A stretch of DNA of 64,000 bases, from contig CAKPBC010000004.1 of assembly GCA_934140155.1 (NCBI GenBank), positions 65,675 to 129,674 on the forward strand, given 5' to 3'. The position numbers and the translations under genes are program-made. The DNA comes from an uncultured Bacilli bacterium. GTDB taxonomy: Bacteria > Bacillota_I > Bacilli_A > RFN20 > CAG-826. Below are positions 1 through 64,000 of the stretch, one piece after another (within the stretch, counting starts at the first letter, position 1; the number at the start of each line of letters is the position of its first letter). The notes below the pieces were generated by a model, which was not told where the DNA came from, ran no database searches, and saw nothing but the letters and a program-made list of their open reading frames with translations.

Positions 1-2028
1 ATTTTTGCATTCAGCAAAGGCACACTCACCAATGGATGTAACCTGATCTGGTATTTTAATGTATTTTAATGAGCTACATCCATAGAACGAATAATCGCCA
101 ATTGTTAATAATGCTTTGGGTAATAATATTTTATTCAAAGTAGAACAATTATAAAATGCTCTTTCATCTATATTTAATATATTATCTGACATTTCAATTG
201 AAGAAAGTGCACTACAACCCGAAAATGCACTTTTTCCAATAGAAGTCACACCACTAGGAATAATTATTTCCGTGATATTTGTATTATCTAAGAATGCAAA
301 ATCCGCTACACCTTGGACTGGCAAGTCATCAATAGTTTCAGGTAATTCAACCGTTTTTTCTAAACCATTATATTTAGAAATTGCAGCATATTTATTATTT
401 TTTGTTCCTCTTATCCAATATTCAAAGTTACCAGAATTATTAATTTTACTTACGTTCCAAACAACATTTAAATTGCTATTCCAATCATCCGACCAACCGC
501 TTGGTTTATCAGTTGGAGCAGCATAAATTGTTAATAAATTATGTCCCTTGAAAGCATTATCTTCAATTGTTTCTATTGTTTCTGGGATAACAATTCTTTT
601 TAAATTATGAATATCACTAAATGCACTACTTTTAATAGTTGTTACCTTAGTTCCATTTACTTCTTCAGGAATATTAAAAGTAGAAAAAGATAAATCATTG
701 ATTTTAAATTTTTGAAGTGATAAAGTTCCATCTAAATTATATCCAAATTCACAATAATCATTAAGCCAATTTGCTTTTAAAGTTAGATCAACATCATAAT
801 TATTCTTTTTATAAGAAATACTATCAATGCTCCATTTATAAAATGTATCACTATCTTTTGTTGTTTCTTCTGCAATATAATCACTAAAATGTGTTACTTC
901 TTGTGATTCAATTTCACTTCCTCCATTGGTGTTATAATTAATTGTTACTGACCCGCCATTATCACATATTTGCTTAATGCCATCTGAAAAGGCTGCATTA
1001 TTAAAATAAATACGTGCTTTAGCTAATTCAATTTGTTTAGAATAATCTTTCCACTCAGATTTTTCAAAATATTTAATCGCTTTTTGAGGATTGCTATCTA
1101 ATAAATTTTGAGCTATAGAATATCTTGCAAAAGGAACAATCACAAAAATCATAAGAAGCGTAATAGCAGATACTCCAACAATTGAGCCTGATGCAATAGC
1201 GCTTATTCTTTTTACCTTTTTCTTTCTATTCTTTTTTTGTACATCAAATTCTTCTAGTAGTTCTTTATATTTAGTTAACAATTCTTTACCATCTTTATAA
1301 TCACTAATTGTTTTTAAATTATTATATGCTTCTAAAACCATTGAATAATCTTTAATAGTTAACTCCCTATTAAAAACACATTTCTTATAAATAGATTCTT
1401 TTTTCTCAATAGCAATTAATTCAATACATTTATCAATTTGTATACTTGCATCATCATAATCGCTAATTTTATTAAACATTTCAATTGATTTAGCATACTT
1501 TTTAGATTCCATCATTTTTTTAGCGCTACTATAAATAGATTGTTGTTTCAAACATTGGCACTCTTTAGTTTGATTTAAAGAATCTTTGTATTCTAAAATA
1601 ACATTAAATAAATCTATCGCTAAATCATACTTTTTCTCGTTTTTTAAGCGAATAGCGTTATCATAAATTGTTGATAATCTTTTATTAGCAATATTAGTTT
1701 TAATAGATTCATTAATTGAATTTAAAATCTCTTGTTCTTCTAAATTACCATATTCATAAGCTTTTTTGTAATTATAATAAGTATCGATAGGTTTATCATA
1801 CTTTTTTAGTTGATTAATAGAACTAAGTTTTAATTCCACTAATAGCTTATATAAATACGCTTTTGAATTAGTAGGATCAGTATCAAGAAAACGTTCCAAC
1901 ACTTCATCAGCTTTATCGTAAAGCCCATCAGCAAGCAATATTTCTACTCTTTTAAATTGTGAAGGAATAATTGTGTTTTCTTTATCGACATTATTGATTA
2001 TATTTTGTGATTTGTCTTTGTTTTCCAT
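1..2028 (-). CDS. TPR-like / single-pass transmembrane / BspA-type leucine-rich-repeat surface protein; C-terminal part runs off the window start (partial)
   Basis: Uninterrupted minus-strand frame from ATG at 2026-2028 (RBS GGGGTGGAG just upstream) to position 1. It is absent from the ORF track because there is no stop inside the window. It has an N-terminal helical repeat region, the hydrophobic segment SAIASGSIVGVSAITLLMIFVIVPF, and then repeated modules (IPE.V..I...AF..C..L..I.IP..VTSIG..AF) typical of BspA-like LRRs. Confidence 0.6.
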   Translation of the reverse strand, partial: MENKDKSQNIINNVDKENTIIPSQFKRVEILLADGLYDKADEVLERFLDTDPTNSKAYLYKLLVELKLSSINQLKKYDKPIDTYYNYKKAYEYGNLEEQEILNSINESIKTNIANKRLSTIYDNAIRLKNEKKYDLAIDLFNVILEYKDSLNQTKECQCLKQQSIYSSAKKMMESKKYAKSIEMFNKISDYDDASIQIDKCIELIAIEKKESIYKKCVFNRELTIKDYSMVLEAYNNLKTISDYKDGKELLTKYKELLEEFDVQKKNRKKKVKRISAIASGSIVGVSAITLLMIFVIVPFARYSIAQNLLDSNPQKAIKYFEKSEWKDYSKQIELAKARIYFNNAAFSDGIKQICDNGGSVTINYNTNGGSEIESQEVTHFSDYIAEETTKDSDTFYKWSIDSISYKKNNYDVDLTLKANWLNDYCEFGYNLDGTLSLQKFKINDLSFSTFNIPEEVNGTKVTTIKSSAFSDIHNLKRIVIPETIETIEDNAFKGHNLLTIYAAPTDKPSGWSDDWNSNLNVVWNVSKINNSGNFEYWIRGTKNNKYAAISKYNGLEKTVELPETIDDLPVQGVADFAFLDNTNITEIIIPSGVTSIGKSAFSGCSALSSIEMSDNILNIDERAFYNCSTLNKILLPKALLTIGDYSFYGCSSLKYIKIPDQVTSIGECAFAECKN

Positions 2029-2123
2029 TTTCTCCACCCCACATATAATAACTATAAAAACAACTATAATCTTACTCTTAAGCATTTTAATATTTTTTAG
2101 TAATTAACGCAATTATGTCTTGT

Positions 2124-4130
2124 CTATTTTAGGCCTTTTTTCTTTTTATATTTTAAGTAACTTAGAAAGCCAATAATTAATATTGCGGCTCCAAATGAAA
2201 TACCAATAACAATTTTTACCATGTTTTTATTTTTATTTTTATGTTCTGGAGTTAATGGTGAATCATCATCTATTTCAGTGTTTTTTTCATGAATTAATAT
2301 AACATCAAATTCTGTTTGTACATAATTATCTTTATCTTCTCCAATATATCTAATCTTTGCTTTATTTAAATTATCAACTTTTAAATTTTCATTGACCCAA
2401 GCATAATTATCATTTAAAGTAATTTCCTTTAAATAAGTAATATCTTTACTAACATTGATTGAAGTTATTACGTTTTCTAATATAGCTTTATTTATTTGAT
2501 AATAAATTTTTCTTTCACCAGTAAAATTATTATTTCCTTTAATTAATACATAGGCATTGCCCGCATTAATATTATCGTGATAAGAAATTGAATAATCATT
2601 ATTTTCAATTAATTTCAATGAATTATAAGATAATTCAACTATAGGTTCTTTTGCAGTTTTATCATAAATAAATTCATTAGTATTAAGGCTATAATTAATA
2701 TCATCGCTATCAATTGATTTATGGTTAATGTTAAATGTAAATTCTTTTTTCCCTTCATAATATGAAGAAGTAATCATTCCTTTAGCTATCCCAGCATTAA
2801 TATTATTAGCGTATGTAACTTCATAATCAGTTATTTGTTTATCATTTAATTTAACTATAATTTCTGGTTTTATTTCCTTGCCTGTATAAATATAATCATT
2901 TACTTCAATATTGGCATTATCTAAACTTTCTTTTTCTTGATTATTATCTTCGCAAGTAAACGCTTTAATTCGAGGAGCGTAATTACTCACTTTATTCCAA
3001 TAAGAAGAATATCTAAATGATAATGGACTTACATTTTGTCCTATCCGAATAAAAGAATTGCCATTTACTTCTACAATAACACTATAATATGTTCCTAGTG
3101 TTAGTTTTACTGGCTCATCAATATAAATTGTACGATAGCCAGGGAAATCAAGTATTTGTTCTTTTTCATAAACTAATGTTCCGTTTGTTGGATTACTAGT
3201 GTCACTTATATTAGTATAAATTTTAATCTTACAATTAGTGTTAAATCCGCTTAATCCAATATTTACTGCTTTTAATACTTGATTTGATTTTTTAACTTCA
3301 AATATATTGGCAGCATTTTTAACAGCATATAATGAACTAATAGAATCATCAAGTGAGTTATCATAAAAATAATTGTAGTCAAAGGCATCACTTTTTTTAT
3401 ACTTAAAAGCATAAACTTGTGAAGAGTCCGAATCATAAGAAAGGTAAAAATATGGTAAAGATGAATAACTATTCTTTACTAACCATCCTCCATTTTGACT
3501 TGCTCCGCCTGGAAAAAATGATGAACTAGCAATATTATCATCCCAACCAATTAATGTACAAGCATGAGCAACACCATTTGTACTAGTTTCATTTTTAGGA
3601 TTATAATAATATGTTTCTCTCGCATTATAATAAGAAAATGTCACAGCGCCATAATCTAATATTGCTTGTTTTATTGCATTAATTTTTTCTTCTTTTGTAT
3701 ATGATGAATTAGAAATTTCAAGAGTGTCAGTTAACTTGAATTTTGAATTATAAAACGGATTTGCTTTATATGATATACTTTCTTCTACTGGACCATACCA
3801 TTCTGATAATAAAGTAGTAACAATTCCGACATTACCAAAAGCTTGTAAAAAATCAGCATCACTTTGTTCGCCTTTAAAATTTCCTAATAAATCTTCTTCT
3901 CGATTATAACGATGATACGCTATCGAAGTAGGATTTAAAGAAACACTATCTGCTAAACCATCTTTTAATATTGATGCTTCAGAGGCATTCATCGCTGAAT
4001 ATGCCCAGCACAAATTAGTATTTCCTTGATCTTTTAGTTTGCTTTCATAACCATCATTTCTTGCATCATATTGTGTTGGTAATGTTGTTAATACAAACAT
4101 TGCCATTAATAATTTAAAATTCACTATCAT
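2124..4130 (-). CDS. cell-surface papain-like cysteine peptidase (peptidase C1 family) with long C-terminal region and C-terminal membrane anchor
   Basis: 668-aa ORF. It carries the catalytic Cys motif QGNTNLCWAYS, the His motif GVAHACTLIGWDDN and the Asn/Trp motif NGGWLVKNSYS in papain order. It has an N-terminal signal-like segment and a C-terminal hydrophobic anchor IVIGISFGAAILIIGFLSYLKYKKKK. Confidence 0.7.
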   Translation of the reverse strand: MIVNFKLLMAMFVLTTLPTQYDARNDGYESKLKDQGNTNLCWAYSAMNASEASILKDGLADSVSLNPTSIAYHRYNREEDLLGNFKGEQSDADFLQAFGNVGIVTTLLSEWYGPVEESISYKANPFYNSKFKLTDTLEISNSSYTKEEKINAIKQAILDYGAVTFSYYNARETYYYNPKNETSTNGVAHACTLIGWDDNIASSSFFPGGASQNGGWLVKNSYSSLPYFYLSYDSDSSQVYAFKYKKSDAFDYNYFYDNSLDDSISSLYAVKNAANIFEVKKSNQVLKAVNIGLSGFNTNCKIKIYTNISDTSNPTNGTLVYEKEQILDFPGYRTIYIDEPVKLTLGTYYSVIVEVNGNSFIRIGQNVSPLSFRYSSYWNKVSNYAPRIKAFTCEDNNQEKESLDNANIEVNDYIYTGKEIKPEIIVKLNDKQITDYEVTYANNINAGIAKGMITSSYYEGKKEFTFNINHKSIDSDDINYSLNTNEFIYDKTAKEPIVELSYNSLKLIENNDYSISYHDNINAGNAYVLIKGNNNFTGERKIYYQINKAILENVITSINVSKDITYLKEITLNDNYAWVNENLKVDNLNKAKIRYIGEDKDNYVQTEFDVILIHEKNTEIDDDSPLTPEHKNKNKNMVKIVIGISFGAAILIIGFLSYLKYKKKKGLK

Positions 4131-4137
4131 AAATCAA

Positions 4138-5268
4138 TCATTTTACCATTTCTAATAATTTTTTATCTTGATTTTCAATATATTTATTGAAATCGTTTTT
4201 TATAATTTTATTACATTTTTTGAATATAAAAGAATCTTTTTTTACTATATCTAAAGGTATTGAAATCGGAGTATCATCAAATGGAGTTACTAAATACATC
4301 AAAGCTCCAACAATTGATGATATTATGTTCGTTGGTATTTCTTTATAATCACCAAGAACATATGATTTAACAATTTTTAAAAGCACCGGAATGTCTTTAA
4401 ATTCTTTTTGCTTCGGTAATGCATTTGCTACTTTTTGTGATTTTTTTAATAATTTATCAACTTGATCCTTAGATTCAATTAACGTTATTGCATCTTTTTT
4501 ATTATTTTCATATTGTAATAGCATTTCTTTCTTCTCTTTATTTGTTAGCTTAATTACTTCTACTTTTGGCTTTCTTTTAAACATAATGGCCCAATTCTTT
4601 TTGGTGTTTTTTATTCTTTCTTTATCTTGCTTTTCTTTAAGTTCGATTCTATTTTGTTCAATAGCTTGAGCAACTTTTTCTTCATCATCAGTAAAATAGT
4701 TTTCTTTTGACTTCTTACCAGCAATAACATCTAATGTATTGGATAAAAAATGCGTATTTAAATATTTAGTATCTAGTTGCAAACCAATTGAAAGCATTTC
4801 AACATATTTACTAACTAAACTTAACACGATATCAGATATTACTTGAAAGCATAAAATAATAGCCATAAAAATGGTGGAAAATTTAAGTGATAAATTCTCA
4901 CTTGTCGTTACTAATTCATAAATTGATACAGCTATAATTATTAGTTTGAGCAAATACATTATAGATTTAATTACATATTTACTATATTTAAATTTCTTTT
5001 TTCTTATTGCTTTTAATTTTCTAGGTAAGTTCGTTTCACTATTGAATAGAATAGAAATAATAAAAATAGCGATTGTACAAATACATAGTATTGCATAAAT
5101 AACGAGATACAAAGGTTTATTTATATTTTTGATTACTAAAAATATTGACCAAACAGCGAATAAACTTTGACTAATATAAAAAACAATCTTCGATACTTTC
5201 TTAATACTTTTAATAATCATATCAATAGCGGATCTTGTATTAGCAAATGAAAAATTTAATCCTCGCAT
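4138..5268 (-). CDS. membrane protein with N-terminal TM helices and lysine/glutamate-rich coiled-coil C-terminal half, unknown function
   Basis: 376-aa ORF with 4-5 hydrophobic helices in the first 150 aa followed by a charged coiled-coil-like region. It ends 8 nt upstream of the peptidase gene and is probably co-transcribed with it. Confidence 0.4.
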   Translation of the reverse strand: MRGLNFSFANTRSAIDMIIKSIKKVSKIVFYISQSLFAVWSIFLVIKNINKPLYLVIYAILCICTIAIFIISILFNSETNLPRKLKAIRKKKFKYSKYVIKSIMYLLKLIIIAVSIYELVTTSENLSLKFSTIFMAIILCFQVISDIVLSLVSKYVEMLSIGLQLDTKYLNTHFLSNTLDVIAGKKSKENYFTDDEEKVAQAIEQNRIELKEKQDKERIKNTKKNWAIMFKRKPKVEVIKLTNKEKKEMLLQYENNKKDAITLIESKDQVDKLLKKSQKVANALPKQKEFKDIPVLLKIVKSYVLGDYKEIPTNIISSIVGALMYLVTPFDDTPISIPLDIVKKDSFIFKKCNKIIKNDFNKYIENQDKKLLEMVK

Positions 5269-5336
5269 AATTCTCTCCTAGTGGTATTTTAACACATTTA
5301 CGGGAATATAAAGAATTAAATTATTAATTAAATAAT

Positions 5337-5694
5337 TTACCAAGAAAAACTATAACTACCAGAATGCTCTTTTGTAGTTAAACTTACTTTATATTTTCCT
5401 ATATTTAAATTTAAAGTAAATGAAAAGTCACTATCAATATTTCCTTCATAAAATGATGTAGAGTTATCATAAACTTTTACATTTAAAGTTCCTTTTGAAG
5501 TAGTAATATTAACTTTGACTGCTTTATCTTCATTGATATTTATTTTGTAATTTCTTGTTCCTTGAAAATAACTATATTTTGCCGAGAATAATGTGGCATT
5601 TTGTTGTTCAATACAATTTCTAACCACATATGTAGTTAGTTGATGTACATCCAACCAACAAACAAGATACGAATATCGCTAATAATTTCTTCAT
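5337..5694 (-). pseudogene. small lipoprotein gene interrupted by a frameshift
   Basis: There is a strong RBS (AGGAGA) plus ATG at 5692-5694. It encodes MKKLLAIFVSCLLVGCTSTNYICG and then a stop (TAG at 5620-5622). The 105-aa ORF 5337-5654 continues in a different frame and has no signal peptide of its own. Confidence 0.5.
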
Positions 5695-5766
5695 AGTAAA
5701 TTTCTCCTAAATTTATAATAATTGCTTTTTTTTCAATTTGTTATTGAAATAATTAACACTACATTC

Positions 5767-5800
5767 TATTTTTTTCAAAGTCTTTGTTTTTTTTCGACTG
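5767..5800. repeat. copy A of a ~40-bp repeat (cattctatttttttcaaagtctttgttttttttcgactg) overlapping the last codons of the flavodoxin-ferredoxin gene
   Basis: It shares cattcNatt-T-run-TCAAAGTCTTTG-T-run-CGACTG with copies B and C at 8912-9034. Confidence 0.6.
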
Positions 5801-6551
5801 AACTGATTTTTTCAAAACTATATCGAGACTTGTTAACACTTTTTTTACCATATTCAATGGCCTCAACTGGGCAGTAACAAATACAAGCCATGCAATGCGT
5901 ACAATCTTTACCCCAAATAGGTTTATTATCTTTTAGTTTAATGTTATTTAATGGACATTTCTTTACACATAATCCGCATCCAACACAATTACTTTTAACT
6001 TTAAAAGGTGATGCTTTTACGCATAAATGATAAAATATTGAATTAACTGGTCCGCTCATGAACTTATCATATAAATTATTTCTTGGTTTATCAAATGGCT
6101 GCTCTTGTTTTAGTTTTTTAGTAACTTCATCAATATGAGGCTCAGCACTTTCTACAATATCTTTAGCTTTTTCTATTGTTGGAGCATTAAACATAGCAAT
6201 ATAGTTTTCTGGCATAATAATTTGCATTGTACCCATATAATCTAACTTCTTTTCTTTAGCAAGTTTTTGATTATATTTAGAAGCATTTCCTATCTCACTT
6301 CCGCAACTCATAACAAACCAAATGCGTTTTGCATTAATTAATTCAATTTTTAAAAGAAATTCTAAAACAACTTTCGGAATACGCCACGCATATGTAGGAG
6401 TAACTAAGATTACATTACAACCTGTATCAATTGATAAATAATCTTTATTTTTTATTCTTTCATTAATATCAACAATTTCTTCTTTTAGTTCTTTAGCAAT
6501 TCTTTTAGCTATATATCTGCTATTGCCAGTTCCTGAAAAGTATAAAATCAT
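5775..6551 (-). CDS. flavodoxin-like domain fused to 2x[4Fe-4S] ferredoxin domain protein
   Basis: N-terminal MILYFSGTGNSRYIAKRIA is a flavodoxin FMN-binding loop. The C-terminus has two Cys clusters, CVGCGLCVKKCP and CTHCMACICYCP. Confidence 0.7.
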   Translation of the reverse strand: MILYFSGTGNSRYIAKRIAKELKEEIVDINERIKNKDYLSIDTGCNVILVTPTYAWRIPKVVLEFLLKIELINAKRIWFVMSCGSEIGNASKYNQKLAKEKKLDYMGTMQIIMPENYIAMFNAPTIEKAKDIVESAEPHIDEVTKKLKQEQPFDKPRNNLYDKFMSGPVNSIFYHLCVKASPFKVKSNCVGCGLCVKKCPLNNIKLKDNKPIWGKDCTHCMACICYCPVEAIEYGKKSVNKSRYSFEKISSVEKKQRL

Positions 6552-6619
6552 GTAATTATTTCCTCCAAATATTTATTAAAATGCGGCATTTAGTAACTAA
6601 TACCACTCATATGATTGTT

Positions 6620-7546
6620 TTATTTTATCCTTGAAATAATTTTTCCATTTCCAACAATTTTATTTCCTTCTCGAATGGAAAATTCTTTCCCATCACTTAG
6701 ATTTTGATACAAAGAATGATCATATAAAGTTCTTACTATAGCTTTTCCATTAATATCAAATTTTGCTAAATCCGAAGATACAAATGCTATTCTTAAATAT
6801 GTTTTAGTTCCATTTATTAGCAAATGTGGCATATATGTTCCACTATTTAAATCGGGGAAAATATTTCTTTTATTACTATCGAAAATACATTGAATCTCAT
6901 ATTTAATTGAAAATTCTTCTTTATATATTACTTTATTATCTAAAATAAGTATTTTTTTATAATTCTTAAAATAATTAATATATTTATCATCTAGTTCATC
7001 TCTTTTTTCAATGTCGCTCGCGGTAATTTTATTTAATTCATTGCTATATAATCTTTCTAAATTAAATCTTAATGTCAATGAATATGAATATATTGCTTTA
7101 GCTAATTTATAATTTTTGTCTCTTGGAATTAACTTTTCAGCATCATTAAAGTTGGTTATATTTTTCATATATTTTCTTTCTAATACATTTGATATATCGT
7201 TATAAAGAATTTCTAATACCATATATAATATACTCAAACAAGATAATACAAATAAAACCATCGCAAAATATTTACTAGCATTAACAAAGAATGATATTAC
7301 AAATAATGTACAAAATGTAATAAGAATTGCATATGAAGCAAAAAAACTAATAACTTCCCAAATTGAATAGCGATGGAAATGCTTAGGTTTATAATATATC
7401 AATTTAAATATGCCTTTTCTTTTAATCAAATGAGTGCTTTCAAAATGCATAGAATATTGTCTATTTCCGATATTCCAAACATTCATTTGTAAAAGAGCAA
7501 AAATAGAAAGTGATAAAAGTAGAATACAAATTTGCTCATTTGTCAT
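6620..7546 (-). CDS. membrane protein (3 N-terminal TM helices plus cytoplasmic domain), unknown function
   Basis: 308-aa ORF with no recognisable family motif. Confidence 0.4.
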   Translation of the reverse strand: MTNEQICILLLSLSIFALLQMNVWNIGNRQYSMHFESTHLIKRKGIFKLIYYKPKHFHRYSIWEVISFFASYAILITFCTLFVISFFVNASKYFAMVLFVLSCLSILYMVLEILYNDISNVLERKYMKNITNFNDAEKLIPRDKNYKLAKAIYSYSLTLRFNLERLYSNELNKITASDIEKRDELDDKYINYFKNYKKILILDNKVIYKEEFSIKYEIQCIFDSNKRNIFPDLNSGTYMPHLLINGTKTYLRIAFVSSDLAKFDINGKAIVRTLYDHSLYQNLSDGKEFSIREGNKIVGNGKIISRIK

Positions 7547-7579
7547 GTGTCTTTTCCTCCATTATCAAAAATCATTATT

Positions 7580-8908
7580 TTAATAATTCATTGAATCATC
7601 ATTCATTAGAAAATCAAAAATATCAATAATGGTAAAACCATTTTCATCTTTTCTAGGAGCCAAACCATCTTTAGTAACAATTATTTTTTTAAAAGAATCA
7701 TTTATATAAAACAAACTTCTTTTTTCTCTATTAGCGGTATTTTCATCACTCATATTTAGGCAAGATTGTATATAATATTTTTCATTGCCTTTAGTTGCGA
7801 TAAAATCAATTTCCAAACTTTTTTTTGCGTAGATTTTTTTTCCATTTTTATCAATTCTATCAGTCATTTCATTAATATCAATCTCACCAACCGAAACATT
7901 AAATCCTCTATATCTCAATTCATTATAGATAATGTTTTCCATAATATGGGTTTCTTCTATTTGATGAAAATCTATAATTGCATTTCTTACGCCTATATCT
8001 TCAAAATATATTTTATAAGGTGTATTAATGTATGCTTTTCCTTTGATGTTATATTTAATTGCTTTTGATATAACAAAAGAATCTTGAAAATGTTTGATGT
8101 AATTATTTATTGTATCATCAGTTACGCTAACCTTTCTTTCACTTTTAAATCTTTTTTCTAAATTAGCCGGGCTTATACCGCATCCTATTGAAGACGCTAA
8201 TACATTAAATAATTCTTCTAGCGATTGAACATCTATAACATTTCTTCTACCAATAATGTCTTTTAAATATACTTCCGTACTTAATTCTTTAAGATATTCA
8301 TATCTATCATCTTTAGGTTGTTTATATACAATTGGAATTCCACCTGTAATAATATATTCTTTCCAAGCATCATTAACATTCATATTAATTCCATCCATAA
8401 ATTCTTTGAATGATAATGGCAATACATGTATTGATGATTTCCTTCCTCTAAATTTTGTTTCTATTTCAGAAGATAAAAGTTGTGAATTACTTCCTGTAAC
8501 ATAAACATCAAAGTTTTCGTGAGTCAAAAAGCCATTTAAAGTCCCAACAAATGAATCTAATATTTGTATTTCGTCAAGCAATAAATAAAAGTAATCTGAA
8601 TCATTTGTTATATCTTTTATATAAGCTCTAAACTTTTTCGAATTAACAGTATAATATCCTTCTCTATTAATGATTTTTGTTGCTTCATTTGGATAATATT
8701 TTTCAAGTAAATCTATATTTTCATCATTATCAAAAGCAAATCTTATAATATGAGCTTCTTCTACACCATTTTTTATTAATTCTCTATAAAAAATGTTATT
8801 TAATAAATATGATTTTCCACTTCTTCTGGCTCCAGTAATAACTTTAATTAAAGAATTATTTTGCTTTTCTAAAAGCTGCTTTAAATATTTATCTCTTTTA
8901 AACTCCAT
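7580..8908 (-). CDS. AAA+ superfamily ATPase with C-terminal DUF4143-type domain
   Basis: Walker A ITGARRSGKSYLL, Walker B-like LLLDEIQ, and a length and architecture typical of the standalone ATPase/DUF4143 family. Confidence 0.7.
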   Translation of the reverse strand: MEFKRDKYLKQLLEKQNNSLIKVITGARRSGKSYLLNNIFYRELIKNGVEEAHIIRFAFDNDENIDLLEKYYPNEATKIINREGYYTVNSKKFRAYIKDITNDSDYFYLLLDEIQILDSFVGTLNGFLTHENFDVYVTGSNSQLLSSEIETKFRGRKSSIHVLPLSFKEFMDGINMNVNDAWKEYIITGGIPIVYKQPKDDRYEYLKELSTEVYLKDIIGRRNVIDVQSLEELFNVLASSIGCGISPANLEKRFKSERKVSVTDDTINNYIKHFQDSFVISKAIKYNIKGKAYINTPYKIYFEDIGVRNAIIDFHQIEETHIMENIIYNELRYRGFNVSVGEIDINEMTDRIDKNGKKIYAKKSLEIDFIATKGNEKYYIQSCLNMSDENTANREKRSLFYINDSFKKIIVTKDGLAPRKDENGFTIIDIFDFLMNDDSMNY

Positions 8909-8911
8909 AAT

Positions 8912-8955
8912 ATCACTCGATTCTTTTCAAAGTCTTTGATTTTTTTCGACTCTAT
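8912..8955. repeat. copy B of the ~40-bp repeat, immediately upstream of the ATPase start codon
   Basis: atcactcgattcttttcaaagtctttgatttttttcgactctatta, containing the perfect 13-bp palindrome TCAAAGtCTTTGA. Confidence 0.65.
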
Positions 8956-8985
8956 TATAACATATTATGTGCATTAAAACAATTA

Positions 8986-9034
8986 TCATTCGATTTTTTT
9001 TCAAAGTCTTTGATTTTTTTCGACTGTATTAATT
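8986..9034. repeat. copy C of the ~40-bp repeat, 74 bp from copy B
   Basis: atcattcgattttttttcaaagtctttgatttttttcgactgtatta, differing from copy B at 3-4 positions. Confidence 0.65.
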
Positions 9035-9190
9035 ATTGCTTATAAAATTTCAACAATGTTTGTACCACTTATTACCATGCTACTACGTTCAATTAGAAAA
9101 TAATAATTACATTTTATTTATGCTATTTAAAATCCCTAAAATTATTTTTTGCCCTATTTTAGCAAAAGTCTGGGAACATTTTATAAATCT

Positions 9191-9267
9191 TGGCGCGCCC
9201 AATAAGATTTGAACTCATGACACTCAGATTCGAAGTCTGATGCTCTATCCAGCTGAGCTATGGGCGC
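9191..9267 (-). tRNA. tRNA-Arg, anticodon UCG
   Basis: The reverse complement gives GCGCCCATAGCTCAGCTGGATAGAGCATCAGACTTCGAATCTGAGTGTCATGAGTTCAAATCTTATTGGGCGCGCCA. It folds into a cloverleaf with acceptor GCGCCCA/TGGGCGC, anticodon stem TCAGA/TCTGA and loop CTTCGAA (U33, anticodon TCG); CCA is encoded. Confidence 0.85.
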
Positions 9268-9275
9268 ATACTTAA

Positions 9276-9303
9276 AGTATAACTTTTTACTTTATTTTTG
9301 CAA
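9276..9303 (-). promoter_or_regulatory. putative sigma-70-type promoter of tRNA-Arg
   Basis: On the minus strand TTGCAA is followed by 16 nt and then TATACT, 8 nt before the tRNA 5' end. Confidence 0.4.
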
Positions 9304-9351
9304 TATAAAAACCTAGATTTTGTAAATAATTACTATTTATTTTAATCTAGG
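9301..9351 (-). terminator. putative rho-independent terminator after the small membrane-protein gene / opp operon
   Basis: Minus-strand RNA ACCUAGAUU..(AU-rich loop)..AAUCUAGGU followed by UUUUUAUAUU. Confidence 0.4.
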
Positions 9352-9359
9352 TCATTAAG

Positions 9360-9755
9360 TTAATTATTGTTATAAATTGCTAAGAATATCAAGGAGATTC
9401 CAATTAATATAGCGCCTACAATTATTAAATACCAGAATTCAATTTTTTTATCTTCTTGGGCTTTTTTATAATCATAAAATGTCTTATATTTTCTATTGGT
9501 AGGATCTTTTCTAAAAAGATTAAAAAATTGCATAACTCCATACGCTAACATATCAAATGTTCCACCATTCGTGGCAATAACTAATACACCAAAACAGGCA
9601 ATTAGGACACCAGGAACAAAGAATGCATCAGTAAGTATATGGAATGTATCTTTAACACTTGTACTATGGAAAATATCTTTTAAAACCACAATAATGAAGG
9701 CTAATAATAAACCCAAAGTAAATGTTATAAGATATTTAGCAATTTTACTTTTCAT
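9360..9755 (-). CDS. small membrane protein (3 predicted TM helices), unknown function
   Basis: 131-aa hydrophobic ORF whose start overlaps the oppF stop by 11 nt. Confidence 0.4.
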
Positions 9756-11091
9756 TTTTGATCAAATCCTTTTCTTTAATCTCATTTTGATAACGGACAA
9801 ATTCTTCGTTGTTACAAGAAATAAAATGTCCAGGTAATATTTCTTTTAGCGTAGGTTTTTCTTTTGAATAATCATGAGCGGCTAGAGGATTATAAGTAAT
9901 TCTCTTTCTAAGTTTCTCATATTTTGGATCAGGAAGTGGAATTGCCGATAATAATGATTTTGTATAAGGATGTAAAGGATGAGCAAATAATTCATCAGAA
10001 CTAGCAAGTTCAACAATTTTACCAAAATACATAACCGCAATACGATCTGAGAAATACTTAACAACCGATAAGTCATGAGCAATAAATAATATAGTCAATC
10101 CCATTTTATCACGAAGTTCATTAAGAAGATTAATTACTTGTGCTTGAATAGAAACATCAAGGGCAGATATTGGTTCATCAGCAATAATTAATTCTGGATT
10201 TAATATGATTGCACGTGCAATACCAATTCTTTGTCTTTGTCCACCAGAGAATTCATGTGGATATCTAGAAGCATGTTCAGGAACTAATCCAACTAATTTT
10301 AACACCTTATAAACTTGTTCATCAATATACTTTTTATCTTTAATACCACGGATTACTAATCCTTCGGCGATAATATCATGAACTGTCATACGAGGATCTA
10401 AAGAAGCAATTGGATCTTGGAAAATCATTTGCATTTTATTCATAATGCGATCTTTACTTGCTAGTTTAAGTTCCGCATTATATTTTTTCATAAATTCTTT
10501 TTTATTTATTATTGCTTTTGATTTTTCTTCTTCACCATTTGCTTTTTCTATTGCTAAATCTAATTTTCTTATTTCATGAGCGTATTTTTCACGTACTTTA
10601 TTCATTTCAAATTCCGCAAATTTTTTATTGCAGTTTTGATGATCATCACGCGCCGATTTAATTTGTTTAGTATTTTCTTCTACTATTTTTAACATTTCAT
10701 CTAACGCCACTGATTTTGCTGTTTCAAATTCTTCTTTACTTAATTTTTGATCTTCGCCATTTTTTACTTTTTCTTTATAAGAAGCAGTTAACTCCTTAAC
10801 TTTTTCTTTATAAGTTAGTTTTGCATCATTAATTGCTTGTTTATAAGGACGAGTGCCCGCTGCAATTCTTTCTCCATCAAAATAAATAGAACCACCAGTA
10901 ATATCATATAAGCGAATAATTGATCTTCCAGTTGTGGTTTTGCCACATCCAGACTCACCAACAAGGCCTAATACTTCGCCTTTATATATTTCAAAGCTAA
11001 CATCATCAACTGCTTTTAAAGTGTTTTTGCCCATTTTAAAATATTGTTCAAGATGTTCAACTTTTAATAATACTTTCCTTTCTTCGCTCAT
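9745..11091 (-). CDS. oppF: oligopeptide ABC transporter ATP-binding protein OppF with ~130-aa coiled-coil insertion
   Basis: Walker [10 protein letters not shown], signature [14 protein letters not shown], Walker [12 protein letters not shown] and a C-terminal Opp-type extension. There is a lysine-rich insert between Walker A and the Q-loop. Confidence 0.8.
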
Positions 11092-11092
11092 A

Positions 11093-13249
11093 TTACTTTC
11101 CCCCTAGTTTTTTCATTCTTTTAATACGGTCTAATATTATTTTAGGTGGTTTAACTTTTGGCGCATTTGGATGTAACAACCAAGTGGCAGCATAATGTGT
11201 ATCACTTACTTTAAATAGAGGCGGTTGTTCTTCAAAATCAATCTCCATAGCATATTTATTTCTTTCTGCAAATGCATCACCAACAGGTGGATAAATTAAG
11301 TTTGGCGGTGTGCCAGGAATTGCTTCTAATTTTTCTTTAGTATCTAAATCTGGCATACTTGTTAATAATGCCCAAGTATAAGGATGTTTTGGATCATAGA
11401 ATATATCATCAACTGTGCCATATTCAACAATTTTACCAGCATACATTACGGCGATACGATCCGCCATATTAGCAACTACACCAAGGTCATGAGTAATAAA
11501 AATTACTGACAAATTCCTTTCTTTTTTAATTTTATTAATCAATTCAAGAATTTGTGATTGAATAGTAACATCTAGAGCGGTAGTAGGTTCATCACATATC
11601 AATATATCTGGATTTGCGGATAAAGCAATAGCAATTACAATACGTTGTCTCATACCACCAGAGAATTCAAATGGGTATTGATTATATCTAATTGCAGGCT
11701 CGGGAATTCCTACTTCTTCTAATAATTCTAACGCTCGTGCTTTAGCTAATTTTTTAGTTACACGATATACAACACGGCTAGCAAGTTCTTTAAAATAATC
11801 CACTAATTCAATAGCGTCTTTTTTAAAATCTTTTGTTTTTGTCGAATTAATTTGTCTTTCATAACTATTAAATAAGTCAGTGATAGTTTTTAAAATATTG
11901 TTATGAGCCAATTCTAAATCAACAATAACGGCCGGAGTAACTTGCCAAGTTGGTTTTTTGCCTTTAGCCACTAAAGCATCAAATTTACTTTTTTGACGAT
12001 TAAATTTTCTTTCATTAATTGGATTTTGTTTTAATCCATTAAAATAAACATTTAATTCATGAATTAATGTTGATTCAAATGAATATTCAATATTTCTTTT
12101 ATGAATTGATAAGTAATTGATAGCTTTTTTCACTTGTGGTATTAGCTTATTAGCCATTTTAAAAGCTTCGCTCTTCTTTAAATTAGTGTTAGAAAAATAA
12201 GATAAATATTCATCTTTACTTTTTAAAATTTCTTTCTTAGCGTTAATAGCGTCAAAATATGCTTTTTCAATACCTAATGCTGCCTGATCAATAAAACTAA
12301 TCATAAAATTTTCATCAAGATATTTTAAAGTCATTTCATCCAAGTCTTTAACATTTAATTCATCAATAGATGCATTGGGATTTTTTAATACATAATATCC
12401 TAAACGGAAAAAGTTTGGAGCAAGATTTTTAATACCTACATCTAAAACTTCACGAATACCAATTAAAACATTTTTAATGGTGCTTTTAGTTTCTTCATCC
12501 GCGTTACGAATACTTTTGCTTTTAATTAATTCATCTAAATTGCTAATAATTTGTGTAGTTTTATCATTTTCATTAACAACATAATGATGAAAAGTTTTTT
12601 TAAAACTATTTAATATATTTACTAATTCTTTCTTGTATTCAATTTTTTGATTTTTATCAATTAAAAATTCTAAGTTTTCACAAGTAGAATTTAATGATAT
12701 TGCTTCATTTTGAGCATTATTATAAGCTAATTCTAGCTTAGTCGACATAATACAGAAATCATCAAATGTTTTGCACATTAAATGATTTTTTTCAACATCT
12801 TCTTTTGATGATACTTCATCAATTTTTTTATTTAAAAGTTTTAAGCGACTATTAAAGTCTTTTCTCGATGATTTTTGACGAGCCTTTCCATTTAAAATCA
12901 TCGCTTCTGTTAGTTGCTTTCCCACTTTCATAATTGGATTTAAGCTTGATAATGGATCTTGGAAAATCATCGATATTTTATCGCCACGAATTTTATGAAA
13001 ATCATCTTCCGAGATTTTTAATAAATCTTGTCCATCATATAAAATTTCTCCACCTTCAACAACAGCGTTACCAGCAAGGATGCCAATGATTGCCTTGCTA
13101 GTAACTGATTTTCCTGAACCAGATTCACCGACGATTGCTAACGTTTCACCTTTATATAAGTCAAAAGAGATATCTCTTACTGCTTTTAATAAACCACTTT
13201 GCGTACGGAATGATATTTGTAAATTTTTTACTTCTAATTTCTTTTCCAT
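11093..13249 (-). CDS. oppD: oligopeptide ABC transporter ATP-binding protein OppD with ~390-aa insertion
   Basis: Walker [10 protein letters not shown], signature [15 protein letters not shown], Walker [12 protein letters not shown] and Opp C-terminal motif HPYT. It is 718 aa versus ~330 aa for typical OppD. Confidence 0.8.
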
Positions 13250-13251
13250 AA

Positions 13252-14850
13252 CTATTCCTCGCTTCCTCTAAGTGATGGGTTAAAAGCATCACGTAATCCA
13301 TTTCCAAATAAATTGAAACTTAACATTAATAAACTAATAAATATTGCTGGGAATAAAACAATATGAGGCCAAGTCATTAAACTAGCTTGTCCATCAGCAA
13401 GTAATGAACCAACACTTGTTAAATTACCAGAATTCAAATTGATAATTCCTAAATAACTTAAGCTTGTTTCAGAAAATATCATACCTGGAATGATTAAAAC
13501 ACTACTAGTAATAAGTGTTCCAAGGGAATTAGGGAAAATATGCTTAAACATAATTCTAGCATCTTTGGCACCTAAAGTACGCGCCGCTAAAACATATTCT
13601 TGATTTTTATAACGATAGAACTGCATTCTCGTCGTTCCCGCTACACCAATCCATCCTGTTAAGAAGAAAGCAATAAAGATAATTAATATTGCTGAATTAT
13701 TTTTCATATGATATTTGAGTAAGGTAATAACAATCATTGTTGGAACTGCTGATAAAATATCAACAAATCTTTCCATTAATAAATCAGTTTTTCCACCATA
13801 ATATCCCTCAATTGCGCCGTATATAGCGCCAACAATTAAGTTAACTAAAGCAACAGATATTGCAAAGATAAAACTAAATCTAGCACCACTAGATAAGCAA
13901 GTAAACAAGTCTTGTCCATAAGCGGTTGTGCCAAATACAAAGTTTGGCTTAGTAATTCCATCTTTTAATACGTATACATGATTATAAATATAATATTCGT
14001 AGTAATTAACACGAACTTTATACATATTACCACTCTGTGTAAGTTCTGCATAATCATATAAAGGTGTGGAATTTTCACTAGAATTTTCGATTCTCATCTT
14101 ACTAGTATACATATCATTTCCAGAATATGATTTATAAATATTTTCAAAAGTTACTGTACCATCATCATTTATTGTAGCGCCAGTTGTAGTAACTTTTCCT
14201 GAATTAGTGGTCGTTTTATACCAGTAATTAGCGTTTGAAGATGGCTCTGCATTAATTGAGTCACCTGGTCTTAATGTTGGATCCGTAATTGGATAAATTA
14301 CTTGAACATTATATTCATCTTGATATTGTTGAATGTTTTGATATTCTTCTAAAGTTAGGTTTTTAAATTCCATACCATTTTTTTGGTAGTCATCTAAACG
14401 GAAATTATATACCGTTACCCATTGTTTACGAGCATTTAATATCTCTTTTGTCGTATATTTTTGATTTCTTATTGAACTATGTCCAGTCTCAACACCCATT
14501 GAGTAATAATATAAGAAATCTTCTGAACCTGTTTGTTTATCTTGACATCCATCCCAAAATTCAATATTTAAGTCATAAAATAGTTGAATTCTAGGCAGTG
14601 TACCTTTAAATGTTTGATCACGATAAGAAACTTTATATTCACTTACAATAGGACCAATTAATGTAAATAATCCTAAAATTGCAATGATAATTGCAGCAAC
14701 AATTGATGCTTTGTTCTTCTTAAAGCGATTCCACGCATCTCTTAAATAGCCTACTGGCTTGGTAACTAACTCTTTATCAGTTAGATTTTTATTTTCATTA
14801 ACAAAAGTAAATTTTTCTTTTGGTATATTTTCTAATCTTGTGTCTATCAT
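13252..14850 (-). CDS. oppC: oligopeptide ABC transporter permease OppC with large N-terminal extracytoplasmic insert
   Basis: The C-terminal half has the binding-protein-dependent permease signature region and 6 TM helices. Gene order is oppB-oppC-oppD-oppF. Confidence 0.75.
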   Translation of the reverse strand: MIDTRLENIPKEKFTFVNENKNLTDKELVTKPVGYLRDAWNRFKKNKASIVAAIIIAILGLFTLIGPIVSEYKVSYRDQTFKGTLPRIQLFYDLNIEFWDGCQDKQTGSEDFLYYYSMGVETGHSSIRNQKYTTKEILNARKQWVTVYNFRLDDYQKNGMEFKNLTLEEYQNIQQYQDEYNVQVIYPITDPTLRPGDSINAEPSSNANYWYKTTTNSGKVTTTGATINDDGTVTFENIYKSYSGNDMYTSKMRIENSSENSTPLYDYAELTQSGNMYKVRVNYYEYYIYNHVYVLKDGITKPNFVFGTTAYGQDLFTCLSSGARFSFIFAISVALVNLIVGAIYGAIEGYYGGKTDLLMERFVDILSAVPTMIVITLLKYHMKNNSAILIIFIAFFLTGWIGVAGTTRMQFYRYKNQEYVLAARTLGAKDARIMFKHIFPNSLGTLITSSVLIIPGMIFSETSLSYLGIINLNSGNLTSVGSLLADGQASLMTWPHIVLFPAIFISLLMLSFNLFGNGLRDAFNPSLRGSEE

Positions 14851-14851
14851 A

Positions 14852-15826
14852 TTATCTTGCTCCCATCTTTATTCTAGGATCAATAAATCCATATGAAATA
14901 TCTACTACTATCGCGGATAATAAGCCAACTAGAACATAGAAACCAGAAAGTAACATAAAAAAGTCATAATCTTGAGTGTTAATTGCGGATAAATACAATC
15001 CCCCAACACCTGGAATAGCAAATATCTTTTCAATAACTAATGAGCCACTTAATACTGCAACGAATTCACCTACTATTGAAGGGAAGATTGGTACCATTGC
15101 GTTTCTTAATGCATGACGTACTGTTGCTTGTCCTTTTGTTAATCCTTTCGTTCTAGCTAATAACATAAATTCACTTGTTAATACTTCAGTTAATTCCGCA
15201 CGAGTGTATCTTGCATAACCCGCGATGGAACCAAATGACATTGTAATAATGGCGGGAATCATAGATTTAAACATCGTCCAAGTGAAGTATGAACCGCCGG
15301 CATCGGCAAGTGATTTAATGGTTAAATCAAACCATCCTAATTTAAAACAAAATATGTACTGCACTAAAAAAGCGTAAATGAAGCTCGGAACAGAAATGAA
15401 AAACATAACTGATGTCGAAATGAAATGGTCTTCCCATTTATTCTTTTTTAGGGCGGCAAGAATTCCTAAACCAATTCCTAATGGAATAGAAATTAAGGAT
15501 GAATAAACATTGATTAAAATAGTTGGGGGTAAGCAATTAACAAAGCTATCCCACACTGGTTTATTACGATATTCTGGAATATTAACACCAATACCGAAGT
15601 CACCTTTTAAAAAGATTCTTTTAATATAATTCACAAATTGAGTAGGAATAGGATCATAATATCCACGCGCTCTTAATTGCGCTTCAATAATATTTTTGCT
15701 ATCACCTAGTGATACATCAATATTAATAGGCAATAATTTAATTAGTACAAAGCAAATAATTATAATAATAAAGAAGGTTAATATCATAAGACCTAATCTT
15801 TTTAATATGTATTTAAACATTGACAT
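14852..15826 (-). CDS. oppB: oligopeptide ABC transporter permease OppB
   Basis: 324-aa, 6-TM permease with an Opp/Dpp-type N-terminus (MSMFKYILKRLGLMILTFFII). Confidence 0.8.
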   Translation of the reverse strand: MSMFKYILKRLGLMILTFFIIIIICFVLIKLLPINIDVSLGDSKNIIEAQLRARGYYDPIPTQFVNYIKRIFLKGDFGIGVNIPEYRNKPVWDSFVNCLPPTILINVYSSLISIPLGIGLGILAALKKNKWEDHFISTSVMFFISVPSFIYAFLVQYIFCFKLGWFDLTIKSLADAGGSYFTWTMFKSMIPAIITMSFGSIAGYARYTRAELTEVLTSEFMLLARTKGLTKGQATVRHALRNAMVPIFPSIVGEFVAVLSGSLVIEKIFAIPGVGGLYLSAINTQDYDFFMLLSGFYVLVGLLSAIVVDISYGFIDPRIKMGAR

Positions 15827-15919
15827 AATGAAAATCTCCTTTCTTTATAATGTGCAATAAATGTGGGATAAACTATTAATCTATCCCACATTTATTTTAT
15901 GTTTCTTTTCTAATTATAA

Positions 15920-18283
15920 TTAGAGTTTGTAATCTAATGAATTTTTAGATGTATATGACTTCCATTCTGCATCATCGTAGTTGTAAGTCATGTATCTAAT
16001 TCCGCCATAAGCCATAAATGTATTATAAGTACGGCTAATGTATTCAACTTGGTAAGAAATTAAAGTTGCACTGTATGAGTAAACAATTGGTACTGTATAG
16101 TAAGCGCCTAAGATTTGTGCTTCAAGAGCGGCGATTAATCCAATTCTATCTTCTGCTGCTACTGCACCTTCTGACCAGTCTTCAGCGCCTTGTCCGTTAA
16201 GGCAATAATACCAATCCATTAATGACATTGTGTATTCTTTTCCGCGCATTGTGTAAGTCATTTTTTGGCTTGATGTATTCCAAGCTGCAGAATACATATA
16301 GTTTGGTGATAAGTAAGCTAATAAGAAATAACCTGGATCCCAAGCTCCGCCAGTCCATCCACCAATACAAATTTCATAAGCGCCTGATCTAAAATCATTT
16401 GCCCATTGGCTTTGGTAAGCTTTGTGTTGTAATTCTAATTTTCCTTCAAGTTTTGTATCTTTAACCATGTTTTTCAAAGCAGTCTCAAGAAAATCAAATG
16501 TTCTAAGGAACGAAGAAGATGTATCATCAGCAGTTCCTACTACTAATACAACTTTATCCGTATCTTTAATATCTCCTGCTGCTAGTGCCTTATCATAAGC
16601 ACTATCAACTAAAGCACGTGCTTGTTTTAAATCATAGCCCGTAATTGCGGCTTGTGCTGCATCTAAACTATCATATTTAGAAGGATCAATGCCATAAACT
16701 TTGCATAAAGTTTCTTTAGCAGCAGCAGCATCTCGATATGCTTTACCATGAGCTACATCGTAGTAGTGAACTGGTGTAAATATACCAAATCCAGCTTTTG
16801 AACTTGTTGTACATTTAGCCGCATATTCACTTCTATCAATAGCTAAGGAAATTGCTTTTCTAAAATCATTTTGTAATAAAATAGTTTTGTTAACACCAGC
16901 TTTTGAATTTGATCTTAATGCTTTTTCACTTGATTGAAGTTGTAAAGATTGAACAAAGTCACTAGGAGTAAATACCGCTTGTGAACTATTTTTATAATCT
17001 GCGGCTACAGAAGGATCAATGCCAATTGAAGTTAAATTACCTTTTTGGAAAGCTTGCCATGCTGATTTCCATTCTGGAATTGTTTCGCATACAATTCTAG
17101 TTGTCATATATTGACCTTTATATAAATCGGTATTATATCCATACCAGTTTTCATTCTTTTCAAGGATGTATTGTTTACCAGTTTGGAAAGAAGTTAATTT
17201 ATAAGGTCCCCAAGATGCAGTAGAGGAAACATCACTATTATAAGTTGAAGTCCATAGTGTTGAACCAAGTTGTGGTGCTTTTTTATTAGCTTCATATTTT
17301 GATTTTTGAACTAATGGTAAACTTGACATATTATAAGCAGCTTTATAACTTAATGAACCATCTTCTTCTAATAATTGAAGTGGATTATCAAGAATCAATA
17401 CTAATTCAAAATCATTATCACCTACAAATAATCCTACATTACCATCATAATCCATTTTTGGGAAATCATAGTACATGGATGCTTCATCTAAGAAATAACT
17501 AACCATTACTTCTTCAGTAGTTCCAAAAGCCGCAGCCATATTTACCCACAAGTCACGAAGTTGTTTTATAGTTAAACCACTATCAACGATTTCATCTTTT
17601 GCCTCACCTATTTCTTTTCCGTCTTTATCTAAAACGGCTCCGAATGAGTAATCCCAGTTAATATAACCTTTTTCATTACCGAATTTAGTGAGGAAAGCAT
17701 CTACGCTAGATAATTTATCATTAGCAATAACTTCTGTAGGTGTTGCTAAAGCCTTTTGTCCATTATTGAAATAGTTCTTGGCGTTATGGATAACATTAGC
17801 ACCTGTATAGAAAGAATCAGCACGATAGTTTTTAAATTCTGGCGCTAATTGTTCTTTCATGGTATAAACGAAATCGGATGCATCAATCTTACTTCCATCG
17901 TCCCATTTTAAGTCTTGTCTTAAAGTAATCTTATACGCCCTAGCTGATTGTGAGCCAGCAGGGATACCCCATTTTTCATTACCAGCGTAAGTCTTGGTAA
18001 CATCTTCAAGTTTAGTTGCGGCATCATAGTTAACAGTGAAATCATTATCAATGATCTTTCCTTTACTATCAAACTTATAATCGAAACTAAAGAATGAACT
18101 ACCAATTTGTGACATAATCTGAGTATCGTTTTCGTCTTGATATGTTAATTCATTCCAGTTAGACGGCGATACCATAGTGTAGTTGCGATAAGTGTAAACA
18201 CCTTTTCCTTCACCTCCTCCGCCACAAGATGCTAACGAAGTGATAGCAAAAATTGAGAGTAACAAAAAATTGTTCCTTTTCAT
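15920..18283 (-). CDS. oppA: oligopeptide-binding lipoprotein OppA (family-5 substrate-binding protein)
   Basis: The lipoprotein signal MKRNNFLLLSIFAITSLASCGG, the 787-aa size and its position as the first gene of the opp operon support this call. Confidence 0.65.
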   Translation of the reverse strand: MKRNNFLLLSIFAITSLASCGGGGEGKGVYTYRNYTMVSPSNWNELTYQDENDTQIMSQIGSSFFSFDYKFDSKGKIIDNDFTVNYDAATKLEDVTKTYAGNEKWGIPAGSQSARAYKITLRQDLKWDDGSKIDASDFVYTMKEQLAPEFKNYRADSFYTGANVIHNAKNYFNNGQKALATPTEVIANDKLSSVDAFLTKFGNEKGYINWDYSFGAVLDKDGKEIGEAKDEIVDSGLTIKQLRDLWVNMAAAFGTTEEVMVSYFLDEASMYYDFPKMDYDGNVGLFVGDNDFELVLILDNPLQLLEEDGSLSYKAAYNMSSLPLVQKSKYEANKKAPQLGSTLWTSTYNSDVSSTASWGPYKLTSFQTGKQYILEKNENWYGYNTDLYKGQYMTTRIVCETIPEWKSAWQAFQKGNLTSIGIDPSVAADYKNSSQAVFTPSDFVQSLQLQSSEKALRSNSKAGVNKTILLQNDFRKAISLAIDRSEYAAKCTTSSKAGFGIFTPVHYYDVAHGKAYRDAAAAKETLCKVYGIDPSKYDSLDAAQAAITGYDLKQARALVDSAYDKALAAGDIKDTDKVVLVVGTADDTSSSFLRTFDFLETALKNMVKDTKLEGKLELQHKAYQSQWANDFRSGAYEICIGGWTGGAWDPGYFLLAYLSPNYMYSAAWNTSSQKMTYTMRGKEYTMSLMDWYYCLNGQGAEDWSEGAVAAEDRIGLIAALEAQILGAYYTVPIVYSYSATLISYQVEYISRTYNTFMAYGGIRYMTYNYDDAEWKSYTSKNSLDYKL

Positions 18284-18513
18284 ACAAATTATTCCTTTCT
18301 TAGGACAGTCAATCGTCCCGTAAATTTTAATTGCCGTTATCTTACCATATCTAATTTTGGCTTGTCAATAAATTTTTTATACATTATTTTATGTAATCGA
18401 TTTCAAATATATAATCAAAAAAGTTCCAACAAATCCAATTAATGTCGTAATTTATATATTTTGGCTGAGAAAATGTAATATCATTTTTAATATAAAAATG
18501 AAGATTTCAATAC

Positions 18514-18545
18514 AAAAAAAGGCTATGGATTTTAACCCATAACCT
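18514..18545 (-). terminator. rho-independent terminator downstream of the 18570-19118 membrane-protein gene
   Basis: Minus-strand RNA AGGUUAUGG-guuaaaau-CCAUAGCCU followed by UUUUUUUG. Confidence 0.55.
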
Positions 18546-18569
18546 ATAAATTGCATTTATGTTTTACAA

Positions 18570-19118
18570 TTATTTAAATAATTTATTTGCAATTAAACTA
18601 AACACTGATAATACACCACCGCAAATAGCAAGTATGCCACTTACAATTGTCATAGCGGTTAATGCATAAGTTCCAACTTTATCTGTTTTAGTTGTTGTAA
18701 ACCCACCTGATAAAACATTTGGTGTTTTAACAACATTTTGCATTCCAGCATACATTTGTGGGATTAATAAAATTACAACGCCACCAGCAATCATCAATGC
18801 TCCAAACACAAAGCACATAAGCTTACGTGATTTAGCATCTTTAACTAATACCGATAATATTAAGAAGAATGCAGAAATGAATACTACTAAATATGCAATG
18901 AATCCCAAAACAGTTCCTGTTACTGTTGTAGAAATACTACCTACTGCAGTTGTCTTACCAAAAAACAATTCTTTAAATTCAATTAAACTATCAGAATTAG
19001 TTTCTTTGATATTTGTAAAGAACATCATAACAAATACAGCAATACCCATTAATATTGATAGAGCAACGCAAATATTAGATACTCCACCAAAACTCTTTTT
19101 TGATTTTCTTTTTGCCAT
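18570..19118 (-). CDS. membrane protein (4 TM helices), unknown function
   Basis: 182-aa hydrophobic ORF with a basic N-terminus MAKRKSKK. Confidence 0.4.
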   Translation of the reverse strand: MAKRKSKKSFGGVSNICVALSILMGIAVFVMMFFTNIKETNSDSLIEFKELFFGKTTAVGSISTTVTGTVLGFIAYLVVFISAFFLILSVLVKDAKSRKLMCFVFGALMIAGGVVILLIPQMYAGMQNVVKTPNVLSGGFTTTKTDKVGTYALTAMTIVSGILAICGGVLSVFSLIANKLFK

Positions 19119-19167
19119 GTTTTTTCTTCTCCTTTCAAAAATATTCTAACAAATTATTGATGTTTTC

Positions 19168-20025
19168 TCAATTACGAATGAATAAAACTCCTAAAGTTCC
19201 TTGACCACAATGGCTAGTAACAACAGATCCTGCAACTGTAACAATAATTTCTTTGAATTTAAACTCTTGTTGAAGTTTCTCTTTAATGCAATCAACAATA
19301 TCATCAGTGCAAGACGCATGTGTTATAAACACGCGAGTATCATCGTAATCTTTATATTCTTCTGCCAAATCATCAACATATTTAGCAATACAACTTTTTA
19401 ATTTACCACGATATTTCTTCTTAACGCCTAATTTACCATCTTTCATATCAATTGATGGGTGAATTTTAAATATATTAGCCATTAAATTAGCAACGGAACT
19501 ACATCTTCCACCTTTACATAAGTAATCGGTAGTATCAACAACGAAAGATGTTTGTGTTTTATTTTTAATACTTTCAATATAATCCACGATTTCTTTAGCG
19601 GATTTTCCTTCTGCTCTTAAATCAACAGCTTTCATAACAAGTAATCCTTGACCAGTTGATAGTTGACGGGTATCAATAACATGTACTTTGCCATCAAATG
19701 ATTCCGCTGCTAATTTGGCATTTACACCACTAGAAGAACAATCAGTGGAAATATCAAAATGGATAACTTCATCATTGTTTTTTAATAGTTCAGCAAATAA
19801 TGTCAAATATTGTTCAACTGAACAAGCACTTGTTTTTGGTAATACACCAGTTTTAGCTACATACTCAAATATCATTTGTGGTGTAATATTAACACCATCA
19901 AGATAATCTTCTTCACCTAAAATAACATGTAATGGTGCAATAGATATTTTGTGTTTAGCAATTAATTCTGGCGATAAATCAGCAGTACTATCAGTAGATA
20001 TAACAATATTGGACATAAAATTCAC
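19168..20025 (-). CDS. DegV family fatty-acid-binding protein
   Basis: N-terminal IVISTDSTADLSPEL...IAPLHV pattern characteristic of DegV; 285 aa. Confidence 0.75.
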   Translation of the reverse strand: MNFMSNIVISTDSTADLSPELIAKHKISIAPLHVILGEEDYLDGVNITPQMIFEYVAKTGVLPKTSACSVEQYLTLFAELLKNNDEVIHFDISTDCSSSGVNAKLAAESFDGKVHVIDTRQLSTGQGLLVMKAVDLRAEGKSAKEIVDYIESIKNKTQTSFVVDTTDYLCKGGRCSSVANLMANIFKIHPSIDMKDGKLGVKKKYRGKLKSCIAKYVDDLAEEYKDYDDTRVFITHASCTDDIVDCIKEKLQQEFKFKEIIVTVAGSVVTSHCGQGTLGVLFIRN

Positions 20026-20091
20026 TCCTTAAAAAACATATTAGAATAATGATAACATAATTTTTAATATTTCGATATATTTTAGATAAAA

Positions 20092-20553
20092 TTATTTGCA
20101 TAATTTTTTAATATAATGACGTTCTTTCAAAGTAACTTTTCCATCAACGCTAATAATTAATAAACATAAAGAAATTAAATCCGCTACTAACGACTCATCT
20201 AAATAAGAAATGATTTTAACCATGTCTTGATTATATTTTTTAATCATTGAGCGGCCTTCTTTATCTTTTTTAAATGATGTTTTAATTGTTTGAAAATCAA
20301 AATCATTTCCAAATGTTTTTACTAACGCTGGATACATTAATAAATATTCCTTTTCATCAATTACTCCATCGGACACTATCGCCCCTAAAATAAAGGCAAC
20401 ATAAGTTTCAATTGGATCAATCTCTTCAATACTTAAAGCATGTAATTTAGCTAATACTACTGCTGATTTTTCCGCTAATAAGACTCCTCTTTCAACAGTA
20501 GATAAACTTTCATACTCATTACATAATTTTTTAAAATCAAACATAATATTCAC
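20092..20553 (-). CDS. hypothetical protein, possibly TerB-like (tellurite-resistance TerB / DjlA N-domain fold)
   Basis: Two copies of a DG.I/V..E/K..Y motif (SDGVIDEKEYLLM and VDGKVTLKERHYIKKL) separated by ~70 aa. Confidence 0.35.
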   Translation of the reverse strand: MNIMFDFKKLCNEYESLSTVERGVLLAEKSAVVLAKLHALSIEEIDPIETYVAFILGAIVSDGVIDEKEYLLMYPALVKTFGNDFDFQTIKTSFKKDKEGRSMIKKYNQDMVKIISYLDESLVADLISLCLLIISVDGKVTLKERHYIKKLCK

Positions 20554-20559
20554 TCCTTA

Positions 20560-22377
20560 CTATAATGGTAAATCTTTTTTAACAAATTTGGTAGAGCCGA
20601 TTATATATCCTAATAAACCTAATGCGAATAAAATTGCAAATTTCCAAATAAATACGGTTGTACCATTAATAATTGAAATAGAATCAAATAAAGTAATAAT
20701 TGTTACAAAGTTGAAGTTATTTAAAGCATCTAAACGAACAACAGATGGAATTACTTGGCTACCAAATAGTCCTAACATTGCGGCAACTAAAGCAAATATT
20801 GATAATCCGCCACCAACAGCCATTGAACGTTTGCTACGATCAAACCAGCAAGATGTTAAGAAACATAATCCTGATAATGCAAATAAGACTAAGAATGCAC
20901 CGACATTAAGTAAGATTAAGTGTCCATATGTTAATTGAACTTCTTGACCAACAATAGCTAAGCAAACACAACCTGTAATAGTAGTCAAGCCAAACATAGC
21001 AAGTAATGATCCGACAAGATAAACAGCTTGAGTAAATACGACTGTTTTTCTTTTAGTTGATGTTGATAAGACATAAGCCATAGAACCACTATCAACTTGA
21101 CCACTAATTAAGTTATTAGAAGCCATAATCATATAAATAATAGGTAATAATAATCCCGCTAATTTATAGAAGATAGATCCAACGATTAAGCTATATAAAT
21201 CAAGTGTTCCTACTTCTTTTAAAGCTTCTGAAACATCACTAGGTAAAGAAGATAATAAACTTCCTGCAACATCACCAATTAATTCTTCATTCATTTTGGC
21301 ATAAGCGGCCTTATATTCTTCTTGAGTTTTAATTTCGCCATTTGCTAATTTTTCATCTAATAAACCAACTTCATAAGCCAAACGATTACGGTAACTAATT
21401 GTGCTTGTCATTGACATATGACGTACTGATTGATAGTTATAGTTAAATGAAGCATATTTTTCTTCATCAACGCCATAAGTAGATAATGCATCAATAATTG
21501 TGCTAACCATATCTGCTTTAGTTACTTGACCAGCTAAGAATACTGATGAAGCAGTTTCAGCACGATCAGCGCGGTATTCATTTCTTTCTTCGCTAGTTAA
21601 ATAAGTGTTAACATCTCCTGCACTAATATGCATTACTAATGAAGTAACATCATAATCATCAAACATCTTTTCATTATTATCAGTAAAAATTTCTGGACTT
21701 ACCATATCCGGTTTAATGGCAAACATAGTTGTACCAAATCTTTCAGTTCCAGCAGTAGTTTCTACTTTTTCTCCTGCTTCGTTTTCTTCATAATAATATT
21801 CTTTTAATTGACTAGTAGCGACTAAGAAACTAGCACTTAATGCGCCTTTTTGATTAGCGGGATTGCTACTTGACCAGCTAACTAGAGCTTCATTATAAGC
21901 TTGCTCACTATCATAGTTTTCTCTAACTGGTTGATTTTTAGTCCAATCACTATAATTTTTTGCATATAATTGTTCGACTAATGTTTCTGGTGTAGGCATT
22001 TGACCTTGCCAAGTCACCATTGCTTGTTGATATTGATTTAAATCGCTATAATCACTACTTTTTGGCATAGCGTTTAACCAATAATTAAATTTTCCATCAT
22101 AAACTAATGCATCACTTGCATCTTCAACAAAATAATTATCAAATTGAATCATACCATCAGTTTGGGTAGTATAAAAACTAATTGATTGTTTTTCTAAAAG
22201 TGCATCAATTTCTTTAGTAACAATGGTATCTTGAATTGCATTTTTAGTTTCACCAATATTACCATTACCACTAATGAGCATAACACATGCTAACATGAAG
22301 CAAACTGCAAATGTGATAATAGCCCACATTGTGCCATTTGCTTTACAAGATTGTTTAAAAAGTGCTTTACTAAACAT
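20560..22377 (-). CDS. ABC transporter permease with large extracytoplasmic domain (ABC-2 / YhgE-like architecture)
   Basis: It has an N-terminal TM helix, a ~380-aa hydrophilic domain and a C-terminal cluster of 5 TM helices. It lies immediately downstream of two ABC ATPase genes. Confidence 0.6.
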   Translation of the reverse strand: MFSKALFKQSCKANGTMWAIITFAVCFMLACVMLISGNGNIGETKNAIQDTIVTKEIDALLEKQSISFYTTQTDGMIQFDNYFVEDASDALVYDGKFNYWLNAMPKSSDYSDLNQYQQAMVTWQGQMPTPETLVEQLYAKNYSDWTKNQPVRENYDSEQAYNEALVSWSSSNPANQKGALSASFLVATSQLKEYYYEENEAGEKVETTAGTERFGTTMFAIKPDMVSPEIFTDNNEKMFDDYDVTSLVMHISAGDVNTYLTSEERNEYRADRAETASSVFLAGQVTKADMVSTIIDALSTYGVDEEKYASFNYNYQSVRHMSMTSTISYRNRLAYEVGLLDEKLANGEIKTQEEYKAAYAKMNEELIGDVAGSLLSSLPSDVSEALKEVGTLDLYSLIVGSIFYKLAGLLLPIIYMIMASNNLISGQVDSGSMAYVLSTSTKRKTVVFTQAVYLVGSLLAMFGLTTITGCVCLAIVGQEVQLTYGHLILLNVGAFLVLFALSGLCFLTSCWFDRSKRSMAVGGGLSIFALVAAMLGLFGSQVIPSVVRLDALNNFNFVTIITLFDSISIINGTTVFIWKFAILFALGLLGYIIGSTKFVKKDLPL

Positions 22378-22378
22378 A

Positions 22379-23281
22379 TTACTTACTCTCCTTTTTTTCT
22401 AATAATACTTTTTTAAAATGTTTTTCTAAGGTATAAGGTATTTCAGAAATGAATTTAACATCATAGTTTTTTAATGTTTTTAATAATTCCCCTGTCTCCT
22501 TAGCGTTAATTGAAATAGTCACTTGATTATATTGTTTTTGTTTACGAGTAATCGTATATTTTTCTTTTAAGAAATTCTTATAATCATCAGTAGACTTAAA
22601 TTCAATTTTAAAATCTTTAATTGGATGATTACGAATATCATCCATATTTACAACATCAATAATATGTCCATCATTAATTAAGGCAACACGATCACATGTT
22701 GTTTCAAGTTCTTCAAACATATGACTAGACATAAATATTGTTTTTCCTTTTTTATGTTCTTCTTTAATAATATCTAGGAAGGTTACACGCATCAAAGGAT
22801 CAAGACCAGTGGTTGGTTCATCAAGAATAATAATTGGGGCATCATTCATCAAAGCTGCAACTAATGCAGTTTTTTGTTTCATACCTTTACTCATTCTTTT
22901 TAAATTAGCACGTGGATCTAATTGTAATCTTTAAATTAGTTCATTGGCGTAATCCATATTCTTCATGTTTAAGAACTCTGCTTGACATTTAAGAAAATCA
23001 ATACCAGTCTTTAAATCCGGGAAAGCAATTTCTCCAGGTACATAACCAATATCTTTTACAATTTCACTTGCATGTTCCCAAGAAGATTTATTGTTAACTA
23101 ATACTTGTCCGCTTGTAGGTTTAATAAATCCCATAATGTTACGAATAGTTGTGGTTTTACCACTTCCATTAGTGCCAACGAATCCAATCATTTCACCTTT
23201 TTCGATATTTAAATTAATGTCAAATATTCCTTGATTACTTCCATAATCTTTGGTTAAGTTTTTTATTTCAATGACACTCAT
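22379..23281 (-). pseudogene. ABC transporter ATP-binding protein interrupted by a single in-frame TAA
   Basis: ORFs 22931-23281 (Walker A GTNGSGKTT) and 22379-22894 (signature-like MSKGMKQK, Walker B IIILDEPTTGLD) are in the same frame. They are separated only by TAA at 22931-22933 (...ANELI*RLQLDPRANLKRMSKGMKQK...). Confidence 0.65.
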
Positions 23282-24213
23282 TTTAAAGCACCTCCAAAGT
23301 CTTTATCTTCTTTATAGAATTTCATGAAGTAATCTTCTAATGATTCCTTACGGTTTGAAAACTCATTAATTTCTAGTCCTGATAATATTTCGATTGCTTT
23401 ATTCATATCTTCATCTTCTAATGAAATAAATACTTTATTGCCTTCTATTTTTAAGATTTCTGCAGATGGGATTTTATTAATAGATTTTTTAAATTTATTA
23501 ACATTCTTTTCATCTTTAAAATCAACCGTATAATATTTTTTTGAAGCATGTTTTAAATCATCCGCGACGAATTCAGAAACGATTTTTCCATCTTTAATAA
23601 TCGCAATACGATCACAAGTAGAATCAATTTCCGAGAAAATATGACTTGAAAGTAAAATCGTTTTACCTCTACTTTTTTCTTCATGAATAAACTTAATGAA
23701 GTTTTCCTGCATAACTGGATCAAGTCCACTAGTAGGCTCATCAAGAATTAAGACATCAGGGTCACTCATAAATGCCGCGACAATCGCAAGTTTTCTTTTA
23801 ACCCCCAAACTCATTCTTTTTGTTTCGCCTTGTAATGTAACATCATCTAATTCGAATAATGTTAACATGCTATTTAGCTTATCTTCATTATGAATGTGTT
23901 GTAAATCTTGCATCATTCTTAAGAATTGCCATCCTGTTAATCCAGCTGGTAAAGCAATTTCTCCAGGAATGTAACCAACATGGTTTAATATTTCATAATA
24001 TTTATTAAATGTTGGTTCTCCTAATATATAAGTATTACCTTTATCAGGTTTTGAAAATCCCATTAGGTGTCTAATAGTTGTTGATTTACCAGCACCATTA
24101 GGACCTAAGAAACCAAACACTTCACCTTTTTTAATTGCAAAGCTTACATCAAAGACGCCACGTCCACTTCCATAATCTTTTGTTAAATTTTTAACTTCTA
24201 TAATGTTTTCCAT
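23278..24213 (-). CDS. ABC transporter ATP-binding protein
   Basis: Walker A GPNGAGKST, signature MSLGVKRKLAI and Walker B LILDEPTSGLD. Its stop overlaps the start of the next ATPase (ATGA overlap). Confidence 0.85.
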   Translation of the reverse strand: MENIIEVKNLTKDYGSGRGVFDVSFAIKKGEVFGFLGPNGAGKSTTIRHLMGFSKPDKGNTYILGEPTFNKYYEILNHVGYIPGEIALPAGLTGWQFLRMMQDLQHIHNEDKLNSMLTLFELDDVTLQGETKRMSLGVKRKLAIVAAFMSDPDVLILDEPTSGLDPVMQENFIKFIHEEKSRGKTILLSSHIFSEIDSTCDRIAIIKDGKIVSEFVADDLKHASKKYYTVDFKDEKNVNKFKKSINKIPSAEILKIEGNKVFISLEDEDMNKAIEILSGLEINEFSNRKESLEDYFMKFYKEDKDFGGALK

Positions 24214-24235
24214 AATGTTCCTCCTCTCTTTTAAA

Positions 24236-24333
24236 TCAACATTGTTGACATTTGAACGATGTTAAGATATATTATTTATATACAATGTTGAACCACATTT
24301 TTATCACCATTGTTAAAATTTCAACATTGTTAA
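24236..24333. promoter_or_regulatory. divergent promoter region with three TetR-type operator-like sites
   Basis: Perfect 6-1-6 palindrome TCAACAtTGTTGA at 24236-24248, near-perfect TCAACATTGTTAA at 24321-24333, and a partial copy (reverse orientation) at 24282-24294. They lie between the ABC operon RBS and the tetR RBS. Confidence 0.5.
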
Positions 24334-24357
24334 TAAAACTGTATAGGAGGACAATTT

Positions 24358-24927
24358 ATGAAAGCTAAAAATTTAAATAACTCATCCAAAAAAACAAGAG
24401 CAATTATTAAATCTACATTTGCAGAAATGCTCAGTGAAAAGAAAGAAATCAGTAAAATTTCTGTTACTGAATTAGTAAAACGCGCGGATATAAATCGTGG
24501 CACGTTCTATTCCCATTATGATGATATATATTGTGTTGCCGAAGATTTTGAAAACGAATTAATCGATCAATTTTATAGTAATATCAAATTAGTATCATGT
24601 TTAACTTTTGAAGAACTAATTGATCAGTTCTTTGAATACATTACTGCAAATAATGAAAACTATCGTCTCATTTGTAAATCTAACGATGTTGCTTTTGCAT
24701 CAAAAAAGCTTACCTCACTTGTTATTGGTAAGCTATTAGAGATTTGTAATAATGATCCACATTTAGTGGACCGTAGTCACCTTGAACTCGATATAAGCGT
24801 TTTTGTTGATGGTTTATTATGTGAATATATCAAATATTGTCGTGGTTATTCCACTAATACCATAGATGATTTACATAATTACGTAAAATACTGGTTTAAA
24901 AGTTTTAAAGCAAGAAGATTTAAATAA
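24358..24927 (+). CDS. TetR/AcrR family transcriptional regulator
   Basis: N-terminal HTH AIIKSTFAEMLSEKKEISKISVTELVKRADINRGTFYSHY; it is divergent from the ABC exporter operon. Confidence 0.75.
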   Translation: MKAKNLNNSSKKTRAIIKSTFAEMLSEKKEISKISVTELVKRADINRGTFYSHYDDIYCVAEDFENELIDQFYSNIKLVSCLTFEELIDQFFEYITANNENYRLICKSNDVAFASKKLTSLVIGKLLEICNNDPHLVDRSHLELDISVFVDGLLCEYIKYCRGYSTNTIDDLHNYVKYWFKSFKARRFK

Positions 24928-25576
24928 TGCTTTTTAATAAATCATTAGTGTTACTTACTAATATATTTGGATTTAAAGATTTCAAGTATTCTTCATCTCT
25001 AAATCCCCAAGTAACAATAATAGCATCCACATTAGCGTTTTTTGCTACCTCAATATCAACTTCGGAATCACCAACATAAACTGATTCCGATTTTTTTATA
25101 TTAAAATATTTCATCACATTATTTAAACTTGTTGGATCTGGTTTACGTGGTACCCCTATTACTTCGCCAACCGCATAATCAATGAGATTAGGAAAATATT
25201 TATTAACTAATGTTTGAACAGCAAAATCAGCTTTATTAGAGATAATTGCGATTTTATATCCTTTTTCTTTTAAAACATTTAACAAATCTAAAATACCATC
25301 ATATGGTTTAGTTAATATATCACAATGTGTAGCATAATAACTTTTAAATTCTTTAAAAACTAAATCAAAATCTTCTTCATTAGTGGCACTTGGCATACTA
25401 AGTTTTACTAAACTACGAATACCATTACCTAAAAAACTACGCACTTCTTTTAAAGATTTAGAAGGGAAATCATACTTATTAAGGGCGTAATTTAAAGATG
25501 TATACAAATCTTCAAGAGTATTTAATACTGTCCCATCTAAATCAAACATTACTAATTTATATTTCACAAATATCAA
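24920..25576 (-). CDS. HAD-superfamily hydrolase (phosphoglycolate phosphatase-like)
   Basis: Motif I MFDLDGTVLNT, motif II ISNK and motif IV GDSEVDIEVAKNA. Confidence 0.75.
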   Translation of the reverse strand: MIFVKYKLVMFDLDGTVLNTLEDLYTSLNYALNKYDFPSKSLKEVRSFLGNGIRSLVKLSMPSATNEEDFDLVFKEFKSYYATHCDILTKPYDGILDLLNVLKEKGYKIAIISNKADFAVQTLVNKYFPNLIDYAVGEVIGVPRKPDPTSLNNVMKYFNIKKSESVYVGDSEVDIEVAKNANVDAIIVTWGFRDEEYLKSLNPNILVSNTNDLLKSII

Positions 25577-25579
25577 CTC

Positions 25580-26518
25580 CTATAAACTAAAAATTATAAT
25601 TAAGACAATACCTAAAGTCATCAATGCCAATCCAATAAATGATCTTAAAGTAAACTTTTCATGTAAGAATAAAATCGAAATCATCATTGTTAACAATATT
25701 GCTAACTTAGATATCGATGTAACCGCAACTGGATTGGCGCCTACATAATTAAGTGCTTCATATTCGCTAATCCATGCTACACCAGTAGCAATTCCTGATA
25801 AAGTAAGAAATATCCAAGATTTACCAGTAATCTCATTAACTTCTTGATAATCTTTTCTTGCTAATACGATAATCATAGCAAAGATAAATACAACAATAGT
25901 GCGAATACAAGTTCCTAATGAACTAGAAATATCTTTTAAACCAATTTTTACAAATAAAGAAACTAACGATGCAAAGACTGCACTTAAAATCGCATAAAGC
26001 AACCATTTTTTATCATTCTTTTTGTTTTTGCTTTCGACTTTTCCAATCATTAAAAGAGTACCAGCAAGCATAAGAGCCATAGAAAGGAATAACATCACTA
26101 TCGTTAATAGATTACCATTATTTGTCGTATCATTAAAGAAAAAGATTAAGAATAAAATACTTGTCAAAATAAAGCTAGATTTATCAATTGGTGCTACTTT
26201 AGATACATCACCTAATTTAATAGCTCGATAATAACATAGCCATGATAATCCTGTTGCAATGCCAGAAAGAATTAAAAACAACCAATTTGATGTCGTTAAT
26301 GAGTTAAATAAGGCAAAACTATTTGTTATAAAACACATTATTACTGCGAAAATAATAACTACACCTGTACGGAAAAATGTGGCAAAATTTGAATTAACAT
26401 TTTTTATACCAACTTTAGCAAATATTGTGGTAAGGGATGTAAAAAGCGCACCAATTAAAGCCATAACAATCCACATAAACACCCCACCTCGTAAACAAAA
26501 AATTCCTAAGTTATCCAC
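25580..26518 (-). CDS. EamA/DMT-family transporter
   Basis: 10-TM protein with duplicated 5-TM halves. The likely true start is MWIVMALIGA near 26476. Confidence 0.6.
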   Translation of the reverse strand: MDNLGIFCLRGGVFMWIVMALIGALFTSLTTIFAKVGIKNVNSNFATFFRTGVVIIFAVIMCFITNSFALFNSLTTSNWLFLILSGIATGLSWLCYYRAIKLGDVSKVAPIDKSSFILTSILFLIFFFNDTTNNGNLLTIVMLFLSMALMLAGTLLMIGKVESKNKKNDKKWLLYAILSAVFASLVSLFVKIGLKDISSSLGTCIRTIVVFIFAMIIVLARKDYQEVNEITGKSWIFLTLSGIATGVAWISEYEALNYVGANPVAVTSISKLAILLTMMISILFLHEKFTLRSFIGLALMTLGIVLIIIFSL

Positions 26519-26533
26519 CTAGGAATTATATAC

Positions 26534-27967
26534 TTATTTTATATCTTTTAAAACCCCTATGGCATCACTAATGGTTTTTTCTTTAGCTAAATTACCATAT
26601 TTATCAACTTCGGTTTTATCACGTAGTTCGTGAGTTAAGCAACATGGTCCACCAATACAACCATTAATGCAGCCCATTCCTTCAATAAAGTTAAAATCAC
26701 GAGCCGGTGACTGAGCTTTGATTAATCCCATTTTACAATTATCCAAGCCATCACAAACTAAAGGTTTAACTTCAAAATCAATATTTTGTTCTTTGAGTGA
26801 TTGCTTAACTGCATCAGATAAACCACCCGTTCTTGCAAATATTCTTCCAAAATATGAGGCGTTATCTAAAACACTTTCTTCTAACTTAGAAGCATCAATA
26901 TCGCGGCTATCAATTAATGCTTGTAACTCTTCAAAAGTTAAAACATAATCTACATAATCTTTAACACGTTCATCTTTGATTTCTTGCTTTTTTGAAACAC
27001 ATGGTCCAATAAACACTACTTTAGCATTTGGGGTAATTTCTTTAATGTATTTCCCTAATGTCGCCATTGGTGACAAATTAGAAGAAATATTCTCTACTAA
27101 TTTTGGATAGTTCTTTTTAATAAAAGAAACAAACGTTGGACAACATGAGGAAGTTAAGAATCCTTTTTCACTTAATTCTTTTGCTTCTTCATAGCTTACC
27201 ATATCCGCGCCAAGAGCTGCTTCAACAACACTATGGAAGCCTAATAATTTAATAGATGTCACAACTTGTCCTAATGTTGCGTATTTAAACTGTGAAGAAA
27301 TTGAAGGGGCCACAATAGCGTAAATAGGATATTTTTTTGAAAAATCGCTATCTTTAATCATTTTGATGACATCAACAATACTTGATTTATCCATGATTGC
27401 GCCAAATGGACATTGATATACACATGCTCCACATTGAACACATTTACTATCATCTATCTTAGCCGCAAAATCTTCATCAGTGGATATCGCTTTTACTTTA
27501 CAAGCTTGAACACATGGTCTTAAGAAATTTTGAATAGCGTTATATTGGCAAGCTTTAGAGCATAAGCCGCAATTTACACATTTTGTTTTATCGATAATTG
27601 CCGTTCTTGTATTTGGATTAAAAGATATTGCCGCACGATGACATGCTTTTTCGCAACGATGCGCAATACATCCTCTACATCTATTCGTGACTTCATATCC
27701 TCCAATAGGGCATTCATCACAAGCAATTTTGATAACTTCAACAATATTATCAATATTTTTGTTACCACCCATTGCTAATTTCATACGCTCTTCCACAATT
27801 GCACGTTCTTTATAAATACAACAGCGCATGCTAGGTTTTGGACCTGGCACTACTTTTTTAGGTATTTCATAAAAATCTTCGACTAATGAATCATTAAAAG
27901 CGGATTTAGCCATTTCTTTTAAAACTTTGTACTTCAACTCTTGAACATTTGTGTCAAATTTTAACAT
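26534..27967 (-). CDS. [FeFe]-hydrogenase-like protein with N-terminal multi-[4Fe-4S] ferredoxin domains (non-canonical H-cluster motifs)
   Basis: Ferredoxin Cys motifs (CVNCGLCSKACQ, CVQCGACVYQCP) precede an H-domain with L1 TSSCCPTF, L2 GPCVSKKQE and L3 EGMGCINGCIGGPCC. Confidence 0.65.
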   Translation of the reverse strand: MLKFDTNVQELKYKVLKEMAKSAFNDSLVEDFYEIPKKVVPGPKPSMRCCIYKERAIVEERMKLAMGGNKNIDNIVEVIKIACDECPIGGYEVTNRCRGCIAHRCEKACHRAAISFNPNTRTAIIDKTKCVNCGLCSKACQYNAIQNFLRPCVQACKVKAISTDEDFAAKIDDSKCVQCGACVYQCPFGAIMDKSSIVDVIKMIKDSDFSKKYPIYAIVAPSISSQFKYATLGQVVTSIKLLGFHSVVEAALGADMVSYEEAKELSEKGFLTSSCCPTFVSFIKKNYPKLVENISSNLSPMATLGKYIKEITPNAKVVFIGPCVSKKQEIKDERVKDYVDYVLTFEELQALIDSRDIDASKLEESVLDNASYFGRIFARTGGLSDAVKQSLKEQNIDFEVKPLVCDGLDNCKMGLIKAQSPARDFNFIEGMGCINGCIGGPCCLTHELRDKTEVDKYGNLAKEKTISDAIGVLKDIK

Positions 27968-27985
27968 GATTTTTCCTCACTTATT

Positions 27986-29164
27986 TTAAAAATAACTAAC
28001 TTTTATGTTTTTGCCCATTAGTTTTAGCATTTTCGCTAATTCATCAATAAGTTGCATTTTTAATGAAAAACTTAAATGAACATCATCACTTTGATGGGCA
28101 TTATTAATTGCACATCCTACAAAGAAGTTAATGTCTGTTGCTTCTTCAAATAATAATTTAGCAATTTGAGAAGCACCATCTCTTTTATAACTCCAATCAA
28201 AATACGAATGGTTTTTCCCTTGTAGCATGTCTTTAGCGTAATCTAATACTCTATTAATCGTAATTACACCTTCAGTTACTAAATCTACGCCTTCAATACT
28301 TGCAGTAGGCGGTATTTCTTTATCAATGTAATCAAGTGCTAAATCAAGTGGCTTATGTAAATATTTAGCCACAATGTTAGAGGTTGTTCCCCCACTAACA
28401 ATATGTTTACCACCTTTAGCAAAAAATAGAGATAACATCTTTTCATCATCATCTTTATTTGAAGCTGGGCCAATTAATAAATTAACTTGACTTCTTTCCC
28501 TAATTCGCACAACTGCAGCAGTTGTGTCATCGCCAGGACGATGATTATATAGTTCATTACAATAATCTACCAAACTTGTTGCAAGTGACATTGAAGAATA
28601 AGACTTTTGATATAATCCTTGCAAAAAATCTTTAATTTGCGGAATGTCCCAGCCAAAATTAAGAGTTTCACCAATTCCTGCATGAACCACGCCATCGCTA
28701 AATAATACAAACGTGTCATACAAGTTAGCTTCAAGTTTTGTATGGTAAACTTTTTTATCATCAACAATTTTTAGTGTCCAATCCAAATCTTTACTTTTAC
28801 CATTACTAATAACAAAAGGCATTGGATTATCATAATTATAAATTTCAACAAGGCGATTATTTTCTACTTTTATAATCGTAAAAGTAGAATAAGCAATACA
28901 ACGTTCTTTACAAACAGGAAGTGTTTCGGCAATAGTATCCACACATTCTTTTATAGAAACATTTTTAGCAATCATTGTCGATAACATTTTAGCAGTTAAA
29001 GTTGATAAAATATTAGCTTTTACTCCACTACCTAAGCCATCAGCAAGCACCAAAATTGTTGTATCATCATTAGGATGAATAACTTCAATATGGTCGCCGC
29101 ATAATTGTTCACCAACATGGTTATAGGATAAATATCCTACTTCGGTAATATACTTACTTATCAT
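27986..29164 (-). CDS. PP2C/SpoIIE-type serine phosphatase with C-terminal DRTGG-like domain
   Basis: N-terminal CGDHIEV...ILVLADGLGSGVKAN matches the PP2C metal-binding motifs. The C-terminal GGKHIVSGGTTSNIVAKYL region is DRTGG-like. Confidence 0.55.
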   Translation of the reverse strand: MISKYITEVGYLSYNHVGEQLCGDHIEVIHPNDDTTILVLADGLGSGVKANILSTLTAKMLSTMIAKNVSIKECVDTIAETLPVCKERCIAYSTFTIIKVENNRLVEIYNYDNPMPFVISNGKSKDLDWTLKIVDDKKVYHTKLEANLYDTFVLFSDGVVHAGIGETLNFGWDIPQIKDFLQGLYQKSYSSMSLATSLVDYCNELYNHRPGDDTTAAVVRIRERSQVNLLIGPASNKDDDEKMLSLFFAKGGKHIVSGGTTSNIVAKYLHKPLDLALDYIDKEIPPTASIEGVDLVTEGVITINRVLDYAKDMLQGKNHSYFDWSYKRDGASQIAKLLFEEATDINFFVGCAINNAHQSDDVHLSFSLKMQLIDELAKMLKLMGKNIKVSYF

Positions 29165-30836
29165 TTTTCAAAGTATCCTTTAACGATAACAACGCTACTT
29201 TAGTTTCCGCAGCTGATTCACCTAATAAAGAGGCAATTTCTTGAACAGCGCGCATGTTTTTTTCAATTACTTCGTTTGTAATTTCAACTGATTTTTTGAG
29301 TACTTCTTCACGTTTTTGTAAAGATATTTCGTTTTTAGTTATATCGCGCATAACGCAAATCAAAATATGGAATTTACGATCATAAATAATCGTATTTTCA
29401 ACATATTTATCATATTCGCTTAAATACATTTTCTTAAAAATAGTATTATCATATTCTCCTAATGCTCGAGCGTATTCTGTTGGATCTAAAATCATCGTAA
29501 CATTCTTTTTTAATACAATATTCGGAGAACTAATACCAACAATTTTACACATTGCACTATTCATCAATTGAATATTTAAATCTTCATCTAAGACCATCAA
29601 TCCATTTGGAGTATTAGAAACAATTTTATCCGAGAATGATTGCGCTTTTTCCATTAAGAATGGCAAACACATCTCAGGAATTGCTTTTCCTTGAATAATT
29701 GCAATGGCTTTTTCTCTACAAGTGTTATATCCACATGATCCACAATTTAATTCTGCAGATTTATCTAATTTTCCCATCAATTTTAATGTGTTTTCGATAT
29801 CAGCTTCTGATGGTACAGCATGAATTAAAGAGTAAGGATTATAAGTTTGACTAATATTAGTTTCATTAATTTCCATATTGTCAAAATCTTTTTTACCTGC
29901 TGCATTTTCAATAGCTAAATAGCTAGTTACTACACTGCGGGCTTTATCTTTAATCATTGGACCATTTACACAGCTACCATGACAAGCAGACATCTCAATA
30001 AAACATTTATGAATTTTTCCATTAATAATATCTTCTAAAGCATAGCGAGCACTATTAATGCCATCAATGGAAATATATTTAAAATCTTCATTTGTTGTGT
30101 CCATTGTTTTTAAAATGCCGCCGCAAGTTGGAAAAAATCTCGCTTTCGATTTTTCAATAGATACTGAATCACTTGTTTCAATATTGATATTGTTATCATT
30201 TAGCCAATCATCTAACTCAGTAAATGTTAAAACTGCATCAATATATTCTTTATTTAAATCAGCTTCATCTTTTTTAGCAATGCAAGGTCCTACAAAGACA
30301 ACTTTCGTATCTTTACCATATCTTGTTTTAATATCTAAGCCATGCGCAAGCATAGGTGACAAAACATTTGCTAAATATTTCAAAGCTTTTGGATAATATT
30401 TTTGAATTAATAAGTTAATAGAATGACAGCACGATGAAATAATAACATCGTGCTTGTCATCTAACATTTTATTATAAGCGTTTTTTACAATTGTGGCTCC
30501 AACCGCAGTTTCTTCCACATCGTAAAATCCTAATTTTTTTAAAGCATCCCGCATTGTGTCAATGCTTGAATCTTTAAAGTTCGAAATAAAACTTGGGGCT
30601 ATTGAAACTATTACCTTGTCTCCATTTGCAATCATTTTCTTGACTTTTTCTATATCATTTCTAACAACTTTGACCTTTTGCGGGCAAGCTAAATAACAAC
30701 TGCCACACAAGATACAATCATCGTGTATAATAGTCGCTTTATTATTAGCAAATGAAATAGACTTAACTGGACAAGTACGAATACACTTATAACAATTTTT
30801 ACAGTTATTCGTTCTACTTTCTAGGCAATACTCCAT
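29154..30836 (-). CDS. sensory [FeFe]-hydrogenase (HydS/HfsB-like) with C-terminal Cys4 motif and PAS domain
   Basis: N-terminal ferredoxin motifs (CKNCYKCIRTCP, CILCGSCYLACP); H-domain L1 ISSCCHS, L2 VGPCIAKKDE, L3 EMSACHGSCVNGP; an extra CGSCGYNTC...C cluster; and a C-terminal PAS-like domain (NGLMVLDEDLNIQLMNSAMCKIVG...). Confidence 0.7.
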   Translation of the reverse strand: MEYCLESRTNNCKNCYKCIRTCPVKSISFANNKATIIHDDCILCGSCYLACPQKVKVVRNDIEKVKKMIANGDKVIVSIAPSFISNFKDSSIDTMRDALKKLGFYDVEETAVGATIVKNAYNKMLDDKHDVIISSCCHSINLLIQKYYPKALKYLANVLSPMLAHGLDIKTRYGKDTKVVFVGPCIAKKDEADLNKEYIDAVLTFTELDDWLNDNNINIETSDSVSIEKSKARFFPTCGGILKTMDTTNEDFKYISIDGINSARYALEDIINGKIHKCFIEMSACHGSCVNGPMIKDKARSVVTSYLAIENAAGKKDFDNMEINETNISQTYNPYSLIHAVPSEADIENTLKLMGKLDKSAELNCGSCGYNTCREKAIAIIQGKAIPEMCLPFLMEKAQSFSDKIVSNTPNGLMVLDEDLNIQLMNSAMCKIVGISSPNIVLKKNVTMILDPTEYARALGEYDNTIFKKMYLSEYDKYVENTIIYDRKFHILICVMRDITKNEISLQKREEVLKKSVEITNEVIEKNMRAVQEIASLLGESAAETKVALLSLKDTLKNDK

Positions 30837-30853
30837 GAATGCCCCTCCTTTTT

Positions 30854-31099
30854 TTATAATTTGGCTAATACATGTTTTGCGAATGTTTCATCAAAATTTT
30901 CTTTTGTAACGCCAGTAATAATCTCGTCATCAACTTTAATTGATACTCCTGCAACACCACATTTGCCTAAGCAAAATGTGGCTTTGAGAGTAACTTTATC
31001 TTCAATGTTATTCTTTTTAATAGCATCTTTCATCAATTCAATGATATCATAACTACCTTTTAAATGGCATGATGAGCCAACGCAAACCAATATTGTCAT
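30854..31099 (-). CDS. thioredoxin-like [2Fe-2S] ferredoxin (NuoE/HndA-like small protein)
   Basis: 81 aa with the four-Cys pattern CVGSSCHLKG...FCLGKCGVAG. Its start is 2 nt after the adhE stop. Confidence 0.6.
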   Translation of the reverse strand: MTILVCVGSSCHLKGSYDIIELMKDAIKKNNIEDKVTLKATFCLGKCGVAGVSIKVDDEIITGVTKENFDETFAKHVLAKL

Positions 31100-31101
31100 A
31101 A

Positions 31102-33717
31102 TTAATTGCCTTTATAAGCCTTTCTTAAGATTTCTTTCATATCTTCAACAAGAGGAACACGTGGGTTAGCAGGTGAACATTGATCTTCATAAGCTAATAC
31201 AGCCATTCTTTCTAGTTCAGCATTCCAATCTTCTTCAGCAATACCCATTGCAGCAAAGTTAGGATCAAGTCCAACTTCTTTTGTTAAGTTAGTTACAGCA
31301 GTAGCCAATGATTCAACAGCGATTTCTGGAGTATCAGCTTTTAAGCCTACTAATCTAGCAATGTCTTGATATTTCTTATCAGCACAGTAGTGGTTATATT
31401 TTGGCCATACAGATAATTTGGTTGGAACTTGTCCATTATATCTAATTACATGTGGTAATAATACAGCACAAGCATAACCATGAACACAATGGAATTGTGC
31501 ACCAACTTTATGAGCAAGTGAGTGAGTCATACCTAAGAATGCGTTAGCAAATGCCATACCAGCAATTGTTGCAGCATTATGCATCTTTTCACGAGCTTCT
31601 AAGTCATTTTTACCATTCTTAACAGCACGTGGTAAATATTCAAATACCATCTTAATTGCTTGTAAAGCTAAACCATCAGTATAGTCACTTGCTAATACTG
31701 AAACATAAGCTTCAATAGCGTGAGTTAAGACATCCATACCTGTCATAGCAGTTGGGCGTGCAGGTAAGTTAGTTGTAAATTCTGCATCAACAATAGCAAC
31801 TGTAGGTGTTAAAGAATAGTCAGTTAAAGGATATTTCTTGTTATTTGCTTTATCAGAAATAACAGCGAATGGAGTAACTTCACTACCTGTACCAGATGTA
31901 GTTGGGATACAAATTAATTTAGATTTTTTACCTAATTCAGGATATTTGAAAGCTCTCTTACGGATATCCATGAATTTTTGTTTTAAATCATCAAAGTTAA
32001 CTTCTGGGTGTTCATAGAATAACCACATACCTTTAGCGGCATCCATTGGAGATCCACCGCCTAAAGCGATAATAGTATCTGGTCCAAATGCTTGCATTAA
32101 ACGTAATCCACGTTTAACTGTTTCAATATCTGGATCTGGTTCAACATCACAGAATAATTGTACTTGAACTTTATTCTTTCTTAAATTTAATTGTTCAGTA
32201 ACTTTATTTACGAAACCGAAATCAACCATTGAACGGTCGGTAACAATAAAGACTTTATTAACATCACGGCAAGATTGTAAATATTGAATTGAATTTCTTT
32301 CAAAATAAATCTTACGAGGAACTTTAAACCATTGCATAGTATTTCTCCTTTTACCTACTTTCTTAACATTTAATAAATTAACGGCACTAACGTTACCACC
32401 AATTGAGTTTTTACCATAACTACCACAACCTAATGTTAAAGATGGTAAGAATGAGTTATAAACATTACCAATACCACCAAATGTAGATGGAGAGTTCCAA
32501 ATAATACGCATTGCTTTGACTTTTTCGCCATATGCATCAGCCATAGCTTGTTCTTTACAGTGAATAGCAGCACTATGTCCTAAACCATTAAAACAAACCA
32601 TTTGTTCAGCAAGTTTAAATCCTTCTTCAGCATCTTTTGATTTTAAAATTGCTAATACTGGTGAAAGTTTTTCTCTTGTCATTGGTTCTTTTGGTCCAAC
32701 CATATCACATTCAACTGCTAAAATAACTGTATCTTCAGGAACTTCAAATCCTGCTTGCTCTGCAATCCAGTGAGCAGATTTACCAACAACGTTTGGATTT
32801 AATTTTGCTGTTTCAACATTTTCATCGCCATGAGCGAAGCCAAACATAAATCTAGATAATTTGACTTTTTCTTCTTTATTTACAAAGTAGACTTTAAATC
32901 TAACAAATAAATCTTTTGCTTCTTTATAAATTTCTTTATCAATAATTGCAGCTTGTTCAGAAGCACAAATCATACCATTATCAAATGATTTTGATAAAAC
33001 GATATCATTAACTGCTTGTTCAACATCAGCATCTTTATGAATATAAGCTGGAACGTTACCAGCGCCTACACCCATTGCAGGTTTTCCGCAGCTATAAGCA
33101 GCTTTAACCATTGCGTTACCACCAGTAGCTAAAATTGTAGCAACACCTGGATGATTCATTAATGCACTTGTAGCATCCATTGAAGGATGTTCAATCCATT
33201 GAATACAATTTTTTGGTGCACCAGCTGCAACAGCAGCTTCATACATTACCATAGCAGCAGCTTTTGAACTTTGTTGTGCTGATGGATGGAATGCAAATAT
33301 AATTGGATTACGAGTTTTTAAACAAATTAATGATTTAAAAATAACAGTACTTGTTGGGTTTGTTACTGGAGTGATACCACAAACTACGCCAATTGGATCA
33401 GCGATTTCAGTAATACCAGTTACTGGGTCATCTTTAATAACTCCAACTGTTTTAAGATGACGCATATTATTTACAACATATTCACAAGCGAATAAGTTCT
33501 TAGTGGCTTTATCTTCAAATACGCCTCTTTTTGTTTCTTCAATTGCCTTAGCAGCTAATGTGCCGTGGTGATCAAGACCTGCAACTGAACATTTTGCGAC
33601 AATATAGTCGACTTTTTCTTGATCTAAGTTTAGAAATTCATCTAAAGCTTTTTGAGCATTTTTAACAAGTTTATCAACTTCTTCTAATGCTGCAACGTTT
33701 TCAACCTTATCTCCCAT
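31102..33717 (-). CDS. adhE: bifunctional acetaldehyde-CoA / alcohol dehydrogenase AdhE
   Basis: 871 aa with an N-terminal ALDH domain (catalytic Cys in ...NGMICASEQ...) and a C-terminal Fe-ADH domain (GGGSPMDAAK, histidine-rich HxxxH region). Confidence 0.9.
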   Translation of the reverse strand: MGDKVENVAALEEVDKLVKNAQKALDEFLNLDQEKVDYIVAKCSVAGLDHHGTLAAKAIEETKRGVFEDKATKNLFACEYVVNNMRHLKTVGVIKDDPVTGITEIADPIGVVCGITPVTNPTSTVIFKSLICLKTRNPIIFAFHPSAQQSSKAAAMVMYEAAVAAGAPKNCIQWIEHPSMDATSALMNHPGVATILATGGNAMVKAAYSCGKPAMGVGAGNVPAYIHKDADVEQAVNDIVLSKSFDNGMICASEQAAIIDKEIYKEAKDLFVRFKVYFVNKEEKVKLSRFMFGFAHGDENVETAKLNPNVVGKSAHWIAEQAGFEVPEDTVILAVECDMVGPKEPMTREKLSPVLAILKSKDAEEGFKLAEQMVCFNGLGHSAAIHCKEQAMADAYGEKVKAMRIIWNSPSTFGGIGNVYNSFLPSLTLGCGSYGKNSIGGNVSAVNLLNVKKVGKRRNTMQWFKVPRKIYFERNSIQYLQSCRDVNKVFIVTDRSMVDFGFVNKVTEQLNLRKNKVQVQLFCDVEPDPDIETVKRGLRLMQAFGPDTIIALGGGSPMDAAKGMWLFYEHPEVNFDDLKQKFMDIRKRAFKYPELGKKSKLICIPTTSGTGSEVTPFAVISDKANNKKYPLTDYSLTPTVAIVDAEFTTNLPARPTAMTGMDVLTHAIEAYVSVLASDYTDGLALQAIKMVFEYLPRAVKNGKNDLEAREKMHNAATIAGMAFANAFLGMTHSLAHKVGAQFHCVHGYACAVLLPHVIRYNGQVPTKLSVWPKYNHYCADKKYQDIARLVGLKADTPEIAVESLATAVTNLTKEVGLDPNFAAMGIAEEDWNAELERMAVLAYEDQCSPANPRVPLVEDMKEILRKAYKGN

Positions 33718-33720
33718 TTT

Positions 33721-34368
33721 TTACTCCTCCTGAAATTTCTTTTTTAGTTTATGAGATAATACTGCTAACGATGATGCAAGATTGACATTTTCAACCACAA
33801 CATCGTCATTTACTTTTAGGTTAATTGGCGCGAAATTCCAAATTCCTTTAATGCCAGCATCAACTAATAATTCCGCGACTTCTTGCGAAGCGGATGCTGG
33901 GGTAGTTAATATCGCAATACTAACGTTTAATCTTGGAACTAAATTTTTTAGTTTTGCCATTGGAAATACTTGCTTGCCATTTATTACTTTACCAATCTTT
34001 GATTCATCATTATCAAATCCCGCTAAAATATTAAGGCTAAATTCTGCGAATCCTTTATAATTCATAAAAGCTTCACCTAAGTGTCCAACACCAACAATGA
34101 TTGCATCGCTAATATTGTGGTAACCTAAGAATACTTCGATATCATTAATAAGAACATTAATATCGCGACCTGTATTCGGTCTACCTTTTGAAGTAGTCAC
34201 TACTTGAAGATCTTTTTTTACTTGTTCTTCTGATTGATCAAGTGCTCTAGCAATAAGTGGAGCGGTAATTGTTACCACACCGGCATCACGCATTGATTTG
34301 AGATATTTTAAGTATATCGGAAATCTTTGTAATTGCCTTACTGATACTCCATCAAGCATAGTTTTCAC
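33721..34368 (-). CDS. rex: redox-sensing transcriptional repressor Rex
   Basis: N-terminal wHTH (RFPIYLKYLKSMRDAGVVTITAPLIARALD), Rossmann GVGHLGEAF, 215 aa. Its stop lies 3 nt before the adhE start, and the adhE RBS sits inside its 3' end. Confidence 0.85.
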   Translation of the reverse strand: MKTMLDGVSVRQLQRFPIYLKYLKSMRDAGVVTITAPLIARALDQSEEQVKKDLQVVTTSKGRPNTGRDINVLINDIEVFLGYHNISDAIIVGVGHLGEAFMNYKGFAEFSLNILAGFDNDESKIGKVINGKQVFPMAKLKNLVPRLNVSIAILTTPASASQEVAELLVDAGIKGIWNFAPINLKVNDDVVVENVNLASSLAVLSHKLKKKFQEE

Positions 34369-34567
34369 TCCTTCGGTATTCTTTTACCGAATTAAGTGTA
34401 TCGCAGACATTACATACTTGTCAATATAATCTCTTATGACATCGCTTTCATCGGTAAAATAAACAGTTTGTTTTTTAATTCATAATTAAAAACAATATCT
34501 TACATCTAATTTTAACAATTTGCTTATGTATTAGGCAAGAAAAAAAGAGCAAATCGAAATGATATCG

Positions 34568-35728
34568 TTATTTGCCCTTCTTTTGTGTAATATGAAACGT
34601 AATTTCAATCATTATTATCATTAAAGAAGCAAAAATCAAAATATAGATTGGAAATATTTTATAGCCGATTTTTCCACCTATTAATCCAAACAAAGGCGGC
34701 ATAAATGAAGTACCTAAATAAGCACTGGCCATCTGTATTCCAATAATTGCTCCAGAATTTTCTTTTCCAAAATTTAGTGGTGTTGAATGAATAATACAAG
34801 GATATATTGGAGCACAACCTAGTCCAATAATAACAAAAGCCGAAATAGCAACATAATAAGAATTTATCGGTAAAAGCAATAATACTATTCCTATCGTTAG
34901 TATCGATGTACCTAATATAATCATTTTCTTATCACCTAATTTATCGGTAATAAATCCTGATAAGAATCTTCCCACTGTTATACCTATATAAAATAAAGAG
35001 GCAAAATTAGCGGCATCACCAGCTTCTATCCCCTTTACTTCTACAAAATAAGTGCTTGCCCATTGCATTGATGTAGCTTCTAACGCTGAATAAGAAAAGA
35101 AACCAATAAGTAAAAATATTACTCCACGTATCTTTAATGCTTTAAATAAACCAATATGCTTAGTTTCTTCACTAGTAACATTTGAATTAACATTCCAAAC
35201 TTTTAATGTGCAAAGTAGAAATACTGTAATAACTAATTGGATTATTCCAACAATACGATATCCCATATTCCAAGTCATATTTTTTAAAGCAAAGCCCATG
35301 ATAAATGGACTAACTATAGTTCCTACTCCCCAAAAGCAATGTAACCAACTCATATGTTTAGCTTTGTAATGAATTGCCACATAGTTATTTAAAGCGGCAT
35401 CTATCGCCCCAGCACCTAAGCCATAAGGTATTGCAAAAAGAATTAGCATCCAAAATTGGCTAGATAACGAAAAACCAAATAATGCAATTGTAGTTAAAAA
35501 CACGCTTGCAACTGTTACTATTTTAGTTCCGAACTTTGTCGTTAATTTATCTGATAATAAACTAGATATAACTGTACCAATAGCAATAGTCATAGAAACT
35601 ATTCCCATATATGAAGTTGGAACATTCATTTCTATGTGCACTACTGGCCAACATGATCCAAGCAATGAATCGGGTAACCCCAAGCTTATAAAAGCTATAT
35701 AAATAATAACTAATAAAAAAGAATACAT
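34568..35728 (-). CDS. MFS transporter
   Basis: 386 aa, 12 TM helices, MFS-like loop motifs. Confidence 0.7.
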   Translation of the reverse strand: MYSFLLVIIYIAFISLGLPDSLLGSCWPVVHIEMNVPTSYMGIVSMTIAIGTVISSLLSDKLTTKFGTKIVTVASVFLTTIALFGFSLSSQFWMLILFAIPYGLGAGAIDAALNNYVAIHYKAKHMSWLHCFWGVGTIVSPFIMGFALKNMTWNMGYRIVGIIQLVITVFLLCTLKVWNVNSNVTSEETKHIGLFKALKIRGVIFLLIGFFSYSALEATSMQWASTYFVEVKGIEAGDAANFASLFYIGITVGRFLSGFITDKLGDKKMIILGTSILTIGIVLLLLPINSYYVAISAFVIIGLGCAPIYPCIIHSTPLNFGKENSGAIIGIQMASAYLGTSFMPPLFGLIGGKIGYKIFPIYILIFASLMIIMIEITFHITQKKGK

Positions 35729-35842
35729 CTTTTCACCTCTTACTTTGAGTAGTTACTTTAGCAAGTGTCATAATTGCTTAATTATAACAATTTAGTCAAA
35801 GGTTAATAATGTATTCTTTATTATTTCACTTGCAACTAATTT

Positions 35843-36676
35843 TTATTTTTTTAAAGTTACTTCTAATTGATTAAATGGAATTTCAATGCCATTTTCATCA
35901 AATGCTACTTTGACTTTTTCTAACATATAGAATTTTACATCCCAATAATCAGCATTTTTACACCATACCTTAGCGGTAATATTGATTGAACTATCACCAT
36001 GCTCAACAACATTAATTGCAGGAGCGGGTGTGTTAAGAATCATTTTATTTTTTTTACAAACTCCTAAAATAACTTTTTTGGCTTTTTCAAAATCATCAGC
36101 GTAAGAAATTGATAAATTAACATCCACTCTTCGAGTATCTTTTTCTGAGTAATTAACAATTTGCGCTGTTGACAAAGCACCATTTGGTAAATAAACAACT
36201 TTATTATCTGGTGTTCTTAGTTTTGTATAACAAATATGAATATCTTCTACAGTTCCACCGTTATCCAAAGCTTCAATATAATCATCAACACGGAATGGAC
36301 GAGTAAAGACAAGCATTACACCACCAGCAAAGTTTGATAAAGTACCATTAACTGCTAAACCAACGCCAACACCAAGAGAAGCAAGTAAAGCTGTAACTCC
36401 AGAAGTATCAATTCCTAAATAGCCAATAAGAGCAAGAACAACTAGAATTTTAAGTCCTATTTTTGTTACATAACTTAAAGTACGATATAGGGTTTTATCA
36501 ATTTTCTTATTCTCTTCAACTTTTTTATCGGCTTTTTTAGCAATTTTCTTACTAATTGCATTAATTATGCCAAATGATACTATTAATATGAGAATAGCAA
36601 TAACAATTTTAATTCCTGTGTTAGTAACCCAATCTTGCACTGTTTTCCAAAATTGATTCCAATCCATAAAAATCAC
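35843..36676 (-). CDS. small-conductance mechanosensitive channel (MscS family)
   Basis: Three TM helices followed by the MscS beta domain; 277 aa. Confidence 0.6.
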   Translation of the reverse strand: MIFMDWNQFWKTVQDWVTNTGIKIVIAILILIVSFGIINAISKKIAKKADKKVEENKKIDKTLYRTLSYVTKIGLKILVVLALIGYLGIDTSGVTALLASLGVGVGLAVNGTLSNFAGGVMLVFTRPFRVDDYIEALDNGGTVEDIHICYTKLRTPDNKVVYLPNGALSTAQIVNYSEKDTRRVDVNLSISYADDFEKAKKVILGVCKKNKMILNTPAPAINVVEHGDSSINITAKVWCKNADYWDVKFYMLEKVKVAFDENGIEIPFNQLEVTLKK

Positions 36677-36721
36677 TCCTTATAAATAGCAAATAATATT
36701 ATAGTTCTTTATTAAAATAAT

Positions 36722-37243
36722 TTAAATGCGTTTTATATAATTTTCTTTGCGAGGTTTAGCCACTGGATATTCACCTTTAGTGTAACCTAATGCGATAGAA
36801 CCAACTCCGCGTAATTCTTCAGGTAGTCCCCATTCTTTTAAAAGTTCTTTTCCTACACCACTATCAAATATTTCTCTTTCGCGGTGAATCCAAACTGATC
36901 CAAGTCCTAAAGCATGAGCTTCTAACATCATATTACCTAATACTAATGATGCATCTTCTATCCAAGTATTAATACTAGGATCTGCTAAAACAACAATAAC
37001 AACTGGTGCACCATAATACGGATCAATATTTACTCCCATTACACCAGCATTAAGTTTTTGAATGATATTACGATATTTTTCAGAAGTAATAGCAACAATA
37101 ACTGGTGATTGCTTGCCTCTTCCAGTTGGTGCATATGTTCCTGCTTCAAGTACTTTATTTAATAATTCTTCTGGCACTTTCTTATCTTCATAAGAACGAA
37201 CGCTTCTTCTTGTTTTGATCAATTCTAATGTTTTGTCTTCCAT
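36722..37243 (-). CDS. nitroreductase family protein
   Basis: N-terminal LIKTRRSVRSYEDKKVPEELLNKVLEAGTYAPTGRGKQSP, typical of the NADH oxidase/nitroreductase fold. Confidence 0.75.
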   Translation of the reverse strand: MEDKTLELIKTRRSVRSYEDKKVPEELLNKVLEAGTYAPTGRGKQSPVIVAITSEKYRNIIQKLNAGVMGVNIDPYYGAPVVIVVLADPSINTWIEDASLVLGNMMLEAHALGLGSVWIHREREIFDSGVGKELLKEWGLPEELRGVGSIALGYTKGEYPVAKPRKENYIKRI

Positions 37244-37286
37244 AAATTTTCTCCTTTTTTATCTTGCTTAAATCTTACTTAATATG

Positions 37287-38318
37287 CTACTTAAAATATT
37301 TTTGATTTTTACTACTAGGTTTATCAGGAATAGTCATTTTCACCAATCCGTTTTCAATAGCAGGATTCAAATAATTAGCGCGTAATGTTTCTTTTGATTT
37401 TATATCAAGCCGACGCATTATCTCATTAGCGCTTAATGGAATATCATAATCCATTATTTCTAATAGTTTATTTACTTGTTCAGATATATTTTTTGATTCT
37501 TGTACAAAGTTATTGCTAATTTCATCAATACTTTCATCAATAAGTCTAAGCATAAATTCAATAAACTTATTAGAATCACCATTTTTATGGCACTCAGATA
37601 TTGAGTTATAATATTCATCTTGATATTTTTGAATTCTTGATTCAAGTGGAATATATTCAAAAATTGGATTCCATTTCATCAATAAGACATTTTGCCATAA
37701 TCGAGCGGTTCTTCCATTTCCATCACTAAAAGGATGAATAAAAACAAATTCATAATGAAATACACATGATTTTATAAGCATTGGTGTTTCTAAATCATTT
37801 TTTAACCAATCAAATAAATCATGCATTAACGCTGGAACAAATTTTTCTGATGGCGCAACAAATATTACTTGTTTCCCATCAAATACACCTTCAGCATGGT
37901 TACGATATTGTCCTGAATCATTTTCAATTAAATATGTTAATGTTTCATGTGCTTTTAATAAATCTTTTTCATTATAACAATCAAAGTCATTTATCATTTC
38001 GTATGCTTTATATGCATTTTTAACTTCTTGAATTTCTTTTTTTGGACCTATTACAGTTTTTCCCATAATAACATCTCTAACTTGATTCAAAGATAAAGAA
38101 TTAGCTTCAATTGCCAAAGATGAATGAATTGATTTTATACGATTATTCTTTCTTAAAATCGGCATTCTTTTTAACGAATTGAAAATAGAAATCTTACCTA
38201 ATTTTTCTGCGATAGATATACACTTTGAAAGCATGTTATTAGTAATTGAAAAAGGTGGCTTATACATAACTTTCCTCCTGTTAATAGTATAAACCACCAT
38301 CAAAATTTTATCAACCAT
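37287..38318 (-). CDS. Fic family protein (AMPylase-type) with C-terminal wHTH
   Basis: Canonical Fic motif HPFSDGNGRTARL and an N-terminal inhibitory-helix-like SSLAIEAN. The likely true start is MYKPPFS near 38267. Confidence 0.8.
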   Translation of the reverse strand: MVDKILMVVYTINRRKVMYKPPFSITNNMLSKCISIAEKLGKISIFNSLKRMPILRKNNRIKSIHSSLAIEANSLSLNQVRDVIMGKTVIGPKKEIQEVKNAYKAYEMINDFDCYNEKDLLKAHETLTYLIENDSGQYRNHAEGVFDGKQVIFVAPSEKFVPALMHDLFDWLKNDLETPMLIKSCVFHYEFVFIHPFSDGNGRTARLWQNVLLMKWNPIFEYIPLESRIQKYQDEYYNSISECHKNGDSNKFIEFMLRLIDESIDEISNNFVQESKNISEQVNKLLEIMDYDIPLSANEIMRRLDIKSKETLRANYLNPAIENGLVKMTIPDKPSSKNQKYFK

Positions 38319-38449
38319 CTTACTTAAATCTTGCTTAATTTCTTACTTATTTTCAAGTTGTGTGTAAAGCCTTTTAGCATATAAATCACTTATTTTATCA
38401 GTCATTTCCCTTTAATTTATTATATTTAGTTTCTTAATCAAGTTTTGTC

Positions 38450-38476
38450 TTTACAAGTTCTTTACATTTATTTACA
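38450..38476 (+). promoter_or_regulatory. Pho-box-like direct repeats upstream of pstS
   Basis: TTTACA appears three times, at 38450, 38461 and 38471 (11/10-bp phasing), ~60 nt upstream of the pstS start. This matches PhoP-type TT(A/T/C)ACA direct repeats. Confidence 0.45.
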
Positions 38477-38538
38477 GCATCATGAAAGATTTATCTAGCT
38501 TGTAATTTTAATATGTTAGTGTCATTGGAGGAAAGAAT

Positions 38539-39490
38539 TATGAAAAAGACAAATAAATATTTATTAACATTATTATTAGGGATGACATTAGCATCATGCG
38601 GAGGTAACAATACTTCTAACTCATCAAAAGTAGAATTTGATACAAGTAAAAACATTACTGTTTATACTCGTGATACCGATAGCGGTACTCGTGATGGTTT
38701 CTTTACGAAAATCGGATTAAAAGACGCTGTTAAATCAAATGAACCTTTAGTTAAAGGCGCTGTTGAAACTAACGGAAATGGCGATATGGTTTTAAAAGTT
38801 AAAAATGATGAATATGGTATTGGTTATATTTCCTTATCATCATTAGAAGAATCTTCCTTAACTGGATTAAAATATGAAGGTGTTGAACCAAATGAAGATA
38901 ATGTATTAAATGGAAGCTATGGCTTAACAAGAAACTTCAATTATATTATTCGTAATGAATTTGATAGTGATACTAAAAAAGATATCGTCAATGCTTTTGT
39001 TGCTTATATGTCTACTAAAGAAGCTAAAGCCACAATTATAGCTAACTCAGGTATTGTTAAGTTAAATAAAGATGATAAAAGTTGGGATGATATTAAAGCA
39101 AATTACCCAATCACCAATCAGGATAACTCAAACATTACAATTAAATTTGGTGGTTCTACTTCTGTTGAAAAGATTGCTAAAGCATTATCGCAAGAATTTG
39201 CTAGTAAATGTGGTAATTTCAAACCAGAACATAATCACGCTGGATCAGGTGATGCTTATAAGTTCACTCAAGGAGAAGAAAAAGATTCTACTAGTAAATT
39301 AGATATTGGCTTCTTGTCCCGTGAATTAAATAGTAATGAAGTTGCCGCAGCTAACACAAGCGGATTAATATGTATTGATGCAATTGTCGCGGTTGTTAAT
39401 AATAAAAACTCATTAACCGCAATTACCGCAAATGAACTTAAAGATATATATACTGGCGTAACTACAAAATGGAATCAACTAATAAAATAG
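38539..39490 (+). CDS. pstS: phosphate ABC transporter substrate-binding lipoprotein PstS
   Basis: RBS GGAGGAAAG followed by ATG at 38539, lipobox LLGMTLASCGG, and position at the head of pstCAB-phoU. The ORF-track start at 38513 has no RBS and is probably upstream read-through. Confidence 0.75.
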
Positions 39491-40425
39491 AAATATCTAA
39501 AAATAAAATAAAAAACAAAACCACTTTAGACCAAATCGTTAAAGTGGCTTTTACGTTTATTGCTATGATTTGTGCGTCAGTGATCATAGTAATTGTTGCT
39601 TTTATTTTTATTGAAGGGCTAAAACCATTTTTTACTAATTATGAAATAAATGGCATTAATTATCGACCTAGTTTTTTTCCTTTTGTTTTTGGCTTATCTT
39701 GGGAAGCTAGTCCTTACCAATATGGTATTGGATTTATTATTATTAACACATTGTACGTAACATTATGTAGTTTATTAATTGCGGTTCCAATTTCTGTTCT
39801 TACTGCCTTATTTATTGTAAGAATTGCACCGAAATTTTTAAGCAAAACACTTAATTATATCATTGAATTATTAGCAAGTATCCCTTCTATTATCTATGGT
39901 ATTTTTGGTGCTGGAGTTATTACTAATATTGTTAAAAATCTAGCTAATTTATTTAATTATCAAAGCGCTGGTGGGGTATCAACATTAGCCACTATCCTCG
40001 TACTAGCCATGATGATTATTCCTACTATCACCTTAATTAGTATAACAAGTATTAAAACCGTTAAAGAAGATTACATTAAAGGGTCATTAGCATTAGGAGC
40101 AAGTCCGACTCAAACCAATTTTAAAGTTGTTCTTACTAGTGCAAAATCTGGCATTTTTTCAGGTATTATCCTTGGTGTTGGAAGGGCACTTGGTGAAGCT
40201 ACCGCAGTAACTATGGTCGCTGGTAACGCTACAAGTGGACCAACATTTAATTTATTTGATATAACCAGAACATTAACTTCAACAATGCTAGCGAATATTA
40301 AAGAAACCTCAGGATTATCTTATGATATTCGATTTAGTGTTGGTATATTTTTAATTTTAATTATTTTAGTCACTAATTTGATTTTAAATTTTATAAGGAA
40401 AAGGATTGGAAATTATGAAAAATAA
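39469..40425 (+). CDS. pstC: phosphate ABC transporter permease PstC
   Basis: 6-TM permease with the EAA-like loop region. Confidence 0.8.
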   Translation: MESTNKIEISKNKIKNKTTLDQIVKVAFTFIAMICASVIIVIVAFIFIEGLKPFFTNYEINGINYRPSFFPFVFGLSWEASPYQYGIGFIIINTLYVTLCSLLIAVPISVLTALFIVRIAPKFLSKTLNYIIELLASIPSIIYGIFGAGVITNIVKNLANLFNYQSAGGVSTLATILVLAMMIIPTITLISITSIKTVKEDYIKGSLALGASPTQTNFKVVLTSAKSGIFSGIILGVGRALGEATAVTMVAGNATSGPTFNLFDITRTLTSTMLANIKETSGLSYDIRFSVGIFLILIILVTNLILNFIRKRIGNYEK

Positions 40426-41617
40426 ACGTAAATTTAAAGATTTATTATTACAAATAATCACCTATCTTTTTTCTAGTTTTGGCATAATTATTTTAGGCGC
40501 CATATTTGTATTTATATTCGTAAAAGGTGGCTCTACTTTATCATTTAATATGATTAAAGGTGATTATTATCAAGAAGTATATAATGTTAAATACGAAAAT
40601 AAAAATACGATTGATTTAGAATATAAAGAAATTAACAATGCTTTTTATTCTTCACGTTGGGGTATTGCTTTAAGTGATGGAACTAATAATGCCGGAGAAA
40701 ATGTTGTTTATGTTTCTTATATTGATGCTTCTTCTCCGATTAAATCCATGAAAAATCAATCTAACAATGAAAGCATTATCTTACAAAAAGGTTACATTGT
40801 AACAAAAATTGTTTTAACTGATGAAGAAGATAATATGATTGTCGCCATCAGTAAATATAAAGCAGAAAAAATGATTAATCAAATCAATAAAGGCGTCACT
40901 ATTAACGATATGCAACTCACCACAAGCGGAGGCGGTATTAGAGGTTCTCTTATTACCACATTTATCTTAATTGGATTAACTTTAATAATTGCTTTACCAA
41001 TTGGTATTGGTGGCGCAATTTATTTATCAGAATATGCTAAAAGCAATAAATTTACCGCAATAATTCGTACAATGATTGATATGTCTAGTGGCATTCCTTC
41101 GGTAGTATTTGGTTTAGTAGGTATGGTCATATTTATTCCATTTATGAATGCCACAATTGGATCAAACGGAACAAGTATTGCTGCTGGTGCTTTAACAATG
41201 GCAATTATGTTACTTCCAATTATTATTCGTACTACTGAAGAATCAATAAGAGCAATACCACAAAGTTACCGTCATGCTTCTCTTGCTTTAGGAGCAAGTA
41301 AAACACAAACAATATTTAAAGTTGTTATACCTAATGCATTAGGAGGTATATTAACTTCAACTCTTTTATCTATTGGAAGAATTATTGGAGAAAGCGCTGC
41401 TTTAATATATGTAATGGGAACAGCAATAAAAGATGATGTGTTTATTAATAAAAACTCTACTTCTCTTGCTATACACATGTGGTCGATTATGGCGGGCGAT
41501 AATCCTAATTATGCACAGGCTTCCGCGATTGCTATCATAATTTTATTTATTGTTTTATTACTAAATATATTAGTTAAAGTAATTGTAAAAAAATTCAACA
41601 AATTCGAGGTGAAATAA
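40406..41617 (+). CDS. pstA: phosphate ABC transporter permease PstA with ~130-aa extracytoplasmic insertion after TM1
   Basis: The C-terminal 270 aa are PstA-like and an extra hydrophilic loop follows the first TM. Confidence 0.8.
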
Positions 41618-41618
41618 A

Positions 41619-42368
41619 ATGGATACTGTATTTAAAGTAACAAACTTAAACTTATTTTATGCGGAAAAGCACGCCCTAAAAGATATTAATATTGATATTT
41701 ATAAAAACACTATTACCGCATTTATTGGTCCATCAGGATGTGGAAAATCAACATTATTAAGATGCTTTGATAGAATGAATGATTTAATTGATAATTGTAA
41801 AATTACTGGTGATATTTTATATAACAATACTAATATCAAAAATATTAATCCTATTGAATTAAGAACAAGTGTTGGAATGGTATTTCAAAATCCTAATCCA
41901 TTCCCAATGTCCATATTTGATAACATTGCTTATGGTCCAAAATGTCAAGGTATTAAAAATAAAGCAACACTAAATAAAATAGTTGTTGATGCTTTAAAAA
42001 AGGCTGCTTTATATGAAGAAGTAAAAAATCGTTTAAAAGATTCTGCGCTTAGTTTAAGCGGTGGACAACAACAAAGATTATGTATTGCTCGCGCAATTGC
42101 GATGAATCCAGATGTAATTTTAATGGATGAACCAACATCAGCGCTTGATCCAATTGCGACATTAAAAATTGAAGAATTAATTGAAACATTAAAGAAAGAC
42201 TATACTATCATCATTGTTACTCATAATATGCAACAAGCAACAAGAATTAGTGATTATACTGCTTTCTTTATGTTAGGGGAAATCGTTGAATACGAACAAA
42301 CAGAAAAATTATTTAGAAACCCGAAAAATAAGAAAACAGAAGATTATATTACAGGAAGGTTTGGTTAA
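41619..42368 (+). CDS. pstB: phosphate ABC transporter ATP-binding protein PstB
   Basis: Walker [10 protein letters not shown], signature [14 protein letters not shown] and Walker [12 protein letters not shown]; 249 aa. Confidence 0.9.
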
Positions 42369-42369
42369 T

Positions 42370-43011
42370 ATGAAAATACAAAATGAAATTGAAAATTTAA
42401 ATGAAATGCTAATTAAAATGGCCGATGTTGTTGAGCGTAATCTTTTATTAGCTTTTGCTCTTTTTCATAATTATGATGAAGAAATTGCGCTTCAAATTGG
42501 TGATGATAAAGTCAATGACTATGAAAGAAAAATTGAAGAATATTCCATGAATTTAATGTTAAAAGAGCGTTTCTTTGCTAAAGATATGCGTAGTGTTCTT
42601 GGTATTTTGACATTAGTGGGTGACTTAGAAAGACTTGGTGATCACGCTGAAGATATCAATATTTTTTCTAAAAAATTAAAAAACGAAAAGAAATATAAAA
42701 TTGATGATATTAATAAAATGATTGATTTAGCAATGAAGATGGTTCATGACTCAATTGAATCATTTATTAAAAAAGATATATCCCTTGCACAACAAGTAAT
42801 TATTAGCGATGATTTAATTGATAATTTATACGATAAATTATTAGATATCATTATAAAATTAAAAGATGATAATCAAGTATCATCTAGTTTTGCAATTTAT
42901 ACCACTCTTGTTGTAAAATATATTGAAAGAATTGCCGATCACGCTTCTAACATTGCTGAATGGGTGATTTACATTCTTAATGGTTATTACAAAGATAAAC
43001 AAATTTTTTAG
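42370..43011 (+). CDS. phoU: phosphate transport system regulator PhoU
   Basis: Two PhoU repeats (DLERLGDHAEDI and IERIADHASNIAEWVIY). The start is ATG at 42370, immediately after the pstB stop. Confidence 0.8.
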   Translation: MKIQNEIENLNEMLIKMADVVERNLLLAFALFHNYDEEIALQIGDDKVNDYERKIEEYSMNLMLKERFFAKDMRSVLGILTLVGDLERLGDHAEDINIFSKKLKNEKKYKIDDINKMIDLAMKMVHDSIESFIKKDISLAQQVIISDDLIDNLYDKLLDIIIKLKDDNQVSSSFAIYTTLVVKYIERIADHASNIAEWVIYILNGYYKDKQIF

Positions 43012-43022
43012 AGGTTAAAGTT

Positions 43023-43697
43023 ATGAGTTTTATTATTTATTCCATTGAAGACGACTTAGATATTTCTAAAATCATCAATAAAACATTAACAAAACAAGGT
43101 TATGAAGTTTATTCTTTTTATGACGCTAAATCATTTTTTGAAGCATTTAAGCAAAAAAAGCCAGACTTAATGCTAGTGGACTTAATGCTTCCAGATTTAA
43201 GTGGAAATGAAATAATTAAAAAAGTTCGTGAAGATCACAATAATGATAATATTGAGATTATTATTCTTTCCGCTAAAAGAATGCTAATTGATAAAGTTGA
43301 AGGTCTTGATATTGGCGCAGATGATTATTTAGAAAAGCCTTTTGATTTGCTTGAACTTATGTCTAGAGTTAACGCGCGTTTAAGAAGACATAAAAATGAA
43401 GATGTAATAAGCGCTAGTGAATTATCTATTGATATAAAAAAGCATCAAGCATATTTTAAAGGTAAAGAATTAGAACTTACAAACAAAGAATATGATATAT
43501 TGCTTTATTTATTAACTAAAAGTAGTCAAGTAGTGTCTAGGGACGACTTACTCACACATATTTGGGGACCAAGTAGTTATGATTATGAGTCTAGAACTAT
43601 AGATATGCATATTAAAAGCATAAGAAAAAAAATTAATGACATCGATGGTAGTATTATTAAAACTATTTATGGTGTTGGGTATAAAATTGACTTATGA
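43023..43697 (+). CDS. phoP: OmpR-family response regulator (PhoP/PhoB-like)
   Basis: Receiver domain (LMLVDLMLPDLSG) plus C-terminal winged helix (YDILLYLLTKSSQVVSRDDL...GVGYKI). Pho-regulator identity is assigned only by its position after pstSCAB-phoU. Confidence 0.75.
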   Translation: MSFIIYSIEDDLDISKIINKTLTKQGYEVYSFYDAKSFFEAFKQKKPDLMLVDLMLPDLSGNEIIKKVREDHNNDNIEIIILSAKRMLIDKVEGLDIGADDYLEKPFDLLELMSRVNARLRRHKNEDVISASELSIDIKKHQAYFKGKELELTNKEYDILLYLLTKSSQVVSRDDLLTHIWGPSSYDYESRTIDMHIKSIRKKINDIDGSIIKTIYGVGYKIDL

Positions 43698-45346
43698 AAA
43701 AGAAATTAATTATTAGTAATATTCTCATTGTATTTTTTGCTTTATTTACTTTACTTATCTCTTCTTTTGCTATTGTAAGTAATTCAAACTATAAAAAGAC
43801 AGCCTCAGAACTTAAAGAATATCTAAATATAACTTGTAATATTTATGATGGGAGTAATCAGAATGATTTATTAAAGTATTTTGAAGGAATTAATAATATC
43901 CGTATTACAATTATTGATAAAACTGGAAATGTGTTATTTGATAATGAAAGTTCCACTGAAGAAAATCATTTAACCCGTGAAGAAATTGTGCATTTAGGAA
44001 AAATATCTTGCCGTTATTCTTCCACTTTACATAAAAATATGTATTATATCGCTAGTGAAGATTCAAATAATTATGTGCGTATTGCTATTCCAGAAAGTGA
44101 CGCAAATATCATAATTAGGCAATTATTAATTTATGGAAGTATTGCTCTTATCTTTGTTTTAATTTTATCCATTATAATTTCTAATCACATTATTAAAAAA
44201 TCATTACTTCCATTAAAAAATGAAATAAATAAATTATCTTTAATTGCGGGGCAAGATATAAATTATGTTGATGCAGATATCAATGTTTTATCTAATCAAG
44301 TTGATGAAATTCAAACAATTATTAATAAGAATATTCAAGAAATTCAAAACGAAAAAAATAAAACATTAGCAATTATTGATGATTTGAATCAAGGATTTAT
44401 TTTATTAGATGATAATCTTAATGTTATTTTAATTAATAAAACCGCTAAAAAAGTATTAAATTATAATGATGAATTAAATTATTTATACTTTATTCGTTCC
44501 TTAGATTTACAAAAAGCAATTGAAGATGTTAAGAACTTAAAAGTTGCTAAAAACATTGAAATATCCGAAAATGGCTCCACCTATGTTTATCAAATTAGTA
44601 TATTAAATTATCAAGAATTAGATGCAAATAAATATGGAATTTTAATCTTCTTTTATGATATTAGTAAAGAGCATCAACTCCAAGTAGCAAAGCAAGACTT
44701 CTTCGCTAATGCTTCTCATGAATTGAAAAGTCCTTTAACTTCTATCATCGGTTATCAACAAATGATAACTGAAGGTATCATAGATAATAAAGATGAAATC
44801 ATTGATGCTTGTAAAAGAACAATGAATGAAGCTAAAAGAATGAATGAAATGGTTATCGATATGCTAAATTTATCTTCTTTAGAAAGTGAAAAAGTTTCTA
44901 ATAATGAAACTAATGATTTAGCGGACATAACTAAAAAAATAATTGAGTCTTATAAAATAAAATCCGATTCTAAAAATATTGTTATAGTTAGTTCTTTAGA
45001 ATCATTAATTACGAAAGTTCCGGAAAAAGATTTAATTCATCTTATTTCTAATTTACTTGATAACGCTATTAAATATTCAAATAACAATTCTGAAATTAAT
45101 ATTAAAATTGCTGATAATTTATTTGTTATTAAAGATCAAGGAATTGGTATTAGTAAAGAAAATCAAACACGAGTATTTGAAAGATTTTATCAAGTCGATA
45201 AAACTCGCACCACCAATCAAGGTAGCGGTTTAGGATTATCGATTGTTAAACATATTTGTTTAAAATATGATATCAAATTAAATCTCGAATCCAAATTAAA
45301 TAAGGGAACCACTATTACCTTAGAGTTCCCTAAATTAAAAAATTAA
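43694..45346 (+). CDS. phoR: sensor histidine kinase (PhoR-like)
   Basis: Two N-terminal TM helices, H-box FANASHELKSPLTSIIGY, and N/G-box LLDNAIKYS...GSGLGLSIV. Confidence 0.75.
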   Translation: MKKKLIISNILIVFFALFTLLISSFAIVSNSNYKKTASELKEYLNITCNIYDGSNQNDLLKYFEGINNIRITIIDKTGNVLFDNESSTEENHLTREEIVHLGKISCRYSSTLHKNMYYIASEDSNNYVRIAIPESDANIIIRQLLIYGSIALIFVLILSIIISNHIIKKSLLPLKNEINKLSLIAGQDINYVDADINVLSNQVDEIQTIINKNIQEIQNEKNKTLAIIDDLNQGFILLDDNLNVILINKTAKKVLNYNDELNYLYFIRSLDLQKAIEDVKNLKVAKNIEISENGSTYVYQISILNYQELDANKYGILIFFYDISKEHQLQVAKQDFFANASHELKSPLTSIIGYQQMITEGIIDNKDEIIDACKRTMNEAKRMNEMVIDMLNLSSLESEKVSNNETNDLADITKKIIESYKIKSDSKNIVIVSSLESLITKVPEKDLIHLISNLLDNAIKYSNNNSEINIKIADNLFVIKDQGIGISKENQTRVFERFYQVDKTRTTNQGSGLGLSIVKHICLKYDIKLNLESKLNKGTTITLEFPKLKN

Positions 45347-46455
45347 TAATGTAATTTAATATTTCTTTTTTCTAATAAAGTCTGAACATCACTAATGTTT
45401 AGGCTTTTATTTTTATTATATAAGCTTGCTAATAAACCACTAACTTCACCAGTAAGTGCACAAACAGGTATTACTCTTGTTGCTTCCCAAGCTTCATCAT
45501 CAAAACAAGATACAATTCTTCCAGCAGCAAATAAATTTGGTACACTACTATTTTTTAAAATTCCTATTGGTAACTCATACCATTCTCCCGGTTTATCAAA
45601 TACACCAATAATGCCTATAGAATCTTCGTGTCTTTTATATAAATCATCTTTAGATAATTGATAATCACCAACTATGGTAGATATTTTTCTAAATTGAATC
45701 ATAGATGGCAAAATAGAAACATCCGCTAACTTACTACTTTCATATTCTTTTAAACAAAGTTTTTGTCCAAGTAATAAATATTCATTAACATCTTTTTGAT
45801 TGGCATTAGAAAAAATACGTGCATTTTCTGGTTGATTATTACCAGATAAAGAAGCACCACTATATTGGAAGACTGGCTTTTTTAATCCGTTTTTATATGT
45901 AGATGTGGCATATGTTAAATAATTTTCGCCGTTTCTTGTTTTTAACTTAGCCTTTTTAAATATATAAGCACTACCTGTTGCATCAATAAACGTTTTAGCA
46001 CGTAAATTAATTTTCCCTTCAATAGTATAAATATCTATCGAAGTCAATGAATTATTTTTCATATGTACTTCACTAATTTGACTTTCAAAATAAATAGTTA
46101 CATGTAATTCATCTAATAGTCTAGTAAGCGATAAAGCAAACAAATTAGGATCAAACCAAGAAGCATATCTTTTATTATGTTTATCACTATTTTTATATAA
46201 CCAGCTATCTTCTAAAGTATTATAACCATGTGAAATTGCTAATCGTAAAAGTTCTTCAGCGTTAGAATAAATCATTTGATTGCCTAAACCATCACATAAA
46301 GGTTCATACCAATGAATTAATCCAATTGTGGCTAATCCACCAAGCAAAGCACTTCTTTCAATTAAACATACTTTTTGATTCATTCTTGCTGCAGATATTG
46401 CGGCACTTACGCCTGCAATACCTCCACCACAAACTATAACATCATATTGTTCCAT
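45343..46455 (-). CDS. FAD-dependent oxidoreductase
   Basis: N-terminal dinucleotide-binding DVIVCGGGIAGVSAAISAA. Confidence 0.6.
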   Translation of the reverse strand: MEQYDVIVCGGGIAGVSAAISAARMNQKVCLIERSALLGGLATIGLIHWYEPLCDGLGNQMIYSNAEELLRLAISHGYNTLEDSWLYKNSDKHNKRYASWFDPNLFALSLTRLLDELHVTIYFESQISEVHMKNNSLTSIDIYTIEGKINLRAKTFIDATGSAYIFKKAKLKTRNGENYLTYATSTYKNGLKKPVFQYSGASLSGNNQPENARIFSNANQKDVNEYLLLGQKLCLKEYESSKLADVSILPSMIQFRKISTIVGDYQLSKDDLYKRHEDSIGIIGVFDKPGEWYELPIGILKNSSVPNLFAAGRIVSCFDDEAWEATRVIPVCALTGEVSGLLASLYNKNKSLNISDVQTLLEKRNIKLHY

Positions 46456-46603
46456 TTACATTCCACCTTTAAAAGATATCAAGTTCATTATAAACTTGAG
46501 GAATAGTAAAAAACATTAGATATTAAATAATTTTGTATCAAAAATGAATAAAATTTTCATAGTTATTATTTTATTAATCATTAATTTTAATATTTTTTTT
46601 TTT

Positions 46604-47128
46604 TTAAATTCTTGTTACGGGCATATATGCTAATAAAGCACATAACATTAATACCATTGTAATAAATAAACTAACCGGGTAAGAAATCAAAATGGAAGTA
46701 AAAGAATTATATCTTGGAAATATAAAAGCAATCCAAGAAATACGTACTCCACATACTCCAATTGCAGTTAAAATTGCCGGTACAAGTGACTTACAAAATC
46801 CTCTTAAGTAACCCGCAGTTACTTCGTAAGTCATACTAAACAAATATGCTGAGAATACAATTAATAATCTTTGATAACCAATATCAATTATCTCTTTATT
46901 GTTATTAAATATTGAAAGTAACGGACGACCAATTAATAAAATAAGTAATATTGCAGACACTGTAGCAATTAAGTCTTCTAGTAAGCAAATTCCATATATT
47001 TTCTTACATCTTTTATAATTTTTAGCGCCATTATTTTGACTTGTAAATGTGGTACAAGCTTGACTAAAAGAATTAAATAGATAATAAGCAAATACTTCAA
47101 TATTATAAGCCACACTAGAGCCCGCCAT
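46604..47128 (-). pseudogene. MATE-family efflux transporter fragment (C-terminal half only)
   Basis: 174 aa corresponding to TM7-12 of a MATE protein (TFTSQNNGAKNYKR repeat motif). No N-terminal half is present, and the upstream 170 bp are non-coding. Confidence 0.55.
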
Positions 47129-47223
47129 AACATCCGCGCCTAATGAGTTAATTGCAGTTTGAAATTTTGTTGACTTTGAAATCTTTCTTCATAAATCTAG
47201 TTTATAAAAAACACTATAAATAT

Positions 47224-47268
47224 ATAACCCCTTCATCTAAATGTATCAAGGGGTTATCAGGGGTTATA
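47224..47268. repeat. 10-bp perfect inverted repeat ATAACCCCTT / AAGGGGTTAT (14-nt spacer) plus adjacent partial third copy CAGGGGTTATA
   Basis: Read directly from the sequence at the truncation boundary of the MATE fragment. Confidence 0.5.
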
Positions 47269-47298
47269 GCGCATGAAATTATAGCAATATAATAACAT

Positions 47299-48006
47299 CT
47301 ATATATTAGCTTTATATATTGTTTTTATTCGTGCTTTTTCAATATCATTCATATCTATATGTTTTATTTTATCAATAAATCCATTTACGATTATTTCTAA
47401 TTCTTGATTAGATACGATTTTAGAATTAAAGTCATTTATATAAAAATACCTATATTTTTCAATTCCAAATTTTTCAATTAAATAAGAAGTAAATGCTCCC
47501 GCAACAGGATAAGACAATGAGCAATCAATTTTATTAAATTCTTGATTGTTTAATAACTTTATTATGTTAGGAAAAATGCCTTCGTCAATGAAATACTTGC
47601 ACCATAAACTATTATCTATTTCCCACCAACACTTATCAAAATGCATTGCTAATCCTTCACATAAAAAATCTAAATCAGACATTCCAAATGTTTCTGATAT
47701 TAAATGTGCATCTTCATGTGGACCAATACACTTTATTTCATCATTATAAACAGCATAAATACTTTTATTTGAAAAACACGCTAATCCATTTACAGGATAA
47801 GGATATTGAGTTAGTTTTGTCACTTCTTCAGGTGTGTTAACTAAATAATAATTAATTATCATTTCATATTTTACATTTAAAGTTTTAGTAATAGCTTCAT
47901 AGGCTTCTTCTTGTGTTTTTGCAATAATTTCAATGTCATTTTCAGCTATTTTATTATTAACGCAATGAAAGATGTAATGCTTTGTTTTATAATCCATCAT
48001 TTTCAC
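47299..48006 (-). CDS. hypothetical protein with HExxH motif (possible metallopeptidase-like)
   Basis: 235 aa with an IGPHEDAHLISETFG motif; no other family-specific motif recognised. Confidence 0.35.
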   Translation of the reverse strand: MKMMDYKTKHYIFHCVNNKIAENDIEIIAKTQEEAYEAITKTLNVKYEMIINYYLVNTPEEVTKLTQYPYPVNGLACFSNKSIYAVYNDEIKCIGPHEDAHLISETFGMSDLDFLCEGLAMHFDKCWWEIDNSLWCKYFIDEGIFPNIIKLLNNQEFNKIDCSLSYPVAGAFTSYLIEKFGIEKYRYFYINDFNSKIVSNQELEIIVNGFIDKIKHIDMNDIEKARIKTIYKANI

Positions 48007-48236
48007 CCACCTTCATTCATCACAAATTCAACACCAGTAGCAATCTGGCAGAACTTACCAAGAATGAGTTTATATCTGCTCCATGAATAAAAATTAGTAA
48101 CATGACTTTCAAATTCAGAATAGGCAATATAGGTAAAATCACCAACAATGATATTTGGATTCTTGATTGTTGGTTTACAATATATTTCTTTTTCGTACCC
48201 TTGAATTGGATATTTGCTATTTGAATTTGGTTTCAT
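48003..48236 (-). pseudogene. N-terminal fragment of a xenobiotic (Vat/CatB-type hexapeptide-repeat) acetyltransferase
   Basis: MKPNSNSKYPIQG...NIIVGDFTYIAYSE...LILGKFCQIATGVEFVMNEGG matches the conserved N-terminus of Vat/CatB acetyltransferases. It stops after 77 aa and the remaining ~130 aa are absent. Confidence 0.55.
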
Positions 48237-48274
48237 ATGTTCATCTCAAATAAATTTGTTCTTTTATTTAATCT

Positions 48275-48952
48275 TCAATCTTTTTTATAACTGTGATAAT
48301 TGTATTGGTATTTGTCTACTTCGTAATTCTTAATTGTTTTGTATTTAGCTGAATCTATAGTTTTATATGAAATAGCATCTTTTAAAAAATTAGTTATATG
48401 TTCATATTCACCTATACTAGCAAGCACCAATGCATTTCTAAAATACTTTGCATGTTCTTTAATAAAATCTTGATTAAGTTTTAAATTCATATTTCTTATA
48501 AATAGAAACATTAAAGTGGAAACCGATCTAGTATTGCCTTCTCTAAATGGTTGAATTCGCCAAAGCGAAGAAAAGAATCTAACTATATTATCAACTATTT
48601 CAGTTTTACTTAGTTCTTCCCATTGGGTATTTAAGAATTTCTTATTTAGATTTGTTATGCTTCTTTTAATCTTATTGTAATCTTCATATTGTATAGATAA
48701 ACCTGCTAATACAGGTTCTTCTTTATATATGTTGATTTTTCTTATTTCTCCAGCCCAATCATAAACATTTTCAAATAACACCTTATGAATTTCATAAATA
48801 TCATTTAAATCATTAAATTTAAAACTGCGATTTATATTAATTATTGCTAATGATGTCATTGCATTTTCAAATTGATCTAAATCCTCATTGTTTCTAATGT
48901 CTCTTTTATTTTTTAGAACATTTTTTCCTTCATAAACGTAAATATCTTTCAT
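48275..48952 (-). CDS. Fic/Doc-fold protein with degenerate active-site motif (QPFREGNTRS)
   Basis: Fic-core features EIHKVLFENVYDWAGEIRKINI and ...WRIQPFREGNTRSVSTLMF. The catalytic His of HPFx(D/E)GNGR is replaced by Gln and the GNG by GNT. The likely start is ATG at 48950-48952 with an AGGTG RBS. Confidence 0.6.
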   Translation of the reverse strand: MKDIYVYEGKNVLKNKRDIRNNEDLDQFENAMTSLAIININRSFKFNDLNDIYEIHKVLFENVYDWAGEIRKINIYKEEPVLAGLSIQYEDYNKIKRSITNLNKKFLNTQWEELSKTEIVDNIVRFFSSLWRIQPFREGNTRSVSTLMFLFIRNMNLKLNQDFIKEHAKYFRNALVLASIGEYEHITNFLKDAISYKTIDSAKYKTIKNYEVDKYQYNYHSYKKD

Positions 48953-48961
48953 ATATAGCAC

Positions 48962-49288
48962 CTAAAAACATCTATTAATTGCAAAGCAAGCCGTTTCATA
49001 ATCAATATCACCATTTGCGTATAAATGAATAATACGTTTAAGTTTAGGTGATATTTCTTTACCACCTGCCGCATTGATTGCAAACGCTAATTCCTCTTCT
49101 CTTTTTATGACATCGTCAGATTTCAATTCAATTTCAAAAGGAATCTTTCTTTTTATAATTACTTGTTTAAGAAACATAGATACTGCATAGGACATATTTA
49201 ACCCCATTTCTTCTAATATTTCTTCAGCTTCGGTTTTAATGCTTGGCGATAATCTAACATGTAGTGTTTCTGTTTTAATATTGTTCAT
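48962..49288 (-). CDS. RelB/DinJ-family (ribbon-helix-helix) antitoxin-like protein with ~55-aa C-terminal extension
   Basis: TETLHVRLSPSIKTEAEEILEEMGLNMSYAVSMFLKQVIIKRKIPFEI matches the DinJ/RelB RHH pattern. RBS GAGGA precedes ATG at 49286-49288, and its stop directly abuts the Fic-like gene. Confidence 0.65.
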   Translation of the reverse strand: MNNIKTETLHVRLSPSIKTEAEEILEEMGLNMSYAVSMFLKQVIIKRKIPFEIELKSDDVIKREEELAFAINAAGGKEISPKLKRIIHLYANGDIDYETACFAINRCF

Positions 49289-49510
49289 ATATAATATCCT
49301 CAATATTATTGTATCACTTTTGGTACACATTTACAACATTTAATGTAATCATGTCAGAATAAACTCATAAAAAAATAATAAAGCCATAAGGAAATGTGAA
49401 TAGCATAAAATTATGGTTTTTATTATATACAAAAATGTAGTAAAATTTAGATGTAAAAATAATTTTTAATTAATATATATAAATATATACTAATTAAATT
49501 AATATTTTGG

Positions 49511-50115
49511 ATGTATATTATGCCTAGAAAAAACACCTTTATTTCTGAATTAAAAACTATTATTTCTTCATCTGATTATTCTTATGATGATATTCTTGAA
49601 GAAGTTATTCCTATTTTCGTTTCTTTCTTTGAGAATTTAACTGATCTTAGACATGAATCATATATTCTCCATAAATTAGATGATATTATTGGTGTTGTTT
49701 TCTTTGGTATTATTGCTGGTTGTAATACTTGGACTGAAATAGAAGATTTTGGTGTAAATCATTTAAATGATTTAAAAAAGTATTTAGAACTTAAAAATGG
49801 TTGTCCATCACATGATACCTTTAGAAGAGTATTTAATTTAATTTAATTAAGCCTTCGGAATTTGGTGAAATAATGATTATAGTATTAGAGCCTATTATTT
49901 CTAAAGCCGTTAATAATCATATAGGAAATGCTTTTATTGATGAAAATAAAATGATTACTGACATATTATCAATGGATGGTAAAGTAACATTATCTTCATC
50001 AAGGAATAGCATTGTCTCATTAAGATATTTTTCCTTGTCATTGGAATTAATATGTTTTATTAATTCCTTTAAAACACCGATTTTTCCTTTTGTAATTTCT
50101 TCATTTCTTCCATAG
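49511..50115 (+). mobile_element. ISAs1-family transposase remnant (frameshifted/truncated)
   Basis: ORF 49511-49846 encodes the DDE_Tnp_1-associated N-terminal domain (LTDLRHESYILHKLDDIIGVVFFGIIAGCNTWTEIEDFGVNHLNDLKKYLELKNGCPSHDTFRRVF). The next frame (49873-50115) has the IDGK(T/V)L...S motif. No intact DDE domain or terminal repeats were identified. Confidence 0.7.
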
Positions 50116-50378
50116 ACGGTATGACTCATAAAGTTTTCAATATGATTAATGATTTGATTTTGTTTAAAACATGCTTTAGTACATTGACGCAACCGCTATT
50201 GCAGCATGGGTAAAGTAATTCGTGTCATTCATTATCCGTTAATGGAGTACTAGTATTTACTTCATCAATATGTTTTATAACTTGCTCATCAGTTTGACTT
50301 TCATTTCTTTTGCCAATATAAATTTGTGGTTTTCTTAGTTCATCCTTATTTATGCCTATACCTTTTTCTAGAAGGATT

Positions 50379-50963
50379 CTATTTCAAAACTTTCCAATAA
50401 CCATTTTTATTTGCACCAATTCTAGAAATAAATCCAGATTCTTTCAATTGTTTAAGATTCTTTTTTACACCTGGTTCTGATAATGCAGTTATAATCATTA
50501 GTTGATTAATAGTAATAATAGGATTATCTCTCATAGTTGAAATAATATTTTGTTGTGTTTTGTTTAATTTTTTGGATACTTTATTAGATACCTTAAATTC
50601 ATTAACGTCTAACTTTTCAAAAGGTATAGTAACAATTATTTTGTTTTTTTCAATTTGAATAGCATCTTTGCCATGCTTACTAACAATTTTAGGAACTCCT
50701 CTATCGGATCTTTCACTTATTGTAATTATCAATAATTTGTGTAGTTTTTTATCGGTTGAAAATGTACATGGTTGATTGTCAATATCAAACTCATAACATT
50801 CGGAATATAATTCAGAACGCCTTAAATTAAGTACAGAAGGTATTTTATCATCATCGATGATGTCTATCCCAGTTAAAGGTTCACCAGTTTCAACATCACT
50901 AGTCCAAATAGGACCTTGTAAATAATCAAACATTAATTTTACTTTTTCTTTTTGATTCATCAT
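50379..50963 (-). CDS. putative DNA-binding protein with C-terminal RecG-C/Fic-type winged helix (possibly truncated regulator)
   Basis: C-terminal ...LKQLKESGFISRIGANKNGYWKVLK. The downstream 165 bp contain an out-of-frame remnant (RILLEKGIG...TPLTDNE) homologous to the neighbouring wHTH gene. Confidence 0.4.
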   Translation of the reverse strand: MMNQKEKVKLMFDYLQGPIWTSDVETGEPLTGIDIIDDDKIPSVLNLRRSELYSECYEFDIDNQPCTFSTDKKLHKLLIITISERSDRGVPKIVSKHGKDAIQIEKNKIIVTIPFEKLDVNEFKVSNKVSKKLNKTQQNIISTMRDNPIITINQLMIITALSEPGVKKNLKQLKESGFISRIGANKNGYWKVLK

Positions 50964-51102
50964 TTTTTATACCTAGTTTTCAATTTAATAGCTTAGGATA
51001 TGAAATTTTAGGTATTAGATTAAACTTCATTTTTTTTCATAAAAGAAGCTACTCAAAAAAATTGAATAGCTAACCTCGTTCATTATGATTCTCGTCATAT
51101 AA

Positions 51103-51387
51103 TTATTTAATAATTTTCCAGTATCCCTTTTTGTTTGTACCTATTCTTTCGATGAATCCTTTCTCAACGAGAGATACAAATACTCTTGATATTGTTCTTC
51201 TAGATATTCCAAGTTCAACAACTAAAGTATCATATGGAATACTAGGATTATTAATTAATTCGAGCAAAATTCTTTTCTCATTATCAGTTAATTCATCCGA
51301 AAGATTTTTGCCATCATTTTTGCCATCATTTTTGCCACTTGGTATTGTATTATTATATTTTTGCCAAATTATCAATATTTTTGCCAT
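51103..51387 (-). CDS. small winged-helix DNA-binding protein (paralog of the C-terminus of 50379-50963)
   Basis: ...LTDNEKRILLELINNPSIPYDTLVVELGISRRTISRVFVSLVEKGFIERIGTNKKGYWKIIK. It contains the 12-bp tandem repeat TTTTTGCCATCA x2.8 (GKNDGKNDGKN). Start chosen at MAKIL, but the start is uncertain. Confidence 0.4.
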   Translation of the reverse strand: MAKILIIWQKYNNTIPSGKNDGKNDGKNLSDELTDNEKRILLELINNPSIPYDTLVVELGISRRTISRVFVSLVEKGFIERIGTNKKGYWKIIK

Positions 51388-51668
51388 TATCAAATATAAT
51401 TGTTGTCTAAAAAATTGTTGTTTAAAAAGTGTTAAGCGGCAAAATTCAAATCGTGTTAAATCGTGTAAATTTTTAGCACCCTTTAGCTTAAATCGTGTAA
51501 AAGCAAAATAAAAAGCTGTCAATAGAGCCTCTAAATAAAGCCTACTAACAGCCTGTCAAACTAATAAAATTCAATTTTTAAAGTAAAATATCGCATTTTA
51601 AACGTAAATTCTGCTATTTATGCAATAAAAAAGCCTGATAGCATTGAATCAGACCTATTCTACTATTA

Positions 51669-51743
51669 TGGCTGGGGAAGCAGGATTCGAACCTGCGATT
51701 GCCTGATTCAGAGTCAGGTGACTTACCGCTTGTCCATTCCCCA
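51669..51743 (-). tRNA. tRNA-Gln, anticodon CUG
   Basis: The reverse complement gives TGGGGAATGGACAAGCGGTAAGTCACCTGACTCTGAATCAGGCAATCGCAGGTTCGAATCCTGCTTCCCCAGCCA, with U1-A72, anticodon stem CCTGA/TCAGG, loop CTCTGAA and T-arm GGTTCGAATCC. It matches the Firmicute tRNA-Gln pattern. Confidence 0.85.
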
Positions 51744-51776
51744 AGTACATATATTTTACTACTTTAAAAGTATTTG

Positions 51777-51804
51777 AAAAGGGATGAAAGATAAATTCAT
51801 CCCC
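51777..51804 (-). terminator. rho-independent terminator after the Cys/His-rich lipoprotein gene
   Basis: Minus-strand RNA GGGGAUGAA-uuuaucu-UUCAUCCC followed by UUUUCAAAUACUUUU. Confidence 0.5.
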
Positions 51805-51824
51805 AAATCTAATATTATATTAAA

Positions 51825-54035
51825 TTATTTTGAACTAAGTTCAATATGTACATCACCATCAACAACATAGTTAGCAGAACTCATGCCATTTCCAGTAACA
51901 CTAATAGCAACTTCTTTGCCATTAATTTTTAATACCGGTGTTATATTATCGTTATGATAAATAGTGATAGTAATCGTTTCACATTTTTCTAATATATTGA
52001 ATGTGTCATCAGTTATATATTCATTATTAGCACTACTAGCATAGCAATAATTATAACTAGCATAATCATTACCAGTTATATAAATAGAATATAATTTTTT
52101 AGCAGATTCAACATTAACAATAGTGACGTTAGTAGTGGATACTTCACCCTTTTCATTTTTCGTTAAATTAAATTTAACAGTAATAATATCTTCTTCATTT
52201 AATGTATTGATATTAGCGCTAGCAAGGAATTGAATCAAGAAATCATTTTCATTATCATCAATAACCATCACTTGATTGTTTTCTAAATCAATTAAAGCAA
52301 CTTTAGCTTTTATTTCATAAACTTTAGTACTTGTTTCATTGTTTTGAAGTGCATTTCCATATTCTTCTAATAAACTCAAGTCAGTAATAACTTCTTTAGT
52401 CGCAGGAATAATAATATCTTCTAAAGATAATTCAACGCTACAATCTTTACTCATAAAATATTTATGGCATACTTTACATTCCCAATATGGAATATTACCA
52501 TCTTTTTCTTCTGTTGCTTCAACTCGTGGAAAATAGTCAATTTTATGTGGAGCGTATTCTTTTCCACTCACTTCAATTGTATCGCCACAATATTCACAAG
52601 TTTCCGTCCAATGTGATACTTCTATGCATGTTGCATCGGTTGCGTCATCATTAAAATGATAAGCGTGATTTTTAGTAGTTTCTTTAGTAATAGAATAACC
52701 ACATACACTACATGTAAATTTTGATGTTCCTGATTCAGTACATGATGCGGCTTTTATAACTTCTTCTATCAGAGTATGAGCAACTTTGCTTTCTTGTTCT
52801 ACTCCACAAATTGAACATTTATGCCAGTGATTAGTGGCGTCATAGGCATATTCGTTCCAAGTGTGTTTAGTTAAAGGTATATCTTCAATTACTTCATCAC
52901 CACATACGTTACATATTTTTTTAACTTGTCCAACTTCTACACAAGTTGCATTTTTTAATATTTCTTCTTTATAATCATGTCCTGGTGCTTTAATAGTTAC
53001 TTCATTTTGTACACGTCCACAAATTTGGCACAAGTAAATAATTTTCCCATCTTCTTCACAAATTGCTTCTTTAACTGATTTTACTATTACATGTTCCCCT
53101 TCGTTACTTTTTTCTTGACAATCGCCATTTAAGCATTTATGCCAGTGGTGTGTGCCGTTATATGTCCAAAGAGATGTAAAATTATGATCATTTGTCTTAG
53201 TTAAACTAGTATGAGTAACAAAATCACAAACAATACATTTATAATCTTGATGGCCATCTTGATAGCAAGTTGATGGGCGGTTATATTCGCAATCAGCTTC
53301 CACGTAATTATGAGCAACCACTACTTTTTGATTACAATTCTTACAATTATAATAATGACCACTTTGTGTTCTACTTACAATATTAGAATAATCTAGATCG
53401 TGTCCAGTTGAAGTAATAGTTTCTTCATAGGAATATCCACAAACACAAGTGAATTTTTTCTTTCCATCTGCTTCACAAGTTACTTCTTTAACTATTTGTT
53501 CAGTAAATGTATGGCTAACTGGCTCAGTATGGCTTTCCTTACATATTTCACAAACTTGCCAATGCGTATTTTCATTATAATTATACTTATTATAATTATG
53601 ATTAGTTTTTTCCAGAATGACTTCTTTAGTCTTTTCACATACACATCGATATATTTCTTTCCCTTCAACTAAGCATGTTGCGTCTATTTTACTTATTAAA
53701 GTAACGTAATCGTGTTTTTCTTTTTCACTTACATAATCACACTTTTCACATTTTTGATAGTGTTCATCTTCCTCGACGACGTATCTTAAAGTGTGCGGTA
53801 ATTTTGTGATTACCTCCGTATAAGAAAAGTCACAAGAATCACAAGTGAAAGTTTTTATTCCTTCTTCTTTACAAGTTGCTTCTTTCGTAATGACAGGTGA
53901 ACTAAAATTATGCTTATGCTCACTTGAACTTATGGAATCATTATTTGAATTAGAAGTATTATTATTACATGAGCCTAATAATCCGCTAGTAAAAACAAGC
54001 ATCCCAATTGATAAAAATTTTAATATTTTTTTCAT
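51825..54035 (-). CDS. large surface lipoprotein made of ~14 alternating Cys/His-rich (zinc-ribbon-like) repeats plus C-terminal beta-rich domain
   Basis: Lipobox LLGSCNNN. Type-1 modules alternate with type-2 modules, each starting with His. Type-1 is H.(F/Y)...(T/S)C...G...(F/Y).C..C... (e.g. HTFTEQIVKEVTCEADGKKKFTCVCGYSYEETITSTG). Type-2 is H.(Y/W)....(HW/HY).C..C...(e.g. HNFTSLWTYNGTHHWHKCLNGDCQEKSNEGE). No known family recognised. Confidence 0.6.
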   Translation of the reverse strand: MKKILKFLSIGMLVFTSGLLGSCNNNTSNSNNDSISSSEHKHNFSSPVITKEATCKEEGIKTFTCDSCDFSYTEVITKLPHTLRYVVEEDEHYQKCEKCDYVSEKEKHDYVTLISKIDATCLVEGKEIYRCVCEKTKEVILEKTNHNYNKYNYNENTHWQVCEICKESHTEPVSHTFTEQIVKEVTCEADGKKKFTCVCGYSYEETITSTGHDLDYSNIVSRTQSGHYYNCKNCNQKVVVAHNYVEADCEYNRPSTCYQDGHQDYKCIVCDFVTHTSLTKTNDHNFTSLWTYNGTHHWHKCLNGDCQEKSNEGEHVIVKSVKEAICEEDGKIIYLCQICGRVQNEVTIKAPGHDYKEEILKNATCVEVGQVKKICNVCGDEVIEDIPLTKHTWNEYAYDATNHWHKCSICGVEQESKVAHTLIEEVIKAASCTESGTSKFTCSVCGYSITKETTKNHAYHFNDDATDATCIEVSHWTETCEYCGDTIEVSGKEYAPHKIDYFPRVEATEEKDGNIPYWECKVCHKYFMSKDCSVELSLEDIIIPATKEVITDLSLLEEYGNALQNNETSTKVYEIKAKVALIDLENNQVMVIDDNENDFLIQFLASANINTLNEEDIITVKFNLTKNEKGEVSTTNVTIVNVESAKKLYSIYITGNDYASYNYCYASSANNEYITDDTFNILEKCETITITIYHNDNITPVLKINGKEVAISVTGNGMSSANYVVDGDVHIELSSK

Positions 54036-54154
54036 AAACTACTCCTTTAACCAAAGAAATTATATAACTATTAAATACTTAAAACAATATAAAATAAGCC
54101 GTGATTTTATTAACCAAATTAAAAGCCCTACCATTATTGATAAGGCTATTAAAA

Positions 54155-54766
54155 CTAATCTAATCTTATTAAGTCACCCATTAATCCAACATAAGCATTT
54201 TTGTTTTTTGCTTCAAATGAATCAGGGCGCGCAATTAACCATTTATTCGTTTGATATATCATTGGATCAAAATCAGAAGTTAAACTACCAACATTTGTTC
54301 CTTTTGGAAGTGCGACTAACATGATGAATCCTTCTTCACTTGCGTGACAAGGAGCAAAATGTAAAGTCGTTGAATATATTTCAACTGCAATTCCTTTAGG
54401 TACTAAGAATGCCTCAGCGTTTTTAGAATCATATTGTCCATTTTTTATATCTTCTACTTTTCCTAAAACAAGAATAAAATCTTCATTTGCCACATTAACT
54501 TCACTACTTTTATGATATTCTAAACAATATACACATTTATTATGTCCTGAGCAAAATCCAAATTGAATTGGCATATTACCAAACATATTTTCCCTAGCAA
54601 ATTCGAATTCAATTGTATTTTCTAGTTCTTCGTCACTTGCGCGATACATAACTCGATTAGCTGGACATTCTTTTGTTTTTAAAATTTCTAAAGTTTTAGT
54701 AAATGGATAATTAATTATTTTTCCAAATTTAGCAAACTTTTCATCATAAATTGAATTTATTTTCAT
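54155..54766 (-). CDS. hypothetical protein, possibly cupin-like (DUF4867-like)
   Basis: 203 aa, Cys/His-containing beta-rich sequence (FGFCSGHNKCVYCLEYH...HFAPCH). The assignment is tentative. Confidence 0.35.
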   Translation of the reverse strand: MKINSIYDEKFAKFGKIINYPFTKTLEILKTKECPANRVMYRASDEELENTIEFEFARENMFGNMPIQFGFCSGHNKCVYCLEYHKSSEVNVANEDFILVLGKVEDIKNGQYDSKNAEAFLVPKGIAVEIYSTTLHFAPCHASEEGFIMLVALPKGTNVGSLTSDFDPMIYQTNKWLIARPDSFEAKNKNAYVGLMGDLIRLD

Positions 54767-55104
54767 AAGTAATTTTTAAATAACTCCCGCATGTTTTTTA
54801 AAATGAGACGCACTCTATTTCTCGTTCTTCCTCGACGTGTTGGTCCATAAATGGATACACCAATAGAGATTTTTCCATCAAGATCTTTAATAAAATGAAT
54901 TGTGGTTTCATATTCGTCAAGAATACCAAATATTTCATTATAATCTTTATCATATTTTATATTATTATAATGATTATTTTCAAAGAATTCTTTAACAATT
55001 TTTGCACAATTATCCACATTTGTTTTCACTTTTATTGGATGTAAGGATGAATCTCTACTATCTTCATCACTCGTGGAAAAAGTTTCAAATATAGCTAGTC
55101 TCAT
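54763..55104 (-). CDS. hypothetical protein
   Basis: 113-aa ORF with a 4-nt overlap with the next gene, between the sugar-ABC ATPase and 54155-54766. Confidence 0.35.
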   Translation of the reverse strand: MRLAIFETFSTSDEDSRDSSLHPIKVKTNVDNCAKIVKEFFENNHYNNIKYDKDYNEIFGILDEYETTIHFIKDLDGKISIGVSIYGPTRRGRTRNRVRLILKNMRELFKNYL

Positions 55105-55118
55105 AGCGGCCTCCTTTT

Positions 55119-56444
55119 TTAGATTCTATTTGTTGTTGTCGGATCAAAGAAATGAATTTTATTCATATCAAATTGATAATCTAATCTATTGCCTGGGTTA
55201 ATTTCATTCGCAGAACTTGTCTTAATTACAACACGTTGTCCACCAATATAACCATAAACAATTAATTCGTGACCTAATAGTTCTGATACATCACATTCAA
55301 TGTTTATATCTGTGCCAGGATTTTTATTATTTATATCTTTACTAATATAAATATCTTCTGGACGAACACCTAAAACGATTTCTTCTAAATTGCTTAATTG
55401 TGCTTCGTGTTCATTAGTTAAAGCATCCATGTTTTCTTTAAATCTTTTTTCAAGTTCTTCAAGATGTTTTTCACGTGCTTCTAATTTCTTTTTGTAATCA
55501 CTAGGAATTACTTGGTTAACTAGTGCTTCTTTATCATGTTCATATTCAGTTTTTAAAGATTCTATCTCTTTTTCAAATTTTTCGTTAATACTTATTTCTT
55601 TATTTTTGATAAAGTTCTTTAACATATTAGTTTTTTCTTTATCTAAAGCAATTTTAACTTCCGAATTTGTATTTTCATCTTTAATAACAAAATTATTTTT
55701 AACTAATTTACCTTTAAAGAAGTTCATGGCTGGTGAGCCAATAAATCCTCCAACAAATATATTTGCCGGTGTGTTATATACTTCTCTTGGTGTGCCGATT
55801 TGTTGAATATAACCATCTTTCATAACCACAATACGACTTGCCATAGTCATAGCTTCGGTTTGGTCATGAGTAACATAAATTGTGGTTGCTTCAACACGTT
55901 TATGAATTTTAGCAATTTCTGTACGCATTTGGACACGGAGCTTAGCATCTAAGTTACTTAAAGGTTCATCCATTAAGAATACTTTTGGATTTCTAACGAT
56001 TGCTCTACCTAAAGCTACACGTTGTCTTTGTCCGCCTGATAAAGCCTTAGGCTTACGATTTAAGTATTGTGTTAAGCCTAAGATTTCCGCGGCTTCTTCA
56101 ACACGACGAGCAATTTCTTCTTTTGGTACTTTTTTTAGGCGAAGACTAAATGCCATGTTTTCATAAACAGTCATATGAGGATAAAGCGCATAATTTTGGA
56201 AAACCATCGCGATATCACGATCTTTAGGTTCTAAATCATTTACTAATGTATCCCCAATATAAAGTTCTCCACTAGTAATTTCTTCTAGTCCTGCGACCAT
56301 ACGGAGTGTGGTAGACTTACCACATCCAGAAGGTCCAACGAATACAATGAATTCTTTGTCTTGTACTTCTAAATTAAAGTCAAAGACAGCTTGTACATTG
56401 TTATCGTAAATTTTATTAATATTTATAAATTTTAATGTTGCCAT
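55119..56444 (-). CDS. sugar ABC transporter ATP-binding protein (MalK/MsmK family) with coiled-coil insertion in the C-terminal regulatory domain
   Basis: Walker [11 protein letters not shown]-loop [13 protein letters not shown], signature [14 protein letters not shown] and Walker [12 protein letters not shown]. An ~80-aa Glu/Lys-rich insert ([28 protein letters not shown]...) sits before the final beta-barrel. Confidence 0.85.
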
Positions 56445-56455
56445 AATTACGCTCC

Positions 56456-57367
56456 TTATAATTTCATACCGGTTGTTGCAATACCTTCAACAAAATAATT
56501 TTGGAAGATTGCATAAAGAATTAAGATTGGTAAGATTGTTAAAATACTACAAGCCATAATAGCCGGATAGTTCTTACCCGCAAAGTCTTTGAAATTTGCC
56601 ACTACTAATTGAAGAGTATACATATCTGGATTTTGTATATAAATATAAGGTCCTAAATATGTATTGTAATGAGCAATAAATGATAATAACCCTTGAGCTA
56701 ATAATGCTGGAACAATTAATGGTAAAATAATTCTAATGAAAATTGTAAACCATGATAATCCATCCATTTTAGCTGATTCAATAAGGCTATCTGGAATTCC
56801 ATACATAAATTGTCTTAAGAAGAATATCGTTGAAGCACTTCCCCATAAACCCGGAACAATTAATGGAAGGAATGTGTCAATCCACCCAAATGAATCATAC
56901 ATAAGGTAATGTGGTACTAATAATATTGTACCAGGAATCATCATTGTGAAAATCAAAATATTAAAGAAAGTTTTACTTAATTTAAATTTTATTTTAGCAA
57001 AAGCGAAAGCCGCTAGAGCGGAGAAGAATAACGAGACCACCGTTGGGACTACTGAAACAAGCATTGTGTTTAGAAATCCTGTTAAAATAAGTGGCACACC
57101 ATTGCTATCAACATAGGCAAATACTTCTTTATAACCTTGCATAGAAAATCCATCTTTTGCACCAATAATTGTGAAAGCATCTGACATTGCATCACTTTTA
57201 GTTTTAAATGAAGTAATAACAATTATTAAGAATGGAAGAATTACTACTAACGAAGCAAATATTAATCCAGCATATATAAGCGTAAGATTAATTTTTTTAG
57301 AATGTGATTTTTTCTTCTTTTTTGGGGTAACACTTCTTTGATTTGGCATTACATTACTCAACATCAT
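56456..57367 (-). CDS. carbohydrate ABC transporter permease (MalG-like)
   Basis: 6-TM permease with an EAA-loop region ([21 protein letters not shown]). Confidence 0.8.
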
Positions 57368-58259
57368 AGTTCACCCACTTTTTCGATAACCAGAAGTTTA
57401 ATCTAGTTAATAAGAAGATAAATAAAGCAAGAATCATACTAGCGGCACATGCCACACCCATTTGTGGTGATCCTCTAAATGCTTTATTAAAGATATAGAA
57501 GACAATGGTCATACATTTTTCGCCGCCGGCATTAATAACGGAAATTCTTGTAAATTCTTGGAATATACCAATTAATCCCATAACTAATACATAGAATATA
57601 GTTGGGGTAATTGATGGAATAGTAACATGGAAGAATACTTGAATTGGATTTGCTCCATCAATACGTGCAGCTTCTTTTAATGAATTATTAACATTAGTAA
57701 TCGCCGCGGTAAATAATAAGATACGGTAACCACTAACAGACCAAAGTCCCATAATCATAATTGCCCAAATAAAGTATTTTTGATCAGCAAACCAAGCAAT
57801 ATCTAAACCGAACACTTTGTTAACTAAGCCATAATTGGCATCAAGTAACCAGTTCCACATAAATGTTGTCGCTGCTACTGAGCAAACATAAGGAATAAAT
57901 AATATTACTTTGAATGCTTTAGTAAATTTAACTTTTTTAGAAAGTAATTCAGCAATAATAATTGATAAGATAATAGAAATCGGTAATTCTAGAAATAAAA
58001 TGAAGTTATTTTTAAGTGCCTTATAGAAATAAGCATCGCTAAATACTACTTTATAGTTATGTAATATGTCACTAAATGAATAAAACTCTGCACCTTCAAA
58101 GTTCATACCAGGCATATTCATAAACGACATAACTACTGCCATTCCTAAAGGGATAATTGTGAAAATAAGTAGGCCGATGATGGGAAGAGAAGTAAATAGT
58201 GTCCCAGTCAACTCATTTTTTAACTTTCGCTTATTTTTCTTTTTTTTGACTTGTTCCAT
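57354..58259 (-). CDS. carbohydrate ABC transporter permease (MalF-like)
   Basis: 6-TM permease with an EAA-loop (EAARIDGANPIQVFFHVTIP). Confidence 0.8.
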   Translation of the reverse strand: MEQVKKKKNKRKLKNELTGTLFTSLPIIGLLIFTIIPLGMAVVMSFMNMPGMNFEGAEFYSFSDILHNYKVVFSDAYFYKALKNNFILFLELPISIILSIIIAELLSKKVKFTKAFKVILFIPYVCSVAATTFMWNWLLDANYGLVNKVFGLDIAWFADQKYFIWAIMIMGLWSVSGYRILLFTAAITNVNNSLKEAARIDGANPIQVFFHVTIPSITPTIFYVLVMGLIGIFQEFTRISVINAGGEKCMTIVFYIFNKAFRGSPQMGVACAASMILALFIFLLTRLNFWLSKKWVNYDVE

Positions 58260-58270
58260 AAAGTTAATCC

Positions 58271-60151
58271 TTATTTTTCTGTGTATTTTAATAATCTATC
58301 AAATGTTCCTGTATAGTCATTAGTGGAATAGAAACCCGCTAATGTATTACGGTAGTTACGTACAGTTTGATTTAAGTAGTTTGCCCAGCAACCTTCCGAA
58401 TCAATCCAGTCACCATCTTTTAAATACCACCAGTCACCTGGAGTTTGATATTCTGCTCCATCGATGAATATTTCTAAGTTTTGTGGATCTTTTCCTTCTT
58501 TAACATCTTGTTTAACTAATTCAGAAGCAATTGATTTTTGGTTTGGAATAATTGTTCCAGCTTCAGCAAGAATTCTTTGTCCTTCTTCTGTTGTAGCAAA
58601 TTTTGTGAATAAATAACCAGCATTTTTAATTGGTGATTTACTCCATACGCACCAAGCATTTGAGCCACTATGTGCTCCCTTGATACCTTTAACTGTTACA
58701 TTATCATTTTCATCAAATTCTTTATACATTAACATTGGAGCCACATCCCAACTTCCTTCATCCATTGAATCACGGAAGTCTTGGACACAAGCACGAATAT
58801 CAACAAGCATTGCCACGTGCTTATTTGAGAAATAGCCAGCACGACCATCAGTAGAGAATATAGCCGGGTTAGGAGAAATCTCTTTATTCATGATTTTCAC
58901 TTGTGCATTACCATATTTTTCATTTTCTGCTGGAGTAAATGTTGTTACCTCATTACGCATGATTTGATTATTTTTGGTAATACCCGCTTCTTTTCCACCT
59001 GCAAGTTTATAAGGTACTATTTCCCAGAATATATCAGTAACACCTTTTTCACTAGCATAATAGTGATTGCTATCTTTTATTCCTGATAAAGACATATATT
59101 CGCTAAATGCGCGGCGTTGAGAAGGTAATACTACACATTTACTAGCTAAATCATCAGTCAAGAAGAATTTATCTTCATAAGAAATAATTTCGTTTACCTC
59201 GTAAGAATTATTATTAACAGTTAACGCTTCTTTTACTTTGTAGTTAACAGTAGCGTCTGCTAAAGTGAAAGTATAGTAACCACCATTATATTTAGAATCC
59301 GATGAATCCAAATATTGAATACAATCGCCACCAACAGAGAAGCCATAGTTAAACCACCATGATGTTAAGAAGCCTTCTTTACAACCTGCTGCTTTATTTT
59401 TGGGGTTGGATTGTAATTTATTAGCAAGCTCTGCACATTCTTGCCAACTCATTTCAATTTTGTTATTAAAATAATACTTTCCATCGCTATATTTAAAATA
59501 TGCTTTCTTAGGATATGTAGTTTTGTTAGCGCTATTATAAGCATCAATATCTTTTTCATAAATTGATATTTCTTTAACATTAGCGTTAGCTAAGAATGTT
59601 TTATTATAATAAATTGCGGTTGAACCAGTTCCCTTAGGAATTCCATAATAATGAGAATTTTCACTATTAGATGTTGTTGTTACTGGATCATATTTATATC
59701 TTCCAACTCCGCCTTCAAACATATCTGCAAGTTGACTTTGCATATTAAGTTCAGGATATTTACTATTAATATAAGGATCTAAATTCTCCATAAATCCTAA
59801 AGTAACGAATTGCTTATAATATTCATCTGAAGCTAAGAAAACATCTGGACCTTGTCTACTAGCAAGGGTGGTTTTCATTTTTTGTTCCCATCCACTCGCG
59901 GCATATGGAACGAATTTAGCGCTAATATTATAATCTTTGTACTTTTTATTAAAAGCACTTACTAATTGTTCCATCCTCGTTCTTTCATCACCATCACAAT
60001 ACCCCCATACTTTAATTTTTGTACCTTCTTTTGATACCATTAGATTTCCATCTGAGTCAAACGAAATATCTTCTCCTGAATCATTAGAATTACAACCAGT
60101 TAATGCTGTTAAAGCAATTAACATCGATATCAATAAACCTTGTTTTTTCAT
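58271..60151 (-). CDS. extracellular sugar-binding lipoprotein of the ABC transporter
   Basis: Lipobox LTALTGCNS, 626 aa, immediately upstream of the two permeases and the ATPase. Confidence 0.7.
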   Translation of the reverse strand: MKKQGLLISMLIALTALTGCNSNDSGEDISFDSDGNLMVSKEGTKIKVWGYCDGDERTRMEQLVSAFNKKYKDYNISAKFVPYAASGWEQKMKTTLASRQGPDVFLASDEYYKQFVTLGFMENLDPYINSKYPELNMQSQLADMFEGGVGRYKYDPVTTTSNSENSHYYGIPKGTGSTAIYYNKTFLANANVKEISIYEKDIDAYNSANKTTYPKKAYFKYSDGKYYFNNKIEMSWQECAELANKLQSNPKNKAAGCKEGFLTSWWFNYGFSVGGDCIQYLDSSDSKYNGGYYTFTLADATVNYKVKEALTVNNNSYEVNEIISYEDKFFLTDDLASKCVVLPSQRRAFSEYMSLSGIKDSNHYYASEKGVTDIFWEIVPYKLAGGKEAGITKNNQIMRNEVTTFTPAENEKYGNAQVKIMNKEISPNPAIFSTDGRAGYFSNKHVAMLVDIRACVQDFRDSMDEGSWDVAPMLMYKEFDENDNVTVKGIKGAHSGSNAWCVWSKSPIKNAGYLFTKFATTEEGQRILAEAGTIIPNQKSIASELVKQDVKEGKDPQNLEIFIDGAEYQTPGDWWYLKDGDWIDSEGCWANYLNQTVRNYRNTLAGFYSTNDYTGTFDRLLKYTEK

Positions 60152-60168
60152 AATGTTTCCTCCATTAA

Positions 60169-61599
60169 TTATTTATTTAGAAGGCTAAATAATTTATTAT
60201 TAGCCTCGTCTTCCGTTAAAAGTTTATAATTTGAAAATCTTGCAGTTGCAGAATATGAGCAAATTCCAATAATGCTTTCTTCTACATAATCATCAATTGA
60301 CGTGACTGAATGTAGTTCAATTTGTTCTTTTGGGACAAATGCCTTATTCTCTAGTGTTATTTCACTAGTATTAGCAAAACATAATTCATCATTAACTAAG
60401 AAACCTAATGTATCTCCATTACGGAAAAGTGCTAATTTAACACCGTACTTTTCAAAATCATCACTAGGATTAACAAAATCTTCATTAGTGTAAGTTCCGC
60501 CTTTTTCCACTGTCCAGTTCCAACTTAAGTTATCTAAAGAACGTTGCGTTACACCAAATCGACCTTTTTCATTTTTCTTAACATAAAGTGTGAATCTATT
60601 TTGAAAGAAATATGTTGTTAAGCCAATTTTAGGACTATCACTTTTATTTCCGCCAATTGCGTCAATAAACACTTCAAAATAATAATTTGTTCCACTAAAG
60701 TCTTTGATAAATGCAATAGAAGATTGGGAATTAGAATTTAACAATACACTACCAGTTCCATCAGCTTTATCATTACTTAAATCAAAGCCATAATTTGGGA
60801 AATACATATCATTTTCTCCAAAAAATTCACCTTCTGGAGTAATATTTTGAGGACTATTTCCTTCGCCTTTTTTAATTGGAACCCAAGTATGTGGTGTCGC
60901 TTGGAATGCTAATTTTTTAGTTGTTCTAATTCTAAATGTTGCTGTTTCACTATCACTTGTACTAGGAACACGATTATATGCTGGATAAACCATTAAACCA
61001 TCAACATCATCTAAACTATTAAAGCCCAACTCATACCAAGGAATAAATAATTCAACATTGAATCCTTCACAAGTTCTTGTGTTAAATTCTCCAAGTAACT
61101 TGGTAGCAAATTGTCCATCAAAATATGAACTTGTATATGTACTAGCGCTTCTTACTCCACATAGTTTAGTAAAACTCCCACCAGCAGCTATACGATATTG
61201 TAATGTTTGATTATCAATTTTTGTTTTATTAATATCATTGAAGAATAATTCGACCGATGAGTTGTAATATACTTTTCGGTGACTATTATAAGCAATAATA
61301 TTATCTTTTACTTCAACGTAGCAATGCATACCTTCTTTACCAAAATATAAATAGGTATCCATATAAATTTTGCTAGTGCGATCATTATTAAAATATAATC
61401 GATGCACTGCTTCTCCATATTTACTTTCTTTTTCTCCATCAATAGTTAATCCATCTGCATTTGTAAAATCTTTTAAAGAAGATGGGATTGGATCTTCATT
61501 TTTATAATCATAACTTCCAAATGGGTTACTAGCGGAATTACAGCTACTTAATAATAAGCATAAAAATGGCATGAATAATAAATGTTTTTTCTTTTTCAT
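60169..61599 (-). CDS. lipoprotein with putative carbohydrate-binding (CBM9/DOMON-like) beta-sandwich domains
   Basis: Lipobox LLLSSCNS, 476 aa, aromatic-rich beta-sandwich-like sequence. The family assignment is tentative. Confidence 0.4.
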   Translation of the reverse strand: MKKKKHLLFMPFLCLLLSSCNSASNPFGSYDYKNEDPIPSSLKDFTNADGLTIDGEKESKYGEAVHRLYFNNDRTSKIYMDTYLYFGKEGMHCYVEVKDNIIAYNSHRKVYYNSSVELFFNDINKTKIDNQTLQYRIAAGGSFTKLCGVRSASTYTSSYFDGQFATKLLGEFNTRTCEGFNVELFIPWYELGFNSLDDVDGLMVYPAYNRVPSTSDSETATFRIRTTKKLAFQATPHTWVPIKKGEGNSPQNITPEGEFFGENDMYFPNYGFDLSNDKADGTGSVLLNSNSQSSIAFIKDFSGTNYYFEVFIDAIGGNKSDSPKIGLTTYFFQNRFTLYVKKNEKGRFGVTQRSLDNLSWNWTVEKGGTYTNEDFVNPSDDFEKYGVKLALFRNGDTLGFLVNDELCFANTSEITLENKAFVPKEQIELHSVTSIDDYVEESIIGICSYSATARFSNYKLLTEDEANNKLFSLLNK

Positions 61600-61608
61600 T
61601 TTTTACAC

Positions 61609-63267
61609 CTACTTTCCTAATACTGTAATCTCAGGAATTGCAATGTTGCCATTTCCTTTTGATTTTGAAACTGTGATTTGAATTTGTTTAATAAGCATAT
61701 CTTGATATTCAATAGCAATGGAAGAACCTACAAATATACATTTATAATCTTCTTCCGCAAAAATATCGTAATTAAACACTAATTTTCCCGTATCAATATA
61801 TCCTTCTTTTCCGTCATTTTTATAATATATACGGATATTATCTATTTGGGTAAAACTTGTATCATAATCCGAACTATTATATACCATAATTGCTTTAGAA
61901 GTAACATAATCATCCCAATTAAGAGTTATCTTTGATTTTCCTTTATTAAATATTGTTTCTTGCACTAAAGAATTTTCATGCATTTTGATTGTTCCATCAT
62001 TTAACCAATAAGCACTACTTCCTTTAGCTATGTTTGTGGCTTTAACTTCTGCGTTAGAAGCAATATCTTGATAACCACTAATTAAGGAAGGTAGAGGTTG
62101 CATAGTAACTGTTGGACCATTAGCGTAAATTACAGGAATTCCATCTTGATTTACAACGAATGATATTTTATCAAAACGAATTTTTCTTGCTTCCACAATA
62201 TCGCTATCATTTAAGAAAGTATGATAACTAATGTATAATTGGTCTCCCACTTTAATAAACGAGTGGTGTCCAGATGAGTTAGTATAAATATTAAGCCCAT
62301 CGGTAGTAATAATTGTTCCGCCTTTATCAACATCAATCTTAGCAAATGGTCCCATTGGTGATTTACCAACTGCTTGACGCACTTGATAAGTTGATTCTAG
62401 ATAAGTATTAACCGAGAAAGTTAAATAATATAATCCATCATGATAGAACATATATGGTCCTTCATTAACGGTTCCTTCATCAATTTCATTACTTCCTCCG
62501 ATTGAGGTTACACCAGTTTGCGAAATACAAGTAACGCTACTATAATCCGGGTCCCACCATTCATTCATTTTCATAATGTATGTTGATGAACTAGAATATC
62601 CAGCACCTTTATCATGAGTGAATAATAAATATTTTTGATTGTCCGTTGGATCTAAGAACGGTTCAGCGTCGATAGCGGAGAAATAACCATTTGGTATTCC
62701 ACTTTCTGGAGCATGATACTCAAATAATGGATGATCACTTGGTATTTTATTAAAATTAATTAATGGTTCAGAATCACTATGATATTCTTTAAAAGGTCCC
62801 ATTGGCGATTTTGAAGTAGCAAGTGAAACATAATGAGAATTAGAGTGCTTTTTCCATGTAGCACTATAATACATATAATACGTTTGATTGCTTTCATCAT
62901 AATGAACTGCTGGTGCCCAGAAGTTTAAATAGCCCCAATGTATATCTAAGTTAGGGCGAAATACTGCGCCTAAATATTGCCAGTGTGTCATATCTTTTGT
63001 ACGCCAGGCATTAATTGTGGATGTGGCAGTTACATAAGCGTAATAATAACCACTATCTTGATCTCCTTCTTTTTCTTCAACATATATTAAAGAAGGGTCT
63101 GCGCCTTGCATGGTCTTTACATTTCCATAAAAGACGCTAGTATTAAATTCTTGGCGATTCTCATTATAGAATTTAAACCACGAAGTATCTTTGTTATTAT
63201 CACAAGAACTAACAACAAATAAAGAACATAAGAACAAAGCAACTTTTTTAAATAATTTACATTTCAT
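61609..63267 (-). CDS. glycoside hydrolase family 43 lipoprotein (beta-xylosidase / alpha-L-arabinofuranosidase type) with C-terminal beta-sandwich
   Basis: Lipobox FVVSSCDNN. GH43 5-bladed-propeller hallmarks are GADPSLIY (catalytic base Asp), WAPAVHYD and FSAIDAEPF (catalytic acid Glu region). Confidence 0.7.
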   Translation of the reverse strand: MKCKLFKKVALFLCSLFVVSSCDNNKDTSWFKFYNENRQEFNTSVFYGNVKTMQGADPSLIYVEEKEGDQDSGYYYAYVTATSTINAWRTKDMTHWQYLGAVFRPNLDIHWGYLNFWAPAVHYDESNQTYYMYYSATWKKHSNSHYVSLATSKSPMGPFKEYHSDSEPLINFNKIPSDHPLFEYHAPESGIPNGYFSAIDAEPFLDPTDNQKYLLFTHDKGAGYSSSSTYIMKMNEWWDPDYSSVTCISQTGVTSIGGSNEIDEGTVNEGPYMFYHDGLYYLTFSVNTYLESTYQVRQAVGKSPMGPFAKIDVDKGGTIITTDGLNIYTNSSGHHSFIKVGDQLYISYHTFLNDSDIVEARKIRFDKISFVVNQDGIPVIYANGPTVTMQPLPSLISGYQDIASNAEVKATNIAKGSSAYWLNDGTIKMHENSLVQETIFNKGKSKITLNWDDYVTSKAIMVYNSSDYDTSFTQIDNIRIYYKNDGKEGYIDTGKLVFNYDIFAEEDYKCIFVGSSIAIEYQDMLIKQIQITVSKSKGNGNIAIPEITVLGK

Positions 63268-63271
63268 TAGC

Positions 63272-64000
63272 TTATGCCTCCTTAATTGCTGGGAATTTTT
63301 CTTCGATTAGTGTTTTATCTGTTGAGAATTCATAATCAAAGAAATTGAATGTAGCGGTAAATGCTGTATCGGCATATAAACCAAATTTTACTGAGCCATC
63401 TTCATTAACACTAAACCACTTTGTATCTAAAGAAGATATAGTTCTTACATATACTAGCGAATTCGTAGCAAAATCTGTTAATAGGATATGAATCTTTTTG
63501 TTAACACCATCATAAACCATACCCATACGCATAACAGTATTTTTAAAATCTTCATTTTTAATATTTTTTAAGCCACCAGAACTTGGGCTTACATCATTTC
63601 CATTAAATTTATCTGAAGTTGGATCTCCGCTTGGGCCACCCATTATTGTTTGATAGCCTGTAATAACTGTTCTAACACCAGTTGTATAACTTAAAGAAGC
63701 ATATTTTCTTCCAATATACATATTTGTATTAGCGCTATATTTCTTAAAATAATAACCAATTGTTGCTAATTTGTTATAATCTCCAAAGAATATTCCAACA
63801 CGATTTTCATAAGTTGCGGTAATTCCTTCATAATCACTCATAGAAAGACATGTTGAGAAATAGAAATATTTTTCTTCCGTGTGGAAATAAGTAAATCCAG
63901 CATCTCTTTTCTTATTAGCGTCACCACTACCTGAAAGAGTGATAGATGTTTTCTTATTTTCTGCATCATCTAATGAATAATCCCATTTTTCCGTATTAAA
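63272..64000 (-). CDS. hypothetical beta-sandwich protein (possibly lectin/glucanase-like), N-terminus beyond window end (partial)
   Basis: The minus-strand frame is open from 64000 down to the stop at 63272. The ORF-track start at 63841 is only the first internal Met (...FYFSTCLSMSDYEG...). Confidence 0.4.
   Translation of the reverse strand, partial: FNTEKWDYSLDDAENKKTSITLSGSGDANKKRDAGFTYFHTEEKYFYFSTCLSMSDYEGITATYENRVGIFFGDYNKLATIGYYFKKYSANTNMYIGRKYASLSYTTGVRTVITGYQTIMGGPSGDPTSDKFNGNDVSPSSGGLKNIKNEDFKNTVMRMGMVYDGVNKKIHILLTDFATNSLVYVRTISSLDTKWFSVNEDGSVKFGLYADTAFTATFNFFDYEFSTDKTLIEEKFPAIKEA

Follow-up and report, generated by a model that had tools for sequence, protein, structure and literature searches.

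Are ethanol formation, H2 production and their regulation encoded as a single unit in a gut member of the Bacilli, and if so, is the arrangement new? The question is raised by six genes in a 64-kb window (the whole stretch of DNA that was analysed, 64,000 nucleotides), which lie head to tail on the minus strand as an earlier, preliminary description of this DNA had stated. The ORF listing gives the coordinates shown in Table 1, with rex at 33721-34368, and gaps between successive genes from rex to hydA2 of 3, 2, 17, −11 and 18 nt, matching the originally claimed range of −11 to +18 nt. The rex/adhE spacing of 3 nt was likewise reproduced, the ribosome-binding site (RBS) of adhE (AGGAGG) does sit within the last rex codons, and profile searches supported the proposed identities of the gene products (Rex, AdhE, ferredoxin, HydS, phosphatase and [FeFe] hydrogenase). 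We consider it likely that the rex-adhE-fdx-hydS-pp2c-hydA2 operon is a kinase-less, single-ferredoxin counterpart of the pRUMAL01 cluster of Ruminococcus albus, i.e., a 'high-H2' fermentation branch encoded together with its own regulators. As the gut-Bacilli counterpart of an H2-responsive cluster, it would not be a new circuit.

Table 1 Features of the cluster and its flanks in the order of transcription (positions within the window).
Feature	Position	Strand	Details
Intrinsic terminator of upstream MFS transporter gene (predicted)	34540..34584	-	RNA fold -16.4 kcal/mol, z = -4.98, then U run
cre (CcpA-type catabolite-responsive element) consensus match	34437..34450	-	TGAAAGCGATGTCA
Predicted sigma-70-type promoter	34395..34424	-	TTGACA-18 nt-TACACT
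Conserved 20-bp palindrome, candidate operator	34372..34391	-	TTCGGTAAAAGAATACCGAA
rex, Rex-family NAD(H)-sensing repressor	33721..34359	-	212 aa from ATG 34359
adhE, bifunctional acetaldehyde-CoA/alcohol dehydrogenase	31102..33717	-	871 aa
fdx, thioredoxin-like [2Fe-2S] ferredoxin	30854..31099	-	81 aa; Cys 6, 11, 43, 47
hydS, putative H2-sensing [FeFe] hydrogenase	29154..30836	-	two N-terminal [4Fe-4S] domains, H-domain, Cx2Cx4Cx16C, PAS
pp2c, PP2C/SpoIIE-family Ser/Thr phosphatase	27986..29164	-	11-nt overlap with hydS
hydA2/hfsD-type monomeric ferredoxin-dependent [FeFe] hydrogenase	26534..27967	-	477 aa
Intrinsic terminator directly 3' of hydA2 (predicted)	26501..26527	-	11-bp stem + U run; RNA fold -12.7 kcal/mol, z = -3.1

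The boundaries of the cluster could be predicted on both sides. Upstream of rex there is one good promoter-like site, which is also the best minus-strand prediction between 24 and 36 kb of the window, and matching geometry recurs in the related loci L083, L087 and L088 (TTGACA-17/18-TACAAT or TAAAAT). The strong terminator of the MFS transporter gene is predicted to insulate the rex operon against transcription from upstream, and the EamA gene downstream of hydA2 probably starts after the second terminator. The intergenic gaps leave no room for promoters or terminators, and terminator-like matches inside the cluster are weak and all fall within the coding sequences of rex and adhE. On the strength of the predicted promoter, the terminators and the tight gaps, the six genes probably form one operon, as had been claimed, although promoters within coding sequence are possible. 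The genome had also been called Mollicute-like, which fits its base composition but not its genetic code (code 11, with TGA serving as a stop codon) or its relatives, which are labelled Bacilli, Erysipelotrichaceae and Firmicutes CAG:449.

Synteny was examined in the closest 80 species-representative loci, 50 of which had enough upstream sequence. The phosphatase gene followed hydS in 69 of 69 scorable loci, and hydA2 came next in 56 of 62. In 29 of the 50 loci adhE lay directly upstream of hydS, with rex present too in 24, so that the rex-adhE-hydS linkage, for which a comparison of relatives had been proposed, is common. In relatives whose HydS is 76–79% identical, the six genes all recur, with unrelated flanks on either side, and the kinase-less, one-ferredoxin form also occurs in Bacilli-labelled relatives, e.g., Firmicutes CAG:449. 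The same comparison bears on an alternative, namely that a promoter in the 3' end of adhE separates rex-adhE, a common Rex-autoregulated pair, from an hfs-type module, in which case the genes would be clustered by function and not hard-wired. The four-gene module from ferredoxin to hydA2 stands alone in other genomes (L002, L004), being found without rex and adhE in Monoglobus and others, and can hence run from its own promoter; rex-adhE with the same upstream palindrome is in turn present in a lineage of GC ~0.5 (on truncated contigs). Promoter-like hexamers also occur within adhE, though they are no commoner there than in shuffled sequence. Against such a division, the 2 nt between adhE and the ferredoxin gene hold no intergenic terminator, and the junction of these two genes is kept in 29 of 50 relatives. 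Moreover, a relaxed form of the palindrome (TCGRTA-N5-9-TAYCGA) matches 35 times in 1.45 Mb of loci versus 1.5 expected, and 33 of these matches immediately precede the first cluster gene; the R. albus homologue, too, acts as one co-regulated eight-gene cluster (PMC6776011). We regard two separately transcribed units as unlikely and continue with a single operon.

Among the structural genes, adhE encodes a protein that matches NF010378 with 1400 bits (cutoff 951) and is 70–81% identical to Bacilli-type relatives, and the ferredoxin matches PF01257 (2Fe-2S_thioredx) with 38.7 bits (cutoff 24.8). The claimed HydS-type sensory hydrogenase, with PAS and a Cys4 cluster at the C-terminus, was borne out at the level of architecture: Pfam matches comprise two Fer4 domains, Fe_hyd_lg_C, the PF04060 FeS domain and PAS (24.8 bits, cutoff 22.6), and the Cys motif of sensory hydrogenases, as defined in PMC8163306, can be read from the sequence (C365/368/373/390). 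In a phmmer alignment to CpI, Gly replaces M353 (GPC185 aligned with MPC355) and Ser replaces M497 (EMS283AC aligned with EVM497AC), while the Cys equivalent to the proton-relay C299 is kept (SSCC137H aligned with TSCC300P), as it is in only ~17% of sensory sequences (PMC10055695). HydS thus shares its architecture and both Met substitutions with group C (M2f) but not the loss of C299, which is typical of that group, not universal. Sensing of H2 by this protein is putative, as it is in the literature.

The second [FeFe] hydrogenase had been described as non-canonical. Its motifs SSCCPTF, GPCVSKK and EGMGCINGCIGG are indeed variant, but they agree with those of R. albus HydA2 and are normal for the catalytic HydA2/TIGR04105 family; the protein does not belong to a sensor. 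The protein matches TIGR04105 ('monomeric [FeFe] hydrogenase') over residues 4–446 with 560.6 bits (cutoff 450), carries Fer4 domains and Fe_hyd_lg_C according to Pfam, and possesses the Cys ligands of the H-cluster (SSCCP, GPC, CxxxC). One could nevertheless take HydS, the ferredoxin and HydA2 for subunits of one catalytic hydrogenase, as hfsABCD was originally understood; HydS would then serve chiefly in electron transfer or turnover and be no sensor, and the phosphatase would be an accessory. The retained C299-equivalent Cys, the tight coupling of the genes and the lower hydrogenase activity after deletion of the whole hfs operon (PMC5707799) are consistent with this. However, PAS, Cx2Cx4Cx16C and M353G/M497S fit the low-activity type represented by the HydS of Thermotoga maritima (TmHydS; PMC10055695), the phosphatase gene invariably follows hydS in scorable loci, and deletion of hfsB alone in Thermoanaerobacterium has a regulatory phenotype, with both hydrogenase activity and adhE expression increased (PMC5707799). 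A single catalytic complex therefore appears very improbable, and a sensory role of HydS is preferred.

The PP2C fold and its conserved metal-binding Asp residues are intact. The C-terminal domain of this protein (residues ~225–392) is Rossmann-like and uncharacterised; it had been called DRTGG-like (PF07085), but its 168 residues yielded no Pfam match at E ≤ 10 and no DRTGG-like fold match. Hence, of the domains for which profile searches had been suggested, Fe_hyd_lg_C, PAS, SpoIIE and Rex were found and DRTGG was not. The absence of a partner kinase holds for the 64-kb window: the R. albus kinase had no tblastn match there at E < 1, Ser/Thr kinase domains are absent from all ORFs of 150 aa or more, and the only kinase seen is a PhoR-type histidine kinase adjoining pst-phoU genes. 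The APH/RIO-like kinase, whose gene in R. albus stands between adhE and the ferredoxin genes, is present in 36 of 50 related loci and absent from the Bacilli-labelled relatives examined. With no kinase in the window, the encoded parts do not make up a full phosphorylation cycle.

Translation of rex most likely starts at ATG 34359 and not at GTG 34368, since the ATG stands 8 nt past AAGGAG and agrees with the N-termini of homologues. The protein matches NF003994 with 242.7 bits (cutoff 130), is homologous over its full length to Rex structures in the PDB (E = 1e-27 to 1e-31), and keeps the NAD(H)-binding GxGxxG as GVGHLG, whereas its wing reads KGRPNTGR versus the canonical FGxxGxGY. A check for Rex operators upstream of rex had been proposed, and a search for TTGTKAA-N4-TTMACAA with up to three mismatches found no better match there than one with three. 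Counts across the whole window (68 vs. 52.5 ± 7.3) were not clearly above chance, and of the 34 related loci with rex, only 4 have a box with at most two mismatches. The canonical box was accordingly rejected as the operator of this cluster.

Between promoter and rex lies instead the palindrome TTCGGTA-N6-TACCGAA, present in one copy in the window, which begins 3 nt past the −10 hexamer, runs to the RBS and spans the predicted transcription start. It occurs once and at an identical position in the kinase-less relatives L006, L016, L083-88 and L105, and was not found in L003; in Clostridia, related palindromes mark the cluster promoter from a position upstream of the putative −35. As RNA, the palindrome could form a hairpin of −8.8 kcal/mol, but the predicted start lies inside its left arm, which together with the Clostridial position makes a DNA site likelier; an Rfam search of the window returned two tRNAs only. 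The protein that binds it may not be Rex, because the palindrome is kept in L089, a locus without rex, and in four Clostridial loci the palindrome is accompanied by a canonical Rex box. LysR, whose gene lies ahead of rex in R. albus, was dismissed as the binder in this lineage, as neither the window nor the close relatives L083-L088 contain such a gene. A metagenome scan for TCGGTAAAANAATACCGA gave 120 matching stretches, and the 80 examined provided no evidence for a wider regulon: rex(-adhE) lay directly downstream in only 5, and the remaining matches were unrelated hairpins or coding matches. The window contains 2 cre matches versus 0.1 expected; the one at this promoter is centred ~56 nt upstream of the predicted start and has equivalents in L016 and L083-86, and in L089 with one mismatch. 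What is new here is this promoter-linked palindrome across the predicted start, the cre and the unusual Rex wing.

If the cluster is a self-regulated 'high-H2' branch, AdhE would dispose of NADH as ethanol and HydA2 of reduced ferredoxin as H2. Transcription would proceed from one promoter upstream of rex, where the palindrome would serve as a repressor-type operator with the cre upstream of it, and Rex would relieve repression as NADH/NAD+ rises. HydS, in turn, may report H2 via its H-cluster, C-terminal [4Fe-4S] cluster and PAS domain to the translationally coupled phosphatase, which could alter the phosphorylation of some target and thereby adjust how strongly this branch is expressed or how active it is. 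A more specific version is speculative and seems improbable to us: the cluster Rex proteins would constitute a specialised subfamily that has left the canonical box and binds TCGGTA-N6-TACCGA (TCGATA-N7-TACCGA in Clostridia), and the targets of HydS and the phosphatase would be that repressor or the HPr-Ser-P that feeds into the neighbouring cre. A single promoter would then integrate H2, NADH and carbon status, with the phosphate coming from a housekeeping kinase where, as in the Bacilli version, the cluster has no kinase of its own. For the operon as a counterpart of the R. albus cluster, the consequence would be that an H2-responsive acetate-plus-H2/ethanol switch also exists in small-genome gut Bacilli, trimmed and without a dedicated kinase, and this would bear on how interspecies hydrogen transfer is modelled for the communities of gut and rumen. 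The palindrome, the cre and the atypical wing offer testable handles on the route from HydS/PP2C to transcription, a question since 2014.

Compared with canonical Rex systems (T. aquaticus, B. subtilis, Thermoanaerobacter; PDB 1xcb, 2vt2, 3wg9), the cluster shares the QV(K/R)KDL recognition helix, the Rossmann GxGxxG and the placement of rex at the head of its own operon, which suggests autoregulation. It differs in the wing, which is G(K/R)P(K/R)xG(Y/R) in cluster Rex proteins and FGxxGxxGxGY in canonical ones, and in having another palindrome at the operator position in place of TTGTGAA-N4-TTCACAA. With TmHydS (group C/M2f; PMC10055695), the window HydS has in common the domain architecture of two [4Fe-4S] domains, H-domain, four-Cys cluster and PAS, as well as Gly at M353 (G177) and Ser at M497 (S267). 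Unlike TmHydS, which has Ala131, it retains Cys at the C299 position, and its genomic partners differ, being PP2C, HydA2, AdhE and Rex.

The hfsABCD operon of Thermoanaerobacterium saccharolyticum, which we take to be Tsac_1550-1553, resembles the cluster in having no kinase and in being tied genetically to adhE expression and ethanol yield. It comprises a PAS-hydrogenase (HfsB), a Ser phosphatase (HfsC) and a ferredoxin-linked hydrogenase (HfsD) in the order seen in the window (Shaw 2009; Eminoglu 2017, PMC5707799; PMC11837493), where the equation of HfsB with HydS and of HfsD with HydA2 follows the descriptions in PMC5707799 and PMC11837493. HfsA has been described as dissimilar to known proteins (PMC11837493), while the window encodes the thioredoxin-like [2Fe-2S] protein. 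In T. saccharolyticum, adhE (Tsac_0416; PMC5707799) and rex lie at another locus than hfs. In the window they adjoin the module.

The general idea of an H2-plus-NADH-responsive control circuit for ethanol formation, advanced in the preliminary description, is plausible, but the arrangement, whose novelty had been implied, was already known from R. albus 7: its published pRUMAL01 cluster, rex-adhE(aad)-kinase-fd-fd-hydS-PP2C-hydA2, is orthologous and has the same order and orientation. This rex-adhE-hydS-hydA2 cluster was reportedly described by Zheng et al. in 2014 (J Bacteriol 196:3840). Except for the kinase, each R. albus protein has the corresponding window gene as its best match (blastp/tblastn) over nearly the full length, with identities of 38% for Rex, 46% for AdhE, 53% and 43% for the two ferredoxin copies, 52% for HydS (full length), 55% for PP2C and 64% for HydA2. 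The hydS/pp2c overlap is common to both, and R. albus has a related palindrome, TCGATAAAGATAATATCGA, upstream of rex; there it reads TCGATA-N7-TATCGA and lies ~100 nt upstream, whereas TCGGTA-N6-TACCGA in the window crosses the predicted start. Missing from the window are the 249-aa APH/RIO-like 'phosphotransferase' and a second [2Fe-2S] gene. The R. albus cluster resides on a 421-kb plasmid in a Clostridium-class host (Oscillospiraceae), and the window derives from a low-GC lineage with relatives labelled Bacilli. Passages in PMC6776011, PMC10838669 and PMC5707799 (citing Zheng 2014) present the R. albus cluster as co-regulated and H2-responsive; hydS and hydA2 are given there as one transcriptional unit (PMC10838669), and the cluster is down 111-fold when a syntroph removes H2 (Greening et al. 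2019, PMC6776011). The function proposed for it in the literature, a switch, dependent on H2 and redox state, to ethanol formation together with ferredoxin-dependent H2 production, is the one that we propose here.

The six genes lie on the minus strand at exactly the positions and spacings first proposed for them, with intergenic gaps from rex to hydA2 of 3, 2, 17, -11 and 18 nt, and the Shine-Dalgarno sequence of adhE (AGGAGG) sits within the final rex codons, as had been claimed. Pfam and NCBIfam models also bore out the gene identities: Rex matched NF003994 (243 bits vs. a cutoff of 130) and AdhE NF010378 (1400 bits), the small Fe-S protein is of the thioredoxin-like [2Fe-2S] type, the first hydrogenase combines two Fer4 domains, the H-domain, a PF04060 Fe-S domain and PAS, the phosphatase is SpoIIE/PP2C and the second [FeFe] hydrogenase is Fer4-rich. 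The most probable start of rex is the ATG at 34359, which has AAGGAG 8 nt before it and agrees with homologue N-termini. The overlap of hydS and pp2c, 11 nt here and 7–11 nt in Ruminococcus albus and close relatives, suggests translational coupling. The genome had been called Mollicute-like, which holds for its low GC content (~29%) but not for its genetic code: 6 of 49 window ORFs end in TGA, and the Mycoplasma code is therefore not in use.

Genes, predicted boundaries and candidate regulatory elements of the probable rex-adhE-hydS operon
Feature	Positions	Strand	Basis or remark
rex ORF	33721-34368	minus	ORF listing
adhE ORF	31102-33717	minus	ORF listing
thioredoxin-like [2Fe-2S] ferredoxin ORF	30854-31099	minus	ORF listing
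hydS ORF	29154-30836	minus	ORF listing
pp2c ORF	27986-29164	minus	ORF listing
hydA2 ORF	26534-27967	minus	ORF listing
cre TGAAAGCGATGTCA	34450-34437	minus	perfect consensus, about 56 nt upstream of predicted start
predicted promoter TTGACA-18-TACACT	34424-34395	minus	best promoter-like site
20-bp palindrome TTCGGTAAAAGAATACCGAA (TTCGGTA-N6-TACCGAA)	34391-34372	minus	candidate operator
terminator after hydA2	26527-26501	minus	11-bp stem, -12.7 kcal/mol
terminator of upstream MFS gene			RNA fold, strong; -16.4 kcal/mol, z = -5

The first hydrogenase has the features expected of the putative H2 sensor HydS, including the C-terminal four-cysteine cluster and PAS domain of the preliminary description. 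The cysteines follow the pattern Cx2Cx4Cx16C (C365/368/373/390) ahead of PAS, which is the M2f/group C architecture (PMC8163306), and alignment to the reference hydrogenase CpI shows Gly in place of M353 and Ser in place of M497, a pair also carried by HydS of Thermotoga maritima (PMC10055695). The same alignment shows that the protein keeps the C299-equivalent Cys, which is retained in only ~17% of sensory sequences (PMC10055695). The second, 477-aa hydrogenase is not the oddity that its non-canonical motifs had implied: its score of 561 bits clears the 450-bit cutoff of TIGR04105, 'monomeric [FeFe] hydrogenase', and its variant motifs SSCCPxF, GPCxxKK and EGMxCxxGCIGG are those of R. albus HydA2, a ferredoxin-dependent H2-evolving enzyme (PMC10838669). 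Since the protein is of the HydA2 type, the operon contains, alongside the regulators, the two enzymes that form the outputs of high-H2 fermentation, AdhE and HydA2.

Scanning genomes with an alignment of HydS proteins yielded at least 588 confirmed loci. Among the best 80 species representatives, hydS is followed by the PP2C gene in 69 of 69 loci and then by hydA2 in 56 of 62. Fifty loci had at least 5.2 kb of upstream sequence; adhE lies directly upstream in 29 of these, rex in 24, and a kinase gene (encoding an APH/RIO-like 'phosphotransferase') in 36, and the rex-adhE-hydS linkage is thus not peculiar to this genome. Only two of the 50, L003 and L016, have adhE and no kinase. The kinase-less, single-ferredoxin form also occurs in L006, L087, L088 and L083-86, the last being a cluster of loci to which Firmicutes bacterium CAG:449 belongs; where organism labels are given for kinase-less loci, they read Bacilli, Erysipelotrichaceae or Firmicutes CAG:449. 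Relatives with HydS 76–79% identical carry the same six genes between wholly different flanks (FeoAB, MatE or DegV upstream; Rce1/LGT, MFS or CLC downstream), which argues that the six genes act as a unit. The more distant locus L089 (4084-9842; HydS 68% identical) comprises adhE-fd-hydS-pp2c, lacks rex and hydA2, and has after pp2c, in the place of hydA2, a gene for a 346-aa protein with no Pfam match. The hydA2 of L085 (12860-14153), one metagenomic strain of the CAG:449-like relative, is broken into two ORFs of 214 and 221 aa; an assembly error, a frameshift or pseudogene formation could account for this.

The cre (CcpA-type catabolite-responsive element) consensus is matched twice in the 64-kb window, vs. 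0.1 matches expected, and the site upstream of the rex operon recurs in L016 and L083-86. A similarly placed cre mediates CcpA activation of ackA and pta in Bacillus subtilis, a possible parallel to the site upstream of rex. The other perfect cre (18392-18405) is found upstream of an oligopeptide ABC binding-protein gene (15920-18283).

A search for Rex operators upstream of rex had been suggested; it found no canonical Rex box there, but instead there is the 20-bp palindrome, whose first base lies 3 nt past the -10 hexamer and whose last is at the RBS, and which spans the predicted transcription start. The palindrome occupies the identical position in the kinase-less loci L006, L016, L083-88 and L105, the last from a lineage with ~50% GC, while neighbouring sequence is not conserved; it is absent from kinase-less L003. 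A related palindrome, TATCGATA-N-ATACCGATA, is present about 100–120 nt upstream of rex in Clostridial loci including R. albus (L001 and ~25 others). The relaxed pattern TCGRTA-N5-9-TAYCGA gave 35 matches in 1.45 Mb of loci vs. 1.5 in shuffles, 33 of them a short way ahead of the cluster's first gene, and a metagenome scan gave no sign of the palindrome controlling other genes. Most simply, the palindrome would be bound by the cluster's own Rex. Cluster Rex proteins retain the recognition helix and GxGxxG but share the DNA-binding wing G(K/R)P(K/R)xG(Y/R), as opposed to FGxxGxxGxGY in solved Rex structures; this atypical wing is compatible with an altered operator and may mark a specialised Rex subfamily (rex ORFs of L001-L088; 33721-34359 in the window). 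Against binding by Rex, L089 carries the palindrome, as ATCGATAAAAAAATATCGAT, immediately ahead of the adhE RBS though it has no cis-encoded rex, and four Clostridial loci (L026, L054, L061, L078) have, besides the upstream palindrome, a near-canonical TTGTTAAAATATTAACAA-like Rex box over the putative -10, 30–50 nt upstream of rex. A TGNRAA-N8-TTYMCA element at the -35 is a further feature of many Clostridial loci.

The 18-mer of the palindrome occurs, within a longer inverted repeat, in an identical ~80-nt stretch (...ATCATAACACC-TCGGTAAAAAAATACCGA-AGCGTTATGATAAT...) shared by ~20 metagenome contigs, several labelled human gut (L090, L092, L098, L106, L115, L118, L119 and about 12 more loci). 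This stretch is an unrelated repeated element.

Elsewhere in the window, the sole Fe-S redox protein besides those of the operon is a 258-aa fusion (5775-6551) of a flavodoxin-like protein with a 2x[4Fe-4S] ferredoxin domain, and ORFs of at least 150 aa include no hydEFG maturase genes. Two Fic/DOC-domain proteins are encoded less than 11 kb apart (37287-38318 and 48275-48961), and a plus-strand pstS-pstCAB-phoU-phoPR block (38513-45346) coincides with the window's only GC-skew reversal.

Orthology, synteny, boundaries and conserved elements were established here; the signalling is inferred, as follows. All six genes would be read from a single promoter, with the cre relaying carbon status. 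The transcription start would be covered by a repressor, for which the operon's own Rex is the simplest candidate, until high NADH/NAD+ releases it. HydS, coupled to PP2C, would provide an H2-dependent input through dephosphorylation of a target. As originally noted, no partner kinase accompanies the phosphatase: no Ser/Thr kinase is encoded within the 64-kb window, so the phosphate donor of the kinase-less form would have to be encoded elsewhere.

A tblastn search of plasmids with the window HydS found pRUMAL01 of R. albus 7 (52% identity, full length), where annotation lists on a single strand rex, adhE, a 'phosphotransferase' (the 249-aa kinase), two (2Fe-2S) ferredoxins, a PAS-hydrogenase, a SpoIIE phosphatase and a 478-aa 4Fe-4S/[FeFe] hydrogenase. 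Every R. albus cluster protein except the kinase has the corresponding gene as its best match in the window (Rex 38%, AdhE 46%, ferredoxins 53% and 43%, HydS 52%, PP2C 55%, HydA2 64% identity). This is the cluster of Zheng et al. (2014), going by the summaries in PMC5707799, PMC10838669 and PMC11837493, and the 'putative eight-gene cluster' is down-regulated 111-fold once a syntroph removes H2 (Greening et al. 2019, PMC6776011). Because the R. albus cluster was already described and shown to be H2-responsive, the novelty claimed for the arrangement fails; the observation itself is borne out, and its interpretation in part. Only three features, the palindrome, the cre and the atypical wing of Rex, go beyond the published accounts available, and they offer modestly interesting leads. 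With a single ferredoxin and no kinase, whereas R. albus has two ferredoxins and the kinase, the window cluster is a trimmed, Bacilli-lineage form of the known R. albus-type cluster.

Follow-up and report, generated by a model that had tools for sequence, protein, structure and literature searches.

We consider it probable that a lipoprotein encoded in the window (the whole 64,000-nucleotide stretch of DNA that was analysed) is a zinc-stapled, lipid-anchored stalk of ~50 nm that displays a binding head. It would be a 'periscope' protein, anchored by lipid at Cys23, on the surface of a low-GC uncultured bacterium of the human gut that belongs to the Bacilli/Mollicutes. Past a flexible linker, 14 three-stranded up-and-down beta-sheet modules with little hydrophobic core would lie end to end, probably kept in register by tetrahedral structural metal sites, 14 in all and most likely occupied by zinc. 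The resulting stiff rod, roughly 50 nm long when scaled from about 37 Å per module in the model of an IgA protease discussed below, may hold an OB-fold and beta-sandwich head, with a putative role in ligand binding, off the membrane. In a strict anaerobe, zinc staples could take the place of the disulfides found in the extracellular rods of other organisms.

The open reading frame (51825..54035, minus strand) begins with ATG and specifies 736 amino acids, including 41 Cys and 31 His, arranged as a lipobox signal peptide, an N/S-rich linker, 14 Cys/His modules and a beta-rich C-terminal domain. Direct reading of the sequence agrees with the original prediction of a lipoprotein. A lipobox signal peptide opens the protein (MKKILKFLSIGMLVFTSGLLGS-C23; aa 1-23, LLGS-C23; 53967..54035, minus strand), and the N/S-rich linker comes next. 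The lipobox, MKKILKFLSIGMLVFTSGL-LGS-C23, fits the pattern [LVI][ASTVIG][GAS]C, and C23 is the predicted lipidated anchor; lipobox-like N-termini are also found in the homologues P0012-P0018. The linker (aa 24-39; 53919..53966, minus strand) was assigned as flexible from its composition and from a pLDDT <50 at residues 15-40. The array of 14 modules (aa 40-532; 52440..53918, minus strand) was delimited by motif parsing, AF2 strands, conservation and homology.

An RBS, AAAGGAG (54048..54042, minus strand), lies 6 nt upstream of the ATG. A consensus scan found a promoter-like site, TTAATA-16-TATATT (54113..54086, minus strand), which is weak evidence, promoter-like matches in the region being no more numerous than in shuffles. 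Farther upstream, just past the DUF4867 gene, there is a terminator-like hairpin with a 10-bp stem and then a T-rich tail (54124..54147, minus strand). The upstream side also holds, on the same strand, a GH43/ABC sugar-uptake locus. Directly downstream is tRNA-Gln (CTG) (51669..51743, minus strand), itself followed by a terminator-like hairpin (51631-51656). The gene thus sits, as first described, between tRNA-Gln and a glycan-utilisation locus, but this adjacency is not kept in distant homologues: synteny with the glycan locus was seen in near-identical strains only and is lost in a homologue of 33% identity. A functional tie to the glycan locus was ruled out, given the limited synteny and the terminator-like hairpin and promoter-like site between the genes.

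Motif parsing resolved two alternating module types delimited by His, as well as the Cys3His and Cys2His2 ligand sets, all as originally proposed. The predicted ~14 units proved to be eight type-1 modules (His-x10-15-Cys-x9-Cys-x1-2-Cys-x12-14-His), five type-2 modules (His-x10-14-His-[WY]-x2-Cys-x2-4-Cys-x8-His) and a terminal variant (H497...YWEC520KVC523), in the order T1-T2-T1-T2-T1-T2-T1var-T2var-T1-T1-T2-T1-T1-terminal variant, each with one CxxC knuckle. Raw counts of the type-1 and type-2 motifs were 10 and 5, respectively, compared with means of 0.07 and 0.004 in 5000 shuffles of the same residues; the type-1 count includes overlapping His starts and corresponds to eight distinct modules. 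Mean pairwise identity between modules is 28% and, judged by their sequences, the modules are old and divergent. A DNA-level repeat check found no DNA tandem repeat in the module array, which ruled out recent repeat expansion or phase variation.

The AF2 model of the full-length protein (md0705a088261; mean pLDDT 78) is all-beta, and its low pTM (0.32) is as expected of an extended chain. DSSP assigned three strands to each module and no helices between aa 42 and 530, with pLDDT mostly 70-90. On these AF2 strands each module is predicted to form a three-stranded antiparallel up-and-down sheet. A Foldseek search of the full-length model against the PDB returned noise only (TM <0.1, beta-propellers at the top).

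The C-terminal region, originally described as a beta-rich domain of ~200 aa, was predicted by AF2 to be just that. The head model (m3209e790f506; pLDDT 84) consists of a short helix with a five-stranded OB-fold (aa ~547-643; 52107..52397, minus strand; AF2 and Foldseek) and a beta-sandwich recognised by its AF2 strand pattern (aa ~649-735; 51831..52091, minus strand). Foldseek matched the head to the OB folds of LysRS, RPA and Ten1, the E-values running from 7e-4 to 2e-2 and TM being close to 0.5 for the small targets. The best match of a head profile against the PDB was non-significant (E 0.62, to the beta-sandwich region of a GH2 enzyme). A profile search for relatives of the head brought in only four further proteins, none annotated, so the head belongs to a very small family. 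It is a putative ligand-binding domain.

Against Pfam and NCBIfam the whole protein gave nothing beyond a sub-threshold TnsD match, and neither database holds a model of the repeat. Single modules, a module pair and an idealised three-module consensus gave only sub-threshold knuckle matches in Pfam. A two-module profile matched 75,102 protein clusters (17,380 at E≤1e-30), and at E≤1e-10 the repeat family contains >48,000 clusters. The matched clusters are nearly all secreted Firmicutes surface proteins. The density of Cys/His knuckles, which had been thought unusual for extracellular proteins, is therefore common in Firmicutes, occurring in tens of thousands of clusters. In the relatives, the repeat has a signal peptide or an anchor (SLH, lipobox) on one side and, on the other, functional domains of many kinds, including CAP, transglutaminase-like, cohesin, LRR, S8 peptidase and Big_2 domains, an arrangement typical of stalk domains.

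Repeats of this type first drew notice in 2025, when two short domains were described in a single IgA protease, that of Thomasclavelia ramosa (IgAse/ThomasA, M64; UniProt Q9AES2; sequence of PDB 9qa6). Two 2025 papers describe these domains, ZBD1 and ZBD2 (CTD2 and CTD4), as an uncharacterised metal-associated "periscope" fold predicted to bind zinc; an EMBO J paper on M64 peptidases leaves the C-terminal domains aside. PDB 9qa6 resolves residues 32-876 only, and the ZBD domains are known from AlphaFold models and SAXS alone. Our family profile A1, searched against PDB sequences, matched 9qa6_A with E 3e-17 in three stretches: ZBD1 subdomain I, ZBD1 subdomains II and III, and ZBD2. The type-1 (E 1.8e-5) and type-2 (E 3e-6) profiles, used separately, matched these regions too, the type-2 profile with full-length matches at chain positions 906-939 and 1075-1103. 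Both module types are thus homologous to the IgA protease ZBD modules. The relationship was found only by profiles, since a single-sequence phmmer search against the PDB yielded nothing significant. A literature search on RYYR-CCHC and extracellular zinc-ribbon repeats found nothing relevant. The protein adds to a barely characterised kind, the only described relative being IgA protease ZBD1/ZBD2.

We argue from the sequence patterns that each metal site bridges two neighbouring modules and is not closed within one. By this staple rule, module n would supply the first two ligands from the CxxC knuckle at its hairpin tip, and the third would be the His at the boundary of modules n-1 and n. The fourth would come from the base of module n-1: from its first Cys if that module is type 1, or from the His of its H[WY]xxC motif if it is type 2. 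The first module of an array has none before it, and there a [C/H]-x-His cap would give the fourth ligand; here H40-x-H42 is the N-terminal cap. The last module would not need its first Cys, and Glu509 stands in its place. The rule defines 14 sites with 56 ligands: S1 (H40, H42, C65, C68), S2 (C55, H81, C96, C99), S3 (H92, H108, C131, C133), S4 (C121, H146, C162, C165), S5 (H158, H175, C197, C199), S6 (C187, H212, C231, C234), S7 (H227, H242, C267, C270), S8 (C257, H284, C301, C306), S9 (H297, H315, C336, C339), S10 (C326, H353, C375, C378), S11 (C365, H391, C407, C410), S12 (H403, H420, C442, C445), S13 (C432, H457, C480, C483) and S14 (C470, H497, C520, C523). Under it, a Cys3His site would follow a type-1 module and a Cys2His2 site a type-2 module. 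Among homologues of 29-41% identity, the 56 proposed ligands are 99% conserved, compared with 33% elsewhere, and 36 of the 38 Cys of the mature repeat region are proposed ligands. C249, H262 and H275 possibly form an accessory site. Zinc is the most likely metal, although in the gut Fe(II) or another ion could be bound instead.

Covariation across the family points to sites that bridge modules, with the caveat that regular expressions defined the array-start and last-module classes, which variant modules contaminate. [C/H]-x-His stands at 38% of array starts and 7% of internal boundaries (p 7e-17). Of the modules without the first Cys, 60% close their array, compared with 11% of modules that have it (OR 12, p 1e-113). 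Where module n-1 lacks its first Cys, the boundary that follows carries a cap in 50% of cases, compared with 2% otherwise (OR 49, p 6.5e-83). The alternative, which we regard as fairly unlikely, is that the modules are mini zinc ribbons, each complete in itself like a bead on a string, with a type-1 module using its own starting His and three Cys and a type-2 module its own pair of His and pair of Cys. Counted so, the ligands of a module also total four. The PLoS Pathogens text, which gives 2His+2Cys at all three ZBD1 sites and a 3Cys+His site in ZBD2, has a description of ZBD1 that can be read in this way, and ZBD1 subdomain I is said to resemble distantly the TFIIS zinc ribbon. Self-contained modules, however, leave unexplained the caps at array starts, the loss of the first Cys specifically in last modules and the caps that make up for a missing first Cys one boundary on. 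They would also leave the terminal module with only three ligands, as the position of its first Cys is Glu or Asp in all homologues. Moreover, by geometric inference from the AF2 strands, the first Cys and the His of H[WY] lie at the far end of the hairpin from the CxxC of their own module.

Binding of extracellular DNA or RNA by the array and OB-fold head, with zinc-finger-like modules serving uptake, salvage or biofilm, is very unlikely in our judgement. There is a local likeness to the C2H2 linker and knuckle TGEKPYxCxxCG (in designed and PRDM9 fingers, with a summed E of 3e-8), and the best structural matches of the head are nucleic-acid-binding OB folds. Each finger match, however, is weak and limited to the hairpin-knuckle; the modules are predicted to lack helices, which does not fit the ββα finger fold; and the acidic repeat region (E 10%, D 5.6% and R 0.8% in the whole protein) is unfavourable for DNA. 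OB folds, besides, take many kinds of ligand, and the repeat serves as a spacer in varied enzymes and adhesins. The original prediction offered a metal-binding or metal-scavenging protein or a zinc-stabilised adhesin, and the last of these comes near to the explanation we prefer. Scavenging, storage or buffering of metal, with exchangeable sites for zinc acquisition, found no support, even though about 14 Cys/His sites per chain would be exposed at the cell surface, and we hold it to be highly improbable. Four protein ligands per site would saturate the coordination and leave no open position, as was argued for the homologous domains of the IgA protease; the ligands are part of a conserved beta scaffold that thousands of unrelated multidomain surface proteins share; and the neighbouring genes (GH43, the sugar ABC system, DUF4867 and tRNA-Gln) include none for zinc transporters. 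Hardly conceivable is a metal-free repeat held by cystines, as in EGF-like rods. The repeat is extracellular and Cys-rich, but the type-1 module has an odd number of Cys (three), the His are invariant, and at the cap and the fourth-ligand position Cys and His can replace each other, which speaks for metal ligands and against disulfides. The gut Firmicutes that carry the repeat are strict anaerobes. The IgA protease showed no disulfides, and a reducing agent improved its monodispersity. An electron wire was ruled out by inference alone, as the metal centres would sit about 3.5 nm apart.

For the zinc-stapled stalk, the cap, the loss of the terminal first Cys and the Cys/His compensation together give a testable wiring diagram of the metal sites. 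The gene is one of many, but it is a clean and long example, with 14 modules in a single run. If confirmed, the repeat family would be a zinc-based alternative in anaerobes to disulfide-stabilised extracellular rods. Uses could be found in annotating thousands of 'hypothetical' gut Firmicutes surface proteins, in choosing crystallisable constructs and in asking if host zinc limitation alters bacterial surface architecture. A bolder proposal, unlikely in our estimation, is that the repeat is a general 'metal zipper', a widespread unannotated extracellular domain in which each zinc clips two consecutive modules, so that ambient zinc governs how long and how stiff thousands of surface proteins of Firmicutes are, this one with its 14 sites among them. 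If this were true, stalks would extend with zinc and collapse under host zinc sequestration, and the anaerobic gut would hold a large unrecognised extracellular pool of zinc.

The closest known system is the T. ramosa IgA protease. Both module types and the terminal variant 'YWxCxxCxK[YW]F' align with it, type-2 modules followed by type-1 modules share a boundary His, and HxH caps (HTH and HIH in IgAse) open the arrays. In both proteins each module is predicted to be an up-and-down sheet of three strands, Cys/His sites are proposed at the interfaces, and the location is extracellular with a proposed stalk role. IgAse, however, carries Ala at the first-Cys position in the last module of both its arrays and has only 3+2 modules, with an Ig-like barrel between them, located C-terminal to the protease and beside a sortase anchor, whereas the present protein has 14 uninterrupted modules, an N-terminal lipid anchor and a non-enzymatic OB-fold/beta-sandwich head. 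When the staple rule is applied to ZBD1/ZBD2, the totals agree with the published ones (four 2His+2Cys sites, one 3Cys+His site and 11 Cys), but the placement of the 3Cys+His site does not: the PLoS Pathogens text puts it in ZBD2 and the rule in ZBD1.

The original description of the repeats as zinc-ribbon-like has to be revised. They share with zinc ribbons such as the TFIIS C-terminal domain, with rubredoxin and with L36 a CxxC(G) knuckle at the tip of a beta-hairpin, and rubredoxin knuckles gave weak profile matches (E about 2e-3 to 0.1). In a classical zinc ribbon, however, two knuckles of the same domain close one site, whereas here each module has a single CxxC knuckle and the other two ligands are lone residues, one of which the adjacent module probably supplies. 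Even with the idealised consensus, no Pfam zinc-ribbon model scored above threshold. Eukaryotic tandem C2H2 fingers are similar in having tandem Cys2His2-type units and a hairpin-knuckle G-x-K-x-[YF]-x-C-x2-C-G. They differ in their alpha-helix and in the order and spacing of ligands (C-x2-4-C-x12-H-x3-5-H, compared with His...His-x3-Cys-x2-Cys...His here), and the present modules are extracellular with putative module-bridging sites; Pfam zf-C2H2 does not match the protein. Pfam PF23674 (RYYR-CCHC; gathering score 27 bits) does not match it even at E≤10; some relatives with many modules give partial matches to positions 30-51 of its 79, the knuckle segment only.

In architecture, the protein resembles the SasG/Aap G5-E periscope proteins, which have an anchor, long single-layer beta-sheet repeats without a hydrophobic core and a distal functional domain, with the same presumed role of projecting a head away from the cell. 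Neither sequence nor fold is related, and Cys/His sites play no part in holding the SasG/Aap rods. In Aap, zinc mediates dimerisation via acidic/His surface sites. Length variation by recombination is unlikely in the present protein, because its repeats are 28% identical and without a DNA-level repeat. A comparison with periscope proteins and fibrillar adhesins was drawn in PMC12415215. That layout, which marks a functional class and not a homology family, is complete here, with an anchor, a stalk array and a putative binding head.

The open reading frame at 51825-54035 of the window (minus strand) encodes a 736-aa protein that opens with a signal peptide and lipobox (LGS-C23) and continues into an Asn/Ser-rich linker. 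Of its 41 Cys and 31 His, 38 and 29, respectively, fall within residues 40-532. Pattern parsing resolved eight type-1 modules (His-x10-15-Cys-x9-Cys-x1-2-Cys-x12-14-His), five type-2 modules (His-x10-14-His-[WY]-x2-Cys-x2-4-Cys-x8-His) and one terminal variant (H497...YWEC520KVC523HKYF), in the order T1-T2-T1-T2-T1-T2-T1var-T2var-T1-T1-T2-T1-T1-terminal. The type-1 and type-2 motifs matched 10 and 5 times (the former count includes overlapping His starts of the eight distinct modules), against means of 0.07 and 0.004 when the same residues were shuffled, which bears out the original prediction of a Cys/His repeat. The modules share only ~28% identity, and a search for a DNA tandem repeat beneath the array found none, so the array is old rather than a recent expansion. 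AF2 modelling of the full-length chain gave an all-beta structure (mean pLDDT 78) with three strands per module.

A whole-protein search gave at least 3618 matches among 8000 scored candidates. The matching proteins bear signal peptides and up to 27 type-1 modules each, and fusion partners of the repeat are CAP, SLH, InlB-B-repeat, cohesin, LRR, S8 peptidase, Big_2 plus transglutaminase-like and other extracellular domains. A two-module profile scanned over 1.84 billion cluster representatives matched 75,102 proteins at E<=1e-3, 48,037 at E<=1e-10 and 17,380 at E<=1e-30; eukaryotic C2H2 proteins may be among the weakest matches. The repeat is common, and the premise that such proteins are rare was wrong. 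Pfam-A has no model for the repeat; zero families were found in two homologues, P0022 (27 modules) and P0178; other multi-copy repeat proteins matched Pfam only via non-repeat domains, and NCBIfam gave no match to the lipoprotein. One weak relative (30% identity, E 5e-10) lies outside Firmicutes, in a Spirochaetales MAG, and could reflect horizontal transfer or a binning error.

When profiles of the type-1 and type-2 modules were run against all PDB sequences, both singled out one chain, 9qa6_A, the IgA protease of Thomasclavelia ramosa, the one relative described so far; the remaining matches were weak and knuckle-only, to C2H2 fingers and rubredoxins. A profile of the lipoprotein's own family matched 9qa6_A in three stretches (E 3e-17). 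Subdomain I of the protease's predicted zinc-binding domain ZBD1 aligns with the terminal variant module, subdomains II and III align with a T2+T1 pair, and ZBD2 aligns with another stretch of the profile. The cryo-EM structure of the protease resolved residues 32-876 only, so no module of the repeat family has an experimental structure.

An up-and-down topology would have the second hairpin carry the CxxC knuckle at its tip, adjoining the module's start-His, and the type-1 first Cys, or the His of type-2 H[WY]xxC, at the opposite end, adjoining the following boundary His. On this arrangement, each metal site is predicted to comprise the base ligand of module n-1, the boundary His and the CxxC of module n; the sites thus probably bridge consecutive modules. 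The retrieved homologues were put to three independent sequence tests, all of which fit this prediction. A Cys or His two residues before the first boundary His, which would cap the array, occurs at 38% of array starts versus 7% of internal boundaries (p 7e-17; other offsets ~1-3%, with the array-start class contaminated). The lipoprotein has H40-x-H42, with H or C at position 40 in homologues, and the IgA protease arrays likewise begin with caps, HTH and HIH. A module with a non-Cys residue at the first-Cys position ends its array 60% of the time, versus 11% for a module with Cys there (OR 12, p 1e-113). In the lipoprotein's terminal module this position is Glu509, and it is Glu or Asp in all homologues; in the protease the last modules of both arrays have Ala. 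Finally, where module n-1 lacks its first Cys, a [C/H]-x-His cap appears at the next boundary in 50% of cases, versus 2% otherwise (OR 49, p 6.5e-83). These cap, last-module and compensation statistics count against self-contained zinc ribbons, which we disfavour. At these positions Cys and His replace one another freely, which favours metal ligation over disulfides; stabilization by disulfides is contradicted both by this exchange and by the invariance of the His.

Applied to the lipoprotein, the bridging rule yields 14 proposed sites, eight Cys3His and six Cys2His2, which take up 36 of the 38 Cys of the repeat region. Across eight homologues of 29-41% identity, conservation is 99% at the 56 ligand positions and 33% at other positions. 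For the IgA protease, the rule reproduces the published totals of four 2His+2Cys sites, one 3Cys+His site and 11 Cys; however, the 3Cys+His site falls in ZBD1 by the rule but in ZBD2 according to the text of the paper. The seventh module of the lipoprotein (residues 242-284; window ~53184-53312, minus strand) has three additional conserved residues, C249, H262 and H275. Homologue P0018 has lost all of them together, suggesting that they may contribute three ligands to an accessory metal site. C532, downstream of the last knuckle, is likewise conserved and falls in none of the proposed sites.

The window has a GC content of 29%. The closest genome record is an 'uncultured Mollicutes bacterium' (86% identity), followed by an 'uncultured Bacilli bacterium' from Hadza gut samples (82%); remoter homologues (29-40%) come from Coprobacillus sp. 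CAG:826, Christensenellaceae and other Clostridia MAGs. Upstream genes on the same strand encode a GH43 enzyme, a 476-aa protein without a Pfam match (60169-61599), a solute-binding protein and two permeases; further genes there encode an MsmX-like ATPase, a 113-aa protein and DUF4867. Between DUF4867 and the lipoprotein start codon lie a terminator-like hairpin, then a promoter-like site and a strong RBS (AAAGGAG). This neighbourhood is retained in a 93%-identity strain. A 33%-identity homologue is instead flanked by polysaccharide deacetylase, Spore_YtfJ and peptidase S11 genes, so the glycan locus is not taken as a guide to function.

Several neighbours have features of their own. In the GH43 sugar-uptake locus, the solute-binding protein, beside the 476-aa ORF (together 58271-61599, minus strand), is unusually long (626 aa), with SBP_bac_8 matching its N-terminal part only. 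The MsmX/MalK-like ABC ATPase (55119-56444, minus strand; 441 aa) has a charged insertion of ~70 aa between the MalK OB and TOBE domains ([24 protein letters not shown]...[25 protein letters not shown]), which is unusual for the family and is probably a coiled coil. The 113-aa ORF (54763-55104, minus strand) has no Pfam match and overlaps the DUF4867 gene start by 4 nt, an arrangement kept in the 93%-identical strain (L029). Downstream of the lipoprotein gene lies tRNA-Gln, and the segment beyond it varies between strains (window 49000-51650 versus L029 12217-14700) and looks like a variable islet. In the window it encodes two small paralogous winged-helix proteins (50379-50963 and 51103-51522), both terminating in G-x-NK-x-GYWK, the latter with a GKNDGKNDGKN repeat; L029 has RelB, Fic and two genes of no assigned function.

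The C-terminal head (residues 533-736), modelled separately (pLDDT 84), is predicted to contain a short helix and five-stranded OB fold, then a beta-sandwich. Foldseek matched the OB fold to those of LysRS, RPA and Ten1 (E 7e-4 to 2e-2; TM ~0.5 on small targets). Few proteins share this head: searching with its profile gave only four more, none annotated; remoter full-length homologues have an extra third domain of ~140 aa. The OB fold and the finger-like knuckles weakly suggest nucleic-acid binding at the cell surface, but the all-beta modules and the acidic composition count against it. Metal scavenging, proposed in the original prediction, found no support. Most likely, the lipoprotein is a lipid-anchored periscope protein. 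Scaled from ZBD1 (~110 Å for three modules), its 14 modules would form a rod of ~50 nm displaying the OB/beta-sandwich as a putative binding head. Giant proteins with the repeat (P0121-P0268) have 3,000-7,583 aa and 40-67 matched two-module stretches; they would form surface fibres hundreds of nm long, if the per-module length holds.

The family is of interest as very large, unannotated and structurally unsolved, now with a testable rule for the wiring of its metal sites. Two 2025 papers deal with the ZBD1 and ZBD2 regions of the IgA protease. In one, where they are named CTD2 and CTD4, CTD2 is a fully extended rod by SAXS, and 'an uncharacterized periscope domain fold' in which zinc is purely structural is proposed (PNAS, PMC12415215). 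The lipoprotein gene is an unusually regular, new addition to a kind only just noticed in the literature, rather than a new kind.
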